DNA from: a virus
Lineage: Duplodnaviria > Heunggongvirae > Uroviricota > Caudoviricetes
Strand: one strand, 5' to 3'
DNA length: 57,565 nucleotides
IMG/VR virus record: IMGVR_UViG_3300025916_000008
Coordinates: 104,845-162,409 of that record
Below are positions 1 through 57,565 of this stretch, piece by piece; the stretch's first letter is position 1; each line of letters begins with the position of its first letter. The notes under the pieces are model-generated. The model searched no databases. It saw nothing but the letters and a program-made list of their open reading frames with translations, and was not told where the DNA came from. The position numbers were made by a program, and so were the translations under genes.

Positions 1-3000
1 GGAGCGCGGCCCCTCGTCGCCCCAGGGATTGGTCGGCATCCCCTTGCGGATCATGCTGCCCGGCTGGAGTCTCTTGCTGCGGCTGCCGTGGTAGAACGGG
101 CCGCTGACCTCCTGCTCGGCATCTACGTAGCCGCCTTCAGGCCCCTGGCCGTACGTCTGGTGCCGCCAGGTGAACGACGGGACGCGCGGCCCTTCCGCTG
201 TAGGCAGCCCGGCCGCCGACAGGCGGGTAATGTCCCCGCCGGGCGCAGGCAGCTCGACAGGGCGGCTGGCGGCGGGGTCAGTGAGCACGCGGTTGAACCT
301 GTGCTCGCGGATCTGCCGGGCCATCGGGGAGTCCTGGGGCATCTGGACGCGGCCAGGCCCGGTGAACTGGTGCTCGTCACGGTGCCACTGGCTCACCAGG
401 TCACGCGCCCCGTCCCAGCCGATCACCGGGTGAGTGGGCGAGTCAGTGAAGTGGCTGAACAGGTCCCCGCCAGCGGCGCGGCTACGCTCGTACTCGGCGT
501 GGTTCATCTCAGCGGCCTCGCGGTCGACGCGGGCCTGCTCACCGCTCTGGTGCGCCGGGTAGGTCTCGCCGCAGTTCCTGCACCGGGCGACGCTGCTCGG
601 TACCGGGGTGCCTTCCGGGTCGCCGAGGGTGAACCGGAGGGCTTCTGCCCCCTTCTCGCCGAACGCCGGCTCACCGCAGTGCGGGCACGCCGCTTCCGGG
701 TGGAGCGTGTAGTTCGACTGCTCCTCGTTCTCCTCAGGCGGCGGTCCCACGGCCGCCGTGTGCTCCGGGTGCTCGCCGAAGTCGTGCCTGCGCCAGGCCG
801 ATTCAGGCTCGTCGTGGAACTTCCACGACACCCCGGACACGTGCACGGGAGTCCCCTCGCGCAGCGGGATCTCCTCGTCGTCGTGGTAGCCCATGCCGAA
901 CACGTTCTGGTCGGCGAGGGTTTCCGGGTCGGTCTCGATGTCCTCGCGGTCGGGCTTGCGGGCGTGCACCACCACGTTCATGTCGTGGTCTCCGGGAGTG
1001 CGGTAACCGCCCGTGCCGACGTCGGCGTAGTGCCGGGCCTGCTGCTCGTTGCCGGTCCAGTGGGTGCCGAAGTCGCCGAGGTGGTGGAGCACGGTCCTGG
1101 CGGCGGACTCCCCGGCGGGAACGCCCCGGAGCATGTGCATGTGGTGGCGGCCCTGCGAGCCGTCGTCGTCGATCCGCATGCCCCGGTGCACCGTCGCCGG
1201 GATGCGCGGGTACTCCTCGTCCCAGTCGGTGTGCGTAGTCTCGTGCCGTTCCGATTCCTCGGGGTCGTCGTGGAACGTGGCCTCTCCCTCGTGCGCGGTG
1301 CAGGCGTGGCAGAGGTAGCCGCCGTGCCCCGGGTGACGGTAGCGGCCCTCGTCGTCCTGGTTCCCGTACTCGGGGTGGTCCCAGGTCTGGACCGGCGGGA
1401 CATACGCTTCCTCGGTCTCCTGCCGGTGCCGGACGCGCTTCAGCGGGTCCTCCGGGTTATGGCGGCCGGAATCCAGGGTGTTCAGCGTAGGGTCGGGCTG
1501 CGCGTGGAACAGCTTCTGCTGGAAGCCGGGGCGGACGGGGGAGCCCGGCTCGGCGAAGTGGGCGACCACCGGGGGACGGCGGCCGTCCAGGTACCCGCCC
1601 GGGAACCTGTCGGCATGGTCCTCTACCCCGGGCAGCTCCTCCTGCCCGGCCTGCGGCATCCGGCGGCGCTGCATCTCCGCCTCGTCGCGTCCCATGCACG
1701 GGTGGCCGGCCGCGTGATGCTGGGTGATCTCCGCCTGGCCTGGGTGGAAGACGACCGCCGACAGGGCGTGATGCTCTCCGGGGTCCTCGGCGTGATCGGC
1801 CTCAAGCTCGTTGCCGTACAGGATGCCGTCATGCCCCTGGGCCTGGAGGCGCTCGCGGAACCGGCGGGCGATGCCGTCCTTGTCCGGGTGGCTGGCCAGC
1901 CACTGGGCGCGCTTGCGCTGCCCTGGGTGAGAGGCGGCGAACAGCCCCTGGATGGGCCGCTCGTCCTTGCCGATCAGCGGCTGCTTGTCGTCATGGCGGA
2001 AGCGGGCTGTCAGCGGCCACTCCTCGCCGTCGGAAGTGGTGTCCGGGTCGTAGTCCTCGCTGTGCGGGTCCTCGTCCTCGTAGCCTTCCCGGAAGTGGTT
2101 CGCGATCCAGTTGCCGGCCCTGGCCTCGTGCTCGTACGCCTCGTTGTCCATGTCGTGCTCGGAGCCGTAGACCTTGGGGTTATGCAGGTGCAGCCGGGCG
2201 TGGACGACCGACTGCGGCTCGGCCTCCCGGTACCGGGTCTCCGGCTCGGGGCCGTACTCGCTGTCGTCCTCGCCGCTGGATGCCCCCTGCTGTGCGAAGT
2301 GCTCCGCCACCCCGTGGTCGGCGGCGAAGTGAGCGCCGAGGAAGGTGTTCCAGTGCGACAGGTGCCCGCGCAGCTCCTCGTCCTCGTGGTCATGGTGCTC
2401 CGGGTAGCTGAACCCGTGCATGAAGTCCTCGGGGCGGCCGTGCGTCCCGTGGAACCACTCGCCGCCCCCGGTGTGCGGGTTGGGCAGGCCCGGCTCGTAC
2501 CGGGCGGCTACAGCGCTCACAGCGCCTCCTTTGACGCTGCCCTCAAGGGCGCGCAGGCCGCGCACGTACGGCTCCAGGTGGTCGTTCCCGCCGCGTGCGT
2601 AGTCGTCCCTCACCCACTGGTAGGAGCCGGTGCCGGCCGGGTCGTCGCGCATGTACCGCGCCGCGCCGTGCCACGGCTCGTGGACGGCCACGATCTGGCG
2701 CGGCGGGACGTCGCCGCGCATGATGACGTGATGGTAGCCGGAAGCCCAGTCCTGGACCTTGGCGTCGTCCCAGGTACGGTCCCTGTTCATCGCCTGCCAG
2801 GGCTCCTCGGCCTGCCCGGAGATCTCGCCCGGGTGGGCGTGGAACTCGACGACGGCGCGGCCCTCGGAGTGGTTGGCCAGGATGTCGTCGGGCCGCTTGG
2901 TGGAGGCCCACACGCCGGCCGACGGGTCGTCCAGGTTGCGGTCGCCGGCGTCGCCGCGTGCGTACTCGCGCAGCAGGCCGCGCTGGCGGATCGACGGGAC

Positions 3001-3750
3001 GTTCTCCAGCGGGGTGTAGTGCCACAGCCGGACGTGGCCCCGGGGGATGGGGGCGGTGCCGGGGTCCGGGGGAAGCTCTTCGCGGGGCTCCGCTGCGGAT
3101 GCGGTCACCCCGGGCTGGCCGCTCGCCCGCTCCGCGCGCAGCCGCTGGCGGCGCTCGGCGTTCTGCCTGTTGTACTCCGCGTTCATCTCCGGCGGCTCGT
3201 GGTCGCCGACGGCGGCATCGGACTTCCCGCCGCGCGGCCCCTTGCCCCGGTGGTTCTTCCCGCCGCTGAAGTGCACCAGGGCGCGCCTGACCGGCGGCCC
3301 GTGGTAGGACCACTCGTTGATGGAGTTGCCGTCGGTGCGGAGCTGGTCGGCGCGGGCCTCGAACCTGACCACCGGCCAGTCGTCTTCCGGGTTCGACTGG
3401 CGGCCATGGTCACGGGCGTACTCGGCCGAGGAGGACACCCAGTCACCGGGGCTGACGCTCCGGTGCGGCGACGGCAGCGAGCGGTACATCGTCACGCGGC
3501 GCGACGGCCAGTCCCTCGACCGCCTCACCTTGTCGTAGGAGTCCCAGGACCCGGGGCCGTCGTTGGCGATGTACCAGTCCGGGTGCTCGTGGATGTCGGC
3601 CGGGTAGGTTCCCTTCGTGCCGACCTCGTGCATCGCCTCGCCGCTGTCGGCGTCCGGCCCCTGGTGCTGCCCCCGGTAGCCGGCGTCCTCTGCGGCAGCC
3701 TCGAAGTGCCCCAGGAGGTCCCCGGGAACATCGCCGCCGCTCGCCGTCAT
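1..3750 (-). CDS. Giant (>1250 aa, runs off the window's left end) polyvalent protein with about five tandem ADP-ribosyltransferase-like domains
   Basis: ATG at 3750, read in the same register as the antisense shadow ORF 88..3759; no stop codon seen to position 1, so it is absent from the track. Manual translation gives MYRSLP..PGDWVSSSAEYA..GNSINEW; LWHYTPLENVPSIRQRGL; WFHGT..GAHF..GHDGILY..VVFHPGQ; VHRGM..GTHWT..EEIPL; PFYHGS..LQPG (Arr-like). Confidence 0.8.
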   Translation of the reverse strand, partial: MTASGGDVPGDLLGHFEAAAEDAGYRGQHQGPDADSGEAMHEVGTKGTYPADIHEHPDWYIANDGPGSWDSYDKVRRSRDWPSRRVTMYRSLPSPHRSVSPGDWVSSSAEYARDHGRQSNPEDDWPVVRFEARADQLRTDGNSINEWSYHGPPVRRALVHFSGGKNHRGKGPRGGKSDAAVGDHEPPEMNAEYNRQNAERRQRLRAERASGQPGVTASAAEPREELPPDPGTAPIPRGHVRLWHYTPLENVPSIRQRGLLREYARGDAGDRNLDDPSAGVWASTKRPDDILANHSEGRAVVEFHAHPGEISGQAEEPWQAMNRDRTWDDAKVQDWASGYHHVIMRGDVPPRQIVAVHEPWHGAARYMRDDPAGTGSYQWVRDDYARGGNDHLEPYVRGLRALEGSVKGGAVSAVAARYEPGLPNPHTGGGEWFHGTHGRPEDFMHGFSYPEHHDHEDEELRGHLSHWNTFLGAHFAADHGVAEHFAQQGASSGEDDSEYGPEPETRYREAEPQSVVHARLHLHNPKVYGSEHDMDNEAYEHEARAGNWIANHFREGYEDEDPHSEDYDPDTTSDGEEWPLTARFRHDDKQPLIGKDERPIQGLFAASHPGQRKRAQWLASHPDKDGIARRFRERLQAQGHDGILYGNELEADHAEDPGEHHALSAVVFHPGQAEITQHHAAGHPCMGRDEAEMQRRRMPQAGQEELPGVEDHADRFPGGYLDGRRPPVVAHFAEPGSPVRPGFQQKLFHAQPDPTLNTLDSGRHNPEDPLKRVRHRQETEEAYVPPVQTWDHPEYGNQDDEGRYRHPGHGGYLCHACTAHEGEATFHDDPEESERHETTHTDWDEEYPRIPATVHRGMRIDDDGSQGRHHMHMLRGVPAGESAARTVLHHLGDFGTHWTGNEQQARHYADVGTGGYRTPGDHDMNVVVHARKPDREDIETDPETLADQNVFGMGYHDDEEIPLREGTPVHVSGVSWKFHDEPESAWRRHDFGEHPEHTAAVGPPPEENEEQSNYTLHPEAACPHCGEPAFGEKGAEALRFTLGDPEGTPVPSSVARCRNCGETYPAHQSGEQARVDREAAEMNHAEYERSRAAGGDLFSHFTDSPTHPVIGWDGARDLVSQWHRDEHQFTGPGRVQMPQDSPMARQIREHRFNRVLTDPAASRPVELPAPGGDITRLSAAGLPTAEGPRVPSFTWRHQTYGQGPEGGYVDAEQEVSGPFYHGSRSKRLQPGSMIRKGMPTNPWGDEGPRS

Positions 3751-3761
3751 GACAGCTAGGT

Positions 3762-3779
3762 TATCAATAAACCCCGTAT
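3762..3779 (-). promoter_or_regulatory. Conserved motif ATACGG-N6-TTGATA running into extended -10 (TGaTAACCT); probable leaderless promoter of the ART gene
   Basis: TAACCT at 3763..3758, 7 nt before ATG 3750, with no SD; the motif recurs upstream of other operons. Confidence 0.6.
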
Positions 3780-3809
3780 TCGGGGTAGATGCACGGTCCT
3801 GGAACACGA

Positions 3810-3838
3810 GAGCCTCCCATGTCTTCCACGGGAGGCTC
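3810..3838 (-). terminator. Stem-loop terminator ending the terminase operon
   Basis: gagcctccc / gggaggctc 9-bp inverted repeat just downstream of the small ORF's stop at 3862. Confidence 0.55.
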
Positions 3839-3861
3839 CGGTGCTCGAATGGCAGGTTCCG

Positions 3862-4080
3862 CTAAGAGGCTAGCAGCACGCCCTCGTCGTGATGGCCGGC
3901 ATCGGCGGTGAATCCCTGGCACGGGGTGCCGTCGGGGCCTGCGTGGCAGCCCGCCGCCCGGCACGGGGTCCTGCCGTTGCTGTGCATGGTCAGGGGGTGA
4001 TTGCACGTGGCGCAGCCGGCGGCGGCGGTGCTCACCACGAACCCCCCGGTCTTCACCGGCCTGTCGTCGTTCCTGCTCAT
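3862..4080 (-). CDS. Small Cys/His-rich putative Zn-binding protein
   Basis: MSRNDD..CATCNHPLTMH..CRAAGC..C; SD AAGGGAG 6 nt before ATG 4080. Confidence 0.6.
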   Translation of the reverse strand: MSRNDDRPVKTGGFVVSTAAAGCATCNHPLTMHSNGRTPCRAAGCHAGPDGTPCQGFTADAGHHDEGVLLAS

Positions 4081-4125
4081 GGGCATCTCCCTTCTGTTCC
4101 AGGGTAAAGCGGAGACGATCTTGTG

Positions 4126-6249
4126 TCACGAGCGGTGCCTGCGCATCGATCCCATTCCCGCCCCGTAACGTCCCTGCTGCGCCAGCCGCCCCGTGCGGGG
4201 CATCATCCCGGGGCGCATGCCACGGGCCAGCGAGCCCCGCCCGGTGGCCGACCCCAGCTCGGAGGCCAGCGGGTTCATCGTGTCGGGGGAGAAGCGGTCG
4301 AGGGCGTCGTGGCCGCCCGGCTGGCTCATGTGCGGTCGCTGGTTGCGCAGGTCCTTCGCCAGGTAGGCCTTGAGCTGCTCGCCGAGCAGCCGGGCGGTGA
4401 CGATCGCCGCCGTGTCGGCGATGTCCTTGGTCTGCACCGGGCCGGACGACGGCGGCAGCACTTTCTGCACGCCCTCCGGCTTCTGGAGGAAGCGCAGCTC
4501 ATCCTTCAGCTCCGCGTGCGGCGGGCAGTGAACGAACCCCATGTTCAAGGCCGTCTTGAACGTCTCGTAAGTGGTCCAGTTGAGCGGGCCGGTGGCCGTC
4601 CTCTCGTACACCATGATGTTCTTCTGGAGGTGGGCGGCCCGGACCATCTTCTGGAGCGCCTGCACCGAGGCGATCGAGTTCCACTGGTCAAAGGTGAGTT
4701 CATCCGGCTGGAATTTCATCACCACGTTGTCGAAGATCCAGTCGCGGATCTCGTCGTAGTCCAGGATGTGGTCCTCGAAGTCGGCCGGGTCCCAGAAGTG
4801 CACCAGGTCGAAGACCACGTGGTTCAGCCCGTCCGGCCCCGGCTCGCAGTGCGCCACCGAGAACCCGAAGCGGCAGTTCACCGAGGCCGGGTCACCGTGC
4901 GCGGTGTAGTCCAGGTACAGCGGGCCGCGCCCCTGCATCGTCAGCTCCGGTCGGCCGTACTTCGGGTCGCGCTCCAGCCAGGGGGCGAACATCTCGTCGA
5001 TCTTCGCGGTGTTCAGGTAGGCGTCCAGGGCGGTCGCCCAGTCTGACCGGCGCTCCACTCGGAACGTGTCGGGGTTGGCCTTCTCCTCGCGGGCCATCTC
5101 CTCGTCGTACGCCTGGATCGCGCCCTTCAGCGCCTTCAGCAGCGGCAGGTTCTCCGGGTCGTACTCCCCCAGGTCCCCGGTGAAGCCGGGCGGGAACAGC
5201 GGCAGCAGGTGCGCCCGCTCCCAGTCCTCGTAAACCGCCCAGGACTCAAGCTGGACCATCAATTTGGTGGGGAACGCGGGCATTGTCTCGCCCGGCTCAG
5301 GGGCCGGCTCGCGGGTCAGCGACAGCTCCCACAAGTGATAGAACTCGCCGATCATCTCCCAGGTGCTGGAGGGCAGCACCACAAAGCCGTCGGTGCCGAA
5401 CTGGTCGAGCGACGGCTTGGCGGCCGAGTAGACCACCCCGAACTCCCTGGTCACGCCGGCGTTCTTGACGTGGGCAGCCTCATCGAAGCCCAGGATGCAG
5501 CCGGCCGGGCCACGGGGGGCCAGCGGCGTCGACTCGCGGGGGATGATCCGGAAGGTGGCCATGTCGCGGGAGGAGGCGATCCCCCTCGCGGCGAGCTTCC
5601 GCATCCGCACGAAGTCGTAGGGGGCGTAGACGGTCAGGCTCTCGGCCAGCGCCTCGCTGATGTACTCGGTGAAGCAGGGGGCGGTGGTGATCACCGAGTA
5701 CAGGTCGCCCCAGAGGTTCTCCTTGGCCTGCTCTTTCTTGCCCGCGAAGACGGCGCACGCGAGGGGCTTGTTCTCGTCGATGCCGTAGAACTCCTGGGGG
5801 TTCCCCTTGCTCATGTAGTTCCACAGCACGTAGGCCATGCACAGCGCGGCGATGTAGCCCTTCCCCGCGCGGCGGCCCAGGGCGATGATGAACTCGGGGA
5901 ACCACTTGTAGCCGCGCTTCTTCAGGTAGGCGATCCGCTCGTACAGGTCCGGCTGGATGCCCTTGGTCTGCGCCGAGAACTTGTTGTCCGCCGCGTCCGG
6001 GTTGGTGTCCCGGAACCGCTGCTGCCACTCGGCGATCACCTGCCGGTCGTAGGCGGTGAACAGGTCGTCGCGCAGGAAGACGACCTTGATCAGGGTCGCC
6101 TGGCGGGGGTACAGGTTCGGCTTGCCGAGCCAGTCCTCGCCGATGATGAACGTGATCGGGTCGGGGACCGGCGGCCCGTCGAACCAGGCGAGCACGTCCA
6201 GCGGCCCGGCCTGCTGGGTCTCAGGTGCCTGCCACCTGCTGATCGCCAT
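4126..6249 (-). CDS. terL: Terminase large subunit
   Basis: Walker A-like ALGRRAGKG, Walker B ILGFDEAAH, RNase H-like nuclease motifs AHGDPA, TFDQWNS, KDIADT; SD GGGAGG. Confidence 0.9.
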   Translation of the reverse strand: MAISRWQAPETQQAGPLDVLAWFDGPPVPDPITFIIGEDWLGKPNLYPRQATLIKVVFLRDDLFTAYDRQVIAEWQQRFRDTNPDAADNKFSAQTKGIQPDLYERIAYLKKRGYKWFPEFIIALGRRAGKGYIAALCMAYVLWNYMSKGNPQEFYGIDENKPLACAVFAGKKEQAKENLWGDLYSVITTAPCFTEYISEALAESLTVYAPYDFVRMRKLAARGIASSRDMATFRIIPRESTPLAPRGPAGCILGFDEAAHVKNAGVTREFGVVYSAAKPSLDQFGTDGFVVLPSSTWEMIGEFYHLWELSLTREPAPEPGETMPAFPTKLMVQLESWAVYEDWERAHLLPLFPPGFTGDLGEYDPENLPLLKALKGAIQAYDEEMAREEKANPDTFRVERRSDWATALDAYLNTAKIDEMFAPWLERDPKYGRPELTMQGRGPLYLDYTAHGDPASVNCRFGFSVAHCEPGPDGLNHVVFDLVHFWDPADFEDHILDYDEIRDWIFDNVVMKFQPDELTFDQWNSIASVQALQKMVRAAHLQKNIMVYERTATGPLNWTTYETFKTALNMGFVHCPPHAELKDELRFLQKPEGVQKVLPPSSGPVQTKDIADTAAIVTARLLGEQLKAYLAKDLRNQRPHMSQPGGHDALDRFSPDTMNPLASELGSATGRGSLARGMRPGMMPRTGRLAQQGRYGAGMGSMRRHRS

Positions 6250-6937
6250 CCGCGCCTCCCGTTACTTCCGGGGACGGCGGGTGAGGCTCGTCGCACGGCA
6301 CCATGACGCCGTGCCAGGAGACGCGGCCGTCCCCGGTGAAGTGGAAGCGGACGCTGGAGGCAGCCTCGATCTTCCCCCTGGCCTCCGCCGGGACGCGGGG
6401 ATCGGCCAGGTGGACGGTGTAGAACTTGGCGAACAGCCTGCTCCTGGGCCTGAAGGCGTACCAGCCGGAGTAGCCCTCGCCGCGCGGCCCCATCCCGTCG
6501 GACTCCAGGATCTTCTTCTGCTCGCGGGTCAGGTCGGCCGCCGCGACGTACTCCAGCGCGCCGTCCGGCCGCTGCTCCCCGGTGAAGTGCGAGAAGCAGT
6601 GCAGCAGGCCCGGGTCGCGGGGCAGCAGGTTCTCAACGTAGAACTTGTGCGGCCACCCGTACTTGCGGTCGGCCCACGAGGCGTAGGGGCCGCCGGGATC
6701 GTAGGGGTGCTCGGGCTCGGCGTGCAGCCGGAAGTGCGCCTCCCACCCGGTGGCGTCGCAGCCGAGGCACTTGCCCTGGGGGACGATCTCGGCGGCCAGG
6801 TCCTCCGGGTGAATCGAGCCGCAGTACGAGCAGGTGCGGAAGTGGTCGCCCCGGCGGGGCTTGCGCCACTCCCAGCCGCCCCACCGGCCGGCGTCGCCCC
6901 CGTGAACCGGGTCCTCAGTGGGAGTGCCCGTGGCCAT
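6221..6937 (-). CDS. Hypothetical phage protein (CSYCGS motif)
   Basis: Co-oriented with its neighbours, GC3-rich codons, SD GGAGGGG. Confidence 0.65.
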   Translation of the reverse strand: MATGTPTEDPVHGGDAGRWGGWEWRKPRRGDHFRTCSYCGSIHPEDLAAEIVPQGKCLGCDATGWEAHFRLHAEPEHPYDPGGPYASWADRKYGWPHKFYVENLLPRDPGLLHCFSHFTGEQRPDGALEYVAAADLTREQKKILESDGMGPRGEGYSGWYAFRPRSRLFAKFYTVHLADPRVPAEARGKIEAASSVRFHFTGDGRVSWHGVMVPCDEPHPPSPEVTGGADGDQQVAGT

Positions 6938-7310
6938 GGCCGGAGTTCCCCTCCATGAAGCGGCGGACCGTCTCGCGGTCCGTCTTGATCACGCCGGCGT
7001 CTTCCTCCGGCAGCCCGAGGACGTTGCTGGTGACCTCGTGGACCTGCCGGTCCTTGTCGAAGACGTGCTTGCCGTCGGTGCGGCCGGTGACGGTGACCTC
7101 GGGCATCGCGCCCTCCTGCGGCTGGCCGCCGACCGAGAATCCGTACCAGCTCACCTCGACGGTGAAGCCGATCCCGGCGAACCGCTCGCGGATCTCGCGC
7201 TCGAAGTCGATGTAGTTGTGCCGGCCGTACCGCGCCTTGTCGTTCAGCTTCAACTGGAGCTGGAGGATCTCCTCGACCTCGTGGTCGTACAGGTCCAGCA
7301 CGTCAGACAT
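6915..7310 (-). CDS. Hypothetical phage protein
   Basis: SD GGAGG before ATG; overlaps both neighbours in the operon. Confidence 0.7.
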   Translation of the reverse strand: MSDVLDLYDHEVEEILQLQLKLNDKARYGRHNYIDFEREIRERFAGIGFTVEVSWYGFSVGGQPQEGAMPEVTVTGRTDGKHVFDKDRQVHEVTSNVLGLPEEDAGVIKTDRETVRRFMEGNSGHGHGHSH

Positions 7311-7944
7311 TCGTTCCTCCGGGCAGCGCTCGCTCGTTCGTGAGCACCGCCCTGATCTCAGCGGAAGAGTAGGCGTCGCCGACGAACTGCTTCCACTGGG
7401 CCGGGGTGAGGTACCCGCGCACCAGCTCGAAGAAGGCCATGAATGCGCCCTGCCAGGCAGAGGCCTCCACCCCTTCGCCGTCGCGGCTGCGGGCGATCTG
7501 CTCCTGGAGGCGGACGGCGGCCACCATGTCCGACGGCCGCACGTCCGTCATCCCCGACAGGAGCTGGGTGGTTCCCTGGCGGATGATCGCCGACAGGGCG
7601 TCCTCCCCCGTCGCCGAGTCGCTGGCGGCGTCAGCGCCGCGCGCCTGCGCCGCCTCCTCGAACGCCAGGCGCGCCTTCAGGTGCGGGGGGATCAGGTGGC
7701 CGTGGTCGACGTGGTACCGCAGGATCGTCATGTTGGGGCAGGCCGGCTTGCGGGAGGCGAAGAACTTCTGCACCGACTTGTAGCTCCAGCCCTCGGCCAG
7801 CGCCTGGTCGATCTGGTCGCCGTACGGGCTGCGGCACGCGCCGCAGGAGTCCTCGTAGGGCTTCTCCCAGGTCGCCTCGTCGGTGACGACGACCTTGACC
7901 CGGGGCCGCCCGTTACTCCCCGTCCCCGTCACCGCCGTCGTCAC
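7303..7944 (-). CDS. HTH-type protein, candidate terminase small subunit
   Basis: CGACRSPYGDQIDQALAEGWSYKSV..LRYHVDHGH pattern followed by helical segments; lies upstream of terL. Confidence 0.45.
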   Translation of the reverse strand: MTTAVTGTGSNGRPRVKVVVTDEATWEKPYEDSCGACRSPYGDQIDQALAEGWSYKSVQKFFASRKPACPNMTILRYHVDHGHLIPPHLKARLAFEEAAQARGADAASDSATGEDALSAIIRQGTTQLLSGMTDVRPSDMVAAVRLQEQIARSRDGEGVEASAWQGAFMAFFELVRGYLTPAQWKQFVGDAYSSAEIRAVLTNERALPGGTNV

Positions 7945-8266
7945 CGCTCACGAAGGTGTCCAGGCCGTCCTGCGCCCGCCTGACCGGGTAGTGCCCGTCA
8001 CGCGAGTTCAGGTGCGGGTACTTGCTGTTCCACGTCCGCCCGAACACGCCCCGGCGGACGGCTGGGTCAGCGGTGCCGGTTCCGGTGTAGACCTCGTGGT
8101 CGTAGCGGTCCTGCTGCTTCCAGGGGGTGAGGATGTCGCTCTTGGCCTCCCGGCTGGTGACGCCCTTCAGGGACGCCCACAGCAGCGCGTCGGCGGCGTC
8201 CTCCAGCTCGCGGCAGGTTCCGTGGCGCAGCCGCATCGGCCGCCGCTCCGGGTCCACGGCAGTCAC
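7913..8266 (-). CDS. Hypothetical phage protein
   Basis: SD GGAGGAGG before GTG; GTGA overlap with the upstream gene. Confidence 0.65.
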   Translation of the reverse strand: MTAVDPERRPMRLRHGTCRELEDAADALLWASLKGVTSREAKSDILTPWKQQDRYDHEVYTGTGTADPAVRRGVFGRTWNSKYPHLNSRDGHYPVRRAQDGLDTFVSGDDGGDGDGE

Positions 8267-8673
8267 GCTGCCACCTCCTCCGTCCAGGTGCCGCCCGGCC
8301 AGGCGGCGGCCAGGGTCCTCGCCCCCTGGCTGGCGTAGGAGGACACCGGGGCGCTCTCCTGGAGGCCCATCAGCAGCGCGGCCTCCCGCTCCGTCATGTC
8401 CTGGTAAAAGACCAGTTCTACTGCTTTCGCCCGCTGCGGGGTGAGGAGGACCTTCCTCTGCTCGAAAAGGTCCATGAGGTCAAATATGCAATAGAGATCG
8501 CCGTCCGGGCCTGTCAGTGTGTCTATTCCCTCACTAACATAGAGAGAGTAGAAAAACTGCAAGTTACGTAGCAATCTGATAAGCAGCTTAGGGTCTATCT
8601 CGCACCCCCTGCCTGGGCAAACGCCACTACTGGCACATGAATTACAGGGCTCACAAGCGCGATGATAAAGCAC
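8263..8673 (-). CDS. Sigma-70 region-4-like HTH protein (phage sigma/transcription factor); true start uncertain, possibly ATA 8598
   Basis: LTPQRAKAVELVFYQDMTEREAALLMGL..VSSYASQG matches the sigma region 4 pattern. Confidence 0.7.
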   Translation of the reverse strand: MLYHRACEPCNSCASSGVCPGRGCEIDPKLLIRLLRNLQFFYSLYVSEGIDTLTGPDGDLYCIFDLMDLFEQRKVLLTPQRAKAVELVFYQDMTEREAALLMGLQESAPVSSYASQGARTLAAAWPGGTWTEEVAA

Positions 8674-8716
8674 GGAAGGGGGAGCATAACAAGATGCTCC
8701 CCCTTCGTTTTCCTGC

Positions 8717-9415
8717 TTACTTAGGCCAGGTGCTCTCCATGAACCTCTGCATCCCGGCCAGGGTCCTGACCACCCCGTCCGCCTTACGCGACAGCGCGCT
8801 CTGGAAGAGCGCGAAGTACCGCTCCTGGGCGGCGTTCTTCTGGCTGTAGTGCGTCCGGTCCTCGATCGTCGGCTTGCCGCTCACCACGTGGTCCGGCAGC
8901 GCGGTGTACCCCCGGGAGAAGACCTCCTCCCACTCGCCCTTGGCGTACATCGCCTCCGCCCAGATGTTCGCCTTGACGATCTCGAACTCCAGCATGTGCG
9001 AGTGGATCAGGCCGATCAGGCGCAGCCGGTCGGTGTCGGACAGCAGCTCCCACTGCTCGACGGGGATTCCGTACTCGTCCTTCTCCCACTGCGGGGTCCC
9101 GTCCTCGTAGGTGAGGACCTCCCCGAAGCGGTCTGTCGCCGGGACGCGGACGTGCCTGCGGACGCGCTCGATGATGGCGAAGGCAACGCCGAGGCGGCTG
9201 CGGATGATCTTGTCCGACAGCCCCTCCAGCTCCATGACCATCCGGGCGTCGTCGCCGGCCCAGCCGGTCCGCATCCGGGAGAAGCCCGTCGTCCTCATCG
9301 CCGTGGTCCGGTCCGGGTGCGGGTCGGACGTCATCGGCTCCTCGGCGGTGGCGTCCTCGGCCGGGACGTCCGACTCCGCCAGGACCCGATCTATCTGCTG
9401 CTGCGCGTCGCTCAT
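8717..9415 (-). CDS. Hypothetical phage protein
   Basis: ATGA overlap with the RuvC-like gene; typical codon bias. Confidence 0.7.
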   Translation of the reverse strand: MSDAQQQIDRVLAESDVPAEDATAEEPMTSDPHPDRTTAMRTTGFSRMRTGWAGDDARMVMELEGLSDKIIRSRLGVAFAIIERVRRHVRVPATDRFGEVLTYEDGTPQWEKDEYGIPVEQWELLSDTDRLRLIGLIHSHMLEFEIVKANIWAEAMYAKGEWEEVFSRGYTALPDHVVSGKPTIEDRTHYSQKNAAQERYFALFQSALSRKADGVVRTLAGMQRFMESTWPK

Positions 9416-10020
9416 GCTGCCGCCTTCCTCAGGTCATAAAGCCTAGTGAGACCCACTGACAGTCCGTCTCTCTGGTGCTCGTCCCAGCCGCGCGAGGCAG
9501 CATCGGGGACGTGGCGGAGCACCGCCGCCTTGATCGCCGGCTTGCGCTCGGCGCTGAGAATCCTCGGCCTGCCCAGCAGGACCGCCGACACATGGGTGGG
9601 CACGATCACCGCGCACGCATCGCACTCGGACCACACGACTGCGCCGGCGATAAGCGAGGACTCCTTGCGGTGACCGCCTCCCACGGGGGGAGCCTCCACC
9701 GCCTTCAGGATGCCCGGGTCGCTCATCCACCGGATCAGGTCCGGGTGGTCCCACAGGGAGTCCCGGAGGTCCTTCATCCGCTGCCAGGTGCCCATGTACC
9801 CGTCGTCCGACTGGCGCGGGTGGATGGTCCCGTGGTCCTCCACCTCCACGCGGCTCGTCACCTGGAAGAGCACCCAGCCGACGTTGGCCAGGGAGGCGTC
9901 CCAGGAGAGCATGCGCAGGCCCGGCATGAAGTCGGTGACGGCGGGCGGGTGCCACGGCGGCTTCGCCGGGGCGGCGCGGCGCGCCCTGAGCTGGCCGCGC
10001 ATGTCTTCGAGGGCCTTCAT
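9412..10020 (-). CDS. ruvC: RuvC-like Holliday junction resolvase
   Basis: MLSWDASLANVGW (D), KAVEAP (E), DEHQRDGL (D..D); start ATG 10020 overlaps the upstream TGA. Confidence 0.75.
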   Translation of the reverse strand: MKALEDMRGQLRARRAAPAKPPWHPPAVTDFMPGLRMLSWDASLANVGWVLFQVTSRVEVEDHGTIHPRQSDDGYMGTWQRMKDLRDSLWDHPDLIRWMSDPGILKAVEAPPVGGGHRKESSLIAGAVVWSECDACAVIVPTHVSAVLLGRPRILSAERKPAIKAAVLRHVPDAASRGWDEHQRDGLSVGLTRLYDLRKAAA

Positions 10021-10814
10021 GCGAGGATCGGCACCCCCCGCTCCAGGTGCGAGATGACCGCCAGGTACTTCTCCTCGGTCGCCGTGGCGAACGCCGGGTC
10101 GAAGTCCAGGTGGAACTCCCGGGTCTCCCACGGCGAGCCCATGGTCATGAACAGGAAGATGTACTTCCGCAGGCCGCTCAGCCTCATGCACTCCTGGCCC
10201 TGAGCCCAGTACTTGGGCCACTTCTCCCGGAACTGGGCGGTGTCCATGTCCCGGACGCCCTTCAGCCCGAACGGGTAGATCGTCTTGAAGTCGAAGCCGT
10301 AGACGTCATCTCCCGCCAGGGACCAGGCGGCGCGGGTGTCGCCGAAGTTGAGGATGGCGTCCAGGTGCGCCGAGGAGCGCGTCGCCGGGTGGGCGAAGCC
10401 GAACTCGGTGCAGTACCGGAACCCCGGCCGGGCGCGCAGCGGGCGGTACGGACGGCCGCAGCTCGGGCAGTCGCCCTGGGGCAGCGGGACGGCCCGCCCG
10501 GTCCAGGCGAGGAACGCCTCGATGATGGCGTGGAACAGGGACCCGGCCATCACCGCCATGCGGACGTTGTAGGCCGACTCGTCGAAGTCGTCGCCGGCGG
10601 CGAGACCCCCGGTCAGCCACTGGTACAGCTCGTGCTCGGTCATGAGCGGGTGCTGGCTGGCGTGGAACCGCCCGTCGGGCCGACGTGGCATCGGCCGCTG
10701 CACCAGCAGGTTGAGCGGCACGTCGGCCCTCGGGTCCATGACGAACTGGTGCAGCAGCGGCTTCACCAGCGTCCCGCTCGCCGACACCTGGGCGAGCCTG
10801 GTCAGCTTAGGCAC
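10017..10814 (-). CDS. PD-(D/E)XK Cas4/RecB-like exonuclease
   Basis: FHASQ, GSLFHAIIE, HLDAIL, FDFKT, YWAQGQECM motifs. Confidence 0.75.
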   Translation of the reverse strand: MPKLTRLAQVSASGTLVKPLLHQFVMDPRADVPLNLLVQRPMPRRPDGRFHASQHPLMTEHELYQWLTGGLAAGDDFDESAYNVRMAVMAGSLFHAIIEAFLAWTGRAVPLPQGDCPSCGRPYRPLRARPGFRYCTEFGFAHPATRSSAHLDAILNFGDTRAAWSLAGDDVYGFDFKTIYPFGLKGVRDMDTAQFREKWPKYWAQGQECMRLSGLRKYIFLFMTMGSPWETREFHLDFDPAFATATEEKYLAVISHLERGVPILA

Positions 10815-11716
10815 TAGCCGACCTCGATCTCCGGCTTGGCCTTGCAGACGCGCACCAGAAGGGTCCCGGTGCGGTCGTACAGGTCGCAGCCGGCCGCGAT
10901 CACGTCGTCGAGGAACAGCTTCGGCCGGTTGTCCATGCTGCGGTCCACGTGGCAGGTGTGGATGTCCCAGTGGGTCCGGCTGCCGTCGGCCGCGTAGTCG
11001 TACGCCACCCCGATGACCTCGCGCGGGTCGGCCTGCCGGGCGGCGTTGCGGAACTCGGTGGTGCCCTTGCGCGGGCCGTCGGGGAACAGGACGGCCACCG
11101 TCCAGGGGAGCATCGGCAGCGGGTGACCCGCCTGGCCGGGGTCGGCCTGCTGCCGGGCTCGCAGCAGCTCCAGCTCCGTCGCCTGCTCGGCTATCCGCTC
11201 GCCTGCGCGGAGGAGGGAATCGTGGGCGTCGGCCAGGGCCTTGCGGAGGCTCACCGCCTCATCGGCGCGCCGCACGAGCTGCTCCAGGGAGGCGGGGACG
11301 GGCACGGGGACAGCGCCCGGCTCTCCCGAGATGATCATCGGCGGGTTCGCCTCGTGCTCGGCCCACCTGCGAGCTGAGAAGAGTAGCTCGCCCAGGAAGT
11401 CCAGCGGGACCGCCGCCCAGTCTTCCAGGACGACGGTCAGGTCGTCGGTGCCGTACCAGCGCAGCGGCAGGACGGGGGTCTCGCCGAGGGCCTGCTCGCG
11501 CAGCTTGGCGATCATGTCCAGGGTCTCGGTGAGGGACTTGCCGCGCGTCGACTTGCACTCGATGGCGATCGGGTAGGGGATGTCATGGGCGGAGCGGCCG
11601 TCGGCCGGGTTCTGCCACTTGCTGCCGCTCGCCGCCGACGGCGTGATCCCCAGGACCTCCGCCACGTGCTCGACGTGGCGGCGGCCCATCTCGGTGGTGC
11701 TCGGGTTAGCCGGCAT
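10814..11716 (-). CDS. PD-(D/E)XK nuclease (Hjc-type resolvase-like) with C-terminal coiled-coil extension
   Basis: ASGSKWQNPADG..IAIECKST..PVLPLRW in the N-terminal ~110 aa. Confidence 0.6.
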   Translation of the reverse strand: MPANPSTTEMGRRHVEHVAEVLGITPSAASGSKWQNPADGRSAHDIPYPIAIECKSTRGKSLTETLDMIAKLREQALGETPVLPLRWYGTDDLTVVLEDWAAVPLDFLGELLFSARRWAEHEANPPMIISGEPGAVPVPVPASLEQLVRRADEAVSLRKALADAHDSLLRAGERIAEQATELELLRARQQADPGQAGHPLPMLPWTVAVLFPDGPRKGTTEFRNAARQADPREVIGVAYDYAADGSRTHWDIHTCHVDRSMDNRPKLFLDDVIAAGCDLYDRTGTLLVRVCKAKPEIEVG

Positions 11717-12806
11717 CGTCGGCTCCTTCCAGGTCGTCGACCGGGGCGTCGAAGTCGAGCGCCTCCCGGATCTGGTTCATGACGTCCGGGTGCTCCCGGA
11801 GGTAGGCCGCGCCCTTGTCGCGGCCGTTGGCCCGTCCCCCGTCCGGGAACGTGTACCAGGCACCGCCCAGCTTGATCACTCCCTGGGCCGCGCCCATCGT
11901 CAGGTGCTCGTCGGAGGAGTCGATCCCGGGCGGCCCGTACTGGGAGGTGCCGACCTTGTTGATGAAGAACTGGGCCGACCGTCCCGGCAGGCCGTTCTTC
12001 ATCCGGGTGACTCGGGCGACGTGGCGCTGGCTGACTATCGACGGCTTCTCGTCGCCGGGCAGCTTCAGGGTGCGCTTGTCCCCGTCCTCTCCGCGCATCG
12101 ACATCTCGACCTTCGCGGTGGTGCTGTACTGCATCGCCATCGGCCCGGCTGACTGCGGGCCGCCGTACTGCGAGAAGTTGGCCCGCTGCTGGTTGACCAG
12201 CAGCACGATGCACCTGTGCAGCCGCGCCAGGGTCGACAGGTGCTTGGTCATCTTGGTGATGACCTGCGCGTTCTTGCCCATCGTGTCATCTGAGGCGCTC
12301 TTCTCCAGCACCTTCCAGGACTCCATGCCGCCTACCGAGTCAACGACGAGGATGCCGTAGAAGCCGCTGGCGCAGTAGTCGCGCGCCATGTCGCTGGCCT
12401 CCTCGGTGCTGGCCGGCAGCAGGGGAGCCCACCGGCCGCTCTTGATCGCCTCGTCCGAGCAGTCCAGGCCCATCTCGGTGGCCCGCGCCGGGTCGAAGGT
12501 GTTCTCGATGTTGACGTAGGCGGCACCCCGGTCGGGGAACAGGTTCAGGAAGCTGATGATCGAGCCGATCACCAGGCTGGACTTCCCGGAGTCCTTCGGC
12601 CCGATGATTTCGTAGACCCGGCCTTCCTGCCAGCCGCCGACCCGCAGCGCCTTGTCCAGGTTGATGGAGCAGGTGGGGACGATGACGGGGGGCGGGCCGT
12701 TGGCGATCCGGTGGCCGCCGTACCTGGAGTGCATCTGCGCGGAGAAGGCGGCCAGGGAGGCTGCCTTCGAGGTACCGATCGACGGGGACTTCGGGGGCAC
12801 GGTCAT
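11706..12806 (-). CDS. recA: RecA-like recombinase
   Basis: SINLDKALRVGG, EIIGPKDSGKS, ILVVDSVG, LLVNQQR; real start ATG 12806 overlaps the dnaE TGA (the track's 813-aa version has a shadow extension). Confidence 0.92.
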   Translation of the reverse strand: MTVPPKSPSIGTSKAASLAAFSAQMHSRYGGHRIANGPPPVIVPTCSINLDKALRVGGWQEGRVYEIIGPKDSGKSSLVIGSIISFLNLFPDRGAAYVNIENTFDPARATEMGLDCSDEAIKSGRWAPLLPASTEEASDMARDYCASGFYGILVVDSVGGMESWKVLEKSASDDTMGKNAQVITKMTKHLSTLARLHRCIVLLVNQQRANFSQYGGPQSAGPMAMQYSTTAKVEMSMRGEDGDKRTLKLPGDEKPSIVSQRHVARVTRMKNGLPGRSAQFFINKVGTSQYGPPGIDSSDEHLTMGAAQGVIKLGGAWYTFPDGGRANGRDKGAAYLREHPDVMNQIREALDFDAPVDDLEGADDAG

Positions 12807-15800
12807 CCTCCCAGGGGGTAGATAGCGGTCAGGTTCCACCCCATGCGGTGGCTGCCGTTGCTGAGGTAGGCGCGCTTGCGGACCTCGGCCTGCACCAGGG
12901 TGCCGGGCCGGATGCCGCGCAGCATCGAGGGGACGTCCAGGTCGGTGTCGCGGCGGGGGGAGAAGCACGCCAGGTCGAGCACGCTGACCTCGGTGAGCAG
13001 CTTCACCCACCACATCACGGAGCCCTTCCTGGTCATCGCCATGTGCGCGTCGGCGAGCACGGCGGCGGCCGGGTAGGTGCCCGACGGGGCGGTCACCAGG
13101 GACCGGGCCATCTCCCTGGCCTGCTCCCGCAGCCCCTCGTGCAGGATGTCGAGCTGGTCGAACACCGCGCTGGACATCCAGGTTCCGTAGGCGGCCAGGT
13201 CGGAGCGGAACAGCTCCGGCGGGGTGTACTCGCCCCAGGCGGCCATCCCGGGCACCGACGGCGGCGTGTACCGGCGGCAGCCACGGAAGCACTTGGAGGA
13301 CGGGGCCTTCGGGACGAACTTCAGCGGCTTGCGCCCCTCGGCGAGCCGGGGGGCCATCAGCTCGTCGTACGCGGCCCTCTGCTCCGCGAGGTCCTGCTCC
13401 CAGTCGAGGCTGCACGGGAGCCCGCCAGGCCCGGAGGGATCGTCGACCTTGTGCACGCACCGGACCAGTGAGCCGTCCCGGTCGGCCTCGATCAGCCGGA
13501 CCAGTCCCTTGCGGGTCGGCACCAGGCCGTCCAGCGCCCCTGCCCTCGCCAGCGCGTACAAAACCCCGGCGTCGACCTCGGAGCGGGCTACGAAGTCCTC
13601 GTAGGAGCTGTACGGCTGGGCGCTGACGATCTTCCGCACTGCCGCCGCGCCGACGGTGGGGATCGCCAGCAGTCCGTACCGCAGGGTGATCCCGTGGCAG
13701 GTGAACCCGCCCTGGCAGTAGCTCACGTCCGGCGGCAGCACCGTCAGGCCGACGCGGCGCGCCTCCATGACGAACTCGGGCAGCCGGTCGGTGCCCTCCT
13801 CCTGCCCTGCCTTCTTCGACTTCTTCTTCACCGTGGACATCACGGCGCAGAGGAACTCGGCCGGGTAGTGCTCCTTCAGCCAGGCGGTCCAGTAGGACAG
13901 CACCCCGTAACTGAAGCCGTGGGCCTTGTTGAAGGCGTAGCGGCCGAACTCGGCCATCGCCTCCCACATCTTGCTGACCACCTGCTCGTCGTGGCCGCGC
14001 TCCACCGAGCGGCGGACGAACTCCTCCCCGGCCGCGTCGATCTTGTCGACCAGCTTCTTGCCGAGGATCTTCCGCACCCCGTCGGCCTCCAGGTCGCTGT
14101 ACCCGGCCACGATCTTGCAGGCCCGCATGACGTCCTCCTGGTAGCACATGACGCCGTAGGAGCTGCTGAGCATGTCCTCCAGGAGGGGGTGCGGGTAGTC
14201 CACCGGCTCGCGCCCGGCGCGGCGCGCCAGGTAGCGCTCGGCCGCCCCCGAGTTACGGGGACCGGGGCGGATGATCGTGGTGAGGTCAGCAAGGTGGGCG
14301 AGGGTGCGCGGCTTCATCCTCCTGGCGAAGTCAGAGCACAGGGGCGTCTCGATCTGGAACATGCCGAGGGTGCGCCCGGTGTCGATCGCGTCGTAGACCT
14401 GCGGGTCGAGGTGCTCGGCGTCCCAGGAGCGCGGGTCGAGCTGGATGCCGGTGCGCTCGCGGACCAGCTCGATCGCCATGGAGATCGTGTCCAGGGTCCG
14501 GAGGGTAAGGATGTCGAGCTTGAGGAGGTTGAGGTCCTCGGCCGCTCTGTAGTCCCACTGGCTGACCAGGAGGGTGTCGCCTGGCTTGGCGTGCCGCATC
14601 GGCATGGTGCCGGTGAGGGATCGGCCGGGGGAGATGATCAGGCCGGCGGGGTGCTGCCCCTGGGCGTACACCCGGTTGCAGAGCACCCCGGCGTCCCTGA
14701 ACAGCTCCGGGTAGCGCTCCAGGTACTCCGCCATGTCCGGGCTCTCCATGTGCTCGGACCAGGAGAGGCCGAGCCCGGCGGTACCCGCCTCGGCCTCGTC
14801 GATGATCTTGGCGACCCTCTTGGCGTCGGCGATCACGTCGCTGCCGTACCTGTCCTCGTACACCGAGGCGAGCTTGTTGACGATCCCCTTTGCCTGGTAC
14901 CGCATGATCGTGCCGACCCGGACCACGTGGTCGGCCCCGTAGCGCTGCACCGCGTAATCCTGGATGGGGGTGCGGGCGCTGGTGGGGAAGTCCAGGTCGA
15001 AGTCGGGCAGCGCCATCCGGCCGGGGGTGAGGAACCGCTCGAACAGCAGCCCCGCCTTGATCGGGTCGACCGAGGTGATCCCGAGCACGTAGCTCATGAG
15101 GGAGCCGGCGGCCGACCCCCGGCCGGGGCCGACAAGGAAGCCCTGCTCACGGGCGAAGCGGATGATGTCCTCGACGATCAGGTAACAGCCCGCCAGGCCC
15201 TTCTGCGCGACCACCTCGAACTCGTACTCGTCACGCTCCCGGTACTCCCGGCCGAGGCCCTCCACCAGGCTCCAGCGGGACTCGATCATGGCCCGCAGCG
15301 CGCGGGCGTCGTCGGCGGCGGTGCCGCCGGGGGTAAACACCGGCAGCTCGGCGTGGCCGCCGATCCGGGCGTCGCAGCGGGCGGCGATCTCCCCGGTGTT
15401 CCAGATGGCCCGGTCGACGACCCCCGGGTCCAGCCCGTGCGACAACAGGCTCTCCCGCAGCGCCTTCTCGGTCAGCATGGGGGAGAAGTTCCAGTAGTCT
15501 TCCTTCCCCTTGCCGCTCTGGCACGCCATCCAGGTCTTGTGCAGCGCGGTCTCCGCCTCGCTCGGGTAGTGCGCGTCGCAGGTGGCGACCAGCGGGATGC
15601 CCATGAAGCCGGAGGCCTCGGCGAGCGCCCGGTTGTAGACCGCCTGGAGGGGGATGTCGTTGCCTTGCATCTCCAGGAACAGCCGGTCGCCGAAGATTGA
15701 CTTCAGCCGGTCGAGCTTGAGCAGCAGCCGCTCCATCGCGGCGTTGTCGCGCCCCGCGTCCAGCAGGTCGTCGGCGATGATCCCGCCCAGGCAGGCGGTG

Positions 15801-16219
15801 GTGCAGATCAGGTCGGACCCGTACTCCTCCAGCACCGCCCAGTCCATCCGGGGGCGGCCGTAGAAGCCGGAGACGTACGCCTCGGTGGATGCCGCCCACA
15901 GGTCGCGCAGGCCCCTGTCAGACTGCGCGAGCAGGATCAGGTGGTCGCCGTTGACGAGGCGCTTCTGCGCCTCCTTGTCGCCCTCTGCGGGCCGCAGGAG
16001 GCGGTCCGGGCGGAAGTACGCCTCGATGCCGAGGACGGGGTTGAGCCCGGCGGCGAGCGCCTCGCGCTGGAACTCGACGTGGCCGAAGCAGCCGCCGTGA
16101 TCGGTGACGGCCAGCGCGGTGCTGCCGTTGGCAGCCGCCCTGCGGACTGCCTCACGGCAGGTAGACAGCCCGTCAAGGGTGCTGTACTCGGTGTGGACGT
16201 GCAGGTCGGCGAAGGACAT
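12803..16219 (-). CDS. dnaE: DNA polymerase III alpha subunit (DnaE type, with PHP domain)
   Basis: HVHTEYSTLDG, GRGSAAGS, PDFDLDF, KLDIL, YAFNKAH; SD GGAGGGG before ATG 16219. Confidence 0.95.
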   Translation of the reverse strand: MSFADLHVHTEYSTLDGLSTCREAVRRAAANGSTALAVTDHGGCFGHVEFQREALAAGLNPVLGIEAYFRPDRLLRPAEGDKEAQKRLVNGDHLILLAQSDRGLRDLWAASTEAYVSGFYGRPRMDWAVLEEYGSDLICTTACLGGIIADDLLDAGRDNAAMERLLLKLDRLKSIFGDRLFLEMQGNDIPLQAVYNRALAEASGFMGIPLVATCDAHYPSEAETALHKTWMACQSGKGKEDYWNFSPMLTEKALRESLLSHGLDPGVVDRAIWNTGEIAARCDARIGGHAELPVFTPGGTAADDARALRAMIESRWSLVEGLGREYRERDEYEFEVVAQKGLAGCYLIVEDIIRFAREQGFLVGPGRGSAAGSLMSYVLGITSVDPIKAGLLFERFLTPGRMALPDFDLDFPTSARTPIQDYAVQRYGADHVVRVGTIMRYQAKGIVNKLASVYEDRYGSDVIADAKRVAKIIDEAEAGTAGLGLSWSEHMESPDMAEYLERYPELFRDAGVLCNRVYAQGQHPAGLIISPGRSLTGTMPMRHAKPGDTLLVSQWDYRAAEDLNLLKLDILTLRTLDTISMAIELVRERTGIQLDPRSWDAEHLDPQVYDAIDTGRTLGMFQIETPLCSDFARRMKPRTLAHLADLTTIIRPGPRNSGAAERYLARRAGREPVDYPHPLLEDMLSSSYGVMCYQEDVMRACKIVAGYSDLEADGVRKILGKKLVDKIDAAGEEFVRRSVERGHDEQVVSKMWEAMAEFGRYAFNKAHGFSYGVLSYWTAWLKEHYPAEFLCAVMSTVKKKSKKAGQEEGTDRLPEFVMEARRVGLTVLPPDVSYCQGGFTCHGITLRYGLLAIPTVGAAAVRKIVSAQPYSSYEDFVARSEVDAGVLYALARAGALDGLVPTRKGLVRLIEADRDGSLVRCVHKVDDPSGPGGLPCSLDWEQDLAEQRAAYDELMAPRLAEGRKPLKFVPKAPSSKCFRGCRRYTPPSVPGMAAWGEYTPPELFRSDLAAYGTWMSSAVFDQLDILHEGLREQAREMARSLVTAPSGTYPAAAVLADAHMAMTRKGSVMWWVKLLTEVSVLDLACFSPRRDTDLDVPSMLRGIRPGTLVQAEVRKRAYLSNGSHRMGWNLTAIYPLGG

Positions 16220-16238
16220 CGCCCCTCCGGGACTGCGA

Positions 16239-16275
16239 TGCCCGGCCGCGAGACAGCGTGTCTCGCGGCCGGGCA
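16239..16275 (-). terminator. Perfect 17-bp stem hairpin between the ssb-like gene and dnaE
   Basis: tgcccggccgcgagaca-gcg-tgtctcgcggccgggca. Confidence 0.65.
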
Positions 16276-16285
16276 CCAGGGCGGG

Positions 16286-17233
16286 TCAGGAAGAAGAGGC
16301 TCCGGAGCGGGCCGCCTGGAGGCGGCTGGCGAACTCGTCTACCGCTGCGGGGTCGGGACGGGCCGTGCCGGCGTCGGCTGAGCCGGTGGCCGCGTCGTCG
16401 CCGTCGTCGTGCTCGTCGCCGCCGTAGCCGCCCTCGGGGATCGCGCCCTCGATGAACCAGCGCTTGTACCAGTCGAGGGAGCCCCACTTGATGATCTCCG
16501 CGTCCAGGTCGAACCCGGTGAGTTCGAGGGCGTCGGTGTAGCGCGCCCAGGCGGCGGAGCCGGGGTAGAGCACCGGGTCGGGCTCGTTGACGGCGAACGA
16601 GTAGTCGTTCTCCTTGCGGGTGATCCGCACGTCGCGGGAGGCGAGGGTGCCGCCGTCGAACAGGGCGGCCTCCAGCCCGCTCCAGAAGTTGCGGTGCTTC
16701 TGGGAGATGATGACGAAGCGCGGGATCTTCCTGATGGTCCCGTCTTCCATCTTGAACTCGTCCTCGACGTCCCGGTAGCCACGGACCCTGCCGGTCGCCG
16801 TGTCCGTGACGGGCTCGCGGACGACGGCGAGGGCGAAGGTCTGCCAGTCGGGGAGCGACTTGTCCCTGGCGAACTTGCCGTCCCGCTTCTTGCCCCGGTC
16901 ACGGTTGTGCAGGTAGCAGTCGCCGTAGCCGTCCTCGTAGGCGCTGGTCGGCTCGCCCTGCTCGTCCAGGACGATGAACATCCGGTCGTTCTGGCAGACG
17001 CCGAACATCGCCTTCGGCCAGTTGTCCCCCTTGTACTCCGCCGGCTTCACCTTCGTGTCGGCGAACATGTGCATATCGGCTGAGGGCATCTCGTCGAGAG
17101 AAGTAACGATCCTGACGTACCAGGGACCCTGGCCGTCCTTCATGACGAGCGGCCTGACCCGGTAGAAGGCTGAGGAGCGGTTCTCCTCAGCGACCTGCTC
17201 GGCCTTCTTGACGCCCTTAGTGAGATTTGCCAC
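16286..17233 (-). CDS. Probable ssDNA-binding protein (gp32-like)
   Basis: Located in the replication block; aromatic-rich core and acidic C-terminal tail (DEHDDGDD). Confidence 0.55.
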   Translation of the reverse strand: MANLTKGVKKAEQVAEENRSSAFYRVRPLVMKDGQGPWYVRIVTSLDEMPSADMHMFADTKVKPAEYKGDNWPKAMFGVCQNDRMFIVLDEQGEPTSAYEDGYGDCYLHNRDRGKKRDGKFARDKSLPDWQTFALAVVREPVTDTATGRVRGYRDVEDEFKMEDGTIRKIPRFVIISQKHRNFWSGLEAALFDGGTLASRDVRITRKENDYSFAVNEPDPVLYPGSAAWARYTDALELTGFDLDAEIIKWGSLDWYKRWFIEGAIPEGGYGGDEHDDGDDAATGSADAGTARPDPAAVDEFASRLQAARSGASSS

Positions 17234-18162
17234 TAACTGCCTCTTTCTGAGTTGTGCGTGACTATTCCGAGGGATATGCCCATTTCCACGGCTTCCTGTG
17301 CCTTTTGCGGGCTAGCCCTTTCTCCTGTCACGAAGACGATACAGCCTTCATTGATATCGCGCAACACCATCGGCGATTCCCCGTAGCCCTGCGCCACGGC
17401 GAACCCGGCGGTGACGCCGCGCTCCCGGAGGGCGGCGGCGACCATGCCCTGCCACGCCTCCAGGACGGCCGCGTCGGGCCGCTGGATGCCCTGCGGCCCG
17501 GCGACGGCGTAATGGCCCCACTGCAAGGCCCAGCGCGACGTACGGGCCTGTGCGGGCCGCTCTGCGGGCTCCCCGGCCTCCTCCCCCTCGGGCTCGGGAG
17601 GAGCCGCCTGGAAGCCCATCTCGTTCATCACCTCGTCGGCCGTTATATCCTCCCCCTCCGACATTCGGCGGCCGGCCTCCGCCGCAGCCCTCCGCCGGAT
17701 GGCGGCGGCCACCTCGCGGTCGCGCAGGAACACCCCGCCCAGCGGCGTCATGTCGTAGGCGCGGCGGACCTCCGGGTCACTGAGCTGCGCCACGACGTAC
17801 GTGAGCCGCTCGTCCTGGACCTGGCCGTCGGGACGGGCGCACCTGGCCACGTAGGCGCGGCGGATCTCCCCCTTGGTGGCGCGCCAGTGAACGCCGAGGA
17901 TCAGGTAGTACGCGCACACGTCCCAGGAGAACGGCGGCTGGACCGCGACGGTGCCGCACGAGGACGCCTGGGCGGGCCGGCCATGGGCGAACCGGACGAG
18001 GGTGCCCTCCAGCAGGACGGCCGCCTCGGGGCGGTAGGCCTCGGGCCGGATGTCGGCCGCGCCTGACACCATGACCCCGACGTAGTGCACCAGGTGCGGC
18101 CCGAGGGCGCGGTCCAGGTCAATGTCGCCGTCGGGGTCACGGTAGGCAAACGGCCGGGTCAC
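17233..18162 (-). CDS. DnaJ-like J-domain protein (HPD replaced by RPD)
   Basis: YYLILGV..ATKGEIRRAY..RPD..LSDPEVRRAYD. Confidence 0.75.
   Translation of the reverse strand: MTRPFAYRDPDGDIDLDRALGPHLVHYVGVMVSGAADIRPEAYRPEAAVLLEGTLVRFAHGRPAQASSCGTVAVQPPFSWDVCAYYLILGVHWRATKGEIRRAYVARCARPDGQVQDERLTYVVAQLSDPEVRRAYDMTPLGGVFLRDREVAAAIRRRAAAEAGRRMSEGEDITADEVMNEMGFQAAPPEPEGEEAGEPAERPAQARTSRWALQWGHYAVAGPQGIQRPDAAVLEAWQGMVAAALRERGVTAGFAVAQGYGESPMVLRDINEGCIVFVTGERASPQKAQEAVEMGISLGIVTHNSERGS
17339..17356 (+). promoter_or_regulatory. ATACAG-N6-TTGATA motif, antisense within the J-domain gene
   Basis: Exact match to the recurring motif inside a low-GC patch. Confidence 0.45.
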
Positions 18163-18362
18163 TACTGGTCGGCCGCCTCGTTCTCGTCGGTCAGGGCCTG
18201 CTGATCGCTCATGGTCCAGCCGGCCGGGCCGAAGCCGAAGGACTGCTCGCCCGTCAGCCGGGCGGTGATGACATGGCCGTCCTCGTCGAGCCCGAGAGGG
18301 ACCTCGCCGTCGCGGGCGGTGATCACGTGGCCGGTGACGGCCCCTGTCTTGCGGATGCTCAT
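18162..18362 (-). CDS. Small hypothetical protein with duplicated GHVITAR motif
   Basis: Strong SD AGGAGGT; stop overlaps the next GTG. Confidence 0.65.
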   Translation of the reverse strand: MSIRKTGAVTGHVITARDGEVPLGLDEDGHVITARLTGEQSFGFGPAGWTMSDQQALTDENEAADQ

Positions 18363-18444
18363 GGTCTTACCTCCTGGGGCTCATGGTACGCAGGCACAGC
18401 GGCGCGGCCCCCTGGCGAATCCAGGGAGCCGAGAACCGCTCGGA

Positions 18445-18548
18445 GAATCGCACAATCGAACGGACCGCAGGTCATCCCCCCCTTTGAGGCCTGAAAAGAA
18501 TCGCACGGGAATCGCACGGGGCCGGAGAATCGCACGGAGAATCGCACG
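18445..18548. repeat. Five direct repeats of GAATCGCAC (iteron-like; candidate replication origin)
   Basis: Copies start at 18445, 18498, 18509, 18527 and 18539, directly downstream of the primase-helicase stop. Confidence 0.75.
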
Positions 18549-18551
18549 AGA

Positions 18552-20951
18552 TCAGCCGATCCCGTCGCTCGGCCGGACCAGCGCCTCCGGGAAGCAGGAA
18601 ACCCCGCCGCCCCGGTAGACGTCGAAGTACTTGCTGAAGCGGGGCGTGAACGCCTTGCGCGGCAGCGGCTTGAGGTGCTCCTTGCTGCACCAGTACTCGT
18701 ACGCCCCGTAGATGGCCCCGATGGTGCGCCCGGCGTCGCGCCTGTCCGGTGCCGCGCGGTCGATGCACGCGGCGATGAACTGCGCGATCGGGTCTTCCTC
18801 GAACTTGTAGGACTCGTGCGCCTCGCGGGCGGCGTCAGGCAGGCCCAGGCCGTCCTGGGACCAGGTGACGGCCCCCTCGACGATCCACCGCAGGATGCCC
18901 GAGGCCTCCTGGGCGAGGAGGCGCTGCTGGAGGGTACCGTCCCGCTCCTCCTCGGGGATGACCACATCCCAGGGGATGATCCTGATCCTGCGCCAGGTGG
19001 CGGCGTCGTCGGAGACGCCGGGCAGGTGGTTGGTAGTGACCTGGATCTTGCCGACCATCGCGAACTCGAACCACTCGGCTCGCATGTAGCGGGCGGCGAT
19101 GGTGTCTCCCCCGGTCAGCGCCTTGATCATCGGCTCGTCGAGCGGCCGTCCCTGCTTGGTCTCGCTGGCCGACAGGAACCGGCGGCCCGCCATGCGGGCC
19201 ACGTCGTTGGGGATGCGGTCGTCCAGGCCGGCCATCAGCGTGGACACCGGCATCGTCTGTGCGTAGCCGCCGAGCACGCGGGCGATCACTGCCTGGGCGA
19301 CGGACTTGCCGTTCGCCCCCTTCCCGTGCCAGAAGAAGATCGCTTGCTCGTCAGTCCGGCCGGTGGCGCAGTACCCGGCGATCCGCTGGAGGTAGCCCCG
19401 CATCGCCGGGTCGGGCTGCACCCGGCGCAGGAACTCGGTCCACAGCGGGGCCTCGGCGTCCGGGTCGTAGAAGGCCGCCGCCTGGAGCGTCATCCGGTGG
19501 TCGGGGGAGTGCTCCAGCAGCTCCCCGGTGGCCAGGTTGACGACGCCGTTCTTGCAGTTCAGGAACATCAGGTCGCTGTCGAAGGTGTCCTGGTTCATTC
19601 GCATGGCCGGCAGGTACATCGCCAGCCGGGCGGAGGCGCTCACGGCCTTCCTGGTCTGCTGCTTGCCGACCCACTCCAGGAAGCGGGTGCGCGGCGAGGC
19701 CATCTCCTTGTCGCCGTCGGTGGGCGCGTCGTCGGGGTCCTCCTCGTAAGCGAACGCCTCGGTCTCCGGCAGTGCGCGGATCATCGCGTTGGCGTACCGC
19801 TCGCCCGTGGTCACCTCGTCCCTGACCCACACGCCGTTCTGGTAGACGGCCCAGGTACCCCACTCCGGGACCCAGCGGAGCTGCTGCCCCCAGTGGTCGA
19901 CCATCCGGTCGGCGAGGCCCATCTCGGTCTGGGCGCGGCGCGGCCACTCGGTGCGCGAGGAACTCCACTGGACGTGCCGGGGATTCTCCACGCCGGCGTT
20001 CCACCCGGACAGGAACGTGGCCCTGACCTCGCCCGCGCCGAGCCCGGCGTCCTTCGCCGCCTCAGACAGCGAGGTCCAGGCAACCGACTCGTCCAGCAGC
20101 CCCGCCCCGCCGAGGGTGCCGAGGGAGAACGCGCACTCGTTGAGCACGGTGTTGCGGCTGCCGGGCGCGGCGTTGCGCATCTTCTCGCACTCGGCCCGCA
20201 GCGCCGCCTCGCCGTACTTGCGGTTGACCGCCCCGCCGGACTCCGGCGCGCGGCCGGCCAGCAGCTCGCCGGCCTGCTCCCGGTTGTACTGGGACAGCAG
20301 GTTCAGCAGCCACGGCGGTGCCTCCGTCGGCTCGATGTCCTGCCCGTCGTTCAGCTTGTAGATGCCTTTGGAGGACAGGGACGGCGGGGCGACGACGAAG
20401 CCGCGCTCGCCGCGCAGGTCCAGGCCCTGGCCCAGCAGGGTGCGGGCGTCATTGCGCACCTCGAAGCCGGGGTGCTTGAAGAAGTAGTGACGCCCCCCGC
20501 CCCCGGTGTGGTGGATGCGGGTCTCGGGCAGGTCGCCGTGCCGGTTCTCGTAGCCGGCCAGCCGGGCGTCGCCGCCGTTGTAGGAGTCGACGTCGAGGAC
20601 GAAGATCCCGCTCTTGCGGCCGGTGACGATCCCGATGTTGGCCAGGGGCCACCACTCCGACGGGTTGGGGTCCTCCGGCCGGGGACGCCACCAGTACGCC
20701 GCCTCGGTCGGGTCGGTGGTGGCCACGTCCGGCCACCTGAGGTGGACCGGGTGCTTGCCGGGGCTGGGGCACTCCGTGCCGTCGCGGCACGAGCACCTGT
20801 CGCCCTCCATCCAGCGCACGGGGATGACGGCGAAGCCGTACCTGTGCGCGTACATGGACGCGGCTGCGCACAGCTTCGCCCGGCGCGCGTCGTCGGCGTC
20901 GGAGATGTAGTTGGTGCCAAGGTCAGCAGCACCCTGGATGTCCTCGCTCAC
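18552..20951 (-). CDS. Bifunctional primase-polymerase fused to D5/P4-type SF3 helicase
   Basis: NIGIVTG..VLDVD..HTGGGGRHYFF..GLDLRGERGFVVAPPS; GKGANGKS; ASETKQGRPLDEPMIKALTGGD; start GTG 20951 overlaps the upstream TGA. Confidence 0.92.
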   Translation of the reverse strand: MSEDIQGAADLGTNYISDADDARRAKLCAAASMYAHRYGFAVIPVRWMEGDRCSCRDGTECPSPGKHPVHLRWPDVATTDPTEAAYWWRPRPEDPNPSEWWPLANIGIVTGRKSGIFVLDVDSYNGGDARLAGYENRHGDLPETRIHHTGGGGRHYFFKHPGFEVRNDARTLLGQGLDLRGERGFVVAPPSLSSKGIYKLNDGQDIEPTEAPPWLLNLLSQYNREQAGELLAGRAPESGGAVNRKYGEAALRAECEKMRNAAPGSRNTVLNECAFSLGTLGGAGLLDESVAWTSLSEAAKDAGLGAGEVRATFLSGWNAGVENPRHVQWSSSRTEWPRRAQTEMGLADRMVDHWGQQLRWVPEWGTWAVYQNGVWVRDEVTTGERYANAMIRALPETEAFAYEEDPDDAPTDGDKEMASPRTRFLEWVGKQQTRKAVSASARLAMYLPAMRMNQDTFDSDLMFLNCKNGVVNLATGELLEHSPDHRMTLQAAAFYDPDAEAPLWTEFLRRVQPDPAMRGYLQRIAGYCATGRTDEQAIFFWHGKGANGKSVAQAVIARVLGGYAQTMPVSTLMAGLDDRIPNDVARMAGRRFLSASETKQGRPLDEPMIKALTGGDTIAARYMRAEWFEFAMVGKIQVTTNHLPGVSDDAATWRRIRIIPWDVVIPEEERDGTLQQRLLAQEASGILRWIVEGAVTWSQDGLGLPDAAREAHESYKFEEDPIAQFIAACIDRAAPDRRDAGRTIGAIYGAYEYWCSKEHLKPLPRKAFTPRFSKYFDVYRGGGVSCFPEALVRPSDGIG

Positions 20952-21250
20952 CCCGCGCCTGCCAGGAGCTGGAGGGCGAAGAAGTCGTCCTGGCCCTCGG
21001 CGAAGCGCAGCGGGGTGACCGGCGCGCCGCGCCAGAAGCCGCCGTGACGGCCGAACGCTTCGGCGCACACGGCCATGGCCTTGTCAGCGCCGAAGCGGTC
21101 CCAGAACTCGCCGAGGATCTCCTCGGCGCGGGCGCAGGCCACGCTGGGGCCGGAGGTGCGGAGGATCTCCCCGAGCACGTACGCGGGGAATGACTCACGG
21201 GTAACCGCCACCTGAGGGGACGGCAAAGCAAAGTCCAGCGTCTGCGACAT
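20948..21250 (-). CDS. Hypothetical phage protein
   Basis: GTGA overlap with the primase start; typical codon bias. Confidence 0.65.
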   Translation of the reverse strand: MSQTLDFALPSPQVAVTRESFPAYVLGEILRTSGPSVACARAEEILGEFWDRFGADKAMAVCAEAFGRHGGFWRGAPVTPLRFAEGQDDFFALQLLAGAG

Positions 21251-21337
21251 GACGCATCGACCTTCCGGGGTTGAGGAACCGAAGGCTGTTTTACGGGAGG
21301 ACGGTGCGCTTTCGCGCCGTTCCTGCCGTGTAGGGAG

Positions 21338-21367
21338 AGGCTACGACCGCGATAACACGCCGGTCAA
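21338..21367 (-). promoter_or_regulatory. Housekeeping-sigma-type promoter TTGACC-N18-TAGCCT for the primase operon
   Basis: -35 at 21367..21362 and -10 at 21343..21338 in the intergenic gap. Confidence 0.45.
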
Positions 21368-21379
21368 GCCGTACATTAA

Positions 21380-22267
21380 CTACCAGAATGATCCTTCAGA
21401 GTACCTTTCTGCCATTTTCCGCATTCCGTACTTATTCAGCACCGGGAGTACGTTTCCGCGATCCCAGGCAGTTCCGTGCATATCAAGGACGCCTGTTTCG
21501 CTGAGTTCCCAGAAGGACTCGTCCTCCGGCTTCCTGGGCGGGTCCCTCAGGTCCATCACCCGGGACCAGTCGAGCGCCAGGTCGCCCTCGGCGCGCGGGA
21601 GGATCTCCGGCGGCAGCGGCCAGCTCCCCGAAGACAGGGTGAGCATCCGCAGCGCGACGGCGGGGCCGACGCCGTGAACGCCCGGGATGCCGTCGCTGCG
21701 GTCCCCGGCCAGCGCCCGCATCCGGGGGAGCCGGCCAGGGGGAACGCCCCAGGTCAGCTCAACCTCCTCGGCGCTGATCGGCTTCTCCAGGACGCCCAGG
21801 GGGCGCGCCCACACGCGGCCCGGCTCGGTGAGCTGGAGCATGTCCTTGTCCTCCGACAGCAGCATCACGCGCACGCCGGGCAGGGCGGCGGCGGACAGGC
21901 GGCAGGCAGCGGCGATCATGTCGTCGGCCTCGAAGTCCTCATGGCACCACTGGGTGATCCGGGCAGCGTCGCAGAACTCGCGGACGGCGGCGAACCGGCG
22001 GATGTCGCCCCAGGAGTCGCCCCAGCGGTTGCTCTTGTACTCAGGGACTATCTCCCTGCGCCAGCCCGACCCGTTGCCGCCGTCCCAGGCGATCATGAGG
22101 TACGCGGGGTCCAGCTCGCGGACGACGGCGGACAGGGAGCCCGCGAACGCGGTCAGCGCCCCGGTCGGGGTGCCGTCCGGGGCGGTAAGGCCGGCAGCGC
22201 GCGTGCCTTTGTGGCACCGGACGAACAGCCCGGTGCCGTCAACCGCCAGCAGCCAGGGTCCCTCCAC
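21380..22267 (-). CDS. 5'-3' exonuclease / flap endonuclease (PolA N-terminal family)
   Basis: LLAVDG, FEADDMIA, SEDKDMLQL, ALAGDRSDGIPGVHGVG. Confidence 0.9.
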   Translation of the reverse strand: MEGPWLLAVDGTGLFVRCHKGTRAAGLTAPDGTPTGALTAFAGSLSAVVRELDPAYLMIAWDGGNGSGWRREIVPEYKSNRWGDSWGDIRRFAAVREFCDAARITQWCHEDFEADDMIAAACRLSAAALPGVRVMLLSEDKDMLQLTEPGRVWARPLGVLEKPISAEEVELTWGVPPGRLPRMRALAGDRSDGIPGVHGVGPAVALRMLTLSSGSWPLPPEILPRAEGDLALDWSRVMDLRDPPRKPEDESFWELSETGVLDMHGTAWDRGNVLPVLNKYGMRKMAERYSEGSFW

Positions 22268-22692
22268 TACGGGAGGTCCGGCGAGGAGGGGAGCAGCTCG
22301 TACAGGACGCCCTGGGCCTCCACGACGCGCAGCACGCGGGCGAGCCGGTCCGGCTCGATCCCGCCGAAGCGGACCAGGGACCAGACCATGGGCTCGATGT
22401 CGGACAGCCAGAAGACACGGGCGCTGACGGCCTTGTCCGGGTCGTTGCGCCGGAACCGCATCCGGGTCCCGTCGGAGTTGACGAACCAGGTCTCCGGGTG
22501 ATCCTCGTCTGCCTTCAGCCGGAGCCGCAGCCAGCTTGCGCTCATGGCGAAGAAGAACTTCGCCACCTCGTTCATGTGGTAGGTCGGCCGCGCTCCCCTG
22601 CTCCAGTCCCGGGACTCGATCATCTCCTCGGTGACCATGTAGCCGGGGAAGTCAGGCAGCCCGTCAACGGTCGCGGCCCTCAGCTCTGTCAT
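22267..22692 (-). CDS. HTH DNA-binding protein (MerR/excisionase-like fold)
   Basis: YHMNEVAKFFFAMSASWLRLR; start ATG 22692 with SD GAGGGAG. Confidence 0.55.
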   Translation of the reverse strand: MTELRAATVDGLPDFPGYMVTEEMIESRDWSRGARPTYHMNEVAKFFFAMSASWLRLRLKADEDHPETWFVNSDGTRMRFRRNDPDKAVSARVFWLSDIEPMVWSLVRFGGIEPDRLARVLRVVEAQGVLYELLPSSPDLP

Positions 22693-22715
22693 TTGCTCCC
22701 TCTCGGGGTTACAGG

Positions 22716-22752
22716 GGGACGCCCGCCTCCGAGGTGGGGAGGCGGGCGTCCC
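22716..22752 (-). terminator. 15-bp stem hairpin terminator
   Basis: gggacgcccgcctcc-N7-ggaggcgggcgtccc, 10 nt after the stop at 22762. Confidence 0.7.
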
Positions 22753-22761
22753 GGTCATCGG

Positions 22762-23499
22762 TTACTTCTTCGGCGGGTACAGCGAGGCACCGTCCGGCCT
22801 GCGCCGGGTGATGCTCGCCAGGATGGCCAGGTAGACCTTCGGGTCCCGCCTGACGGCCTTCTTGATCTTGCTCTCGTCCAGCACCCGCTCGGTGCTGGTG
22901 ATCGAGTTGAACTGCGCCCTGGTGATCAGCCCCTCGTCGAGGAGCTGCCACAGGTCGGTCATGCTCAGCTCGGAGTTGCCGGTGGTGAACCGCTGCTGCC
23001 ACGGGTCCTCCAGGCCCTTCACCGGGACCTCGAACGGCTGGCCCGGCTTGGCGGCGAGGACGTGGCCCTTGGCGGCCCCGTCAGCGACGATGGGGCCGGT
23101 GATGCCCAGCTCCCTGGCCACCGCGTCCATGTGATGGCGCATGGCCTCGTCGATTGCCTTGTTCCGCCCGCCCAGCAGGACGATGACGGCGGCGAGAGCC
23201 CGGTACTCGGCGGTGATCCTCTCGACCTCCGCCTCCTCCAGCTTGCGCGGCTCGGTCGGCTGGACGTCGCCGAAGAGCTTGGCCACCAGGTTCAGCGCGG
23301 CGCGCAGCTCCGGGGTGACCGTCACCGTCTTGGCCGGCGGGGCCGGGGGGACCTCCGGCTGGGGGGCCTCTCCGGCGAGCATCTTGGTGAGCGCGTCGAG
23401 GGTCCACGTCTTGGAGCCCGTTGCCGTCAGGTACGCCTGCGAGTCGGCGGCTACCTGCGCGAGGGCAGTGCCGGCGATCCGGTCGTCCGTCGTGGTCAT
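22762..23499 (-). CDS. Hypothetical phage protein
   Basis: SD AGGAAGGG; preceded by the promoter motif and followed by a terminator. Confidence 0.75.
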   Translation of the reverse strand: MTTTDDRIAGTALAQVAADSQAYLTATGSKTWTLDALTKMLAGEAPQPEVPPAPPAKTVTVTPELRAALNLVAKLFGDVQPTEPRKLEEAEVERITAEYRALAAVIVLLGGRNKAIDEAMRHHMDAVARELGITGPIVADGAAKGHVLAAKPGQPFEVPVKGLEDPWQQRFTTGNSELSMTDLWQLLDEGLITRAQFNSITSTERVLDESKIKKAVRRDPKVYLAILASITRRRPDGASLYPPKK

Positions 23500-23542
23500 G
23501 TGCGTTCCCTTCCTGGGAAGTACTCGGTTGTTAGCCCGAGAA

Positions 23543-23560
23543 TATCAAGAAAGCCTGTAT
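23543..23560 (-). promoter_or_regulatory. ATACAG-N6-TTGATA motif with extended -10 TGaTATTCT
   Basis: Intergenic, about 45 nt upstream of ATG 23499. Confidence 0.6.
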
Positions 23561-23577
23561 CTGACAACGGGACACCG

Positions 23578-23895
23578 CTAGTGGCGCTCCCGCTTGATGG
23601 TGACGGAGTTCGTCACCCGGGGATACACGGCCAGCCTGCCGTTGTCGCACCTGACGTCCAGCTCCCCGGAGGCCGGCTCGAAGCTGACCCAGAAGGTGAC
23701 GCCGTTGGCCTGGAACAGGATGTGGGCGTCGCCCAGGGGGGTGTTGACCTCGGAGGTCACGCGGGCGAAGACGCTGCTGTCCGCCGGGCCGGCGGCGAGC
23801 GCCTCCCTGGCGGCGGCCAGGTCGCGCTCCAGGCGGCTAACCAGGTCCTGCCCCCACACGGGGAGCTTGCTGACGTCGTGCTGCTGCGGCTTCAT
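23578..23895 (-). CDS. Small actinophage protein (SKLPVWGQ..LE motif)
   Basis: ATG 23895 overlaps the upstream TGA. Confidence 0.6.
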   Translation of the reverse strand: MKPQQHDVSKLPVWGQDLVSRLERDLAAAREALAAGPADSSVFARVTSEVNTPLGDAHILFQANGVTFWVSFEPASGELDVRCDNGRLAVYPRVTNSVTIKRERH

Positions 23896-24194
23896 GGCTT
23901 CACTCCGATGATGAAGGCGACGCACTGCTCCCAGGGCATCGGGTCTCCGGTGATCTCGTCGCTGGGAACGTGCACGTGAGGGTGCTTCGCGGTCCACGGC
24001 TCGAACAGGCCGCTGGGGGCGGCCGGGTCCCACTGCCCGGTGGTGAAGCCTGCGGGAAGGATGCGCCCGAGCCGCCGGCCGTCAGGCGCGATGACCAGGG
24101 CTAGGGCTGACCGGCGACCGGAGTAGGTCAGCCGCGCCCGGAGGAGACCGCCCTCCCGGACGGACGCCTCGGTGATCTTCAAGTTGTTCCTCAT
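23892..24194 (-). CDS. Hypothetical protein (start ATG 24194 or TTG 24182)
   Basis: Directly downstream of the promoter motif; GAGGA SD precedes TTG 24182. Confidence 0.55.
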   Translation of the reverse strand: MRNNLKITEASVREGGLLRARLTYSGRRSALALVIAPDGRRLGRILPAGFTTGQWDPAAPSGLFEPWTAKHPHVHVPSDEITGDPMPWEQCVAFIIGVKP

Positions 24195-24204
24195 AGGAGG
24201 AGTT

Positions 24205-24222
24205 TATCAAGGAAAGCTGTAT
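24205..24222 (-). promoter_or_regulatory. ATACAG-N6-TTGATA motif with extended -10 TGaTAAACT
   Basis: Intergenic, AT-rich, exact match to the motif. Confidence 0.6.
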
Positions 24223-24287
24223 TTGGGGAAGACATGGCTGAGGGCCGGACCCCGAGCGGGAGAGGTCCGGCCCTCAGGACAGGGGGA

Positions 24288-25964
24288 CTACGACGCGGCT
24301 GCGGTGGTGTCCCAGTTCCTCTCGCCCTGGCGCGGGTTGAGGTGCTGCTCGCGCTCCTGGGCGTGCCGGGCCTTGAAGACCTCGAACGGGGTCTTGGCGG
24401 CGTCCTCCAGGCCGGCCGCGACCGGGATCAGGTCGCGCACGGCGTCCTTCACGGCGGCGTGGACCGGCTGGTCGTCCAGCTTCTCGGCGAGCCTGGTCAG
24501 CCCGTCCTTGACGGCGGTCATGATGTCGGGAAGGTGCTCAAGCATCGGGTCGACCCCGCCGTCCCCCATGACCGACGAGGGCTGGAAGCTGGAGAACAGG
24601 TGGCTGATCGCCTCGGTGGCGGCGTTGAGGGATGCGGGTGCTGCTGCCATGTCTGGTGTTCCTCCGGTGAATGTTGGCTGGTGCCGTGGGGGCACCGGGC
24701 CGGCGGAAGCCGGCCTCCTGAATGTCGCCGCAGCGCGAGGCGTCCGGTCCGCGAAGGGATCGGTCGGCGGCCTCATCGTGCTGGCAGGCGCTGGAGCCGG
24801 GGCGGCCGGAGCCGGTACCCGTCTCCTGTTTCTTGACAACCTTATCAAGAAACCCCGCATTGCGCGTCCTCTCCTGCGCATCCGGATACGAAGGCGCAGG
24901 AGCCGCATCTTCCTGGGCCGCACGGCCCTGCGCGTCTTGCGGGCCACCCGCCACCGGCCGTACCGGCGGACGTGGTGGAGAATCCACGGCCGGGAGAACC
25001 GCCGCAGCCGGTGCGGTCGCAGCGGCCTCGGCGCTCCCCGGCGGCGGCGCGGCCAGCGGAGCCGCGAGCCGCGTACCCGGACCCTCGGGGGTGCCCCGGC
25101 GCGGCGGCTCCGGCGGCGGGTGCCGCGCGGGGACGCGGCGCGGTGCCAGGGACGCCACCAGCTACGCCTGGGAGCGCCGTGCGGCGCGTGGCCGCCGTGC
25201 GGGGCCGACGGACGGGGAGACCGCCAGGACGGCGGCCGGAGCCGGGGCGGGACGAGCCTGCGCCAGCCCCGGGCAGCGCGCGGCGGCGTGTAGACTCCGC
25301 CGCGCGGCCGGGCGTGACGACCGGGACGGGGCAGCGCGCCGCCAGGGGCACGCGGGGTCCTGGTGCGGGGCGAGCCGAAGCGCGGGCTCCCTGTCCGCCC
25401 GGCACGGCCGGGACGGGGGAAGGACCCTCCCGCGCGGCGGCTGCCGCGCGAGCCGCCGGGGCTCCCGCCACGGCGGCGGAACGGCAGCCCGCGCCCCCCG
25501 GCGGCACGTCCCGCCTTAGGAAGGCCCGGGGAGCGCATCCGGGAGGCGGGCCTCAGGCCGCGCAGCGGGCCGCCGAGGGGACCACGGCGTGCCCCGCCGC
25601 CGATCCGCATGCCCCGGGGAAGGCGGCCCATGCCGCGACCCCCGGGGAGGCCTCGCGGCAGGCGGCCGGGGCGCATGCCGCGCAGGCCCGGGGGAAGGCC
25701 ACGGAGCCCCGGCGGGAGGCCTGGTCCCCGGCGACGGCCGCTGATGCGCCGCGCCGCCAGGAACACGACAGCCCCGACGCCGATGACGGCGGCGAGGGTG
25801 CCGGTGCTCCTCCAGCCGATGACGTGGCCGAGGCCGCCGATGACGGCGGCGAGGGCGAAGACCGCGATCCCGGCTCGCCTCACGAGAGGGAGCCGGGACC
25901 CGGAGCCGCCTCCTCCCCCGCGCGGCGGCGGGGGAGGAGGAAACGGCGGGAACGGGCTAGCCAT
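24288..25964 (-). CDS. Membrane protein (2 N-terminal TM helices, long Arg/Gly/Pro-rich region) with a C-terminal plasmid-spread-type domain that can be translated separately from ATG 24650
   Basis: TM segments GIAVFALAAVIGGLGHVIG and TLAAVIGVGAVVFLAA; coupled to the upstream stop; internal SD GGAGGA before in-frame ATG 24650. Confidence 0.6.
   Translation of the reverse strand: MASPFPPFPPPPPPRGGGGGSGSRLPLVRRAGIAVFALAAVIGGLGHVIGWRSTGTLAAVIGVGAVVFLAARRISGRRRGPGLPPGLRGLPPGLRGMRPGRLPRGLPGGRGMGRLPRGMRIGGGARRGPLGGPLRGLRPASRMRSPGLPKAGRAAGGRGLPFRRRGGSPGGSRGSRRAGGSFPRPGRAGRTGSPRFGSPRTRTPRAPGGALPRPGRHARPRGGVYTPPRAARGWRRLVPPRLRPPSWRSPRPSAPHGGHAPHGAPRRSWWRPWHRAASPRGTRRRSRRAGAPPRVRVRGSRLRWPRRRRGAPRPLRPHRLRRFSRPWILHHVRRYGRWRVARKTRRAVRPRKMRLLRLRIRMRRRGRAMRGFLIRLSRNRRRVPAPAAPAPAPASTMRPPTDPFADRTPRAAATFRRPASAGPVPPRHQPTFTGGTPDMAAAPASLNAATEAISHLFSSFQPSSVMGDGGVDPMLEHLPDIMTAVKDGLTRLAEKLDDQPVHAAVKDAVRDLIPVAAGLEDAAKTPFEVFKARHAQEREQHLNPRQGERNWDTTAAAS
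24843..24860 (-). promoter_or_regulatory. Intragenic variant motif ATGCGG-N6-TTGATA with -10 TAAGGT
   Basis: AT-rich patch in an otherwise extremely GC-rich ORF, about 190 nt upstream of internal ATG 24650. Confidence 0.5.
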
Positions 25965-27222
25965 GGTTCTGATTGCCTCCTGGGAGAGTTCCGGCGGGAG
26001 CGGCGATGAAGGGGCCGGCGGCGGCGGGGCGGCCGACCAGGCGGACCGGGGGGTCGGCCGGGCCTGCCTTGCGGGCGGCGAGCAGCGGCTTGGCCTGGCG
26101 GCGGTGGTCGTGCCTGTCGCAGATCATCCGGGCCAGCTCCCGCTCAGGCGGGAGGGCCGAGATGGGAAGCTGGTTCAGGTGCTGCGCCCACTGGTCAAGG
26201 TCAGCCTGCGAGATCTCGTGAGAGATCATCTTCGGCTGCGCCTTCAGGGCGGAGATGGCGCGGACGGTCTGGCCGTTCACCTGCGTGCCAGGCGACGGCG
26301 CGACCGGGCCGGGCGGCGCGACCGGGAGCTGCGCCACTGCTGGCGCAGGTGCCTGCGCCACCTCTGGCGCGCCGGCTGGCGCGGGTGCCTTGGAGCGCGC
26401 CACGACCGCTGCCCTAGCGTCCTGGCGCGCCACGCTCCTGGCGCGCCGGTCGACGCGGCGCATCTCGATCTCCAGGCGGCGCGCGTCGCGGCCAACCTGG
26501 TAGTCGCAGATGGCGCGCTTCGGGTCGGTCTCGCCCGCCCAGGCTGCCTGGGACATGACCCGGACGGAACGCCACGGGTGCCAGAAGACCCGGTTGGTGC
26601 CGAGGCGCACGGCGTGCCCCTCGACCAGGCCGAGCGCCATCAGCTTGTCGCGGCTGACCCGGCGGGTGTGGACGCCCCACAGCCACGGGCTGATCGCGGA
26701 CATCAGGAACATGCCGACGGCCATGAAGGTGGGACGCAGGTGGGGGGCCGCGTAGTGGCTGTAGTTCATGCAGCCCATCACCAGGGCGAAAGCGTAAGCG
26801 GCCAGCTTGATGCGGGTCGAGGTGTCGTTCGCCATCGTCGCCTGGTGGGCCTGCCACGCCAGGTAGACGGCAACCGACTCGAAGGTGACGGCAACCAGCA
26901 CCTGGCCGATGAGCAGCCACGGCACGTGATCGCGGATGAAGAAGAACTGGCCGATGAAGGCCGTCGCGTTCACCATGACCACTGGCACGGCCGCGCCGAG
27001 CGCCGGCGCGGCCGTGCGCCAGAAGGAGCGCCAGCGGGGGTGCGCCGCCGCGCCGCGCTGGCGCGCCGTGGCGCGCCGGGCCTGGCGCGCGTCGATCCGG
27101 GACTGGCGCGCCGCCTGGCGCGCACCGCGCCGCGCCGCTTCCCTGCTGTCGTCCGCTGCCTGGCGCGCCTGGCGCAGTTCCTCCTGCGCCTTCTGGTAGG
27201 CGATCTTCTCGTAAGTTTCCAC
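25957..27222 (-). CDS. Spd-like (DUF2637-type) multi-pass membrane protein with coiled-coil N-terminus and C-terminal HTH-like segment
   Basis: VNATAFIGQ..FESVAVYLAWQAH..AYAFALVMGCMNYSHY..SAISPWLWGVH; SD GAGGAGG before GTG 27222. Confidence 0.7.
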   Translation of the reverse strand: METYEKIAYQKAQEELRQARQAADDSREAARRGARQAARQSRIDARQARRATARQRGAAAHPRWRSFWRTAAPALGAAVPVVMVNATAFIGQFFFIRDHVPWLLIGQVLVAVTFESVAVYLAWQAHQATMANDTSTRIKLAAYAFALVMGCMNYSHYAAPHLRPTFMAVGMFLMSAISPWLWGVHTRRVSRDKLMALGLVEGHAVRLGTNRVFWHPWRSVRVMSQAAWAGETDPKRAICDYQVGRDARRLEIEMRRVDRRARSVARQDARAAVVARSKAPAPAGAPEVAQAPAPAVAQLPVAPPGPVAPSPGTQVNGQTVRAISALKAQPKMISHEISQADLDQWAQHLNQLPISALPPERELARMICDRHDHRRQAKPLLAARKAGPADPPVRLVGRPAAAGPFIAAPAGTLPGGNQNHG

Positions 27223-27264
27223 TGGAGTCCTCCTCGTGCGTGCTAGTTCCTTGCGGCTACAAGA

Positions 27265-27282
27265 TATCAAGAAAAGCTGTAT
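27265..27282 (-). promoter_or_regulatory. ATACAG-N6-TTGATA motif with extended -10 TGaTATCTT driving the spd-like operon
   Basis: About 43 nt upstream of GTG 27222. Confidence 0.6.
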
Positions 27283-27322
27283 CGTGTCTACTAGATCTGA
27301 CACGCTGCAAGGTGAGTCACGG

Positions 27323-27342
27323 TGCGCCGGGTACCCGGCGCA
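27323..27342. repeat. Perfect 20-bp palindrome TGCGCCGGGTACCCGGCGCA in the spd/traB divergent intergenic region
   Basis: Self-complementary when read directly; further CCGGCGC copies at 27373 and 27396 and reverse GCGCCGG at 27356. Confidence 0.7.
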
Positions 27343-27489
27343 GGACCCCTGGGACGCGCCGGGAGAGTGTGACCGGCGCGCCACCAGGGAATATCCCGGC
27401 GCGTGCCACAGTCTTCAATATCTGGAAAACTAGATAAGTCACAGTAACGGTCACACGCCGCGCCACACCCGCGCCACAGGAGAGAAGAA

Positions 27490-29511
27490 GTGCACGAGGA
27501 ACCGCAAGGGGGCTACGCCAAGCACGGCCACCCGGCAGAGACAGTCGGCCTTGCCGCCGTGGCGGCGCTCGGCCTGGAGGCCCTGCTGCCTGCCGTAGGG
27601 GCACCGGGATGGGTGCTGCCCGCGACGGAGATCATCGCGGGCCTCGGCACCGGGGTGGTTACCTGGGCCGGCACCGGCCGGATGCTGTTCCCGGCCTTCC
27701 TCGCCGCCATCGGCTCCTTCCTCGGCGGGTGGACCATCTACGCGCAGGTGGCCGGCCTGTGGCACTGGAACGTGATCGGCACCCTGATGGCCGGCACGGC
27801 GGCGCTCACCCCGCTCGGGGTGTTCTCCTGGCACAGGCGGAACCGCCGCCAGAACCCGTTCGACGGGCCTCCGGCCATCCTGGCGGTCCCCGAGCCCTTC
27901 GCGCTCCCCCCGCAGCCGGACGAGAACGAGCTGGAGATGCGCCGGTTCGAGATGATGCTGACGGACTTCGGGCTGGGCGACGAGAAGAGCCCCCTCACCG
28001 TCACCTCGCTGACCGAGGAGCGCTCCGGGCGCGTCGTCCGCTTCACGCTCCCCCTGTCGGGGAAGGTCACCATCCAGCACTGCCGCGACCAGGCCCGCAA
28101 CATCGAGGTGCGGATGCGCGCCGACGAGGGGGCGGTCAGCTTCGAGCGGGACGGGCCGTCCAGCAACGTGCTCATGCGGATTCGCGAGCGGGACGGGCTG
28201 TCGGAGTCGCGCACGCTCACCCCCGAGCTGCGCGCCACCACGTGCAACAAGCCGATCCTGGTGGGGTACCAGGAGGACGACACCCCGCAGCTCATCACCG
28301 TCCGCGAACTGCACACGATGATCGTCGGCACCACCGGCAGCGGGAAGTCGAACTTGCTCAACACCATCGTCACGCAGCTCGCCTGGTGCCCGGACACCAT
28401 CATCTGGGTCATCGACATGAAGGGCGGCCGGTTCGCCCGGCCGTGGTTCCAGGCATGGTCGGAAGGCAAGGCCATCGCCCCGCCGATCGACTGGCTGGCC
28501 ACCACGCGCAAGGAGGCCGAGCAGATGATGCTCGCCCTCCCGGCCGCCGTGGACGCCCGCTCCAAGAGCGGGATCGGCGGCAGCAAGATCATCCCGTCCG
28601 CTTCGATGCCGCAGATCCTCATGATCTGCGACGAGACGGCCGTCCTGCTCGGCACCGAGCGCGGCGGGCGCGCCCAGATCCAGGCAGACGAGAAGACCAA
28701 CACCTGGTTCGGCGAGCAAGCCGTCACGGTCGCCCAGATGGGCCGGTCAGAGGCGGTCGGGACCATGTGGGCAGGGCAGCGCGGCACCCAGTCGATGGCC
28801 GGCCCGAGCGACCTGAAGGCGCTCACCGACCAGCGCATCGCGCTGCGGCCCTCTTCCATCGACGAGCTTCAGTGGGTTATCCCTGATACCTACTTCGCCG
28901 GGGCGCAGCTCGCCTACCTCGCCGAGACCCCGGGGGTCGGGGTGGTCGCCAGGGGCAAGAAGGCCAGCCAGATCGTCAAGTTCCTGCACCATGACCACAT
29001 CGAGGGCGTGTGCGGGACCGACGAGAACGATCCGCGCTGCCCTCCGGAGTGCCCGATCTACCGCAGCGCCGTCGAGACAGCGCCGGTCCGGCCGCGCCTG
29101 GACCGGCTGACCGCCAGCGCCATCGGGCAGCCCTACGCCCGGCGGTGGGAACGGGCGGCCGAGAGCGGGGTCCTCCGGGTCCCGCAGACAGCGCTCCGGC
29201 CCGTTCCCGTCTCCCTGTCGGGCGGCGGGGACGCTGCCCGGTTCAACGACATCATCTCCGGCCTGAGCGACCCGGAGAGGGACCTCCACCCCGGACACAT
29301 CCGCATCCGGGAGCTGCTCGCGGCGCGCGGGGTAATGGGAGCCAGCGTCTCCCAGATGATGTCCGTGCTGGAGCAGGAGGGGATCAGCGGGGTGCGGGAG
29401 AGCGTGCACCGCTGGCTGCGGAGGGACCGCGACGACGGGCTCCTGCACCACCCCAGCTACCGCCGCTGGGTATGGGGGCCGGGGGAGAACACGCCCGACG
29501 ACGACGATTAG
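27490..29511 (+). CDS. traB: TraB-like FtsK/SpoIIIE conjugative dsDNA translocase
   Basis: N-terminal TM helices; HTMIVGTTGSGKS; WVIDMKGG; LMICDETA; GRSEAV..GQRGT; C-terminal winged-helix-like RESVHRWLRR. Confidence 0.85.
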   Translation: MHEEPQGGYAKHGHPAETVGLAAVAALGLEALLPAVGAPGWVLPATEIIAGLGTGVVTWAGTGRMLFPAFLAAIGSFLGGWTIYAQVAGLWHWNVIGTLMAGTAALTPLGVFSWHRRNRRQNPFDGPPAILAVPEPFALPPQPDENELEMRRFEMMLTDFGLGDEKSPLTVTSLTEERSGRVVRFTLPLSGKVTIQHCRDQARNIEVRMRADEGAVSFERDGPSSNVLMRIRERDGLSESRTLTPELRATTCNKPILVGYQEDDTPQLITVRELHTMIVGTTGSGKSNLLNTIVTQLAWCPDTIIWVIDMKGGRFARPWFQAWSEGKAIAPPIDWLATTRKEAEQMMLALPAAVDARSKSGIGGSKIIPSASMPQILMICDETAVLLGTERGGRAQIQADEKTNTWFGEQAVTVAQMGRSEAVGTMWAGQRGTQSMAGPSDLKALTDQRIALRPSSIDELQWVIPDTYFAGAQLAYLAETPGVGVVARGKKASQIVKFLHHDHIEGVCGTDENDPRCPPECPIYRSAVETAPVRPRLDRLTASAIGQPYARRWERAAESGVLRVPQTALRPVPVSLSGGGDAARFNDIISGLSDPERDLHPGHIRIRELLAARGVMGASVSQMMSVLEQEGISGVRESVHRWLRRDRDDGLLHHPSYRRWVWGPGENTPDDDD

Positions 29512-29512
29512 G

Positions 29513-30202
29513 TTAGCGCGGGCGCGGCGGGATGCCCGCCTGGGCGGTGACCCGGCTCACCTCGTCGGCGAGGGGGCCGCGCTCGCTCTCGGCCGCCAGG
29601 AGCTGGGCGGTCACGTCGCGCACCTGGGCGGCCAGCTCGTTGACCCGGCCGACGCGGGCCACGCCGTCGTCGTGGAGCTGGGAGAAGTGCGCCATCCGCG
29701 CGCCGGCCGCCTCGTCCACGGCGGCGGCACGGGCCGCCGCCTCGTCGGTCATCCGCTTCGCGTCGGCGCGGGCGCTGGAGATCAGCGAGTTCGCCTGGGA
29801 GCTGGCGCTCCGGTGGCTCTCGTCAGCCTGACGGCGGGCGTCCTCGATGATCTGGGCTGCCTGCTGCTCGGCCCCGGCGATCATCTCGGCGATCTGCTGC
29901 TCGGCCGCCGCCTGCTGCCCGGTCACCTCGTCTGCCACTACCTGGAGCACCTCCCACATGAGCTTGCGGCCGGCCGGGCTCTGAGCCGCCTGCACGACCT
30001 CCGCCCCGCCGTGCTGGAGGGCTACCGCAAGCTCGTGGCCGAGGCGCTCGATCTCCGTACGGGCCTCGGCCACCCACTGGTCTACCTGGCCCCGGTGGTA
30101 ACCGCGCTGGGCGATGTCGAACCCGGCGGCGCTCACCGACGCAGTAGGCAGCGCGGAAAGGGCGGCGGTACCGGACCGGGACGTCGGCTGCGGCATGGTC
30201 AT
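29513..30202 (-). CDS. DivIVA-domain coiled-coil protein
   Basis: FDIAQRGYHRGQVDQWV matches the DivIVA N-terminal F....RGY...EVD motif; followed by an Ala/Gln-rich coiled coil (EQQAAQIIEDARRQA). Confidence 0.75.
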   Translation of the reverse strand: MTMPQPTSRSGTAALSALPTASVSAAGFDIAQRGYHRGQVDQWVAEARTEIERLGHELAVALQHGGAEVVQAAQSPAGRKLMWEVLQVVADEVTGQQAAAEQQIAEMIAGAEQQAAQIIEDARRQADESHRSASSQANSLISSARADAKRMTDEAAARAAAVDEAAGARMAHFSQLHDDGVARVGRVNELAAQVRDVTAQLLAAESERGPLADEVSRVTAQAGIPPRPR

Positions 30203-30384
30203 GTGTAGATCCCGTCTGTCACGCCGGGGACGGTAACGGTCGTTTCCGCCTCAGAGGCCCCGTAAGTCCCAAGCTGATTAGCTGGAAACATCGTATCCGT
30301 GGCCATGATGATGCGGACGAAAAGGGGAGAACACGTCAGGACGGGCCTTCCCGACAGCGACGCAACGGCGGTGACCTGGGCCAT
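30199..30384 (-). CDS. Possible small protein
   Basis: ATG 30384 overlaps the upstream TGA and its stop overlaps the DivIVA-like start; codon bias is weak. Confidence 0.35.
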   Translation of the reverse strand: MAQVTAVASLSGRPVLTCSPLFVRIIMATDTMFPANQLGTYGASEAETTVTVPGVTDGIYT

Positions 30385-30665
30385 CAGGCCCCCATGATGC
30401 TCCCGGCCTGAACCTGCGCGGCCGTCAGCGTGTAGGTCGTGTCGGAGAACCCGAAGTCGGTGGAGCCGGAAGGAGTGTTCCCGGCCGGGACATCCGAGGA
30501 GCCGCCGCCGCGCCCGAGGGTGCACTCCGCCTGGCTCCCGGTCAGGTCGAACCCGGCCATGGTGACGGACTGGCCGCTGCCCAGGGTGACGGAGCTGCCG
30601 TTGACGGTCAGGTCGGACGACGAGGCGCTGCCGGCGTAAGACAGGCTGGTCGGGGTCTCCGCCAC
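30384..30665 (-). CDS. Small Ser/Thr/Gly-rich putative virion protein
   Basis: GTG 30665 directly after the upstream stop; beta-rich composition. Confidence 0.55.
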   Translation of the reverse strand: MAETPTSLSYAGSASSSDLTVNGSSVTLGSGQSVTMAGFDLTGSQAECTLGRGGGSSDVPAGNTPSGSTDFGFSDTTYTLTAAQVQAGSIMGA

Positions 30666-30667
30666 GG

Positions 30668-31060
30668 CTACATCGCCAGCGTGAGGCTGCCGGAGGCGAT
30701 GGTGAAGGTGTCCCCGGCGTTGGTCGTCTTCGGCGAGGTCAGCGGACCCCACCACAGGCGGCGCGGCGAGCCGCTGGAGTCCCACAGCTCCACGGCGTTG
30801 ATCGTCGTGGCCGGCATGTTGGTCACGGTGACCGCGACGTTGCTGGCCATCGAGCCGCCGGAAGCCGAGGCGAACGTCACCTGCGGAGCCCCGGTGCCCG
30901 AGGTGTAGCCGCCGCCCGTGGCCAGCTCGGTGCCGTTGCTGGTGTTGGTCCCTGTCGCCGTCATCAGGCGGCAGGTGATCGGCGTGGTCGGCGCGGTGAA
31001 GCTGTTTCCCACGGACGCCTGGAGGAGTCCGTTGGAGAAGGTCTGGTCGAGGTTGCTCAC
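30668..31060 (-). CDS. Minor tail / tail-fibre-associated protein
   Basis: GTELATGGGY..VELWD..RRLWWGPLTSPKTTNAGDTFTIASGSLTL, a common actinophage minor tail family pattern. Confidence 0.75.
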   Translation of the reverse strand: MSNLDQTFSNGLLQASVGNSFTAPTTPITCRLMTATGTNTSNGTELATGGGYTSGTGAPQVTFASASGGSMASNVAVTVTNMPATTINAVELWDSSGSPRRLWWGPLTSPKTTNAGDTFTIASGSLTLAM

Positions 31061-31257
31061 CCTGAGGCTCCCGTAAGGATCGCGTTGCAGCTACCGTCGG
31101 GACACCCGGCCTCCGCGCAGCACCTGAAGTGCCGCGAAGCGACGACCATGCTGCCGTCGTCCCCCGGTACCACCACCTGGTGGTGACCGAGGTCGTCGAC
31201 CTCATGGCAGTCGTCGCACTCGCGCAGAGCCCTCGCGGGCTCAGGCTGCACAGACAT
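31057..31257 (-). CDS. Small Cys-rich protein
   Basis: CDDC..HH..HFRCC..CPDGSC; SD AGGAGGG. Confidence 0.6.
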   Translation of the reverse strand: MSVQPEPARALRECDDCHEVDDLGHHQVVVPGDDGSMVVASRHFRCCAEAGCPDGSCNAILTGASG

Positions 31258-31283
31258 GAGGCTCCCTCCTGTTCCTTCCGGGC

Positions 31284-32276
31284 CTAGAAGCGCACGACGG
31301 CGGACGCGGTAAGCGCCGTCTTGGTGTCGTTCCGCTGGAGCTTCACCGTGGTCACCCCGCCCCACGCGCGCCTGAACACGACGCTGGTCGCCTGCCCGTT
31401 GTGAAGCGGGAAGCTGAGCTGCTGGGCGGTGGACCCGTCGGTGAACCAGGCGGTGGCGGTGACCACCGACCCGGTATCGCCGGCCACGGCGATGCGGAAG
31501 TCCGTGCTGGGGAACATCTCGGCGACGGGGACGATGACGGCGAGGTCGCCGGCGTGCAGGGGGACGATCATGCCTGGCTCGGCCACGGCTGGCTCCGGGG
31601 TGGGTACGGGCGGGGGCTTGGGGGCCGGGGGCTGCGGCAGCACGTGGGAGGCGAGCTGGGGGGCGGTCCCGGGGAAGGCCGAGCAGTCAACCGGGCCGGA
31701 GATGCCGGCCACGGAGGCGCTGGAGGTGAACTGGAGCATCAGCGGGGTCTTGCCGCCGTACGGTGCCCACCAGGAGGCGGGGACCTGCTGGTAGAGCACG
31801 CCGGGGTCACCGGACCCGTTCACGTACTCGCTGGCCCACAGCCAGTCGAAGAACGACAGGTCCATCCCGCCCGTGTACCAGTGCGGGCAGTACCCGCCGA
31901 TCGGGTGCCCCGGGTAGAGCCTGCGCAGCTCGGTCACGCAGTCGAGTGCCTGCTGGCGCGTCGGCGAGCCGGAGGGAGAGCGCTCCAGGTCGACGGCGAT
32001 GCCGAATCCCCCCAGGTCGCCCGCCTCCGAGGCGAAGTACTGGGCCTGGGCCGCCCCGCCCGCCCCGGCGTCCAGGAAGAGGTAGGCGACAGGGACGAAG
32101 CCGTGCGCGGCCACCTGGCGGAGCCCGGCCTTGGACGCGCTCCAGGCGGGGTTGGTGTACCCGGTGCCCTCGGACACCTTCTCCGCGCCGCCGATGCAGA
32201 CGGCGGACACCCGGTTCCATGCAGGGACGCCCTGGTAGGACGAGCAGTCCACGAAAAAATTGGTAGTCCCGGTCAC
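31284..32276 (-). CDS. Endolysin, GH25 muramidase with Pro-rich linker and C-terminal domain
   Basis: VDCSSYQ, KVSEGTGY, IAVDLE, LWASEY, LQFTSSASVAGISGPVDCS; start GTG 32276. Confidence 0.88.
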   Translation of the reverse strand: MTGTTNFFVDCSSYQGVPAWNRVSAVCIGGAEKVSEGTGYTNPAWSASKAGLRQVAAHGFVPVAYLFLDAGAGGAAQAQYFASEAGDLGGFGIAVDLERSPSGSPTRQQALDCVTELRRLYPGHPIGGYCPHWYTGGMDLSFFDWLWASEYVNGSGDPGVLYQQVPASWWAPYGGKTPLMLQFTSSASVAGISGPVDCSAFPGTAPQLASHVLPQPPAPKPPPVPTPEPAVAEPGMIVPLHAGDLAVIVPVAEMFPSTDFRIAVAGDTGSVVTATAWFTDGSTAQQLSFPLHNGQATSVVFRRAWGGVTTVKLQRNDTKTALTASAVVRF

Positions 32277-32290
32277 ACCCCTTCCGGGGG

Positions 32291-32665
32291 CTACGGGAGG
32301 ATCAGGCCCCCGGGGGAGTCCTTGTGGCCGTTCGACTGGGCGCGGGACCGGGCGCGCTGCTCGTCGGCCTCCGCCTGGCACCGCTGGTACAGCCCGTAGA
32401 CCAGGGTGTTCACGTTCCCCTGGTCGGCGTCGGGGTCAGCCAGCGGTGCCATGTAGAGGATGTGGTCCGTCCCCGCCGCCGCCCAGTCGACCGGGACGCT
32501 GACGGCGACCATGTAGGCCAGGTTCATGCCGCCGCCGGACCTGTCGGGCAGGAGGGCGGGAGTAAGCTCCCAGCCGATCTTCTCGCGGACCACCGCGAGC
32601 ACCGGCAGGCTGTCGATCGCTGCGGCGACCTTCGCGCCGATGGCTTCCGAGATCCGGTAGGGCAC
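32291..32665 (-). CDS. Hypothetical protein
   Basis: Starts immediately after the SNF2 stop; typical codon bias. Confidence 0.6.
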   Translation of the reverse strand: MPYRISEAIGAKVAAAIDSLPVLAVVREKIGWELTPALLPDRSGGGMNLAYMVAVSVPVDWAAAGTDHILYMAPLADPDADQGNVNTLVYGLYQRCQAEADEQRARSRAQSNGHKDSPGGLILP

Positions 32666-34243
32666 TCAAACCGCCTTCCTGGGCCGCGCCTGGGCGTACA
32701 GCTCCCTGCGGTCGTCGGCCGTCACGTAACCGTCTGCCTCGTCATCATGCAGCATGTAGTCCTGGGTCGCATTCCGGGCGAGGACGCTGCTGAGGTTGGA
32801 CGTGACCTCGATGGACGATTCGAGGACGAAGGTGACGAAAGTCAGCGGGTTCACCCGGCCGAGGCGGTGCCCCCGGCTGGCCCGCTGCACCCTGGTGGAG
32901 TGCTTCCCGGCGGCGTCGTACTCGACGATCACGTCAACGAACGGGACGTTGATCCCCCGGGCGGCGGCGTCGCTCACCAGCAGGACGGCCCCGCCCTCAT
33001 AGGCCTCGAACGCGGCGAGCTGGCGGTCCCGCTCGGCCGGGGTCATCCCGCCGTGGTAGGTGAACACCGGGCGGTCGCCCAGCCGGCGCTGCAAGGCTGG
33101 CATCACCGTGTGGGCGAAGAAGGTGAAGACCATCATCTTGCCGCCGCCGGCCATCACGATGTCGGCCGTCGAGACCAGTTCCTGGGCCTTGGCCGAGGAG
33201 CACTTCTCCAGGTCGCCGCCCAGCTCCTCGGCGATCATCGCCAGGAACTCCGACTCCCCGTTGCGGGCCGCCTCCAGGATGGCGAGCGGGTCACCGGCCA
33301 GCAGCCGCAGGGCGAGCTGGAGCCCGGCGGGGGTCTCGACGCGGTTGCCCTTCTCGTCCCAGGCCAGGTCCTCCAGCATCCGGTAGAGCTTGTACTGGTC
33401 CTCGTGCATCCGGATGCGGCGGAACTCCTCCAGCAGCGGCGGGAACGAGTCGCGCACATCGGGGTCGCTCTTGCGCTTACGCAAGATCCACGGGTCACAC
33501 AGCTCGCGGAACCACGCCATCCCGTCGGGCCGGTAGGAGGGACGCCCCCACGGGTCCCGGCTGCGCACCACCCGCTCGTCGAACTCCTTCACCGTGGGCA
33601 TGACGCGCGGCAGGACCACCCGGAACTCGTTGAACATGCCCTCCAAATCGCTGTCCATCGGGGTGCCGGACAGCGCGATGACGCGGGTCTCCCTGCACGC
33701 CTTGCGGAGCTGCTCCTCCAGCCACTTGTGCGCCTTGTAGAGCTGGGAGGACCGGCCGTGCCCGATCTTGGTCACCTCGTCGTAGACGAGCATGACCCTC
33801 CTGCCCGCGAGGGCCTCCAGCAGCGGCCCGGGGCGCTGCGTCCGCGACCGGCTGCCCTTCTCCGGGGCGACCGCCGCGTCGGTGCGGCAGGTCTCGTACG
33901 TGGTGACCAGCGCCTGGGGCAGGCCGTCCAGCAGCTTCTTGCGCTTGGGGCCGTGGTAGAGCCCCGCCGACAGCCGGGTGAACCGCGCGAGGTCGCGCAT
34001 CCACTCGCCGAGCTTGTTGACCTCGCAGCAGAAGATCACCAGGTCGATGTCCCCGTGCTCGAATGCGACGGCGGCGGTGCCGAGGGCCATCACGCTCTTG
34101 CCGAGCCCCATGTCGGCCGCCAGGACCGCTCGTCCCATCAGGTACATCCTGGCGATGAACTGGTACTGCCAGGGGATATCGTAGGTGGGCTTGAACAGCA
34201 CCCCGGGGGGCCACTCAGGATGGGGTTCTCCCAGCTCAGGCAT
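32666..34243 (-). CDS. SNF2-family (SF2) helicase/ATPase
   Basis: LAADMGLGKS, LVYDEV, ALSGTP, LVSDAAARGIN, QRASRGHRLG; real start ATG 34243 (the track extension is antisense to dinG). Confidence 0.85.
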   Translation of the reverse strand: MPELGEPHPEWPPGVLFKPTYDIPWQYQFIARMYLMGRAVLAADMGLGKSVMALGTAAVAFEHGDIDLVIFCCEVNKLGEWMRDLARFTRLSAGLYHGPKRKKLLDGLPQALVTTYETCRTDAAVAPEKGSRSRTQRPGPLLEALAGRRVMLVYDEVTKIGHGRSSQLYKAHKWLEEQLRKACRETRVIALSGTPMDSDLEGMFNEFRVVLPRVMPTVKEFDERVVRSRDPWGRPSYRPDGMAWFRELCDPWILRKRKSDPDVRDSFPPLLEEFRRIRMHEDQYKLYRMLEDLAWDEKGNRVETPAGLQLALRLLAGDPLAILEAARNGESEFLAMIAEELGGDLEKCSSAKAQELVSTADIVMAGGGKMMVFTFFAHTVMPALQRRLGDRPVFTYHGGMTPAERDRQLAAFEAYEGGAVLLVSDAAARGINVPFVDVIVEYDAAGKHSTRVQRASRGHRLGRVNPLTFVTFVLESSIEVTSNLSSVLARNATQDYMLHDDEADGYVTADDRRELYAQARPRKAV

Positions 34244-34249
34244 GTCCTG

Positions 34250-34302
34250 ATAATACCAGGGGAATGTCCCGGTAAGCGGTTGCAATACAGGATCTATTGA
34301 TA
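34250..34302. promoter_or_regulatory. Divergent promoter pair: minus-strand extended -10 TGgTATTAT (leaderless SNF2) and plus-strand ATACAG-N6-TTGATA (dinG)
   Basis: TATTAT at 34255..34250, 6 nt before ATG 34243; motif at 34285..34302. Confidence 0.6.
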
Positions 34303-34360
34303 ATAGGATAGGGTCATAGCCCCCGCGCGGGGGCGAACTTGAGAGCCAGGAGGAAGAGCC

Positions 34361-36424
34361 GTGACAGACATCGCCGAGCCCCAGGTCACCGCCCCGCTCA
34401 CCTTCGCGGAGGCCCAGGAGGTCCTCGCCGCGAACCTTCAGGGGTACGCCCGCCGGACCCACCAGATGGCGCTCGCCGAGATGATCGAGGGGGTCCTCGC
34501 AGGCGGCGGCCACGGGATCGCCCAGGCGGGCACCGGGACAGGAAAGTCCCTCGCCGCCCTGATCACGCACATCATCGCCGGGCTCCGCCTCAAGGACGCC
34601 GGGCTCCCCCACCGGACGGTCATCGCCACCGCGACGAAGGCGCTCCAGGGGCAGTACGCCTCCAAGGACCTCCCGTTCCTGGAGCAGTACCTGGGGGTCC
34701 CCTTCAAGTCGGCCGTCCTCAAGGGCCGCTCCAACTACCCGTGCCACCTCAAGATCGAGGAGCTGGACAGCCCGAACGCCGCCCAGCAGCAGGTCATCGC
34801 CCGGGTCCAGGAGATCAGCACCGACGAGGCCGTCAGGGAACTCACGGTCGTCGACCGGGAGAGCTTCCCCGGGATCAGCAGCGCGGACTGGAGCGCGTTC
34901 TCCATGTCGGCGGACGAGTGCCCGGGAAAGAAGGACTGCCCGTTCGGGGGCGTGTGCATCACCGAGCGCGCCAAGGCGAAGGCGGCAGACGCCGACGTGG
35001 TGGTGACCAACACCTCCTACCTGCTCCAGGACCTGATCCTGCGCAAGCGGTCTGACGGCAACGTGCAGCTCCTCGGCGAGATCGGCCGCATCGTCGTGGA
35101 CGAGGCGCACACCCTGGCCGAGGTGGCGCGCGGCGCGCTGGAGGACACCATCGGCCAGGGCAGCCTCGCCAAGATGGCCAGGGACATGAGCGCTTACATG
35201 CAGCGCGAGAAGCTGGACCACTCCCTGGCGTCGCAGGTCGAGCGGTCGGCCGCGTCCCTCTGGGAGCACCTGGAGTACGTCTACCGCACCTGGATGCGGG
35301 AGAAGAACTACGGCTCCGCCGACCCGATGGCCCTGTCCGAGCACGCGCTCATGATGGACTTCGGCTCCTACTTCATCGACCTGATCGAGGCGCTGTCGCG
35401 GGCGCGGGACGAAGTTAACTCCAAGCGCGCCTCCGACGACCGGCAGAAGCTGGCCAAGACGCGCATGCTGCGCCGCTCGGCCAACATGCTCGACCGGCTG
35501 GTGGCCTACGCCGGCTCGCCGGAGGGCGAGACGGTCCGCTGGGCCGAGCTGGAGGTCAAGATGTTCCGGGGCCAGCGGCACGAGCGGGTCCTGCTCTGCT
35601 CCTCCCCGGTCGACGTCGGCCCGTTCCTGCGCGACCTGCTCTGGGAGGAAGTCCCCACCATCCTGATGTCCGCCACCCTGGCGGTCGGCGGCAGCTTCGA
35701 GTTCACCGAGGCGAACGTCGGGCTCCGCAAGGGCGAGGCCGTCGCCTACAGCGCCGGCTCCCCGTTCGACTACCCGAAGCAGGCCGTCCTGTTCACCCCC
35801 GACAAGGACCGGCCCGAGCCGCTCCAGAAGACGATCGTGGCGTGGAAGGCCTACGCCCAGGCCGCCACCCGGCAACTGGTCAGCGCCTCCGGCGGCGGCG
35901 CGCTGCTGCTGTTCACCTCGCGCACCGCCATGAACGAGGCCTACGGCGCGCTCGCCGGCGACTTCCGGGACCAGGACCTGACAGTCCTGAAGCAGGACGA
36001 CTCGACGCCGGGCGAGCTGGTCCGGATCATGAAGGAAAACGGCCACGCGGTCCTGTTCGCGCTCAAGACCTTCTTCGAGGGCGTCGACATCCCCGGCAGC
36101 GCCCTGCGCCTGGTGGTGCTCGACAAGCTGCCGTTCGTGCCCCCCACGGACCTGGTGCACAAGGCGCGCGAGGAGGCGGTAGCCCGCCGGTACGGCACCC
36201 AGCGGGCAGGCTTCGACCACCTCTCGGTCCCGGAGATGACCCTCACCCTCACCCAGGCCTTCGGCCGGCTGATCCGCAGCACGTCCGACCGTGGCGTCGT
36301 GGCGATCCTCGACTCGCGCCTCAGCACCAAGGGCTACGGGCGCAAGATCATGGAGTCGCTCCCGCCGGCCCGGCGCACCAGCGACCTCAGGGTCGCGGCG
36401 GAGTTCCTCGCCACCTGCCGGTAA
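34361..36424 (+). CDS. dinG: DinG/YoaA-family Fe-S helicase
   Basis: QAGTGTGKS, LKGRSNYPC, ECPGKKDCPFGGVC, VVDEAH, MSATL, FEGVDIPG, QAFGRLIRS; SD AGGAGG. Confidence 0.92.
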   Translation: MTDIAEPQVTAPLTFAEAQEVLAANLQGYARRTHQMALAEMIEGVLAGGGHGIAQAGTGTGKSLAALITHIIAGLRLKDAGLPHRTVIATATKALQGQYASKDLPFLEQYLGVPFKSAVLKGRSNYPCHLKIEELDSPNAAQQQVIARVQEISTDEAVRELTVVDRESFPGISSADWSAFSMSADECPGKKDCPFGGVCITERAKAKAADADVVVTNTSYLLQDLILRKRSDGNVQLLGEIGRIVVDEAHTLAEVARGALEDTIGQGSLAKMARDMSAYMQREKLDHSLASQVERSAASLWEHLEYVYRTWMREKNYGSADPMALSEHALMMDFGSYFIDLIEALSRARDEVNSKRASDDRQKLAKTRMLRRSANMLDRLVAYAGSPEGETVRWAELEVKMFRGQRHERVLLCSSPVDVGPFLRDLLWEEVPTILMSATLAVGGSFEFTEANVGLRKGEAVAYSAGSPFDYPKQAVLFTPDKDRPEPLQKTIVAWKAYAQAATRQLVSASGGGALLLFTSRTAMNEAYGALAGDFRDQDLTVLKQDDSTPGELVRIMKENGHAVLFALKTFFEGVDIPGSALRLVVLDKLPFVPPTDLVHKAREEAVARRYGTQRAGFDHLSVPEMTLTLTQAFGRLIRSTSDRGVVAILDSRLSTKGYGRKIMESLPPARRTSDLRVAAEFLATCR

Positions 36425-36438
36425 CCCACGGCAAGCAC

Positions 36439-36471
36439 AAGGGGCCACTCTCGTCGCCAGAGTGGCCCCTT
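36439..36471. terminator. Bidirectional 13-bp stem terminator between convergent dinG and tail-fibre genes
   Basis: aaggggccactct-N7-agagtggcccctt. Confidence 0.75.
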
Positions 36472-36535
36472 CAGCGCTTGCGCGGTTCCTCGCAACACAC
36501 CATACAGGCAGTTTCGTCCGTAAATCCAGCGGGGG

Positions 36536-38143
36536 CTACGCGGCAAGCTGCGCGATGGACTGCCCTGAGGCCCCGTTACCGCCGGCGGCCCCGGTGCCGG
36601 ACGCGCCGCCGTGAGTACCAGGGGAGACGGTGACGCTGCCCCCGCCGCTGACCGGGGTGAGCGACACGGTAACGACCGTCCCCCCGCCCCCCGGCCCTCC
36701 GCCGCCGCAGTTGCCGGCGATAGGGGTGGCCCCGTTGCCGCCGTTCGCGCTGATCAGGCCGTTGTTAGTGATCGACCGGGCGAGGATCGCGACCACCCCG
36801 CCGCCTGCGCCGCCTCCTCCTCCGGAGTTCGACCCGTCTCCCGAACCGGACCCTCCGCCCGACCCTCCGCCGAGCGGGACGACCGTCCCCTGCCAGCCGG
36901 CGACGCCGGAGAGCACGGCGAAGGGGGTGCGCCAGGAGACGGTCCCGGTGGAGGAGACGACGGTGCCGGCCGCGCCGCCGGAGCCCTTCGCCGGGCTTGA
37001 CCCGCCGTTGCCCCCCGCCCCGGCCGCGTTCGACGTGGCGGCCGGCGCGGCGGCCCCGGCATTGACGGTGCCCGACGCCCCGGTGAAGGCCCCGTAGAGC
37101 AGGTTCCCCGCGACGGTGCCCGGGGAGGACCCGGACGCGCTCCCGCCGTTGTTGGAGATCGTCCCGTTGTTGAGCAGGAGCCCGTCGACCTGGAGGGGGA
37201 GCCCGGCCGTCTTCAGGGTGACGCCGGAGTTGACGGTCAGCGAGGACGGCGGGAACTGGGTGAACAGCTCGGTCATGGTGTAGATGCCGCCGCTGAGGCT
37301 CAGCCCTGTGATCGAGGTGGTGCCGTCGAGGATGAGCGCACCGCCTGACCCGTTCCCGAAGATGCCGTAGAACGCGATGGCACCCGGCGCGGACAGCGCG
37401 CCGGGGATGACCACGGTCTGCCCGGCGGTGCCGATCACGATCTGGTTGGGGCTGCTGGCCGTTGCCCCCGGGCCGATGGCAGCCGAGTTGGTGCCCGAGA
37501 CGTTGGCTCCCTGCCCGATCGCCACCCCGCCGACGGCGCTGGAGCTGACGGTGGCGGTGCCGCCGATAGCGACCGAGTTGTTCGCCGTCGCGCTGGCCGC
37601 CGCTCCCACTGCGGTGGCCTGCTGCCCGGCCGCCGCCGACCGAGCGCCGACGGCGACCGACGAGTTCCCGGCCACGGCCGCCTGGTACCCGGCCGCCACC
37701 GTGGAGGTGCCCGAGGCGGAGGCTGCCTGCCCGGCGGCTAGGGACCCCTGCCCGGCGGCGCTGGCGGAGTCGCCGTAGGCGATCCCCTGGTTCCCGGCGG
37801 CGGTGGCGTTGCTCCCCACGGCGGTTGACTGCGTGCCCGTCCCGGCGAACACCAGGCTGACCGTGGTCAGCGCCGAGACCTGCACGTCGATGTCATGGAT
37901 GGTGAGCGGGTTCTCCCCTGGCGGGGCGATCTCGATGTCGACCCGCTGCGGGCTGTCCATGTAGAAGTCGATGGTCCCGTCCTGGGTGATGAACGGGTTG
38001 GGCAGCAGGTTGCTCGTGGTCCCGTCCACGTACAACGGCAGCCCGACGGGCGTGCTCGTGCCGTTGACCAGGACGGTCACGGCGGTCCCGGCCAGGTAGG
38101 TGCCCATCGTGTCGGTGACCGGGGCTCGGTAGTGGGCTCTCAC
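36536..38143 (-). CDS. Tail fibre/adhesin with YadA-head-like repeats and Gly-rich C-terminus
   Basis: About 14-aa periodic S(T/V)A(V/I)G..A.A repeats followed by a Gly-rich GGGGGG..GGNG domain. Confidence 0.8.
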   Translation of the reverse strand: MRAHYRAPVTDTMGTYLAGTAVTVLVNGTSTPVGLPLYVDGTTSNLLPNPFITQDGTIDFYMDSPQRVDIEIAPPGENPLTIHDIDVQVSALTTVSLVFAGTGTQSTAVGSNATAAGNQGIAYGDSASAAGQGSLAAGQAASASGTSTVAAGYQAAVAGNSSVAVGARSAAAGQQATAVGAAASATANNSVAIGGTATVSSSAVGGVAIGQGANVSGTNSAAIGPGATASSPNQIVIGTAGQTVVIPGALSAPGAIAFYGIFGNGSGGALILDGTTSITGLSLSGGIYTMTELFTQFPPSSLTVNSGVTLKTAGLPLQVDGLLLNNGTISNNGGSASGSSPGTVAGNLLYGAFTGASGTVNAGAAAPAATSNAAGAGGNGGSSPAKGSGGAAGTVVSSTGTVSWRTPFAVLSGVAGWQGTVVPLGGGSGGGSGSGDGSNSGGGGGAGGGVVAILARSITNNGLISANGGNGATPIAGNCGGGGPGGGGTVVTVSLTPVSGGGSVTVSPGTHGGASGTGAAGGNGASGQSIAQLAA

Positions 38144-38151
38144 GGCTCTCC

Positions 38152-41100
38152 TTAGTCCAGCGCCTGCGCCATCGACTGCCAGGCGGCGAGCACCCCGGGC
38201 GGGGCGGTGAGCACCGAGTAAGTGCCAGTGCCCAGCCAGATCAGGTCATAGTCCTGCTTAACCGCTGCTCTCCTGGCAGCGAAGAACTGCTGAACGTATG
38301 CGATGAAGGACTCGCACTGCGCGGCGGTGAAGGCGGCGTGGTCGGCCCCGTAGCTGCTCAGGCCGAACGGCTTGCCGTGCGCGTCGGCGAAGGCGGCAGC
38401 CGCCGCCAGGGTGGGAGCGCCGGACCCGGGGGCAGCCCCCTGGCAGTAGAAAGTCGGGGCTATCACGTCCACCAGGGCGTCACCGGGGTACCAGGTCCCC
38501 AGCCAGCCGCTGGTCATCGCCTTGTTGGAGACCGCCAGGACATGCTGGTAGCCGTTAAGCCGGATGACGTCCACGTAGCCCGGGAGCATCGCCAGCCACC
38601 CGGCCGGGCTGGCGAACGCGGTGTCCGCGCCCGCCCAGACCGACACCGATGCCTCCAGGCCGCCTGCCTGGCAGGACCGGAGGAACGTGCTGAGCTGGGC
38701 GGGAGTGTTGGTGGCGTCCGGGCGGAAGTCGAACAGCACCCGGCGTACCCCGGCGTCCCCTGCCGCCGGGGAGGCGGCCAGAGAGGCGGGCACCTGGTTG
38801 CCGAGCGCGATGCGCCGGGCCGGGACCGGGTGCCCGGTGCCGGAGATCCACGCGGCCACCGAGGCGTCTGACGCGGCCACCGGGCCGAGGTCAGCGCCGA
38901 CGCCCGACGCGGGGAGGGGCACCCGGATAGCGGTGCAGGCGAGCGACGACCCTGCCGTGAAGGCCGCCGCCCCGCTGCGCAGGCTCCCGGTGATGACCGG
39001 GTTGTTGACGCCGTACACGTCGCAGTAGGCGTCGGTGTAGATGTCGCCGCCGTCGGCGGGGGCGTAGGAGTCGCAGTAGGTGTCGGCGTAGATGTCGGTC
39101 CAGGTCTGCGGCAGCGTGACCGGGGGCTCCGGCTCCCAGGCGAGCCCGTTCCCGATCTCGGCCTGCGCCGGGACAGGCAGGCCGTTCGGGAAGTCGTTCG
39201 GCTGGACGGAGACGCCCAGGATCTGCCGGACGGCGAAGAACCAGTCGTCGGGGACCGGGCCGGAGGACATCTGCCAGCGGGGATCGTCCTCGACGTCCGT
39301 GTAGTGGTCGGCAGGCGACATGTTGGGGCCGTGGCCGATGCCCGCCGGGCGGGGCGGGATGCCGCGCGGCCAGGTCTGGTACCAAGGCCGGATGGTCAGC
39401 CCGGCGATCACCAGGCCGGTCCGGTAGCCGGACACGCGCCACATGAGCTGCGTGCCCTGGCCGGCCGCCGGGGCAGGGAAGGTGACCGCGCCGTGCGGGT
39501 TGTTGCGGATGTCGTAGGCGTCGTGCCAGGAAGCGCCGCCGTCGTTGCTGAACTGCCAGGTGATCGCGTCGTCGAACACCGAGATGTTGTCCACTCCCCA
39601 GGAGTCGGTGGTGGACTCCTTCTGGATCACCTGGGCGGTAACGGTCGCCCCCAGCGGGGTAACAGTGGTGTCTACCGTGTTCCAGTTTAGCCCGGTAGTA
39701 GCAGCCCAAGTCGGGTAGAGCGCCTCGACCTGAGCCCAGGTGTTGGTGGAAACACTGCCCTGGCCGACGGTGAAGCCGGCGAACCACTCGGTGACCGCCC
39801 CGCCTGCCACTGCCTGCTCGGCCTCGGCGATGACGGTTCCGGTTACGCCGTCCAGGAGCTGGAGGTAGAGGGGAGCCGACAGTGCCACCGGGGAGAACAC
39901 GCGGGCGGCGGCGTAGAGCCGCCCGCCGGGGGAGCTGGCCGCCGGAGCGCCCGTGTAGGCGATGCCGCCGAACGAGGAGGACGCCGGCGGCAGTCCGAAG
40001 TCGAGCCACTCGGGCACGGACGCCTGCATCGCCCCCCAGGAGCCGTAGGTTGCCTCCAGGTAGGCCCAGCTCCCGGGAACGTAAGGGATGTTGAGGTCCG
40101 GCGCGCCGCCCCGGGTTACCTGCACCATGGCCCCGAGCTGGGACTGCTCGGGGGACGGGGCCAGCGGCACGGCGTCGCCCACCGGACCCCAGTCGGGGAA
40201 GCCCGGCAGCGAGAAGTCGGAGTCGTTCAGGAGCTGGACCGGGTTGGACTGCACCGTGGCGAACTGGAGCCCGGTGATCGTGTGGGTGGAGGACAGGACC
40301 GCGCTGGTCGCGGTGGCTCCCGACGGGGAGAGGTTCGACGGGGTGAACAGCCCGGTCCCCGGCTGGAGGTCCCACCCTCCGAAGGAGAAGCCCGGAGAGG
40401 TGGTGTTGGTGAGGGACGCGAAGGTCTCGGTGTACTGCGGGGTGTCGTCCGCCTGGGTGTAGTCGATCGCAAACATGGAGATGCCGGAGAGGGCCACGAA
40501 GTAGGCGACGCGCCCGTTCACCGGGACGGACTGCTGCTGGTAGGAGCTGGTCCCGGGGGCTGCGGGAATCGCCTGGGCCGGCTGCCACTGCTGGAACCCG
40601 TACAGTGACCCGCCCTGCTGGGCCAGGGTGGCTGCGGTGAGCGCGTCGGGGGCGTACAGGGCCTCGGTGGCGAGCACGGTGCCCGGGGGCGGGGACGCCG
40701 GCCAGGCCCCGGGGGCGTCCCCGAGCCTGAACGCCCCGGCGATCGAGGTGCCCACCGAGAGCCCCGCGTCGAGCTGGGCCGGGGTGGTCGGGTGCTGCTG
40801 CGCCGGGGTCGGCTGGGCCTGCGGGGGGAAGTACTGGCCGTCCACCGTGACGGGCTGGAGGTAGTCGTACGGCTCCGGCTGGAGGTTGGTGAACTCGAAC
40901 TTCCAGCACGAGGCGAGCACCGGGTCGAACTCCGCGTACCCGGCCGACAGGGTGAAGGTGCGCGGGACCTGCACCCAGTTGCAGGCCGCGAAGCTGGGGC
41001 CGGGGCCGCCGACGAAACCCCAGGGGGACACGGTGCCGAGAATCCACTGCGGGTGGAAGCGGGCGACGCAGTTCCCGCTGGACGGTGCTCCCGGCGGCGC

Positions 41101-42609
41101 GGTGCAGTAGGCGGCAGGGCCGGCGGCGAAGGCGGTGAAGTCGTCCGGGATGCCGCCGTCGAGGATGACCTGCTGCTGCTTGAGCAGGAAGCAGGTCAGC
41201 CGGTGCCTCCCCGGGAGCACGGCACTGGCCGGGTTGATCTGCTGGATGCCGCCGAACCGGATGAAGCGCGACTGCGGGGGCGTGGTGGCGGCCGACTGGC
41301 ACAGGGTGCCGAGCGGGGTCCAGGCGAACAGGTGGCTGCCGTCGTACCCGCAGGTGAACTGGAGCCGGTCGCCGTGGCTGAAGGGGAACTGCCAGGTGCA
41401 CAGCACTCCCCCGGACGGCTGGTTGGAGGGAGCGCCCGGGTCGGGGACCGTGACCTTCCAGGTGCCGGCCACGTAGGAGACCTGGAAGCAGCCGGCGTCC
41501 ACGATCACGTAGGTGCCGCCGTCGTTGTGGTCGAAGTCAGGCATCACCTCGAACGCGGTCCACCAGGGGCTGGCCGAGTTCGTCCCGGCCGCCTGGTTGG
41601 ACAGGTCGAGCCAGCCGGGGACGCTCCCGAAGGAGATCCCCTGCGCGGTGGCCGACGGGAGCTGGGACCCGCCGGGGGTCAGCAGCCCGGAGGAGATCGG
41701 GTCGTCCAGGGAGGTGAAGCTGGCCGAGGCGGGCGGCGGGTCAGCGGAGTAGTACAGGTTGTAGCGCACGCCGCTGGTGACCGGCTGGAGGTAGAAGGCG
41801 CTGACGAGCTGCGGGCTGCCGCCGGGATCGCGGCCGTCGATGTAGAGGTTGGCGACCGAGGACGCCGACGGCTGGGGGGCGCAGCGCCATGTCCCTCCCC
41901 TGAGCAGGTCGGCGGCCCGGTTCTCCCGGACCGCCACCTGCATCGGGGAGCCGTTCACGTCGGAGGAGGTCGTGAACGGCTGTCTCTGGGTGAGGGTCAC
42001 CGGGTCGCGGAGGGTGCGCGGGACGTGCTCGCGGCGGGTGACGCGGCAGCCGAAGTCGAAGTTGCGGCACCCCAGCGGGTAGGGCACCGCTCGGCCGGTG
42101 TGGTCGCACGGGACCTGCTGGCCCTCGGCGATGGAGGGGCGCAGGCAGTGGATGAGGATCTTGCTGGTGACCACCGGGACGATCGGCTCGTCGTGCCTCA
42201 CCCAGTGGCCGGCCCCGTAGTGGTGCGGGTTGACCCCCGCGCCGAGCGCGGCCGGGTTGTCTACCTGGGCGGGCACCGACCCGTCGGTGATGATCATGAG
42301 CTGCATGCCGCTGGGGGTGAGCAGGTACTGCCAGTCGTCGCCGTCCCACCACCAGAAGTACGCCGCGTGAGGGAAGTGGGGCAGCTCCATGGTCAGGTAG
42401 TTGACGAACCGGGGCTGGCCGAGGGAGATGACCAGCTCCTCGGCGGTGTCATCGCCTGCGTGGCGCGGCTGGGAGGACCAGAAGCGCTGCTCGCGGCGCG
42501 CTACCGAGGCTCCCCTGGTCACCAGCTCCGCCGGTATCCCGTCGATGTAGACCGGCGCGGCCGACGGGATGGAGAAGGTTCCCGGACCCCGGTTCCTGTT
42601 GAAGCTCAT
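38152..42609 (-). CDS. Large baseplate/tail protein (~1485 aa) with LamG-like region and C-terminal degenerate GH26-like domain
   Basis: Start ATG 42609 overlaps the upstream TGA; C-terminal WYPGDALVDVIAPTFY..AFADAHGKPFGLSSYG. Confidence 0.75.
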   Translation of the reverse strand: MSFNRNRGPGTFSIPSAAPVYIDGIPAELVTRGASVARREQRFWSSQPRHAGDDTAEELVISLGQPRFVNYLTMELPHFPHAAYFWWWDGDDWQYLLTPSGMQLMIITDGSVPAQVDNPAALGAGVNPHHYGAGHWVRHDEPIVPVVTSKILIHCLRPSIAEGQQVPCDHTGRAVPYPLGCRNFDFGCRVTRREHVPRTLRDPVTLTQRQPFTTSSDVNGSPMQVAVRENRAADLLRGGTWRCAPQPSASSVANLYIDGRDPGGSPQLVSAFYLQPVTSGVRYNLYYSADPPPASASFTSLDDPISSGLLTPGGSQLPSATAQGISFGSVPGWLDLSNQAAGTNSASPWWTAFEVMPDFDHNDGGTYVIVDAGCFQVSYVAGTWKVTVPDPGAPSNQPSGGVLCTWQFPFSHGDRLQFTCGYDGSHLFAWTPLGTLCQSAATTPPQSRFIRFGGIQQINPASAVLPGRHRLTCFLLKQQQVILDGGIPDDFTAFAAGPAAYCTAPPGAPSSGNCVARFHPQWILGTVSPWGFVGGPGPSFAACNWVQVPRTFTLSAGYAEFDPVLASCWKFEFTNLQPEPYDYLQPVTVDGQYFPPQAQPTPAQQHPTTPAQLDAGLSVGTSIAGAFRLGDAPGAWPASPPPGTVLATEALYAPDALTAATLAQQGGSLYGFQQWQPAQAIPAAPGTSSYQQQSVPVNGRVAYFVALSGISMFAIDYTQADDTPQYTETFASLTNTTSPGFSFGGWDLQPGTGLFTPSNLSPSGATATSAVLSSTHTITGLQFATVQSNPVQLLNDSDFSLPGFPDWGPVGDAVPLAPSPEQSQLGAMVQVTRGGAPDLNIPYVPGSWAYLEATYGSWGAMQASVPEWLDFGLPPASSSFGGIAYTGAPAASSPGGRLYAAARVFSPVALSAPLYLQLLDGVTGTVIAEAEQAVAGGAVTEWFAGFTVGQGSVSTNTWAQVEALYPTWAATTGLNWNTVDTTVTPLGATVTAQVIQKESTTDSWGVDNISVFDDAITWQFSNDGGASWHDAYDIRNNPHGAVTFPAPAAGQGTQLMWRVSGYRTGLVIAGLTIRPWYQTWPRGIPPRPAGIGHGPNMSPADHYTDVEDDPRWQMSSGPVPDDWFFAVRQILGVSVQPNDFPNGLPVPAQAEIGNGLAWEPEPPVTLPQTWTDIYADTYCDSYAPADGGDIYTDAYCDVYGVNNPVITGSLRSGAAAFTAGSSLACTAIRVPLPASGVGADLGPVAASDASVAAWISGTGHPVPARRIALGNQVPASLAASPAAGDAGVRRVLFDFRPDATNTPAQLSTFLRSCQAGGLEASVSVWAGADTAFASPAGWLAMLPGYVDVIRLNGYQHVLAVSNKAMTSGWLGTWYPGDALVDVIAPTFYCQGAAPGSGAPTLAAAAAFADAHGKPFGLSSYGADHAAFTAAQCESFIAYVQQFFAARRAAVKQDYDLIWLGTGTYSVLTAPPGVLAAWQSMAQALD

Positions 42610-43964
42610 GACGCCCGGTTCACCGGGACGCGCGGCCCCGAGTAGGGGGCGCACCGGACGGCCACGCTGGAGGCGGCCCGTGCCGACTCGGCCCGGTGAG
42701 GGTGCATCATCGCCTGGTCGCCCCGGTAGAGGGTCCTCCGGCCGTCCGGGAAGGAGACGCCCTGCCAGTCCTGCCCGTCGGTGACCTCGGCGTCGCGCGG
42801 GTGGAAGCCGCGCACCGCCCGGCTGGAGCAGGAGGTGACCTCGCCCGCGTAGCTGTACTGCCCGTGGCAGGAGCGGGTCAGCGGCGGGCACGGCTGGACG
42901 TAGGACCCGGAGGGGAGCGCGGATGCGTTCACCCCCTGGTAGGAGCTTGTCACGGCGGCGTAGGCGGGGACTGAGGGGTTCGGCGGGGTGACGGTGTGGA
43001 CCATCTCCCAGTTCTCGCTGTCGGACCAGGCCCCTGCGACCGGAAGGGCGATCATGGTGGACAGGCCGCCGGGCGCGAAGCTGACGACGGAGGCGGCAGG
43101 ACGCAGCACCTCGGTGACCGCCAGGACGCCGAACATGTCCGACCCCTGCTGGGCGCGCCCGGCCTCGGTCGAGTCGTAGTTCTTGCGGGGCTCGATCACC
43201 ACCGCCGACGGGATTCCGTTGACGTCGATGAACGGGACGTTCCCCTCCAGGGCGTTCCAGGTCTGCCCGGCGGTCGACGACCAGTGGGGGTAGGCCGTGG
43301 TTACCTGCACCCAGGTCTGGGTGGACGGGGACTCCGCCCCGGACCCCAGCCGCCACGCCTCCCACGCCTGGCAGGTGACCCCGGTGACGGCCTCGGCGAG
43401 GGCGATCATCCCGGGCATGGTGCCGCCGAGGGTGATAGCGCGGGCGAGCTGGATGACGCGCTCCCGGAACACGGCGTCGGCGGCCAGTACCTCGTCCCAG
43501 CCGTCCGGGGAGGCCAGGTCGGTGTAAGGGCTGACCGCCTGGCCGGTGGCCGGGTTCTGCGGCAGGGAGCCCGAGGGGCCGCGCTGCGCGCCGAACAGCG
43601 CCCCGTAGAAGCTGTCCAGGTCGTAGAAGTGCGTCGAGGTGATCGCCTGCTGGAGCCGGGAGATCATGCTCCGCCGCAGGAGCTGCCCCGTGCCGGCGTC
43701 GCCCAGGAGCGCCTGCATGAAGTGGTAGAGCATCGACGTCGGGGAGACGTCGTAGACGTTCGCCGGGAAGTTAGCGAGCTGGGACGCCACCTGGAGCGGC
43801 GGGCTGATCAGGTTGGCCGCTGCGGCGGTCCCGGCGGGCAGCGGCTGGGTCGAGGGGACCTGGAGCCCCAGGACGCTGGCCTGCTGCACGTTCGGGAAGC
43901 TGAACAGGTCGGTGCCGCCGTTGCTGATGACAGGGTTCACCGTGCTCGTCAGTACCTGTGGCAT
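42606..43964 (-). CDS. Baseplate wedge protein
   Basis: Follows the baseplate J gene; YDLDSFYGALFG..FRERV..GGTMPG pattern; SD GGAGGAG before ATG 43964. Confidence 0.65.
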   Translation of the reverse strand: MPQVLTSTVNPVISNGGTDLFSFPNVQQASVLGLQVPSTQPLPAGTAAAANLISPPLQVASQLANFPANVYDVSPTSMLYHFMQALLGDAGTGQLLRRSMISRLQQAITSTHFYDLDSFYGALFGAQRGPSGSLPQNPATGQAVSPYTDLASPDGWDEVLAADAVFRERVIQLARAITLGGTMPGMIALAEAVTGVTCQAWEAWRLGSGAESPSTQTWVQVTTAYPHWSSTAGQTWNALEGNVPFIDVNGIPSAVVIEPRKNYDSTEAGRAQQGSDMFGVLAVTEVLRPAASVVSFAPGGLSTMIALPVAGAWSDSENWEMVHTVTPPNPSVPAYAAVTSSYQGVNASALPSGSYVQPCPPLTRSCHGQYSYAGEVTSCSSRAVRGFHPRDAEVTDGQDWQGVSFPDGRRTLYRGDQAMMHPHRAESARAASSVAVRCAPYSGPRVPVNRAS

Positions 43965-44066
43965 GCTGTCTCCTCCGCTGCTTCCGTGGAGCGGAGGCCG
44001 GTCGTCCAACCTGCGTTGGAGCCAGGACCCGTCGCTCCAACGGGGAGGGCAGCGGCATTGGAGCCG

Positions 44067-45887
44067 TCAGAAGAACGGACCCATGGTGTTGCCGGCCTTC
44101 GCCACGATCACCGCGCCGCCGAACGTGGGGAGCTGGGCCGCCCCGAGCGCGATGTCCACCGGGTTGCCGGCGCTGTCGACGTAGCTCTTCATGACGACGC
44201 CCTGGTACACCTGCTGGATGCCGACGTTGAAGTTGTTGGGGGTGGACGGGTTCCACGCGGGGTAGTCGGCCCCGACCAGGAAGCGGGACGCGGTGACTCC
44301 GGGAGTGGCCTCTACCGCCTGGATGACCGACGAGGGGTAGACGCGGCCGTTGAACCCGAGCTGGGAGAGGTACGCCTGGAGGGAGTTGCCGATCGCCGTC
44401 TGGGTGACCGACTGGGTGACGCCGACGTCGAAGATGACCGCGAGGCTGAACTGGAGCGCGACGGGGATCGCCTGGTGGGCGAGGACGTCCTGGCCGGCCA
44501 GTCGCCAGCTCTCCAGGACCGCCTGCACCGCCGCCGGGACGTCGTTGAACGTGTAGTCCTCGCTGATCGTCAGGGGAGCCCCGGCCGGAGGATGAGAGGA
44601 CGCCAGCCACTCCAGGCCGAAGTCGGAGTAGGGCGACCAGCCAAAGGCCCCGGTGCGGTGGATGAGCTGGTAAGCGTAGGTGACGCCGCCGGAGACGGAG
44701 CCGAGCGGGAAGGTCTGCGTGGCCAGGCCGTACGTGACCCCGTTGACGACCAGGACCGGCGGCACGGTGAGGATCGGCCCCCACGGCAGCGGGATGAAGA
44801 CGTTCCCGGCCGACGGGGCGGTCCCGTCGGGCCGGACGAAGCTCCCGGTGAACCAGTTCGACGACGACGAGGAGGAGAAGGTGATGGCACCTGAGTAGTT
44901 GACGGTGGTGGCCGCCGCAACCGGGCGCGTGCCGGCGCACCAGACGTCGACCCGGTTGAACAGCCCCTGAGTCGGGCTGTTGCGCGAGTAGGTGTCCATG
45001 TAGAGGAAGCTCAGGTCGACCAGCTCGCCGTTGGGGAAGTAGCTGCTGTCGATCACCGTGATGGACGGCGGGTTCGCCCCGGAGTTCCAGGTGTACTGGA
45101 TGCCGGCCGCAGCGACGTCCCCGTTATCGATGTCCCTGCCCACCACCTGGCCGGACGGGTAGGTGTACTGGGCGTCGGACACGGTGGAGGACGCGCTTCC
45201 GCTGGAGATCTGGACCTGCTCGCGGAACCGGGTCGCGCCGTCCACCACGTTGGCTGCGGTGCAGTCGGGGTCGTTGGTGGCGATGCCGAGGAACATCTGC
45301 GACGTCCCCGCCATGTTCTTGAAGACGGTGCTCTTCCACCGGGCCTGGAGCTGGGTGTCGGTCTCCTGGTTGGCCCCGCCGGTCAGCGGGTTGATGTTGG
45401 TGGCGGCGGTGACCTCGGGGACCGGGCTCTGGATCTTGGTGAGGGTGTCGGTGGCCACGTTGCCCTGCGGCCCGGGGGTGACCACCTGGACGGGGGCCGT
45501 GGCGGTGAGCGCGGCCGGGTCGAGGATCGCCGGGGTGAGCGTCTGGGCGACCACGGAGCCGTCCTCGGACGCCACCTGGGTGCCGACGGGGACGGCCACG
45601 GTGTCGGTGGCCGTGCCGCGCGTGAAGCTGACGACGCCGACCGCCCGCGTGGCCGGGTAGCGGGACATCCCGAAGAGCTGGACGAAGGCGTCCAGCGCCG
45701 CTCCGGTCATCGAGTTGATGTCGTACTGGTAGGCGAGCATCTGCTGGTCGAGTGACGCCGCGCTGATAGAGCCGGCCACCGCGTCGATGATCTTGCGGGT
45801 GACCGACCCGACGCTGGTGTCCAGGTCCGGCTCGCTGGCGGCGAGGACCGAGATGATCTGGCTGGAGATGTCGCTCTGGCTTGGCAT
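44067..45887 (-). CDS. Baseplate J-like protein
   Basis: GAALDAFVQLFGMSRYPATRAVGVVSFTR..GGANQETDTQLQAR. Confidence 0.9.
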   Translation of the reverse strand: MPSQSDISSQIISVLAASEPDLDTSVGSVTRKIIDAVAGSISAASLDQQMLAYQYDINSMTGAALDAFVQLFGMSRYPATRAVGVVSFTRGTATDTVAVPVGTQVASEDGSVVAQTLTPAILDPAALTATAPVQVVTPGPQGNVATDTLTKIQSPVPEVTAATNINPLTGGANQETDTQLQARWKSTVFKNMAGTSQMFLGIATNDPDCTAANVVDGATRFREQVQISSGSASSTVSDAQYTYPSGQVVGRDIDNGDVAAAGIQYTWNSGANPPSITVIDSSYFPNGELVDLSFLYMDTYSRNSPTQGLFNRVDVWCAGTRPVAAATTVNYSGAITFSSSSSSNWFTGSFVRPDGTAPSAGNVFIPLPWGPILTVPPVLVVNGVTYGLATQTFPLGSVSGGVTYAYQLIHRTGAFGWSPYSDFGLEWLASSHPPAGAPLTISEDYTFNDVPAAVQAVLESWRLAGQDVLAHQAIPVALQFSLAVIFDVGVTQSVTQTAIGNSLQAYLSQLGFNGRVYPSSVIQAVEATPGVTASRFLVGADYPAWNPSTPNNFNVGIQQVYQGVVMKSYVDSAGNPVDIALGAAQLPTFGGAVIVAKAGNTMGPFF

Positions 45888-46321
45888 CAGGCGGTGACCG
45901 TCCTGGAGGCGACGACCTGCTGGCCGCCCATCGTGGTGAGGGTGACGGTGACCTGCACCGCGTCGGGCCTGGTCCCCTGGGCCGCCGTGACGCTGTTGAC
46001 GACGGAGATCACGTCGGCGGAGTTGAGCTGGCTGCGGGTATTGGTCATGGCCGCCGACTTGAGCCTGAGCTGCTGCGCCGCCACCAGGGCGTTGAGCACG
46101 CGCTGCACCTCGGAGGCGACCATCGCCCGGGTGGAGGGACCCTGCGGCGCGCCGAGGTACCCGGTGAGCGCCGACCCCCAGGTCGGGTTGTACGGGTCGG
46201 ACCCGTACGGCTCCGACAGGGCGCAGGCGACCCGCTGGCGGATGTAGTCCCCGCCGTCCACCAGGGCGAAGCCGCGCCCGGACGCGAGGAGGTCGCCGCC
46301 GACGAGCTGGAGGTCCTTCAT
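45887..46321 (-). CDS. gp25/GpW-like baseplate wedge (sheath initiator)
   Basis: MKDLQL..GDL..IRQRV..EPYGSDPYNPTWGS. Confidence 0.85.
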   Translation of the reverse strand: MKDLQLVGGDLLASGRGFALVDGGDYIRQRVACALSEPYGSDPYNPTWGSALTGYLGAPQGPSTRAMVASEVQRVLNALVAAQQLRLKSAAMTNTRSQLNSADVISVVNSVTAAQGTRPDAVQVTVTLTTMGGQQVVASRTVTA

Positions 46322-46337
46322 ACTGCTTCCGCGCCTC

Positions 46338-47891
46338 CTACAGCCCCGACAGCGGCATCGAGATGTCGAAGAAGATCTCCTTGTTGGCCGAGTTGATGCC
46401 GGTGATCTGGATATTGCCGGAGGTGTCGATGAACACCCAGGGCGGCTGCTGCGTCGAGGCGGTGTTGTTCCACGCGGCGGGGTGGTTCGAGCTTCTCGAC
46501 GGGGCGTACCCGGACGGGAGGGTGAAGCAGGTGCTGTTGCCGGTCGCCGTCGTGTTGATGATGTCGCCGATGACCCTGACCTGGTTGTCGGAGGTCCGCT
46601 GGTAGACCAGGCCGCCGACCCCGCCGGAGCCGCCCCACCCGTTGATCAGGGAGGCGGTGTGCCACCCGTCGCCGGAGACGAACCCCTTCTGGGTGAGGGT
46701 GACCGCGATGGTCCCGCCGAACTCGAAGATGATGACGGGGTTCAGGGTGCCGTCGTTGCTCTCGGAGACGAGCTGGATGGCGGCGTCGGCGAGCCCGGTC
46801 TCCTTGCCGCTTTGCAGCACCAGCCATATCTGCTCGTTGGCAGCTCCGGGGTTCTGCGAGAACGAGAAGATCGTCGAGGGGACGTTCGCGTGGACCGACC
46901 CGGCGGGGGTAAGCGAGATCGCGGCGGAAGATCCGTCGTCTACGATCCCGACGGTCGACCCGGTGGGGCCGTAGACGAAGACGCCGGCCGGGTAGGTGTT
47001 CCCCAGGCCGTCTACTCCGCCCTGGCTGGTGATGTTGACGAACAGGTTCCCCAGGCCGGGCGTCGAGCTGTACCAGAACCCGCCGGCGCTGTTGAGGATG
47101 AAGTCGGTGCCCTCGAACACGGAGCCGATGAAGGTGGCGGCGTTGACGATCGTCCCGTCGATGATGCCGCCGTAAATGATCCCGGCCGCCATCTCGCTGG
47201 CCGTGACCGCCTCGGCCGCCAGGAGCTGGGTGGTCACCGACTTGGCGGAGATGGCCTGGGTGCCCCACTGGTACGCGGTCCAGATGGTGCCGGTCCACTG
47301 CTTGAGCTGGTAGCCGTTCGCCGCGTCATACCACAGGTCACCGAACGACGGGTTCGGCGGCTGGGTGGCGGAGATCGTGGTGGTGACTCCGCCGATGTCG
47401 GAGGCGGTGAAGTTCACCTGGCTGGCGGCGATGTTGGCGTCCTCGGCGAGCTGCTCCGAGGTGAGGCTCCCCGTCTGGATGGCGGTCGCGCCGAACTGCA
47501 CCGGGAGCCACGCCGTGCCGTTCCACACGGTCAGCATGTTGGAGATCGCGGTGTTCACCCACAGCTCGCCGACGCTCGGGTTGCCCGGCGCGGTGGCCTG
47601 CGTGTAGACCCCGGAGCCCGGGTTGGCCGGCTGGAACTGGCCCGGGTTCTGGGCGACGATCGCGGCGAACGTCCACATCCCCAGGGCCTGGGTGACCATC
47701 CAGGTCTCGCCGACGGCCGGGAGCACCCCCTTGCTCTGCTGGATCAGCATCGGCACGCTGACCTGGGTGTTCTGCCGGTCGACGCAGACGGCGGTGGTCC
47801 CGTCGGGGGAGATCGACTGGACGGTGACCATCTTGGCGGTGAAGCCGACAGAGGTGCCCGCCGCGTTTACGGCCTGGCGCGGGGCGGCCAT
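46338..47891 (-). CDS. Minor tail / spike-fibre protein
   Basis: N-terminal spike-like VQSISPDGTT..LPAVGETW; repeated G(E/D)LW..W.G..W fibre motifs. Confidence 0.7.
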   Translation of the reverse strand: MAAPRQAVNAAGTSVGFTAKMVTVQSISPDGTTAVCVDRQNTQVSVPMLIQQSKGVLPAVGETWMVTQALGMWTFAAIVAQNPGQFQPANPGSGVYTQATAPGNPSVGELWVNTAISNMLTVWNGTAWLPVQFGATAIQTGSLTSEQLAEDANIAASQVNFTASDIGGVTTTISATQPPNPSFGDLWYDAANGYQLKQWTGTIWTAYQWGTQAISAKSVTTQLLAAEAVTASEMAAGIIYGGIIDGTIVNAATFIGSVFEGTDFILNSAGGFWYSSTPGLGNLFVNITSQGGVDGLGNTYPAGVFVYGPTGSTVGIVDDGSSAAISLTPAGSVHANVPSTIFSFSQNPGAANEQIWLVLQSGKETGLADAAIQLVSESNDGTLNPVIIFEFGGTIAVTLTQKGFVSGDGWHTASLINGWGGSGGVGGLVYQRTSDNQVRVIGDIINTTATGNSTCFTLPSGYAPSRSSNHPAAWNNTASTQQPPWVFIDTSGNIQITGINSANKEIFFDISMPLSGL

Positions 47892-50533
47892 CAGGCGGTC
47901 CCGGCGGTGGCGGTGTTCGGGTTCGGGTTCGCCAGGTTGGTGACCGGGTTAGGCAGGTTGGTGCCGGACACCAGGCCGCCGGCGATCGGCAGGCCGATGA
48001 GCTGGCCGCCGGAGTTGTTGCCGCTGCCGGGCATCCGGGCCGGGGCGGCGATGTTCACCGTGGTGTTGAAGAACCCGCCCTTTCCCATCTGGAACGAGTG
48101 GGTCACCGTCGTCACGTACGCCTGGAACGAGTAGTCCGGGACCTGGATCAGCATCCCCGGCCACAGCTCCGGCATGAAGGTCATCGGCACGTCGGCGTCG
48201 TACTGGTAAGCCCAGCTCCGCATGAACAGGAACAGCGCGGCGAAGAACTCGCCCTGCGGCCCGACCAGGCCCGGGAGCTGCTCCAGGTCCGGCCGCGCCC
48301 CGAAGCGGTTGTAGACGTACTGGGTGAACGACTTCGCCGAGGCCGAGGTGGCGTCCAGGCCGAACAGGGCGCTCATGATCGCCGGGACGTCGATCGAGGC
48401 GATGCCCATGGTGGTCAGCGCGAACAGCAGGTCCTCGGGGATCGACTGGGTGCCGGACGGGGCGCTGATCGTGATTCCGCTGGCCACGCCGCTGCCCAGG
48501 TCGATCTGCTGGGCCGGGGCCGCCACCACGAACTGGTGGGTGACCAGGTTCTCGTCTGACCAGTAAACGGTGAAATCTTGCAGTTCGATGCTTTCTATCT
48601 GCATTACGGCCGCAGTGCCCCATATGCCGTAATAGTCCGGGAACCAGGCGATCAGGTCGCCGTTGGGGGCTGAGCAGTAGGAGCGCATGCAGGAGCCGAA
48701 GAGGTTCTTGATGTACGGCAGGATCGGGCTGTCGGCCATCAGGGCGCGCGGGCCGGTGAGGATCTCTGCGACGTTGGCCGCGTCGGCGTCGAACGTCGGC
48801 AGCCAGGGCGAGGAGCCGAACAGCGCGTCGAACGGGTCGGCCGGGTTGAACCAGGGCTGGGTGCTGGACGGGGTGACCTGGAGCGCGCCGTCGGCGAGCT
48901 GCGACTGCGGCAGCACCGACGTCCCGGCGCTGGCCGCCCCCGGAGACCCGGCCGCCATCGCCGCCCCGTTCCCCGGGACCGACTTGTAGGCGGCCGTCGT
49001 GCCGGGGGTGCCGGAGTAGTCGACGCCCGGCATCAGGCCGCCTGCGGTGTAGCCGAACCCGGTCACGTTCGTGACCCCGGCGACGGTGCCGGTGGTCATG
49101 GCCCCAACCTGGTCAGCGCCTGTCCCGGCGCTGATCTCCACGTGGGTGGCTGCCCCCGGGGGGCCGATGAACAGCAGCGCGCCCGGCGTGTTGAGGGCCT
49201 GCTGGAGCGAGATCGGGGTGGCCCAGGCGCTCTGCTGCTGGCTGGTGCGCGGGCACGCGGCCGACCCGGTGGCGTGGTAGTAGACCCACTGCACGAAGCT
49301 GGAGCAGTCCAGGAGGGTCGGGACGGCGCTGGTAAAAGGGGAGTCGCCTCCCTCCTGGTAGGGGATCGAGTGGTTGGCCACCAGGTTGAGCGCGACGCCG
49401 AGGACCTGGGTGCCGGCGGCCTTCCCGGTCTTGGTCGCCGCGTTCGAGGCCGTGGACGGGACGTTCGACAGGGACGAGGACCCGGCGGTGGTGAGCTGGC
49501 CGACGATGGTGGTGGCCAGGGACTGCCACTGGGCGTACGGAGATCCGTCGGCGAAGGCCGACCGCTGCACCGCCTGCGCCTGCTGGGCGTCGGTCATCGA
49601 CGAGCGGTTGGACAGGCTGAGCAGCACCTTGCCGAACGCCTGGGTGGCCGTCGTCGGGTTGGCCGCCTGGGCGGCCGTCCCCCAGCCCATCGCCGGGTTC
49701 TGCTGGAAGACCCCGATGGCGCTGGGGCTGCTGCCGGTGTTGGCCCCGAGCCGGGACTCCTGGTAGGCGGTCATGATCGCGACGATCGCGTCGTTGGTGC
49801 TGCCGCCCATCTGGATGATGGTGTTGTAAATCAGCGTCGCCATCTGCGCCTGGGCGGCGGTCAGCGTCTGCCCGGCGTAGGTGCCCGCCCCGATGGCCCC
49901 GGACGGGACGGTGGTGCCGCCGCCGACCACCCCGCCGACGATGCCGCCGGCCCCGAGGCTGGCGTAGAACTGCTGAGCCAGCGCGTCGGCGGCGGCCGTG
50001 TCCGCCTTGATCGCCTGGGCGATCTGGTAGGCCCAGGTGGACCAGGCCTGCGGCATCCCGGCGATGTGGATGTTGGCGGCCGGCCAGCCGACGACGTTCT
50101 GGAGCACCGAGATCACCGCCGCCGCCGTCCCGCCGTCGTCGGGGTTGGCCGCGCTCGACATCGCCTGGGCGACCATGTTCTGCGACTGGGGGAGGCCCGG
50201 GTCCCAGAACCAGTACTGGAGGCGCTTCAGCGAGCAGGAGGCGGTGAGCTGGACGGTCGACGGCCACGCGGTGACCAGGGGCACCTGGTTGAGGTAGCCG
50301 GTGAAGGTGCGGACCCAGGAGACCCGCTTCATCATCACGATGATCCGGTCATTGGGGGTGAAAACGCCCGAGTACTTGCGGAAGGGGTTCTGGAGGCTGA
50401 AGGAGAAGGTGGAGATCCCGTCCGAGCGGCGCACCATCGTGCCCTGGGTGAGGTCGTCGGAGATGTCGATGATCCCGTTGTTCTGCGTCGAGACGTACGC
50501 CTTGATCCCCGGCGCGTAGAGGAAGACCGCCAT
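47891..50533 (-). CDS. Baseplate hub protein with lysozyme-like and NlpC/P60 peptidoglycan hydrolase domains
   Basis: AIMTAYQESRL..GVFQQ..GWGT..VQRSAF; YQEGG..LDCSSFVQWVY..PRTSQQQ..HVEI; start ATG 50533. Confidence 0.85.
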   Translation of the reverse strand: MAVFLYAPGIKAYVSTQNNGIIDISDDLTQGTMVRRSDGISTFSFSLQNPFRKYSGVFTPNDRIIVMMKRVSWVRTFTGYLNQVPLVTAWPSTVQLTASCSLKRLQYWFWDPGLPQSQNMVAQAMSSAANPDDGGTAAAVISVLQNVVGWPAANIHIAGMPQAWSTWAYQIAQAIKADTAAADALAQQFYASLGAGGIVGGVVGGGTTVPSGAIGAGTYAGQTLTAAQAQMATLIYNTIIQMGGSTNDAIVAIMTAYQESRLGANTGSSPSAIGVFQQNPAMGWGTAAQAANPTTATQAFGKVLLSLSNRSSMTDAQQAQAVQRSAFADGSPYAQWQSLATTIVGQLTTAGSSSLSNVPSTASNAATKTGKAAGTQVLGVALNLVANHSIPYQEGGDSPFTSAVPTLLDCSSFVQWVYYHATGSAACPRTSQQQSAWATPISLQQALNTPGALLFIGPPGAATHVEISAGTGADQVGAMTTGTVAGVTNVTGFGYTAGGLMPGVDYSGTPGTTAAYKSVPGNGAAMAAGSPGAASAGTSVLPQSQLADGALQVTPSSTQPWFNPADPFDALFGSSPWLPTFDADAANVAEILTGPRALMADSPILPYIKNLFGSCMRSYCSAPNGDLIAWFPDYYGIWGTAAVMQIESIELQDFTVYWSDENLVTHQFVVAAPAQQIDLGSGVASGITISAPSGTQSIPEDLLFALTTMGIASIDVPAIMSALFGLDATSASAKSFTQYVYNRFGARPDLEQLPGLVGPQGEFFAALFLFMRSWAYQYDADVPMTFMPELWPGMLIQVPDYSFQAYVTTVTHSFQMGKGGFFNTTVNIAAPARMPGSGNNSGGQLIGLPIAGGLVSGTNLPNPVTNLANPNPNTATAGTA

Positions 50534-50537
50534 GGCC

Positions 50538-51299
50538 TCAGCCCCCGGCGAGGCGGACGAAGATGCCGGTCGTCGGCAGGCCTCCCACGGGGACGGCGGC
50601 CCTGCCCGGCGGCGGGTAGGTCGCCAGCGTCGGGCCGGACACCACCACGGGACCCGTCGCGAGCGCCGCCTGCCCGGCGGGGGTGGAGAGGACCGGCGGG
50701 ACGACGGGCGGGAGCACCACCGGGAGGGTCGAGACGGGCGGGATGACCTGGCCGTAGTCCTGCGGCACCTGGGACGCCTCAAGCTGCGTCGAGAACGGGT
50801 AGAAGTACTGGACGGCCGGGTCGGAGGCGTAGGCGCTGGCCGTCCCCGTCACCGAGCTGGTCACCACCTGGCTGGTGACCTGTCCCGGCGACTGGGCGGC
50901 CTCGAAGACGAAGACCGGGGAGAACGCCATCATTCCGGCGTGCGCCCCCCACTCGTACCCCGTCAGCGGGACCCCCTGCTGGACAAAGCTCCTGACCGGG
51001 ACGGTGACCTGCATGAACGGGAAGACGGTGCGGACCACGTTCGGGTCGAGCATGGACTGGGCGTAGGCCATCATCCAGCTCATGAAGTCCGACCGCTCGT
51101 CCCAGTCCTTCAGCAGCACCTGGACGGAGAACTGCTGGTTGGCGGACCTGTGCGGGTAGAACGACCTGTTGATGCGCGCCTGGTCCTCGGCGTAGATCAT
51201 GTCGGTCCCGTAGCCGAGCATCCCGGCGCGGAACTGGTAGGTCTGAGTCGCGCTCCCGTCGCTGTAGCTGAGCGTCCCGTTGAGCCCCTGGCGCGCCAT
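50538..51299 (-). CDS. Putative tail/baseplate protein
   Basis: Sits in the baseplate operon and is translationally coupled. Confidence 0.6.
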   Translation of the reverse strand: MARQGLNGTLSYSDGSATQTYQFRAGMLGYGTDMIYAEDQARINRSFYPHRSANQQFSVQVLLKDWDERSDFMSWMMAYAQSMLDPNVVRTVFPFMQVTVPVRSFVQQGVPLTGYEWGAHAGMMAFSPVFVFEAAQSPGQVTSQVVTSSVTGTASAYASDPAVQYFYPFSTQLEASQVPQDYGQVIPPVSTLPVVLPPVVPPVLSTPAGQAALATGPVVVSGPTLATYPPPGRAAVPVGGLPTTGIFVRLAGG

Positions 51300-51541
51300 C
51301 AGCCGCTGAACTTCCCGGTGGCGTCGATCCCGGCGTCGCCGGGGACCACCTTCCCGGTAGGGGAGGCCGGGGCGTAGACGGGGACCGCGAGGCGCTCGTA
51401 GTCGGTGCTGCTCAGGGAGTGCACCAGGCGGAACTGGGTCATCCCGAAGCCGAACATGTCCACCATCACCGGCTCGGAGGCCGGGACGGGCATCGAGATC
51501 GGCACGTCAGCGCCCCAGGCGGGGGGCGTGTTAAACGGCAT
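51299..51541 (-). CDS. Small putative tail protein
   Basis: SD GGAGGAGG; stop overlaps the next ATG. Confidence 0.55.
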   Translation of the reverse strand: MPFNTPPAWGADVPISMPVPASEPVMVDMFGFGMTQFRLVHSLSSTDYERLAVPVYAPASPTGKVVPGDAGIDATGKFSG

Positions 51542-51575
51542 CGCTGCACCTCCTCCGGTGCTTCCGGGGGCTGCG

Positions 51576-52178
51576 TCAAGCGCCGGGGGTCAGGGAGCCG
51601 GTGTAGATCCCGGTGTACTGGTTGGCCTTCCAGCCAACGCCGTCGGAGATCCGGGCCATGAACGCCGCAATCGCCTGCTGTGACTGCTGGGTCGTGCCGT
51701 TCACGGTTCCGGCCGGCACCAGGGCGGCCGACTCCAGCACCGGGAACAGCGTCAGCACGTACCGCTGGTTGGCCTTGCCCAGCTTGAGGATGACCGAGTT
51801 GCTCCCGTCGGGGTCGGTCAGCGACTTGACGTAGACGTTCCACCGCCAGCCCTTAGGCGGGTAGGTGAAGACGGCCGGCGGGTGCATGAGGGACTGCTGG
51901 TTGCTGTCGGCGCTCTGCCGCTCCATGATCTGGGTGACGGTCGTGAGGAAGGTCTCGGCCTGCTGCCAGCTCTCCCCCGACGCCGCGTTGGCGTGGTCCT
52001 GGCCGAGGCTCCCCTGGACGGTGAGGTCCTCCAGGCGCGCCCCGAGGACCTGGATGACCCGGCCGCCGATCGTCTCCACCACGTTGGTGATGACGCTCCA
52101 CGTCCAGTCCATCGCGTCCGGGTCTACCCTGAAAGCGACCGAAGGCCCTCCGGGGTACCCGAGCGTCGCGGTGCCCAT
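51576..52178 (-). CDS. Putative tail tube initiator/baseplate protein
   Basis: First gene after the promoter motif; beta-rich; SD GGGAGG. Confidence 0.6.
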   Translation of the reverse strand: MGTATLGYPGGPSVAFRVDPDAMDWTWSVITNVVETIGGRVIQVLGARLEDLTVQGSLGQDHANAASGESWQQAETFLTTVTQIMERQSADSNQQSLMHPPAVFTYPPKGWRWNVYVKSLTDPDGSNSVILKLGKANQRYVLTLFPVLESAALVPAGTVNGTTQQSQQAIAAFMARISDGVGWKANQYTGIYTGSLTPGA

Positions 52179-52215
52179 GCGCCACCTCCCGTACCTTCCG
52201 GGGCTAGCGCTCGAT

Positions 52216-52234
52216 TATCAAGAAAAGCTATAAT
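52216..52234. promoter_or_regulatory. Overlapping divergent promoters: minus-strand TTATAG-N6-TTGATA variant and plus-strand TATAAT (leaderless ATG 52241)
   Basis: TATAAT at 52229..52234, 6 nt before ATG 52241. Confidence 0.6.
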
Positions 52235-52240
52235 CTTGTC

Positions 52241-52606
52241 ATGAGGATAAAGACGGCAGCAGGGATCGTGGCCACGGCAGGCGGCTTCTACGCGCTCGCC
52301 ATGGCAGCCGACAACGGGCTGAGCTACAACGCATGGAGTAATCCCGGTGCCCTCAACCTGATGGTGCAGTGGGGCGCTGCGGCCGTGGCCTTCTTCATGA
52401 TCCCGGCCGCCATGCTCGTCATCTGGTTCGCCCGCCTCGTCATCCGCGAGGTCTCCGCCAGCGGCCTTACCCCCGGGCAGGTGGCGGTCGGCGAGGCCGT
52501 CCTCATGGCAGGAGCGAGCTACGAGTGGCACAAGCACAACGAGCGCGTCTCGGAGCGCCTCACTGAGAGCGTGATGGGGCCGACGGAAAGACGTGACCCG
52601 TGGTAA
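52241..52606 (+). CDS. Small two-TM membrane protein
   Basis: Hydrophobic segments; consensus -10 immediately upstream. Confidence 0.65.
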   Translation: MRIKTAAGIVATAGGFYALAMAADNGLSYNAWSNPGALNLMVQWGAAAVAFFMIPAAMLVIWFARLVIREVSASGLTPGQVAVGEAVLMAGASYEWHKHNERVSERLTESVMGPTERRDPW

Positions 52607-52776
52607 GCATCGTGCGCGGCCGGCGCGGCGTCTCGATCAACGGCGTGTACCTCCACCTCAACCCGCGCGACTGGTGGATCGGGTACTACCGCAGTGACAA
52701 CCATCACTACGTGTGCCCGCTGCCGTGCCTCGTCATCAAGTGGGAAAGGGGCGGCTGGCGACCGCTCGGACGTTAG
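52600..52776 (+). CDS. 58-aa protein (NPRDWWIGYY..YVCPLPCLVIKW) missing from the ORF track
   Basis: GTG 52600 overlaps the upstream gene's end; TAG at 52774-52776. Confidence 0.6.
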   Translation: MVSIVRGRRGVSINGVYLHLNPRDWWIGYYRSDNHHYVCPLPCLVIKWERGGWRPLGR

Positions 52777-53393
52777 TACCAGCCGTCTGCCTGCTCGTGA
52801 GCCCAGGCCCCGCACGGGCTGCCGTAGGTCGCGTCCACGTACCCGATTCCCCACCGGACCTGGGTGTCCGGGTTCGTGGCCCAGTCAGGCCCTGCTGAGG
52901 CCATCTTCGAGCCCGGCAGGGCCTGCGGTATCCCGTAGGCTCCCGAGCTAGGGTTCTGGGCGTAGGTGTTCCAGCCGCTCTCGCGGCTCCACAAGGGGTC
53001 CAGGCAGGCGAACTGGGACGCGCCCACCAGGGACTCGGCGTAGGCCCTCGGCGAGCCGGAGACGGCCACCACGGTCTGCCTGGGGGGCAGCGGCGTGTAG
53101 GACGGGTACGGGGTCCCAGCGGGCGCAGGAGGCGGCGGTGGCGGCGTGGGAGTGGGCTTCGGCGAGGGGATCAGGCGGGAGCCCGCCACGTCGTCGGTGA
53201 TCGACACCGAGGGGGACGGCCGGTAGGTGGCGAGGGCCGGGGCCGCCGCCGTGACCGGGGCGGTCACGGGCCTCGCGAAGGCGGCTGCCGGGCCGGGCGG
53301 CGAGTGCAGGGTCATCCGGGGGAAGGGGGCGGCTACTGCTGCGGCGGAGAGCGCCAGGGAGAAGAACGCCCCGCGCGCCAGTGGCTGGTCCAT
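52773..53393 (-). CDS. Secreted lytic transglycosylase (SLT/lysozyme-like fold)
   Basis: Signal-peptide-like N-terminus, Pro-rich linker, CLDPLWSRESGWN..AYGIPQALPGSKM..QVRWGIGYV..YGSPCGAW. Confidence 0.88.
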   Translation of the reverse strand: MDQPLARGAFFSLALSAAAVAAPFPRMTLHSPPGPAAAFARPVTAPVTAAAPALATYRPSPSVSITDDVAGSRLIPSPKPTPTPPPPPPAPAGTPYPSYTPLPPRQTVVAVSGSPRAYAESLVGASQFACLDPLWSRESGWNTYAQNPSSGAYGIPQALPGSKMASAGPDWATNPDTQVRWGIGYVDATYGSPCGAWAHEQADGWY

Positions 53394-53520
53394 CGGGCTC
53401 CAGACCTCGCGGTTCCGGCCTCGGGCCGGGCGTCCCCGCGAGCGGGGGCCGGGGGTCTAGCCGGCTGGTACGCGGAAACGTAACACGAGGGTCACGCGGT
53501 GCGCCCGGTTAACGCGGGAA

Positions 53521-55782
53521 TCAGCGGCTTGCCTGGGATGCGTAGGTGTTGGCCGGGACAGTCGACGTGGCCGCCGCCTGGTCGTGGTTCCCCGGCAGCA
53601 GCTTGAGGAGCTGCTTGGCCTCCGGCGACAGGTCGAAGACGTTGGTGACCTGGCCGCCCGACTGGGGGTGGGCCTTCTGCCAGGCTGCCAGGGAGGTCCC
53701 GAGGGTCGAGCCCGCCTTCTGCTTCTGCTCGGCCGCCGTGCTCGCGCCCGTGTTCACCAGGCCGCCGGTCAGCGCGGCGGTGTTGCCGAGCGACTGCCCG
53801 TTCGCGCCGAAGAACTGCACGTTGCCGGCCTGAAGCTCGTCTGGGTAGTACTTCATCGCGTCGGCGATGGACATGACGCGGGTCCCGCTCGCGGTCTGCA
53901 CCGCCACCTGGTCGCCCGAGTTCGAGTTCTGGATCAGCGCCTCCAGCACCGGGTTGCGCTTCCCGCTCTTCTGCTCGGCCGACAGGTACGGGCTCGCGGC
54001 GGCGGAGTCGGCCCCCTGGAGCACCTGCTGCCAGGACTGGCCCCGGTGCCCGAACAGGCCGCCGGTAAGCAAGCCGAGGAGGTTGCCCTGGTTGCCCTGG
54101 GCCAGGCCGAACTTTCCGGTGGGGGCGCTGCCAAGGCTGGCGGCGGAGACGCTGGCTCCCCGGTTCGCGGCGATCGACGGGTTGGCCGAGGCCTCGTTGA
54201 TGCCGCCGCTCTGGGCGACGATCCACTGGAACGCCTGGTTGGCGTTCATCGGCACCCCGGTCAGGGAGCTGATCTCCTGCGCCCACAGGTTCTCGTTGAT
54301 GTTTCCCTTCACCTGCCACTGGTTGAGGAACTGGTTGGCGATCTGCTGGGTGAGGTTCGGGTTCGACTGGAGCGCGGCGGTGCCGCCGGCCTTGGAGATC
54401 ATCTGCCGCAGCGACGTCTGCATCTGCGGGGTCATCAGGCCGCCCATGTTGAGGAACTGCGTGTTCTGGCTGGCCTTGAGCTGGTTGTAGGCGGCCGGGT
54501 TGGTCCGCTGGAGGTACTGGAGCTGCGCCGGGGTCATGCCGCTCATGCCCGACAGCAGGTACTGGCTCTGCTGGGACAGCTCCCCGGAGAAGTTCACCCC
54601 GGCCATCGACTTGCCCATCATGGCCTGCATCTGGGAGACGCCCTGGGCGACCCCGACGGAGCCGGTCCCGCCTCCCTGCGACAGCGCGGTGTTGAAGTAG
54701 CTGTTGAACTGCTGCCGGGCGGTCTCGGCGTTGGTGCCCGCCTTTCCGGCCGAGTCCGACAGCGAGTTGAGGGCGTTGGAGACCTGGGTGAGGTTCACCG
54801 TGGCGTTCTGGCTGGCGGTCTGGAGCACCTGCACCGACTCGTTCACGTCCATGCCGGTTGCCGTGTAGTTGTGGTAGATGAAGTTGAGGGCTGACTGGCG
54901 GTTCTGAAGCTGGCCGCCCTCGTTGGCCGCGCGGCCGGTGTAGCCCATCTGGGTGACCGCCCCGAACGCCTGCGCGGCGGCCCCCGACGGCATCCGGCCG
55001 AACATGGACGCCTGGTAGGCGAGGGCGTGCAGCCGCTCGGTCTGCGCGCCGAGGTTGCTGCCGCCCTCGACGTTCTGGTACATCCTCCCTGCCTCGCGCT
55101 GGGTCAGGTAGGTGTTCGCCCCCCAGTTGGCCGCGTCGATCAGCATCCCGACGCCGGGGATCGAGCGCAGCGCGCTCGCCGCCGACCCCGGGCCGCCCCC
55201 GGACGCGGCGACCTGCGCGCCGAGGTTCTGGAGGACGAGCGCCCCGGCCTGCTGGCCCGGGGTCTGCGTCGCGTGCCGCCCGGTGCCGAACAGCCAGCCG
55301 GCCAGTCCGGACTGCGGGTTGGGGGCCTGCGGCCCGACGGGGGCGCTGGGGTTGCCCCCGCCCCCGCCGCTGCCTCCGCCGCCGCCTCCGCCGCCCTGGT
55401 TCCCGTACAGGGGGGTGCCGGCGATCCACTGGCCGATCCGCTGCGCCAGGAACGCCCGCGCGTTCTGCGCCGAGCTGGCCGCGCTGAGCACCGACTGCTG
55501 GTTCATCCCGGGGCCGCCCAGGTTCAGCCCGGCCGCCTGGGCGCTGGCGATCACCTGCTGGTTCATGGGGACGTTCGGGTTGCCGCCGTGCCCGCCGCCC
55601 GCCTGGTAACGGGACTGCGCGTTGAGGCTCCGCTGCATCATCTGCGTCTGGGTGCTGATCGCCTGCTGGAGCCCGGCGAGCTGCCGGGACACGGCGGTGA
55701 GCCCCTGGCTGAGCTGCACGCTCGGGTCGGGGGGTCCTACCTGCTGCTGCGGCTGCGGGCCTCCGGGCCAGGGGATCGTCAT
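53521..55782 (-). CDS. Tape measure protein
   Basis: Long Ala/Gln/Gly-rich helical protein downstream of the frameshifted tail assembly chaperone. Confidence 0.75.
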   Translation of the reverse strand: MTIPWPGGPQPQQQVGPPDPSVQLSQGLTAVSRQLAGLQQAISTQTQMMQRSLNAQSRYQAGGGHGGNPNVPMNQQVIASAQAAGLNLGGPGMNQQSVLSAASSAQNARAFLAQRIGQWIAGTPLYGNQGGGGGGGGSGGGGGNPSAPVGPQAPNPQSGLAGWLFGTGRHATQTPGQQAGALVLQNLGAQVAASGGGPGSAASALRSIPGVGMLIDAANWGANTYLTQREAGRMYQNVEGGSNLGAQTERLHALAYQASMFGRMPSGAAAQAFGAVTQMGYTGRAANEGGQLQNRQSALNFIYHNYTATGMDVNESVQVLQTASQNATVNLTQVSNALNSLSDSAGKAGTNAETARQQFNSYFNTALSQGGGTGSVGVAQGVSQMQAMMGKSMAGVNFSGELSQQSQYLLSGMSGMTPAQLQYLQRTNPAAYNQLKASQNTQFLNMGGLMTPQMQTSLRQMISKAGGTAALQSNPNLTQQIANQFLNQWQVKGNINENLWAQEISSLTGVPMNANQAFQWIVAQSGGINEASANPSIAANRGASVSAASLGSAPTGKFGLAQGNQGNLLGLLTGGLFGHRGQSWQQVLQGADSAAASPYLSAEQKSGKRNPVLEALIQNSNSGDQVAVQTASGTRVMSIADAMKYYPDELQAGNVQFFGANGQSLGNTAALTGGLVNTGASTAAEQKQKAGSTLGTSLAAWQKAHPQSGGQVTNVFDLSPEAKQLLKLLPGNHDQAAATSTVPANTYASQASR

Positions 55783-55806
55783 GCTCTGCCTCCGGTGCTT
55801 CCGGGG

Positions 55807-55974
55807 TCAGTCCTCGTACAGTCCCTCCATCCAGGCCACCGGGTCGGTCCCCATGCCGTCGGTGGGGATGCGCGCCTCACGCCGCCGCCAGAAGTCGTCA
55901 CGGCGGCGGGAGAGGGGCTGGTACAGGCAAGCGCCTGGGCACTCGTCGTGGTCGCACTTCCTGATCTGTTCCAT
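55807..55974 (-). CDS. Possible small Cys-containing protein between chaperone and tape measure genes
   Basis: MEQIRKCDHDECPGAC..; fills the gap, but no clear SD. Confidence 0.4.
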   Translation of the reverse strand: MEQIRKCDHDECPGACLYQPLSRRRDDFWRRREARIPTDGMGTDPVAWMEGLYED

Positions 55975-56054
55975 GTGAGCCTCCGCAGGTTTTAGTCCCT
56001 GCGGTCTTATATGTGTGAGGACCGCGCTTACCCCACGCTCCGGGGCAGTTTTTC

Positions 56055-56995
56055 TCAGGTCCACTCCAGGCTGGGCACGTACTCGTGCTCCGGCGTCACC
56101 GGGAGCCGGGGGGCGGGCTCGTGTATCACCACCGTCTGGCTGGCCGCCACCAGGGCGGCCATGTCGGCGGCGAACGACTCCGGGGTGGCCTCCTCCAGGC
56201 GGAACGCGCTCATGTCGGCGTCGGTGGACGGGAAGGCGCTCCTGTCCCCCTCGTCGGCCTCGGGGAAGTACTCCGGCCACGCCTGAACGGCGGTGATGGT
56301 CCCGGACGCGACGGCGGAGGCGAGGATCAGGTCGGTGCGGCGGCGCTGCTCGGCCTGGCCGTCCAGGAAGTAGAGGACGTCCAGGCAGGCCTCCTGGACG
56401 CGGGACAGGCGACGGCCGGACAGCAGGCCCCGGCGGTCGGCTAGGCGGATCTGGCGCTCAGCCCAGGGCTCGCATCGTCCCCCTGGGCCGATGATTTTCC
56501 CAGTGCCGTCATTACCTCGCGCTGCCTGACCTCCAGCCGGAGGTAGGCATCGAAGATCGCGTCGATCGTCGGCGGGTACCAGCGCCTCGCGTAGTTGAAG
56601 CGCTCCAGTGCCCACTTGTACGGCAGGTCGGGGTCCTCGCCGAGCGGCACCGGCATTGGACGGCGGTCGACCGCCTCCACCGCCAGGCCGCAGATGGCGG
56701 TGGCGTACGCCTTGGTCGCGCCGATGCTGCTCTCGAACTCGCGGGTGAGCTGCGCGACGAGCAGCTCCTCGTCGGTGGTGAGGGTGCGCAGCGAGATCCG
56801 GTGGCCGCACCAGTCGAACCAGCCGCGCAGCGCGCCGAGGCGAAGCAGCCCGGTGAAGTCCTCCCGCCAGGCTGCCTCGTCGTGCTTCTCGACGTGCAGC
56901 TCGGGCGCGGCGTCGACCGGGCTGTCCCCGGCAGGGGCGTCGGCGCGGGGGAACCCGGCCTCGTCCTGCGGGTCCCTGGAGAAGCCGTCGGTCAT
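56055..56995 (-). CDS. Tail assembly chaperone G (56441..56995) and -1 frameshift GT fusion ending at 56055
   Basis: In-frame slippery G GGA AAA at 56501..56495; the -1 frame stays open (KIIGPGG..WAERQIRLAD..) to the stop at 56055. Confidence 0.85.
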
Positions 56996-57177
56996 CCGGC
57001 CGGGTCCACGGCGGCAACGGACTCGGGGACCTCCAGGGTGAGGCTTCCCTCGTCCGAGGGGATCTCCAGGATGATCTCGTCGTCCTCGAACTTCACGAGC
57101 GCGTGCCGCCCGTCCACGTCCACGTCGACGTGGACCGAGGCGTCGGCGGCGACGGTGGCCCTGACGTCTACCTTCAT
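56992..57177 (-). CDS. Small acidic protein
   Basis: ATGA overlaps at both ends. Confidence 0.6.
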   Translation of the reverse strand: MKVDVRATVAADASVHVDVDVDGRHALVKFEDDEIILEIPSDEGSLTLEVPESVAAVDPAG

Positions 57178-57347
57178 GCCCGGTTCACTCCCCAGGTAGC
57201 CCTGCTGCGCCGCTGCATCGCGGCGTTCGGGTCCTCCACCGCTGCGGACGCGGCGGCGGTGCCCGGCACGTTGACGTCCACCGCCACCGACCCGGACGAG
57301 GTGGTCCCGTCCGAGCCGGTCACGGTGACGTCGATCTGGAGGATCAC
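57174..57347 (-). CDS. 57-aa protein (MILQIDVTVTGSDG..) missing from the ORF track
   Basis: GTG 57347 overlaps the upstream TGA; its TGA overlaps ATG 57177. Confidence 0.6.
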   Translation of the reverse strand: MILQIDVTVTGSDGTTSSGSVAVDVNVPGTAAASAAVEDPNAAMQRRSRATWGVNRA

Positions 57348-57565
57348 GCCGCCGGGGGCGTTCCGACCGTGCTGGTGAACACGGCGGTGCCGGCGTCGTT
57401 GCTGGTCTGGGTGTAGGTGTCGCCGAACGAGTCGGTGACGGAGACCGGGAGCGGGCTCGCCGGGGCAGCGCCTACCGTGACCTCGGCGGTGCCGGTGGCG
57501 GTGCTCCCGTCGCCGTTGGTGACCACGGCGGTGATCGTGAGGGTGGTGCCGGGGTTGGCCGGGTC
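57344..57565 (-). CDS. 3' part of a Thr/Val/Gly-rich (Ig-like) virion protein; start lies outside the window
   Basis: Open from the window edge: DPANPGTTLTITAVVTNGDG..SVTDSFGDTYT..VFTSTV. Confidence 0.6.
   Translation of the reverse strand, partial: DPANPGTTLTITAVVTNGDGSTATGTAEVTVGAAPASPLPVSVTDSFGDTYTQTSNDAGTAVFTSTVGTPPAA

Follow-up and report, generated by a model that had tools for sequence, protein, structure and literature searches.

A phage gene beside terL encodes a giant, probably polyvalent effector protein with five ADP-ribosyltransferase-like modules

Polyvalent proteins of phages and conjugative elements combine at least 2, and sometimes 15 or more, different effector domains in a single polypeptide (PMC5512222), and ADP-ribosyltransferases (ARTs) are the commonest modifying domains in them, with up to 12 per protein (Iyer et al. 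2017, PMC5512222). Their domains recombine freely among homologues, and the proteins are described as being delivered into the host with the DNA (PMC5512222). ARTs encoded near terminase or portal genes have been interpreted as head cargo, and Arr-family genes are known in actinophages (PMC9503650).

A giant protein with 11 or more modules, of which five are ART-like, was found in an IMG/VR phage record from which one window (the whole stretch of DNA that was analyzed, 57,565 nucleotides) had been taken. Modules A to E and the C-terminal module T recurred in differing orders and copy numbers across 167 proteins, and the giant proteins of related uncultured phages contained the same modules reordered, with as many as 13 ART-like modules in one protein and with additional ParB, GNAT, NUDIX, and 2H modules. 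The analogy with polyvalent proteins drawn earlier from the letters of the window (the sequence-only reading) was borne out. With a probability of about 0.78, the gene product is a polyvalent effector belonging to a large actinobacterial phage and built as a chain of independently shuffled modules; the giant protein is a rich new example of the polyvalent proteins already described and not a new kind of system.

In the ORF listing of the window, the minus-strand frame was open from position 3807 to the left edge. As the sequence-only reading had supposed of an ORF missed for want of its stop, the frame ran off that edge, and extension to the full 162,409-bp record, a check proposed at that time, recovered the stop codon 1899 nt farther on and with it the complete gene. 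The frame comprised 1901 codons counted from the first GTG, and residues are numbered here from that GTG (3807), so that residue n begins at window position 3807-3(n-1). The GTG was dropped as a start in favor of the ATG at 3750, the intervening stretch being taken up by a promoter-like motif and a hairpin. The ATG is most likely the real start because a copy of the motif ends 7 nt before it and several other copies likewise have an ATG 6 to 7 nt downstream. Counted from this ATG, the protein is 1882 aa long; codons 1 to 1250 lie in the window (1..3750, minus strand), and the rest lie to its left (record C1:102946-108594). No near-identical phage record was found in GenBank.

The promoter-like element, GAATACGGGGTTTATTGATAACCT (3761..3784, minus strand), is a diverged copy of a repeated promoter-like motif, AATACAGCTTTTCTTGATAAnnT, present in about 20 copies across the genome. 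Given that the ATG is only 7 nt downstream, the transcript is probably leaderless. A perfect 9-bp hairpin with an 11-nt loop, GAGCCTCCC / GGGAGGCTC (3810..3838, minus strand), was read from the sequence between the element and the preceding small ORF, which encodes a Cys-rich protein of 74 aa, has a ribosome binding site (3862..4086, minus strand), and is matched in a relative by a 99-aa ORF at the same position. This small ORF separates the giant gene from terL (4126..6249, minus strand; 707 aa; phrog_2, 1.5e-11), the product of which shares 30 to 34% identity with terminases of large actinobacterial myophages. Two earlier statements, that the gene follows terL and that it has its own promoter, were in agreement with this arrangement, the element being one of the phage's own repeated family. 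The position of the giant gene beside terL is conserved, and the pair formed by this gene and its 1825-aa neighbor also follows terL in a relative. A 902-aa downstream ORF was rejected as a RedWattleHog-type portal, and the proteins encoded after terL in RedWattleHog were unrelated to the giant protein.

Packaging and injection, raised as a possibility in the sequence-only reading, would be plausible if T4 Alt and the polyvalent-protein model are taken as analogues. Two features of the locus speak against packaging: terL stands here amid replication genes (DNA polymerase III alpha, primase, and resolvase), within a block of replication and repair genes that also holds both giant genes, and the promoter-like element belongs to a family that precedes many small genes. 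The promoter and gene context would also fit early intracellular expression, and an early, host-type promoter of its own may instead drive synthesis of the same protein within the infected cell, where it would act without ever being packaged or injected. We give this alternative a substantial, although minority, share of the probability; the leaderless ATG and the finding of no MuF, portal, or capsid protease fusion in the giant protein are also in its favor. Under the polyvalent-effector reading, the chain would act early in infection, in host takeover or in the disarming of defenses.

The five domain-like blocks marked in the sequence-only reading were compared with conserved modules delimited independently and coincided with the conserved, mobile modules A to E; all motifs quoted for the blocks were present and corresponded to conserved positions of their modules. 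The His/Asp/Glu-rich character ascribed to the linkers is reflected in the composition of the whole protein (8.5% His and 17.8% Asp plus Glu). In order along the minus strand, the window holds module A, a small ART-like module (aa 39-186; 3250..3693); module B, with a DarT/Tpt1-like ART fold (aa 243-402; 2602..3081); module C, a divergent ART-PolyVal of the PARP/diphtheria toxin-like kind (aa 440-728; 1624..2508); linker module X, with a small Cys/His knuckle (YLCHACTAHEG; aa 745-860; 1228..1575; treble-clef match, E 0.31), which stands after C and before D in many relatives; module D, an R-S-E-type ART-like module (aa 860-1022; 742..1230); module Z, a zinc ribbon with two CxxC pairs that is weakly Lar-like (aa 1026-1108; 484..732; PF14354, E 0.012 to 0.028, below threshold); module Y, conserved in 8 relatives and of unassigned fold (aa 1112-1204; 196..474); and the N-terminal part of module E, an Arr-family ART (aa 1226-1269 of 1226-1330; 1..132), with FYHGS (H1240) and with its remaining 183 nt left of the window edge. 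Beyond the ART-like modules, the full protein contains the zinc ribbon, three modules of no known fold with a His-rich repeated motif, and the helical C-terminal module T. Whole-protein sequence searches of Pfam, NCBIfam, and PDB gave almost no matches, no module of this protein itself reached a Pfam gathering threshold, and no module except E matched a solved structure by sequence.

Predicted folds, profiles, or both linked all five modules to the ART superfamily, and the split beta-sheet ART core was recovered in the comparison of predicted folds. The refuting conditions named in the sequence-only reading did not overturn its assignment: the segments were modeled as ART-like, and candidate catalytic residues of the H/R...E type occupied conserved positions. 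These candidates, assigned by sequence register and predicted strand order rather than by geometry, are R109/S125-127/E165 (A), H263 (B), H453/H493/E667 (C), R875/T918/E979 (D), and H1240 (E). Language-model look-alikes of A, B, and D that bear family names, treated as leads only, all belonged to ART-clan families. In the cyanophage A4 paper, the matching domain is not described as an ART.

Module A is a minimal R-S-E-like module, invariant at R109 (YRSLP), G121 and W123 (GDWVSSS), and E165 and Y168 (NEWSY); it corresponds to PHROG 2579 ("ParB C-terminal domain"), and Pfam has no family for it. Module B is conserved at H263-Y-T265 on strand 1, at GVWAST (298-303), and at HEPWH (376-380). This copy matched DUF7002 (PF22531) at E 0.093, and among its homologues 23 matched DUF7002 (best, 8.6e-5) and 6 matched DarT PF14487 (best, 0.004), all below the cutoffs. 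The invariant positions of module C are H453-G454 (WFHGT), G491 and H493 (LGAHF), and Y664-G-N666-E667-x-E669, and it carries a long acidic and His-rich insert of about 100 residues. Twelve of 35 module C homologues (34 to 82% identity) matched ART-PolyVal PF18760 (best, 3.9e-8). Module D, which outnumbers every other module of the family (221 copies among 105 retrieved proteins) and also lacks a Pfam family, is nearly invariant at H874-R875-G876, G914 and W917 (GTHWT), VVVHA (944-948), and E979-I-P981. Neither PDB nor Pfam yielded a family when searched with profiles of the A, D, and T alignments. Modules C and D were linked by clean alignments (E 5e-5 over 38 columns) and by an iterated profile (E 1.4e-14), and their distant relationship is called only probable because the latter value was possibly inflated by C sequences leaked into the D profile. 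Of the claim of five different ARTs, the five ART-type modules therefore stood, but they make up four to five families, with C and D probably distant relatives.

The last block had been called Arr-like, and the profile of module E matched solved Arr (2HW2/9IAF) over the full length at E 2.3e-15. This copy matched the Arr profile at E 1.4e-3 (Arr-ms; 19.2 bits, with a cutoff of 25) and did not match NCBIfam NF033144. Module E is, by sequence, an Arr homologue and not an equivalog, since its own profile matches solved Arr and this copy falls below the curated cutoff. Among the Arr-ms residues His19, Tyr49, and Asp84, module E retains only the His (H1240); His1273 stands in place of Tyr49, and Gly replaces Asp84 both in this copy and in its nearest relatives. 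Because of these two replacements, module E may have lost activity or may act in another way.

Most modules would draw on NAD+ to modify a range of host targets by ADP-ribosylation; by analogy, modules A, C, and D could act on proteins, module B on nucleic acid, and module E perhaps on a small molecule. An alternative is that several ART-like modules are nonenzymatic, degenerate folds binding NAD+, ADP-ribose, or ADP-ribosylated targets, which would serve, for instance, as scaffolds or as decoys or sponges that counter NAD-based defense. The replacements in module E and the position of every module below curated family thresholds point in that direction, as does the closest fold of module A, CNFy D4, an ART-like domain in which no activity has been detected (PMC7883292). 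We regard it as unlikely: in dozens of divergent copies of modules A, C, and D, the H/R and E positions vary little or not at all, as would be expected of active sites, and about half of the module E subfamily retains Asp at the Asp84 position. Similarly improbable is an array acting mainly on nucleic acids, which, together with the neighbor's two 2H phosphoesterases, would attach ADP-ribose to the DNA or RNA of the host or repair these by Tpt1-type removal of 2'-phosphates, with no reprogramming of RNA polymerase in the manner of T4 Alt/Mod. Module C has its nearest counterparts in ART-PolyVal and the protein-modifying PARP/diphtheria-type ARTs, and module D in pertussis-type toxins; the fold alone does not fix the substrate.

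The modules are punctuated by a VVAHF-acidic motif, which occurred 158 times, compared with 4.35 in shuffles, mostly at module boundaries, and which sits inside low-pLDDT linker. At the DNA level it was near-identical at three sites, where codon bias allows little variation; this sameness may reflect peptide selection or a recombination junction. The conserved linkers could be sites at which the chain is cut or recognized. A role as a capsid protease site was unsupported: the motif was found in no other protein or ORF of this genome, and its confinement to the giant protein leaves it with no tie to a capsid protease.

Module T, conserved and helical, ends in LPPEASWE and is predicted to bind the 120-aa product of a small paralogous gene (24288..24650, minus strand), to which it could dock the chain. 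The complex prediction scored 0.85 (best control, 0.00); 58 of 80 solved complexes attained that mark, as did 2 of 110 mismatched pairs. Agreement of contacts between runs was 78% or higher, and the partner had a pLDDT of at least 77. The pass may reflect the likeness of paralogous helical domains. The paralogue was rejected as the end of a 558-aa membrane protein, the homologues being all 114 to 120 aa and none 336 to 1070 aa. Together, the VVAHF signals, T docking, and new ART families A and D could constitute this family's own handling system for effector arrays. A VVAHF-acidic peptide before each module, including the first, would allow the chain to be cut into about 10 enzymes, the heterodimer of T and the conserved 120-aa protein would dock it to loading or delivery machinery, and A and D would be two new and very abundant actinophage ART families. 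We consider this combination doubtful, decidedly on the improbable side.

The minus frame is coding, as indicated by GC by codon position (0.75/0.47/0.93) and by homologues (30 giant ones, with E down to 0, and 2224 database representatives at E ≤ 1e-3), and its protein was modeled with a pLDDT of 81 to 87. Although both strands are open across 3.7 kb of 70% GC DNA, it is almost certainly wrong to read the minus frame as a high-GC by-product or the equally long plus-strand ORF (1..3759) as the real gene, the V/A/L/R/G-rich translation of which marks it as an antisense artifact of high GC.

The locus shows how far NAD-using enzymes can be combined in one phage chain, with five ART-type modules from four to five families, and the adjoining second giant gene holds more. 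Modules A and D lack a curated family yet are very common in uncultured soil phages, and defining both would aid actinophage annotation. If the modules are active, each could be tried as a tool or probe for ADP-ribosylating a separate target in Streptomyces-like hosts. The processing and delivery of polyvalent proteins, so far approached by inference alone, could be studied concretely through the linker motif and the putative docking module at the C terminus.

Among known systems, T4 Alt/ModA/ModB had been named in the sequence-only reading as carriers of ART folds, and no sequence or profile resemblance to them was found; Alt/VIP2 was absent from the Pfam, PHROG, and PDB searches of the protein and module alignments. 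These enzymes and the pertussis/cholera-type R-S-E ARTs are much larger than A and D, and these two modules do not conserve the first Glu/Gln of the classic [QE]-x-E. DarT and Tpt1 (KptA) gave the best fold matches to module B and share its strand 1 H-x-T, but this copy had no significant sequence match to them, no DarG-like partner, and no identifiable Tpt1 Arg tetrad. Arr (PF12120; 2HW2) shares with module E the H-G-[ST] motif and a VYEVEPTG core, whereas E is embedded in a giant protein and has the Gly and His replacements. ART-PolyVal (PF18760; Tox-ART-HYD2 clade) shares with module C the profile matches of the homologues, the fold (TM 0.64 to its cluster), and the strand 1 His, but this copy had no match at E ≤ 1 and carries the insert, and its predicted active site is H...H/F...E (Y-G-N-E) in a family described as H-Y-D. 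The features shared with polyvalent proteins are a phage-encoded giant chain of shuffled effectors, ARTs that are dominant and multicopy, and a gene position beside a packaging gene. The protein described here differs from them in lacking a MuF, zincin, or ArdC hub domain, in drawing on four to five ART families rather than ART-PolyVal repeats, with A and D outside Pfam models, and in having VVAHF-acidic punctuation and a conserved helical end module with a predicted small partner.

The source of the window is a 162,409-bp IMG/VR phage record with a GC content of ~70%, of which it forms the final 57.6 kb, and its first 3.7 kb were open to reading on the plus and minus strands alike. GC at codon positions 1, 2, and 3 of the minus frame was 0.75, 0.47, and 0.93, and the product was varied in sequence and rich in His and acidic residues (8.5% His over the whole protein, here P0003, numbered from an upstream GTG at window 3807). 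The plus-strand frame was rejected as a gene; its V/A/L/R/G-rich product is typical of GC-rich antisense. Counted from the first GTG, the giant gene comprised 1901 codons in the full record, with its stop 1899 nt beyond the left edge of the window. A second giant gene (1825 codons) followed downstream on the same strand, overlapping the first by 28 nt.

The interval from the terL stop (window 4126) to the giant gene contained three elements. The first was a Cys-rich ORF of 74 aa with a ribosome-binding site (window 3862-4086, minus strand), which is probably metal binding and has a 99-aa ORF at the equivalent position in a relative. The others were a perfect 9-bp hairpin and a promoter-like sequence, GAATACGGGGTTTATTGATAACCT, which is a diverged version of AATACAGCTTTTCTTGATAAnnT, a motif with ~20 copies across the genome. 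An ATG lies 6 to 7 nt downstream of several copies of this motif. Because the copy before the giant gene ends 7 nt upstream of the ATG at window 3750, translation most likely starts there, without a leader, for a predicted product of 1882 aa; the sequence-only reading had placed its right-hand limit at exactly this nucleotide.

A word-indexed search returned 30 giant homologues (1363 to 3296 aa), whose precomputed Pfam domains included ParBc, Arr-ms, GNAT, NUDIX, and 2H, and an exhaustive search returned 2224 representatives at an E value of ≤1e-3. From profile work on 167 retrieved proteins, eleven modules were delimited. Among these, in P0003 numbering, were A (residues 39-186), B (243-402), C (440-728), X (745-860), D (860-1022), Y (1112-1204), E (1226-1330), H (1346-1639), I (1641-1780), and T (1795-1896). 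The five tandem ADP-ribosyltransferase (ART)-like blocks claimed from the sequence coincided with modules A to E. Module order and copy number varied among the family proteins, one of which (3483 aa) reached 13 ART-like modules; C was followed by D in 30 proteins, and all five ART-like types occurred together in only 6 of 167.

Searches with P0003 alone were nearly empty: Pfam gave Arr-ms (E = 1.4e-3, under its cutoff) and a Lar-like zinc ribbon (E = 0.03), and no chain was matched in a PDB sequence search. Alignments were therefore built for the modules, along with two AlphaFold models (residues 36-425, pLDDT 86.7; residues 430-1025, pLDDT 80.8). The sequence-only observation was confirmed, and fold models, profiles, and conserved residues supported an ART assignment for all five modules, strongly for B, C, and E and moderately for A and D. 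Among protein-language-model look-alikes of A, B, and D, which are leads only, every one with a family name belonged to the ART clan.

Module C appears to be a divergent ART-PolyVal domain carrying a long disordered insert, since it matched an ART-PolyVal cluster in the ESM Atlas (TM 0.64) and 12 of 35 C homologues matched the Pfam family (best E value, 3.9e-8). Its invariant residues were H453-G454 in the first strand, G491 and H493 (LGAHF), and Y664-G-N-E667-x-E669, the last of which, in our own reading of the sequence, resembles the Y-N-E of PARP. Among solved structures, module C was matched best by a domain (PDB 9k3a chain B, residues 1418-1607) from an internal pre-ejectosome protein of cyanophage A4. 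ADP-ribosyltransferase is never named in the paper on this structure, so an ART-like domain may have gone unremarked in this ejection protein. The top fold matches of module B were KptA (6.9), the Rhs ART toxin TreX (6.6), EcPltA (6.0), DarT (5.8), and pertussis toxin (5.8). Foldseek matched it to Tpt1 (E = 5e-3, probability 1.0), AFDB clusters to DUF4433/DarT, and Atlas clusters to DarT, PARP, and Tpt1; 23 B homologues matched DUF7002 weakly and 6 matched DarT, all under the family cutoffs. The module E profile matched solved rifampin ADP-ribosyltransferase (Arr) structures (2HW2 and 9IAF) at an E value of 2.3e-15. In contrast to Arr, P0003 and its nearest relatives have Gly at the Asp84 position and His at the Tyr49 position; the Asp is retained in about half of the module E subfamily. 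The fold search with module D gave weak pertussis toxin and KptA matches. HRG, G-x-H-W-[ST], V-x-H-A, and E-x-P were near invariant over 47 diverged copies, a pattern that appears R-S-E-like. When clean profiles were used, D aligned with the N-terminal half of C (E = 5e-5). Module A was invariant at R109, G121, W123, E165, and Y168 and matched PHROG 2579, "ParB C-terminal domain" (E = 4e-29).

A pentapeptide, [VILA][VILAFG][AS]HF, mostly VVAHF preceding acidic residues, occurred 158 times in the 167 proteins versus 4.35 times in shuffles. About 20 of these occurrences were the internal LGAHF of module C; the remainder lay mostly at module boundaries, among them a site directly behind the initiation codon in a close homologue. 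P0003 carries copies at residues 31-35, 176-180, 747-751, and 1116-1120 (window 3703-3717, 3268-3282, 1555-1569, and 448-462) and, left of the window, at residues 1335-1339 and 1785-1789. The motif fell in a modeled stretch with pLDDT of <50, a disordered linker, and among the ORFs of the phage genome it was absent from all except P0003. It may serve as a signal for cleavage or recognition, or it may mark recombination junctions. Three copies of another motif, E-[ERH]-H-[LI]-x3-H-G, were present across modules H and I (residues 1488-1496, 1562-1570, and 1735-1743, left of the window). Downstream of the giant genes, a 902-aa ORF (L002:74-2782, record C1:90074-92782, minus strand) that matched no known family bore a further copy of module I, which is rich in His, at its C terminus (E = 1.7e-14) and started with PPGHF, which also opens module H.

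Module T, which is helical and ends in LPPEASWE-xPG, lay at the extreme C terminus in 36 of 36 proteins bearing it, and its alignment matched no known family. A paralogue of T is encoded by a 120-aa gene (window 24288-24650, minus strand) with 66 to 76% identity in related phages, where orthologues are 114 to 118 aa; one orthologue shares a contig with a T-bearing giant. Against three controls, of which the best scored 0.00, complex prediction for T with the 120-aa protein scored 0.85. Of 80 solved complexes, 58 attained that mark, as did 2 of 110 mismatched pairs; runs agreed in at least 78% of contacts, with partner pLDDT of at least 77. Because the two are paralogues, this predicted pairing may reflect a shared dimerizing fold. 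Upstream of the 120-aa gene, its frame stays open (window 24651-25964, minus strand) and, if translated, would encode two hydrophobic helices ahead of ~350 residues of low-complexity sequence rich in R, P, and G; no homologues as long as this extended frame were found.

The upstream gene was confirmed as terL, and it shares 30 to 34% identity with the terminases of large myophages from Rhodococcus, Gordonia, and Mycobacterium (cluster C). Gene order was conserved on the contig of a relative (HNH, terL-sized gene, small ORF, two giant genes, and, further on, UDG), and here too a gene of the uracil-DNA glycosylase superfamily (PF03167, 7.5e-28; L002:5146-5718, record C1:95146-95718, minus strand) lay just downstream of both giant genes. 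ARTs near terminase and portal genes have been read as head cargo by the Iyer/Aravind group (PMC9503650). Virion packaging of P0003 was not supported by context beyond adjacency to terL, because the terL/giant-gene block sits amid replication genes.

The architecture of P0003 is that of the polyvalent proteins of Iyer et al. (2017), in which ART is the commonest modifying domain, with up to 12 per protein (PMC5512222). Arr-family genes are recorded in actinophages (PMC9503650), and the product of the neighboring 1825-codon gene had Arr-ms and 2H matches. P0003, with its five candidate ART modules, is a new and unusually diverse member of this known class.

Follow-up and report, generated by a model that had tools for sequence, protein, structure and literature searches.

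The 162-kb genome of a soil phage whose hosts are filamentous high-GC bacteria contains a block of genes comprising a predicted FtsK/TraB-like DNA pump (P0001), a remote SpdB-like membrane protein (P0002), a protein ending in a conserved domain that we name P3C (P0003) and a DivIVA-like neighbour (P0004). Judged from sequence, the block is a syntenic, vertically inherited phage module under purifying selection and not an inserted AICE. By analogy with plasmid transfer systems, the module may move phage dsDNA between mycelial compartments during infection, extending infection without virions, a proposal that we regard as evenly balanced between right and wrong. New here are P3C as a constant neighbour of the pump, including in pZL12, and a heptamer array with 12-bp spacing upstream of the pump gene that is unique in the genome. 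The case as a whole is a comparative one. The analysed window is a stretch of 57,565 nucleotides of the phage genome, and all genes that the original prediction had described in the block were found at the coordinates it gave.

Features of the module, with positions counted from the first nucleotide of the window
Feature	Position	Strand	Description	Basis
P0001	27490..29511	+	TraB/FtsK-like membrane dsDNA translocase, 673 aa	Family scans, AF2 model, Foldseek, tree
P0002	25957..27225	-	Remote DUF2637/SpdB-like integral membrane protein, 422 aa	Promoter/RBS, family matches, Foldseek
P0003	24288..25964	-	Two N-terminal hydrophobic stretches, spacer and P3C, 558 aa	Translation, frame plot, indels, pN/pS
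P3C domain	24288..24659	-	Residues ~436-558 of P0003, ~115 aa, unnamed domain	tblastn, jackhmmer
P0004	29513..30202	-	DivIVA-like coiled-coil protein, 229 aa	Weak DivIVA and Wag31 matches
Promoter of P0002-P0003 operon (predicted)	27261..27290	-	Sigma-70-type: TAGACA, 18-nt spacer, TG-extended TATCTT	
Promoter-motif copy within P0003 ORF	24843..24860	-	Upstream of P3C	One mismatch to motif
Heptamer array	27405..27480	+	Five G[TC]CACA[GC] heptamers, last four ~12 bp apart	Between putative pump promoter and RBS

A predicted membrane-anchored DNA pump

P0001 combines, in order, four TM helices, a beta domain, a RecA-type ATPase and a C-terminal winged helix. In its AF2 model (pLDDT 82.7), the TM helices fall within residues 8-115, the ATPase spans approximately residues 275-500 and the winged helix residues 601-662. 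The Walker A motif (GxxGxGKS; G280, G283, G285, K286 and S287) and the Walker B residues (D381 and E382) are invariant in the 34 homologues compared, and the winged helix is kept across homologues. The Pfam FtsK_SpoIIIE model (PF01580) matches the Walker A region only, with 27.1 bits at a cut-off of 24 bits. Foldseek searches against the PDB returned TcpA and the FtsK motor among the matches, the latter with an E-value of 1.8e-15 and TM-scores by target of 0.58-0.68. Pfam score and motor fold thus both place P0001 in the FtsK/SpoIIIE superfamily. Among phage protein families, it matches phrog_31069 (E 1.7e-26).

The architectural features of TraB proteins, namely an N-terminal membrane anchor, an FtsK-like ATPase with intact Walker A and B motifs and a C-terminal winged helix, are all present in P0001. 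In the Swiss-Prot AFDB, the first-ranked Foldseek match is pIJ101 Tra, aligned over residues 38-671; at the sequence level the two proteins share 24% identity over 220 residues. The NCBIfam model plasmid_TraB (NF041214) aligns to residues 190-359 only and reaches 32.5 bits (E 3.2e-8; 34.1 bits in a six-frame search), far short of its equivalog cut-off of 800 bits. With this score and its position in a separate clade, P0001 was rejected as a member of the Streptomyces plasmid TraB family proper, so that the term "Streptomyces-type TraB" of the original prediction does not hold in the family sense.

Chromosomal FtsK/SpoIIIE proteins and P0001 have the same motor fold, and both consist of TM helices, motor and winged helix. 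However, a Pfam search found no FtsK_gamma domain (PF09397) in P0001, and the long linker of chromosomal FtsK is absent. The pump tree comes from a quick search, has long branches and includes just one FtsK as outgroup; in it, P0001 branches far from host FtsK, and starred branches lie between the latter and the clade to which P0001 belongs. This clade is dominated by pumps of phages and phage-plasmids and of two-gene cassettes on the chromosomes of Streptosporangiaceae-like MAGs, and the clade nearest to it consists of Tra proteins of Actinomadura AICEs. Lacking both the gamma domain and a grouping with host FtsK, P0001 was also rejected as a chromosomal cell-division FtsK; in the phylogeny, one of the checks suggested for this gene beforehand, it did not group with chromosome-segregation FtsK. 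The model is most consistent with a hexameric-type FtsK/TraB-like dsDNA pump, presumably anchored in the membrane by its four TM helices. In 50,697 phage records searched, the actinobacterial phages matching the pump were exclusively those of Streptomyces, Thermobifida and Saccharomonospora, and none infects Mycobacterium, Gordonia or Rhodococcus.

The SpdB-like partner and the P3C domain

The pump gene is divergent from the P0002-P0003 operon. P0002 was initially read as an ORF at 25957-27384, which was rejected as over-extended, since the promoter and ribosome-binding site place the start at the GTG at 27225, with GGAGG ahead of it and the promoter further upstream. The AF2 model displays a long N-terminal helix, a helical membrane core and a small C-terminal helical domain. 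This agrees with the layout of SpdB2-like proteins, that is, an N-terminal coiled coil, four TM helices and a C-terminal domain, and is accompanied by a link in fold and family. The likeness to DUF2637 is only indirect. P0002 itself has no Pfam match even at E <= 10, and a six-frame search of the genome with DUF2637 (PF10935) gave none, whereas 8 of the 34 members of the P0002 family match DUF2637 (best E 1.3e-5). The top Foldseek matches of the model are DUF2637 proteins (rank 1, E 1.2e-8), and "Protein spdB" follows at rank 27; TM-scores are low, at 0.2-0.3. Profile comparison of P0002 with pIJ101 SpdB, pZL12.73c and a strong DUF2637 protein detected nothing. The predicted DUF2637/Spd-like protein is borne out indirectly, by family members and fold and not by a Pfam match of its own, and its first-read start was wrong. 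Together with the pump architecture, this link in fold and family agrees with the proposed TraB/Spd-like nature of the gene set. Linkage of a P0002-like gene to the pump is kept even in a distant phage (L099) with a pump just 30% identical.

The start of P0003 overlaps the stop of P0002, which suggests that the two are translationally coupled. P0003 corresponds to the second membrane protein of the original prediction, and its two hydrophobic stretches are separated from P3C by an Arg/Gly/Pro-rich, low-complexity and very GC-rich spacer. Its reading frame is supported: relative to the related phage L003, all indels are multiples of three and substitutions lie at third positions, and pN/pS is 0.39. 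The counterpart in another relative, L102, is a single gene call of 654 aa.

Using tblastn and jackhmmer, we found P3C directly upstream of the pump in at least 33 chromosomal cassettes, and further in L100, L101, L102, Hiyaa gp101, an S. atratus phage-plasmid and pZL12.72c. It is paired with the pump in Hiyaa, the S. atratus phage-plasmid, the temperate phage L100 and pZL12, and a DUF2637-type gene lies near the pair in the first two of these. From these comparisons P3C, newly delimited here, is a constant genomic neighbour of this pump subfamily, which it tracks across phages, phage-plasmids and chromosomal cassettes. The promoter-motif copy inside P0003 has counterparts in the corresponding position of L002 and L003 but not in L102; it is possibly an internal promoter yielding a separate short P3C product.

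One close parallel is offered by the plasmid-phage pZL12. Its conjugal transfer is reported, in a secondary account (PMC3583192, citing Zhong 2010, J Bacteriol 192:3747), to need tra and two adjacent genes. As in our phage, three adjacent genes in a tailed-phage genome encode a membrane protein of ~400 aa, a P3C protein and a TM FtsK-like pump. The pump pZL12.71c is 24.9% identical to P0001 (tblastn E 5e-11), the P3C HMM matches pZL12.72c with an E-value of 3e-20, and the membrane-protein gene precedes the P3C gene, a position matching that of P0002. In contrast, pZL12.73c, for which no Pfam family was found, has no detectable similarity to P0002 (hhalign probability 0.4, no HMM match). The pZL12 genes are co-directional, whereas those of our phage are divergent, and pZL12 is a 90-kb circular plasmid-prophage.

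FtsK-like translocase genes are also annotated in the cultured Streptomyces phages Hiyaa, Keanu, Galactica and Spocter and in the Thermobifida phage P1312, all with genomes of ~60-83 kb and pumps 25-27% identical to P0001. Hiyaa contains all three parts, namely gp98 (P0002-like, E 3e-16), gp101 (P3C HMM, E 4e-35) and the pump gp102, its P3C being a stand-alone protein of 122 aa instead of a fusion as in P0003. The paper on P1312 suggests only "DNA segregation" for its pump. The TraB and SpdB2 systems of pSVH1 and pIJ101 (PMC4447253) share with our module the TM-ATPase-wHTH pump design and an SpdB-like multi-helix membrane partner with an N-terminal coiled coil, encoded in a coupled operon divergent from the pump. 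Unlike them, the phage has no TraR/GntR and its clt is only a candidate, and a P3C partner is not described for Streptomyces plasmids such as these. Tra proteins of Actinomadura/Spirillospora AICEs (tra-xis-int) share 25-30% identity with P0001 over the ATPase; on either side of their genes stand one for an excisionase-like HTH_17 protein and one for a tyrosine integrase, and no adjoining P3C gene was detected.

Conservation, promoters and a heptamer array

The block is fully syntenic in three related phages, lying between the same phage genes in L003 (pump identity 83%), L002 (54%) and L102 (40%), and values of pN/pS range from 0.36 to 0.52 across all four genes. P0004, convergent with the pump gene, occupies the same position in all three relatives and is possibly an accessory part of the module. 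The module belongs to a clade of ~136-165-kb actinomycete phages. Scans of the whole 162-kb genome gave no match to an integrase, resolvase, GntR or ParA/ParB, with PF00589 and PF00239 both negative; no rep gene for the module was found, and no att-like direct repeats flank the block. Synteny, purifying selection and the lack of integrase and flanking repeats all bear out the view that the module is domesticated and not an independent AICE, as the original prediction had it, including the stated absence of integrase, TraR repressor, rep and att repeats.

From its sequence, the phage looks virulent. Its presumed contractile tail is only indirectly supported: it encodes a baseplate-J protein with its nearest cultured homologues in ~155-kb Mycobacterium phage records, but the tail sheath model PF04984 gave no match.

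The claim that the spd operon stands behind a recurrent phage motif was confirmed. ATACAG-N6-TTGATA lies without mismatch inside the predicted operon promoter (27265-27282, minus strand), and the window holds nine copies with up to two mismatches versus 0.53 expected. In L002, L003 and L102, too, the motif precedes the P0002-like gene. Ahead of the pump gene, the heptamer cluster stands alone in a genome with 20 such sites per strand. The array is kept in L003, present as six copies in L002 and absent from L102. We consider it a candidate for a clt-like site of pump loading, but it could be simply an operator. No 8-mers are over-represented across the genome.

Possible functions of the module

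The notion that the module is a passenger, either an AICE or a conjugative plasmid that entered the phage genome not long ago as an element of its own, is effectively refuted. Conjugative elements of actinomycetes do carry genes of these types, and GC content is higher at 24-27 kb (0.76 versus ~0.70). However, this local rise is due to the low-complexity coding spacer of P0003, the same genes keep the same place in relatives down to 40% pump identity, the operon stands under the phage's own conserved promoter motif, and integrase, rep, GntR and att repeats were not found. A further possibility is that the module is a segregation pump, acting like SpoIIIE/FtsK at closing septa to bring phage genomes into prespores or new compartments, to be carried in spores or dormant cells, and not a device for DNA transfer between compartments or hyphae that already exist. 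P0001 has the fold of septal pumps of the FtsK type, many phages of the spore-former Bacillus also have FtsK/SpoIIIE-like genes, and a DivIVA-like protein is encoded beside it. The closest cellular relatives, moreover, are not mobile elements but chromosomal two-gene cassettes (P3C and pump) amid housekeeping genes that include no SpdB-like gene, and the pump subfamily therefore need not serve conjugation. Against this stand the linkage to a DUF2637/SpdB-like protein, whose family is tied to plasmid spreading (PMC4447253), the reported necessity of the related pZL12 gene set for conjugal transfer, and the branching of P0001 away from host FtsK; we judge a segregation role unlikely.

Quite improbable in our estimation is a function in host takeover or exclusion, in which the module would expel or block incoming plasmid or phage DNA, as in superinfection exclusion, or anchor phage replication at the membrane, and would not carry phage genomes from cell to cell. 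The PHROGs category of related phage proteins, "moron, auxiliary metabolic gene and host takeover", would fit such a function. So would a weak resemblance to defence ATPases of the HerA type, confined to the P-loop, and the lack of genes for lysogeny or plasmid maintenance, with which conjugal transfer would have an evident use. Yet beyond the P-loop P0001 matches no defence family, its winged helix is conserved, a unique repeat array lies beside its gene on the phage's own DNA, and plasmid-phages have transfer regions to which the module is homologous.

Virion-free spread, which the original prediction put forward as a second route beside virions, is a plausible role. The idea is not new but builds on a published one, in which the SpdB2 homologues of actinophages were suggested to aid the spread of phage DNA (Thoma et al. 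2015, PMC4447253). During infection, the pump would load onto phage dsDNA, with the heptamers ahead of the pump gene as a possible loading site. Pump and SpdB-like protein would then move replicating phage genomes through hyphal cross-walls or contacts into neighbouring compartments. The third component, P0003, is a predicted membrane-tethered protein with the P3C domain, the constant genomic neighbour of the pump. Infection would be extended particle-free, in the way that plasmids are spread by TraB and Spd and that pZL12 is reportedly transferred by its related region of three genes. Such plasmid-like transfer would have no obvious stable end state, because the genome looks virulent and has no integrase or ParA/ParB matches. 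Tentative and somewhat doubtful is the full scheme for ~160-kb virulent-looking actinomycete phages, in which pump, SpdB-like channel and P3C adaptor would move replicating genomes through hyphal cross-walls and the conserved heptamers would be the loading site; it would make the module the bacterial-virus equivalent of the movement proteins of plant viruses.

Should the module move phage DNA from one compartment or hypha to another, the phages of mycelial bacteria would have a second route of spread that needs no particles and that would be stopped neither by the loss of receptors, nor by the barrier of the cell wall, nor by inactivation outside the cell. This would change the view of how plaques form, which hosts are infected and how phage-plasmids evolve in actinomycetes. 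Handles on the system are the three-part gene set with its cultured counterparts in Hiyaa and pZL12, the P3C domain and, next to the pump gene, the heptamer array as a candidate cis site.

Phage setting of the gene block

The block of TraB-like and Spd-like genes named in the original prediction is present at 24288-29511, where three genes encode a TraB/FtsK-like pump (P0001), a DUF2637/SpdB-like membrane protein (P0002) and a 558-aa protein (P0003). The block is kept in relatives of the phage, and there is good support for what the module is. The window covers bases 104845-162409 of the source record (162,409 bp), which is rated complete by CheckV; the GC content is about 70%. The surroundings of the block are phage genes, represented by a polymerase, a primase, a lysin, an SNF2 helicase, baseplate J and an NlpC/P60 protein.

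Features of the module and its surroundings (window coordinates)
Feature	Position	Strand	Remarks
DnaE-type polymerase	12803-16276		family match
Primase-polymerase/D5	18552-21068		family match
P0003	24288-25964	-	overlaps P0002 stop by 8 bases
Recurrent motif ATACAG-N6-TTGATA	27265-27282		within P0002 promoter
Sigma-70-like promoter of P0002	27290-27261		TAGACA, 18-nt spacer, TG-extended TATCTT
P0001 pump	27490-29511	+	673 aa
GH25 lysin	31284-32381		family match
SNF2 helicase			family match
Baseplate J	44067-45887		family match
NlpC/P60 protein			family match

The phage is likely a myovirus. Its proposed contractile tail is backed indirectly by the baseplate-J protein, whose nearest cultured homologues belong to ~ 155-kb Mycobacterium phage records; the tail sheath model PF04984 gave no match in our search. 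The DNA of the block had no match among cultured phages, and neither the 753-aa ORF at 53521-55782 nor the SNF2 gene led to an informative cultured relative in tblastn. At the SNF2 locus, the 1260-aa ORF at 32666-36448 (minus strand) is probably over-extended, with SNF2 and Helicase_C matches confined to its last ~ 500 residues. The relatives carry there an SNF2 gene of ~ 512-528 aa, followed by a plus-strand DEAD/Helicase_C_2 gene of 679-687 aa, whose counterpart in the window is a GC3-rich ORF at 34361-36424 (plus strand), behind a motif copy at 34285-34302.

The module occupies the same locus in related phages. The shared gene order runs through the primase, a 5'-3' exonuclease, DUF7229, DUF7239, P0003 and P0002, and continues with the pump on the other strand and then the DivIVA-like gene, Gp80, GH25 and SNF2. 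This order is common to L002 (a 161.7-kb IMG/VR phage, pump 54% identical), L003 (83%) and L102 (a 136.5-kb contig, 40%). The pN/pS values of the four block genes range from 0.36 to 0.52.

Insertion of an independent AICE was considered as a source of the module and rejected, given the synteny in three relatives and the promoter motif kept upstream of the P0002-like gene in all three. Tyrosine and serine recombinases, GntR, ParB and ParA-type proteins had no match anywhere in the 162-kb genome, and scans for direct, inverted and tandem repeats revealed no att-like repeats, no repeats flanking the block and no classic clt. The local rise in GC content corresponds to the low-complexity coding spacer of P0003.

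The pump and its relatives

P0001 displays weak Pfam matches (FtsK_SpoIIIE, DUF87, TrwB) at the Walker A region and a match to phrog_31069, "FtsK/SpoIIIE-like" (E 1.7e-26), while a PDB sequence search gave matches at the P-loop level only. The AF2 model (pLDDT 82.7) predicts four TM helices (residues 8-115), a linker, a beta domain and a RecA-type ATPase, with a winged helix of helix-helix-helix-strand-strand order at 601-662. Walker A and Walker B residues are invariant across 34 homologues. Foldseek against the PDB retrieved the pCW3 coupling protein TcpA and the FtsK motor (E about 1e-15); against Swiss-Prot models, pIJ101 Tra ranked first (E 4.4e-21, residues 38-671) and TraSA of pSAM2 eighth, the remaining matches being FtsK. 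The predicted TraB-like nature of the pump is borne out by the top Swiss-Prot fold match, but not by the NCBIfam plasmid_TraB model, against which P0001 scores 32.5 bits and fails the cut-off of 800. Identity to pIJ101 Tra is 24% over 220 residues.

The family profile, searched against 1.84 billion representatives, matched 586 clusters (at 50% identity) at E<=1e-30, mostly over their full length. Among the contexts sampled are L099, a 164.6-kb phage; L100, a temperate phage of 35.7 kb that has integrase and capsid genes; and L101, a phage-like contig. Further relatives occur in the Streptomyces phages Hiyaa, Keanu, Galactica and Spocter, in ZL12, in Thermobifida phage P1312 and in terminase-encoding Streptomyces phage-plasmids, among them a 99-kb S. 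atratus plasmid that encodes a strong DUF2637 protein near the pump. Relatives in bacterial genomes form two groups. Group A (32-45% identity, full length) comes from Streptosporangiaceae and uncultured Actinomycetota MAGs and forms a two-gene cassette amid housekeeping genes, for example with enoyl-CoA hydratase / HxlR or Ppx / Rho on either side and no integrase in the neighbourhood. At least 33 MAG contigs among L009-L044 encode a ~ 115-aa protein directly upstream of a TM FtsK-like pump (e.g. L024:7174-9470, L029:7625-9875), resembling the C-terminal domain of P0003 (P3C). Group B (25-30% identity) consists of tra genes from Actinomadura and Spirillospora AICEs, after which come an excisionase-like gene and one for a tyrosine integrase.

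In a quick maximum-likelihood tree of 50 rows, with a single host FtsK as outgroup, P0001 falls in a clade of 160-kb phages (support 100), inside a 12-row clade with L099, L100 and unplaced metagenomic rows (98). Group A, whose cassette is the nearest cellular relative of the phage pump, adjoins this clade (99). A 40-row clade (99) unites the 12-row clade and Group A with the Hiyaa and S. atratus phage-plasmid pumps, and the neighbouring clade (100) holds most sampled Actinomadura/Spirillospora AICE Tra proteins; pIJ101 Tra and host FtsK fall outside. The deep order is uncertain because of long branches and the single outgroup, yet the tree lends no support to a grouping of the pump with chromosomal FtsK.

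The partner proteins P0002 and P0003

The true start of P0002 is the GTG at 27225, preceded by GGAGG, which places the gene downstream of the sigma-70-like promoter. The recurrent motif within this promoter has nine copies in the window at up to two mismatches, against 0.53 expected. P0002 itself has no Pfam match, and DUF2637 is matched by 8 of its 34 homologues. Its AF2 model (pLDDT 80) opens with a long N-terminal helix and ends in a small helical domain, with a helical membrane core between the two; its best fold matches are to DUF2637 proteins (E 1.2e-8) and to an entry labelled SpdB. This layout agrees with that described for SpdB2 (PMC4447253), a pore-forming and DNA-binding protein of 409 aa that has four TM helices and a coiled coil at 1-99. 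Homologues lie near the pump in Hiyaa (gp98, E 3e-16) and L099. Comparison of the P0002 family by hhalign with single sequences of pZL12.73c, pIJ101 SpdB and a strong DUF2637 protein gave uninformative probabilities <1, and a jackhmmer search started with the S. atratus DUF2637 protein retrieved nothing but the query.

On the linear plasmid of Streptomyces sp. NBC_01553 (L005, 6669-12939), an 851-aa protein has a P0002-like membrane domain, in a region with GntR, WhiB, a 720-aa "ATP/GTP-binding protein", a short "TraB" and ParM, which ties the P0002 family to plasmid transfer regions.

P0003 has a translation of extreme GC content, rich in Arg, Gly and Pro. Its reading frame is nevertheless real: every indel relative to the 78%-identical relative L003 is a multiple of three, substitutions are mostly at third positions, pN/pS is 0.39, and in a more distant relative one 654-aa gene is called across the locus. 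Its C-terminal ~ 120 residues (P3C) are the most consistent partner of the pump: in tblastn and jackhmmer searches, P3C lies directly upstream of the pump gene, either stand-alone (~ 115 aa) or as the C-terminus of a 451-766-aa protein, in every Group A cassette, L100, L101, L102, Hiyaa gp101, the S. atratus phage-plasmid and pZL12.72c. P3C had no match in Pfam, NCBIfam, PHROG or PADLOC. A copy of the promoter motif within the P0003 ORF, just upstream of P3C and kept in L002 and L003, hints at separate expression of a short P3C form. At another copy, downstream of P0003 (about 24185-24204), L003 carries an extra 310-aa gene (L003:5788-6720).

Intergenic region and possible role of the module

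Conservation in the divergent intergenic region (264 bp) is much stronger than in the genes on either side. Five G[TC]CACA[GC] heptamers, of which the last four are spaced ~ 12 bp apart, separate the putative pump promoter from the pump RBS. This is the sole such cluster in the genome, which holds 20 sites per strand; L002 has six copies, L003 retains part of the array, and L102 lacks it. The array could serve as an operator or, equally, as a loading site of clt type. No KOPS- or TRS-like word rose above noise when 8-mers were scanned for over-representation across the genome (z<=3.4). Between the two promoters, GC-rich inverted repeats (27330-27400, with CCGGCGCGCC ... GGCGCGCCGG-like arms) could form an operator or an RNA structure.

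The plasmid-phage pZL12 has a membrane protein, a P3C protein and a pump in a row, the same three kinds of part as here, and its conjugal transfer reportedly requires tra together with two neighbouring genes (PMC3583192, citing Zhong 2010). Thoma et al. (2015, PMC4447253) had proposed that SpdB2 homologues of phages may aid the spreading of phage DNA, and FtsK-like translocases are routinely annotated in Streptomyces phages. The present case differs from these known systems in its carrier, a clade of large phages that seem not to be temperate; in the inclusion of P3C among the three parts that define the module; in the two-gene chromosomal cassettes tied to the same pump subfamily; and in the heptamer array next to the pump gene.

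Of the mechanisms proposed for this module, spread of phage DNA without virions, foreseen as hypha-to-hypha transfer, has the best support, and we put its chances, partial versions included, at about even. A role in septal or spore segregation is a live alternative. Also live is a role in exclusion or takeover. PADLOC matches of the pump are at the P-loop level only, which lends a defence-system reading no added support. An smeA-sffA-like origin was not adopted: SmeA is a membrane protein, whereas the translation of P3C has no hydrophobic stretch.

Convergent to the pump lies the gene of a DivIVA-like coiled-coil protein (29513-30202, minus strand), kept in L002, L003 and L102; the protein may help to direct the machinery towards septa or the tips of hyphae.
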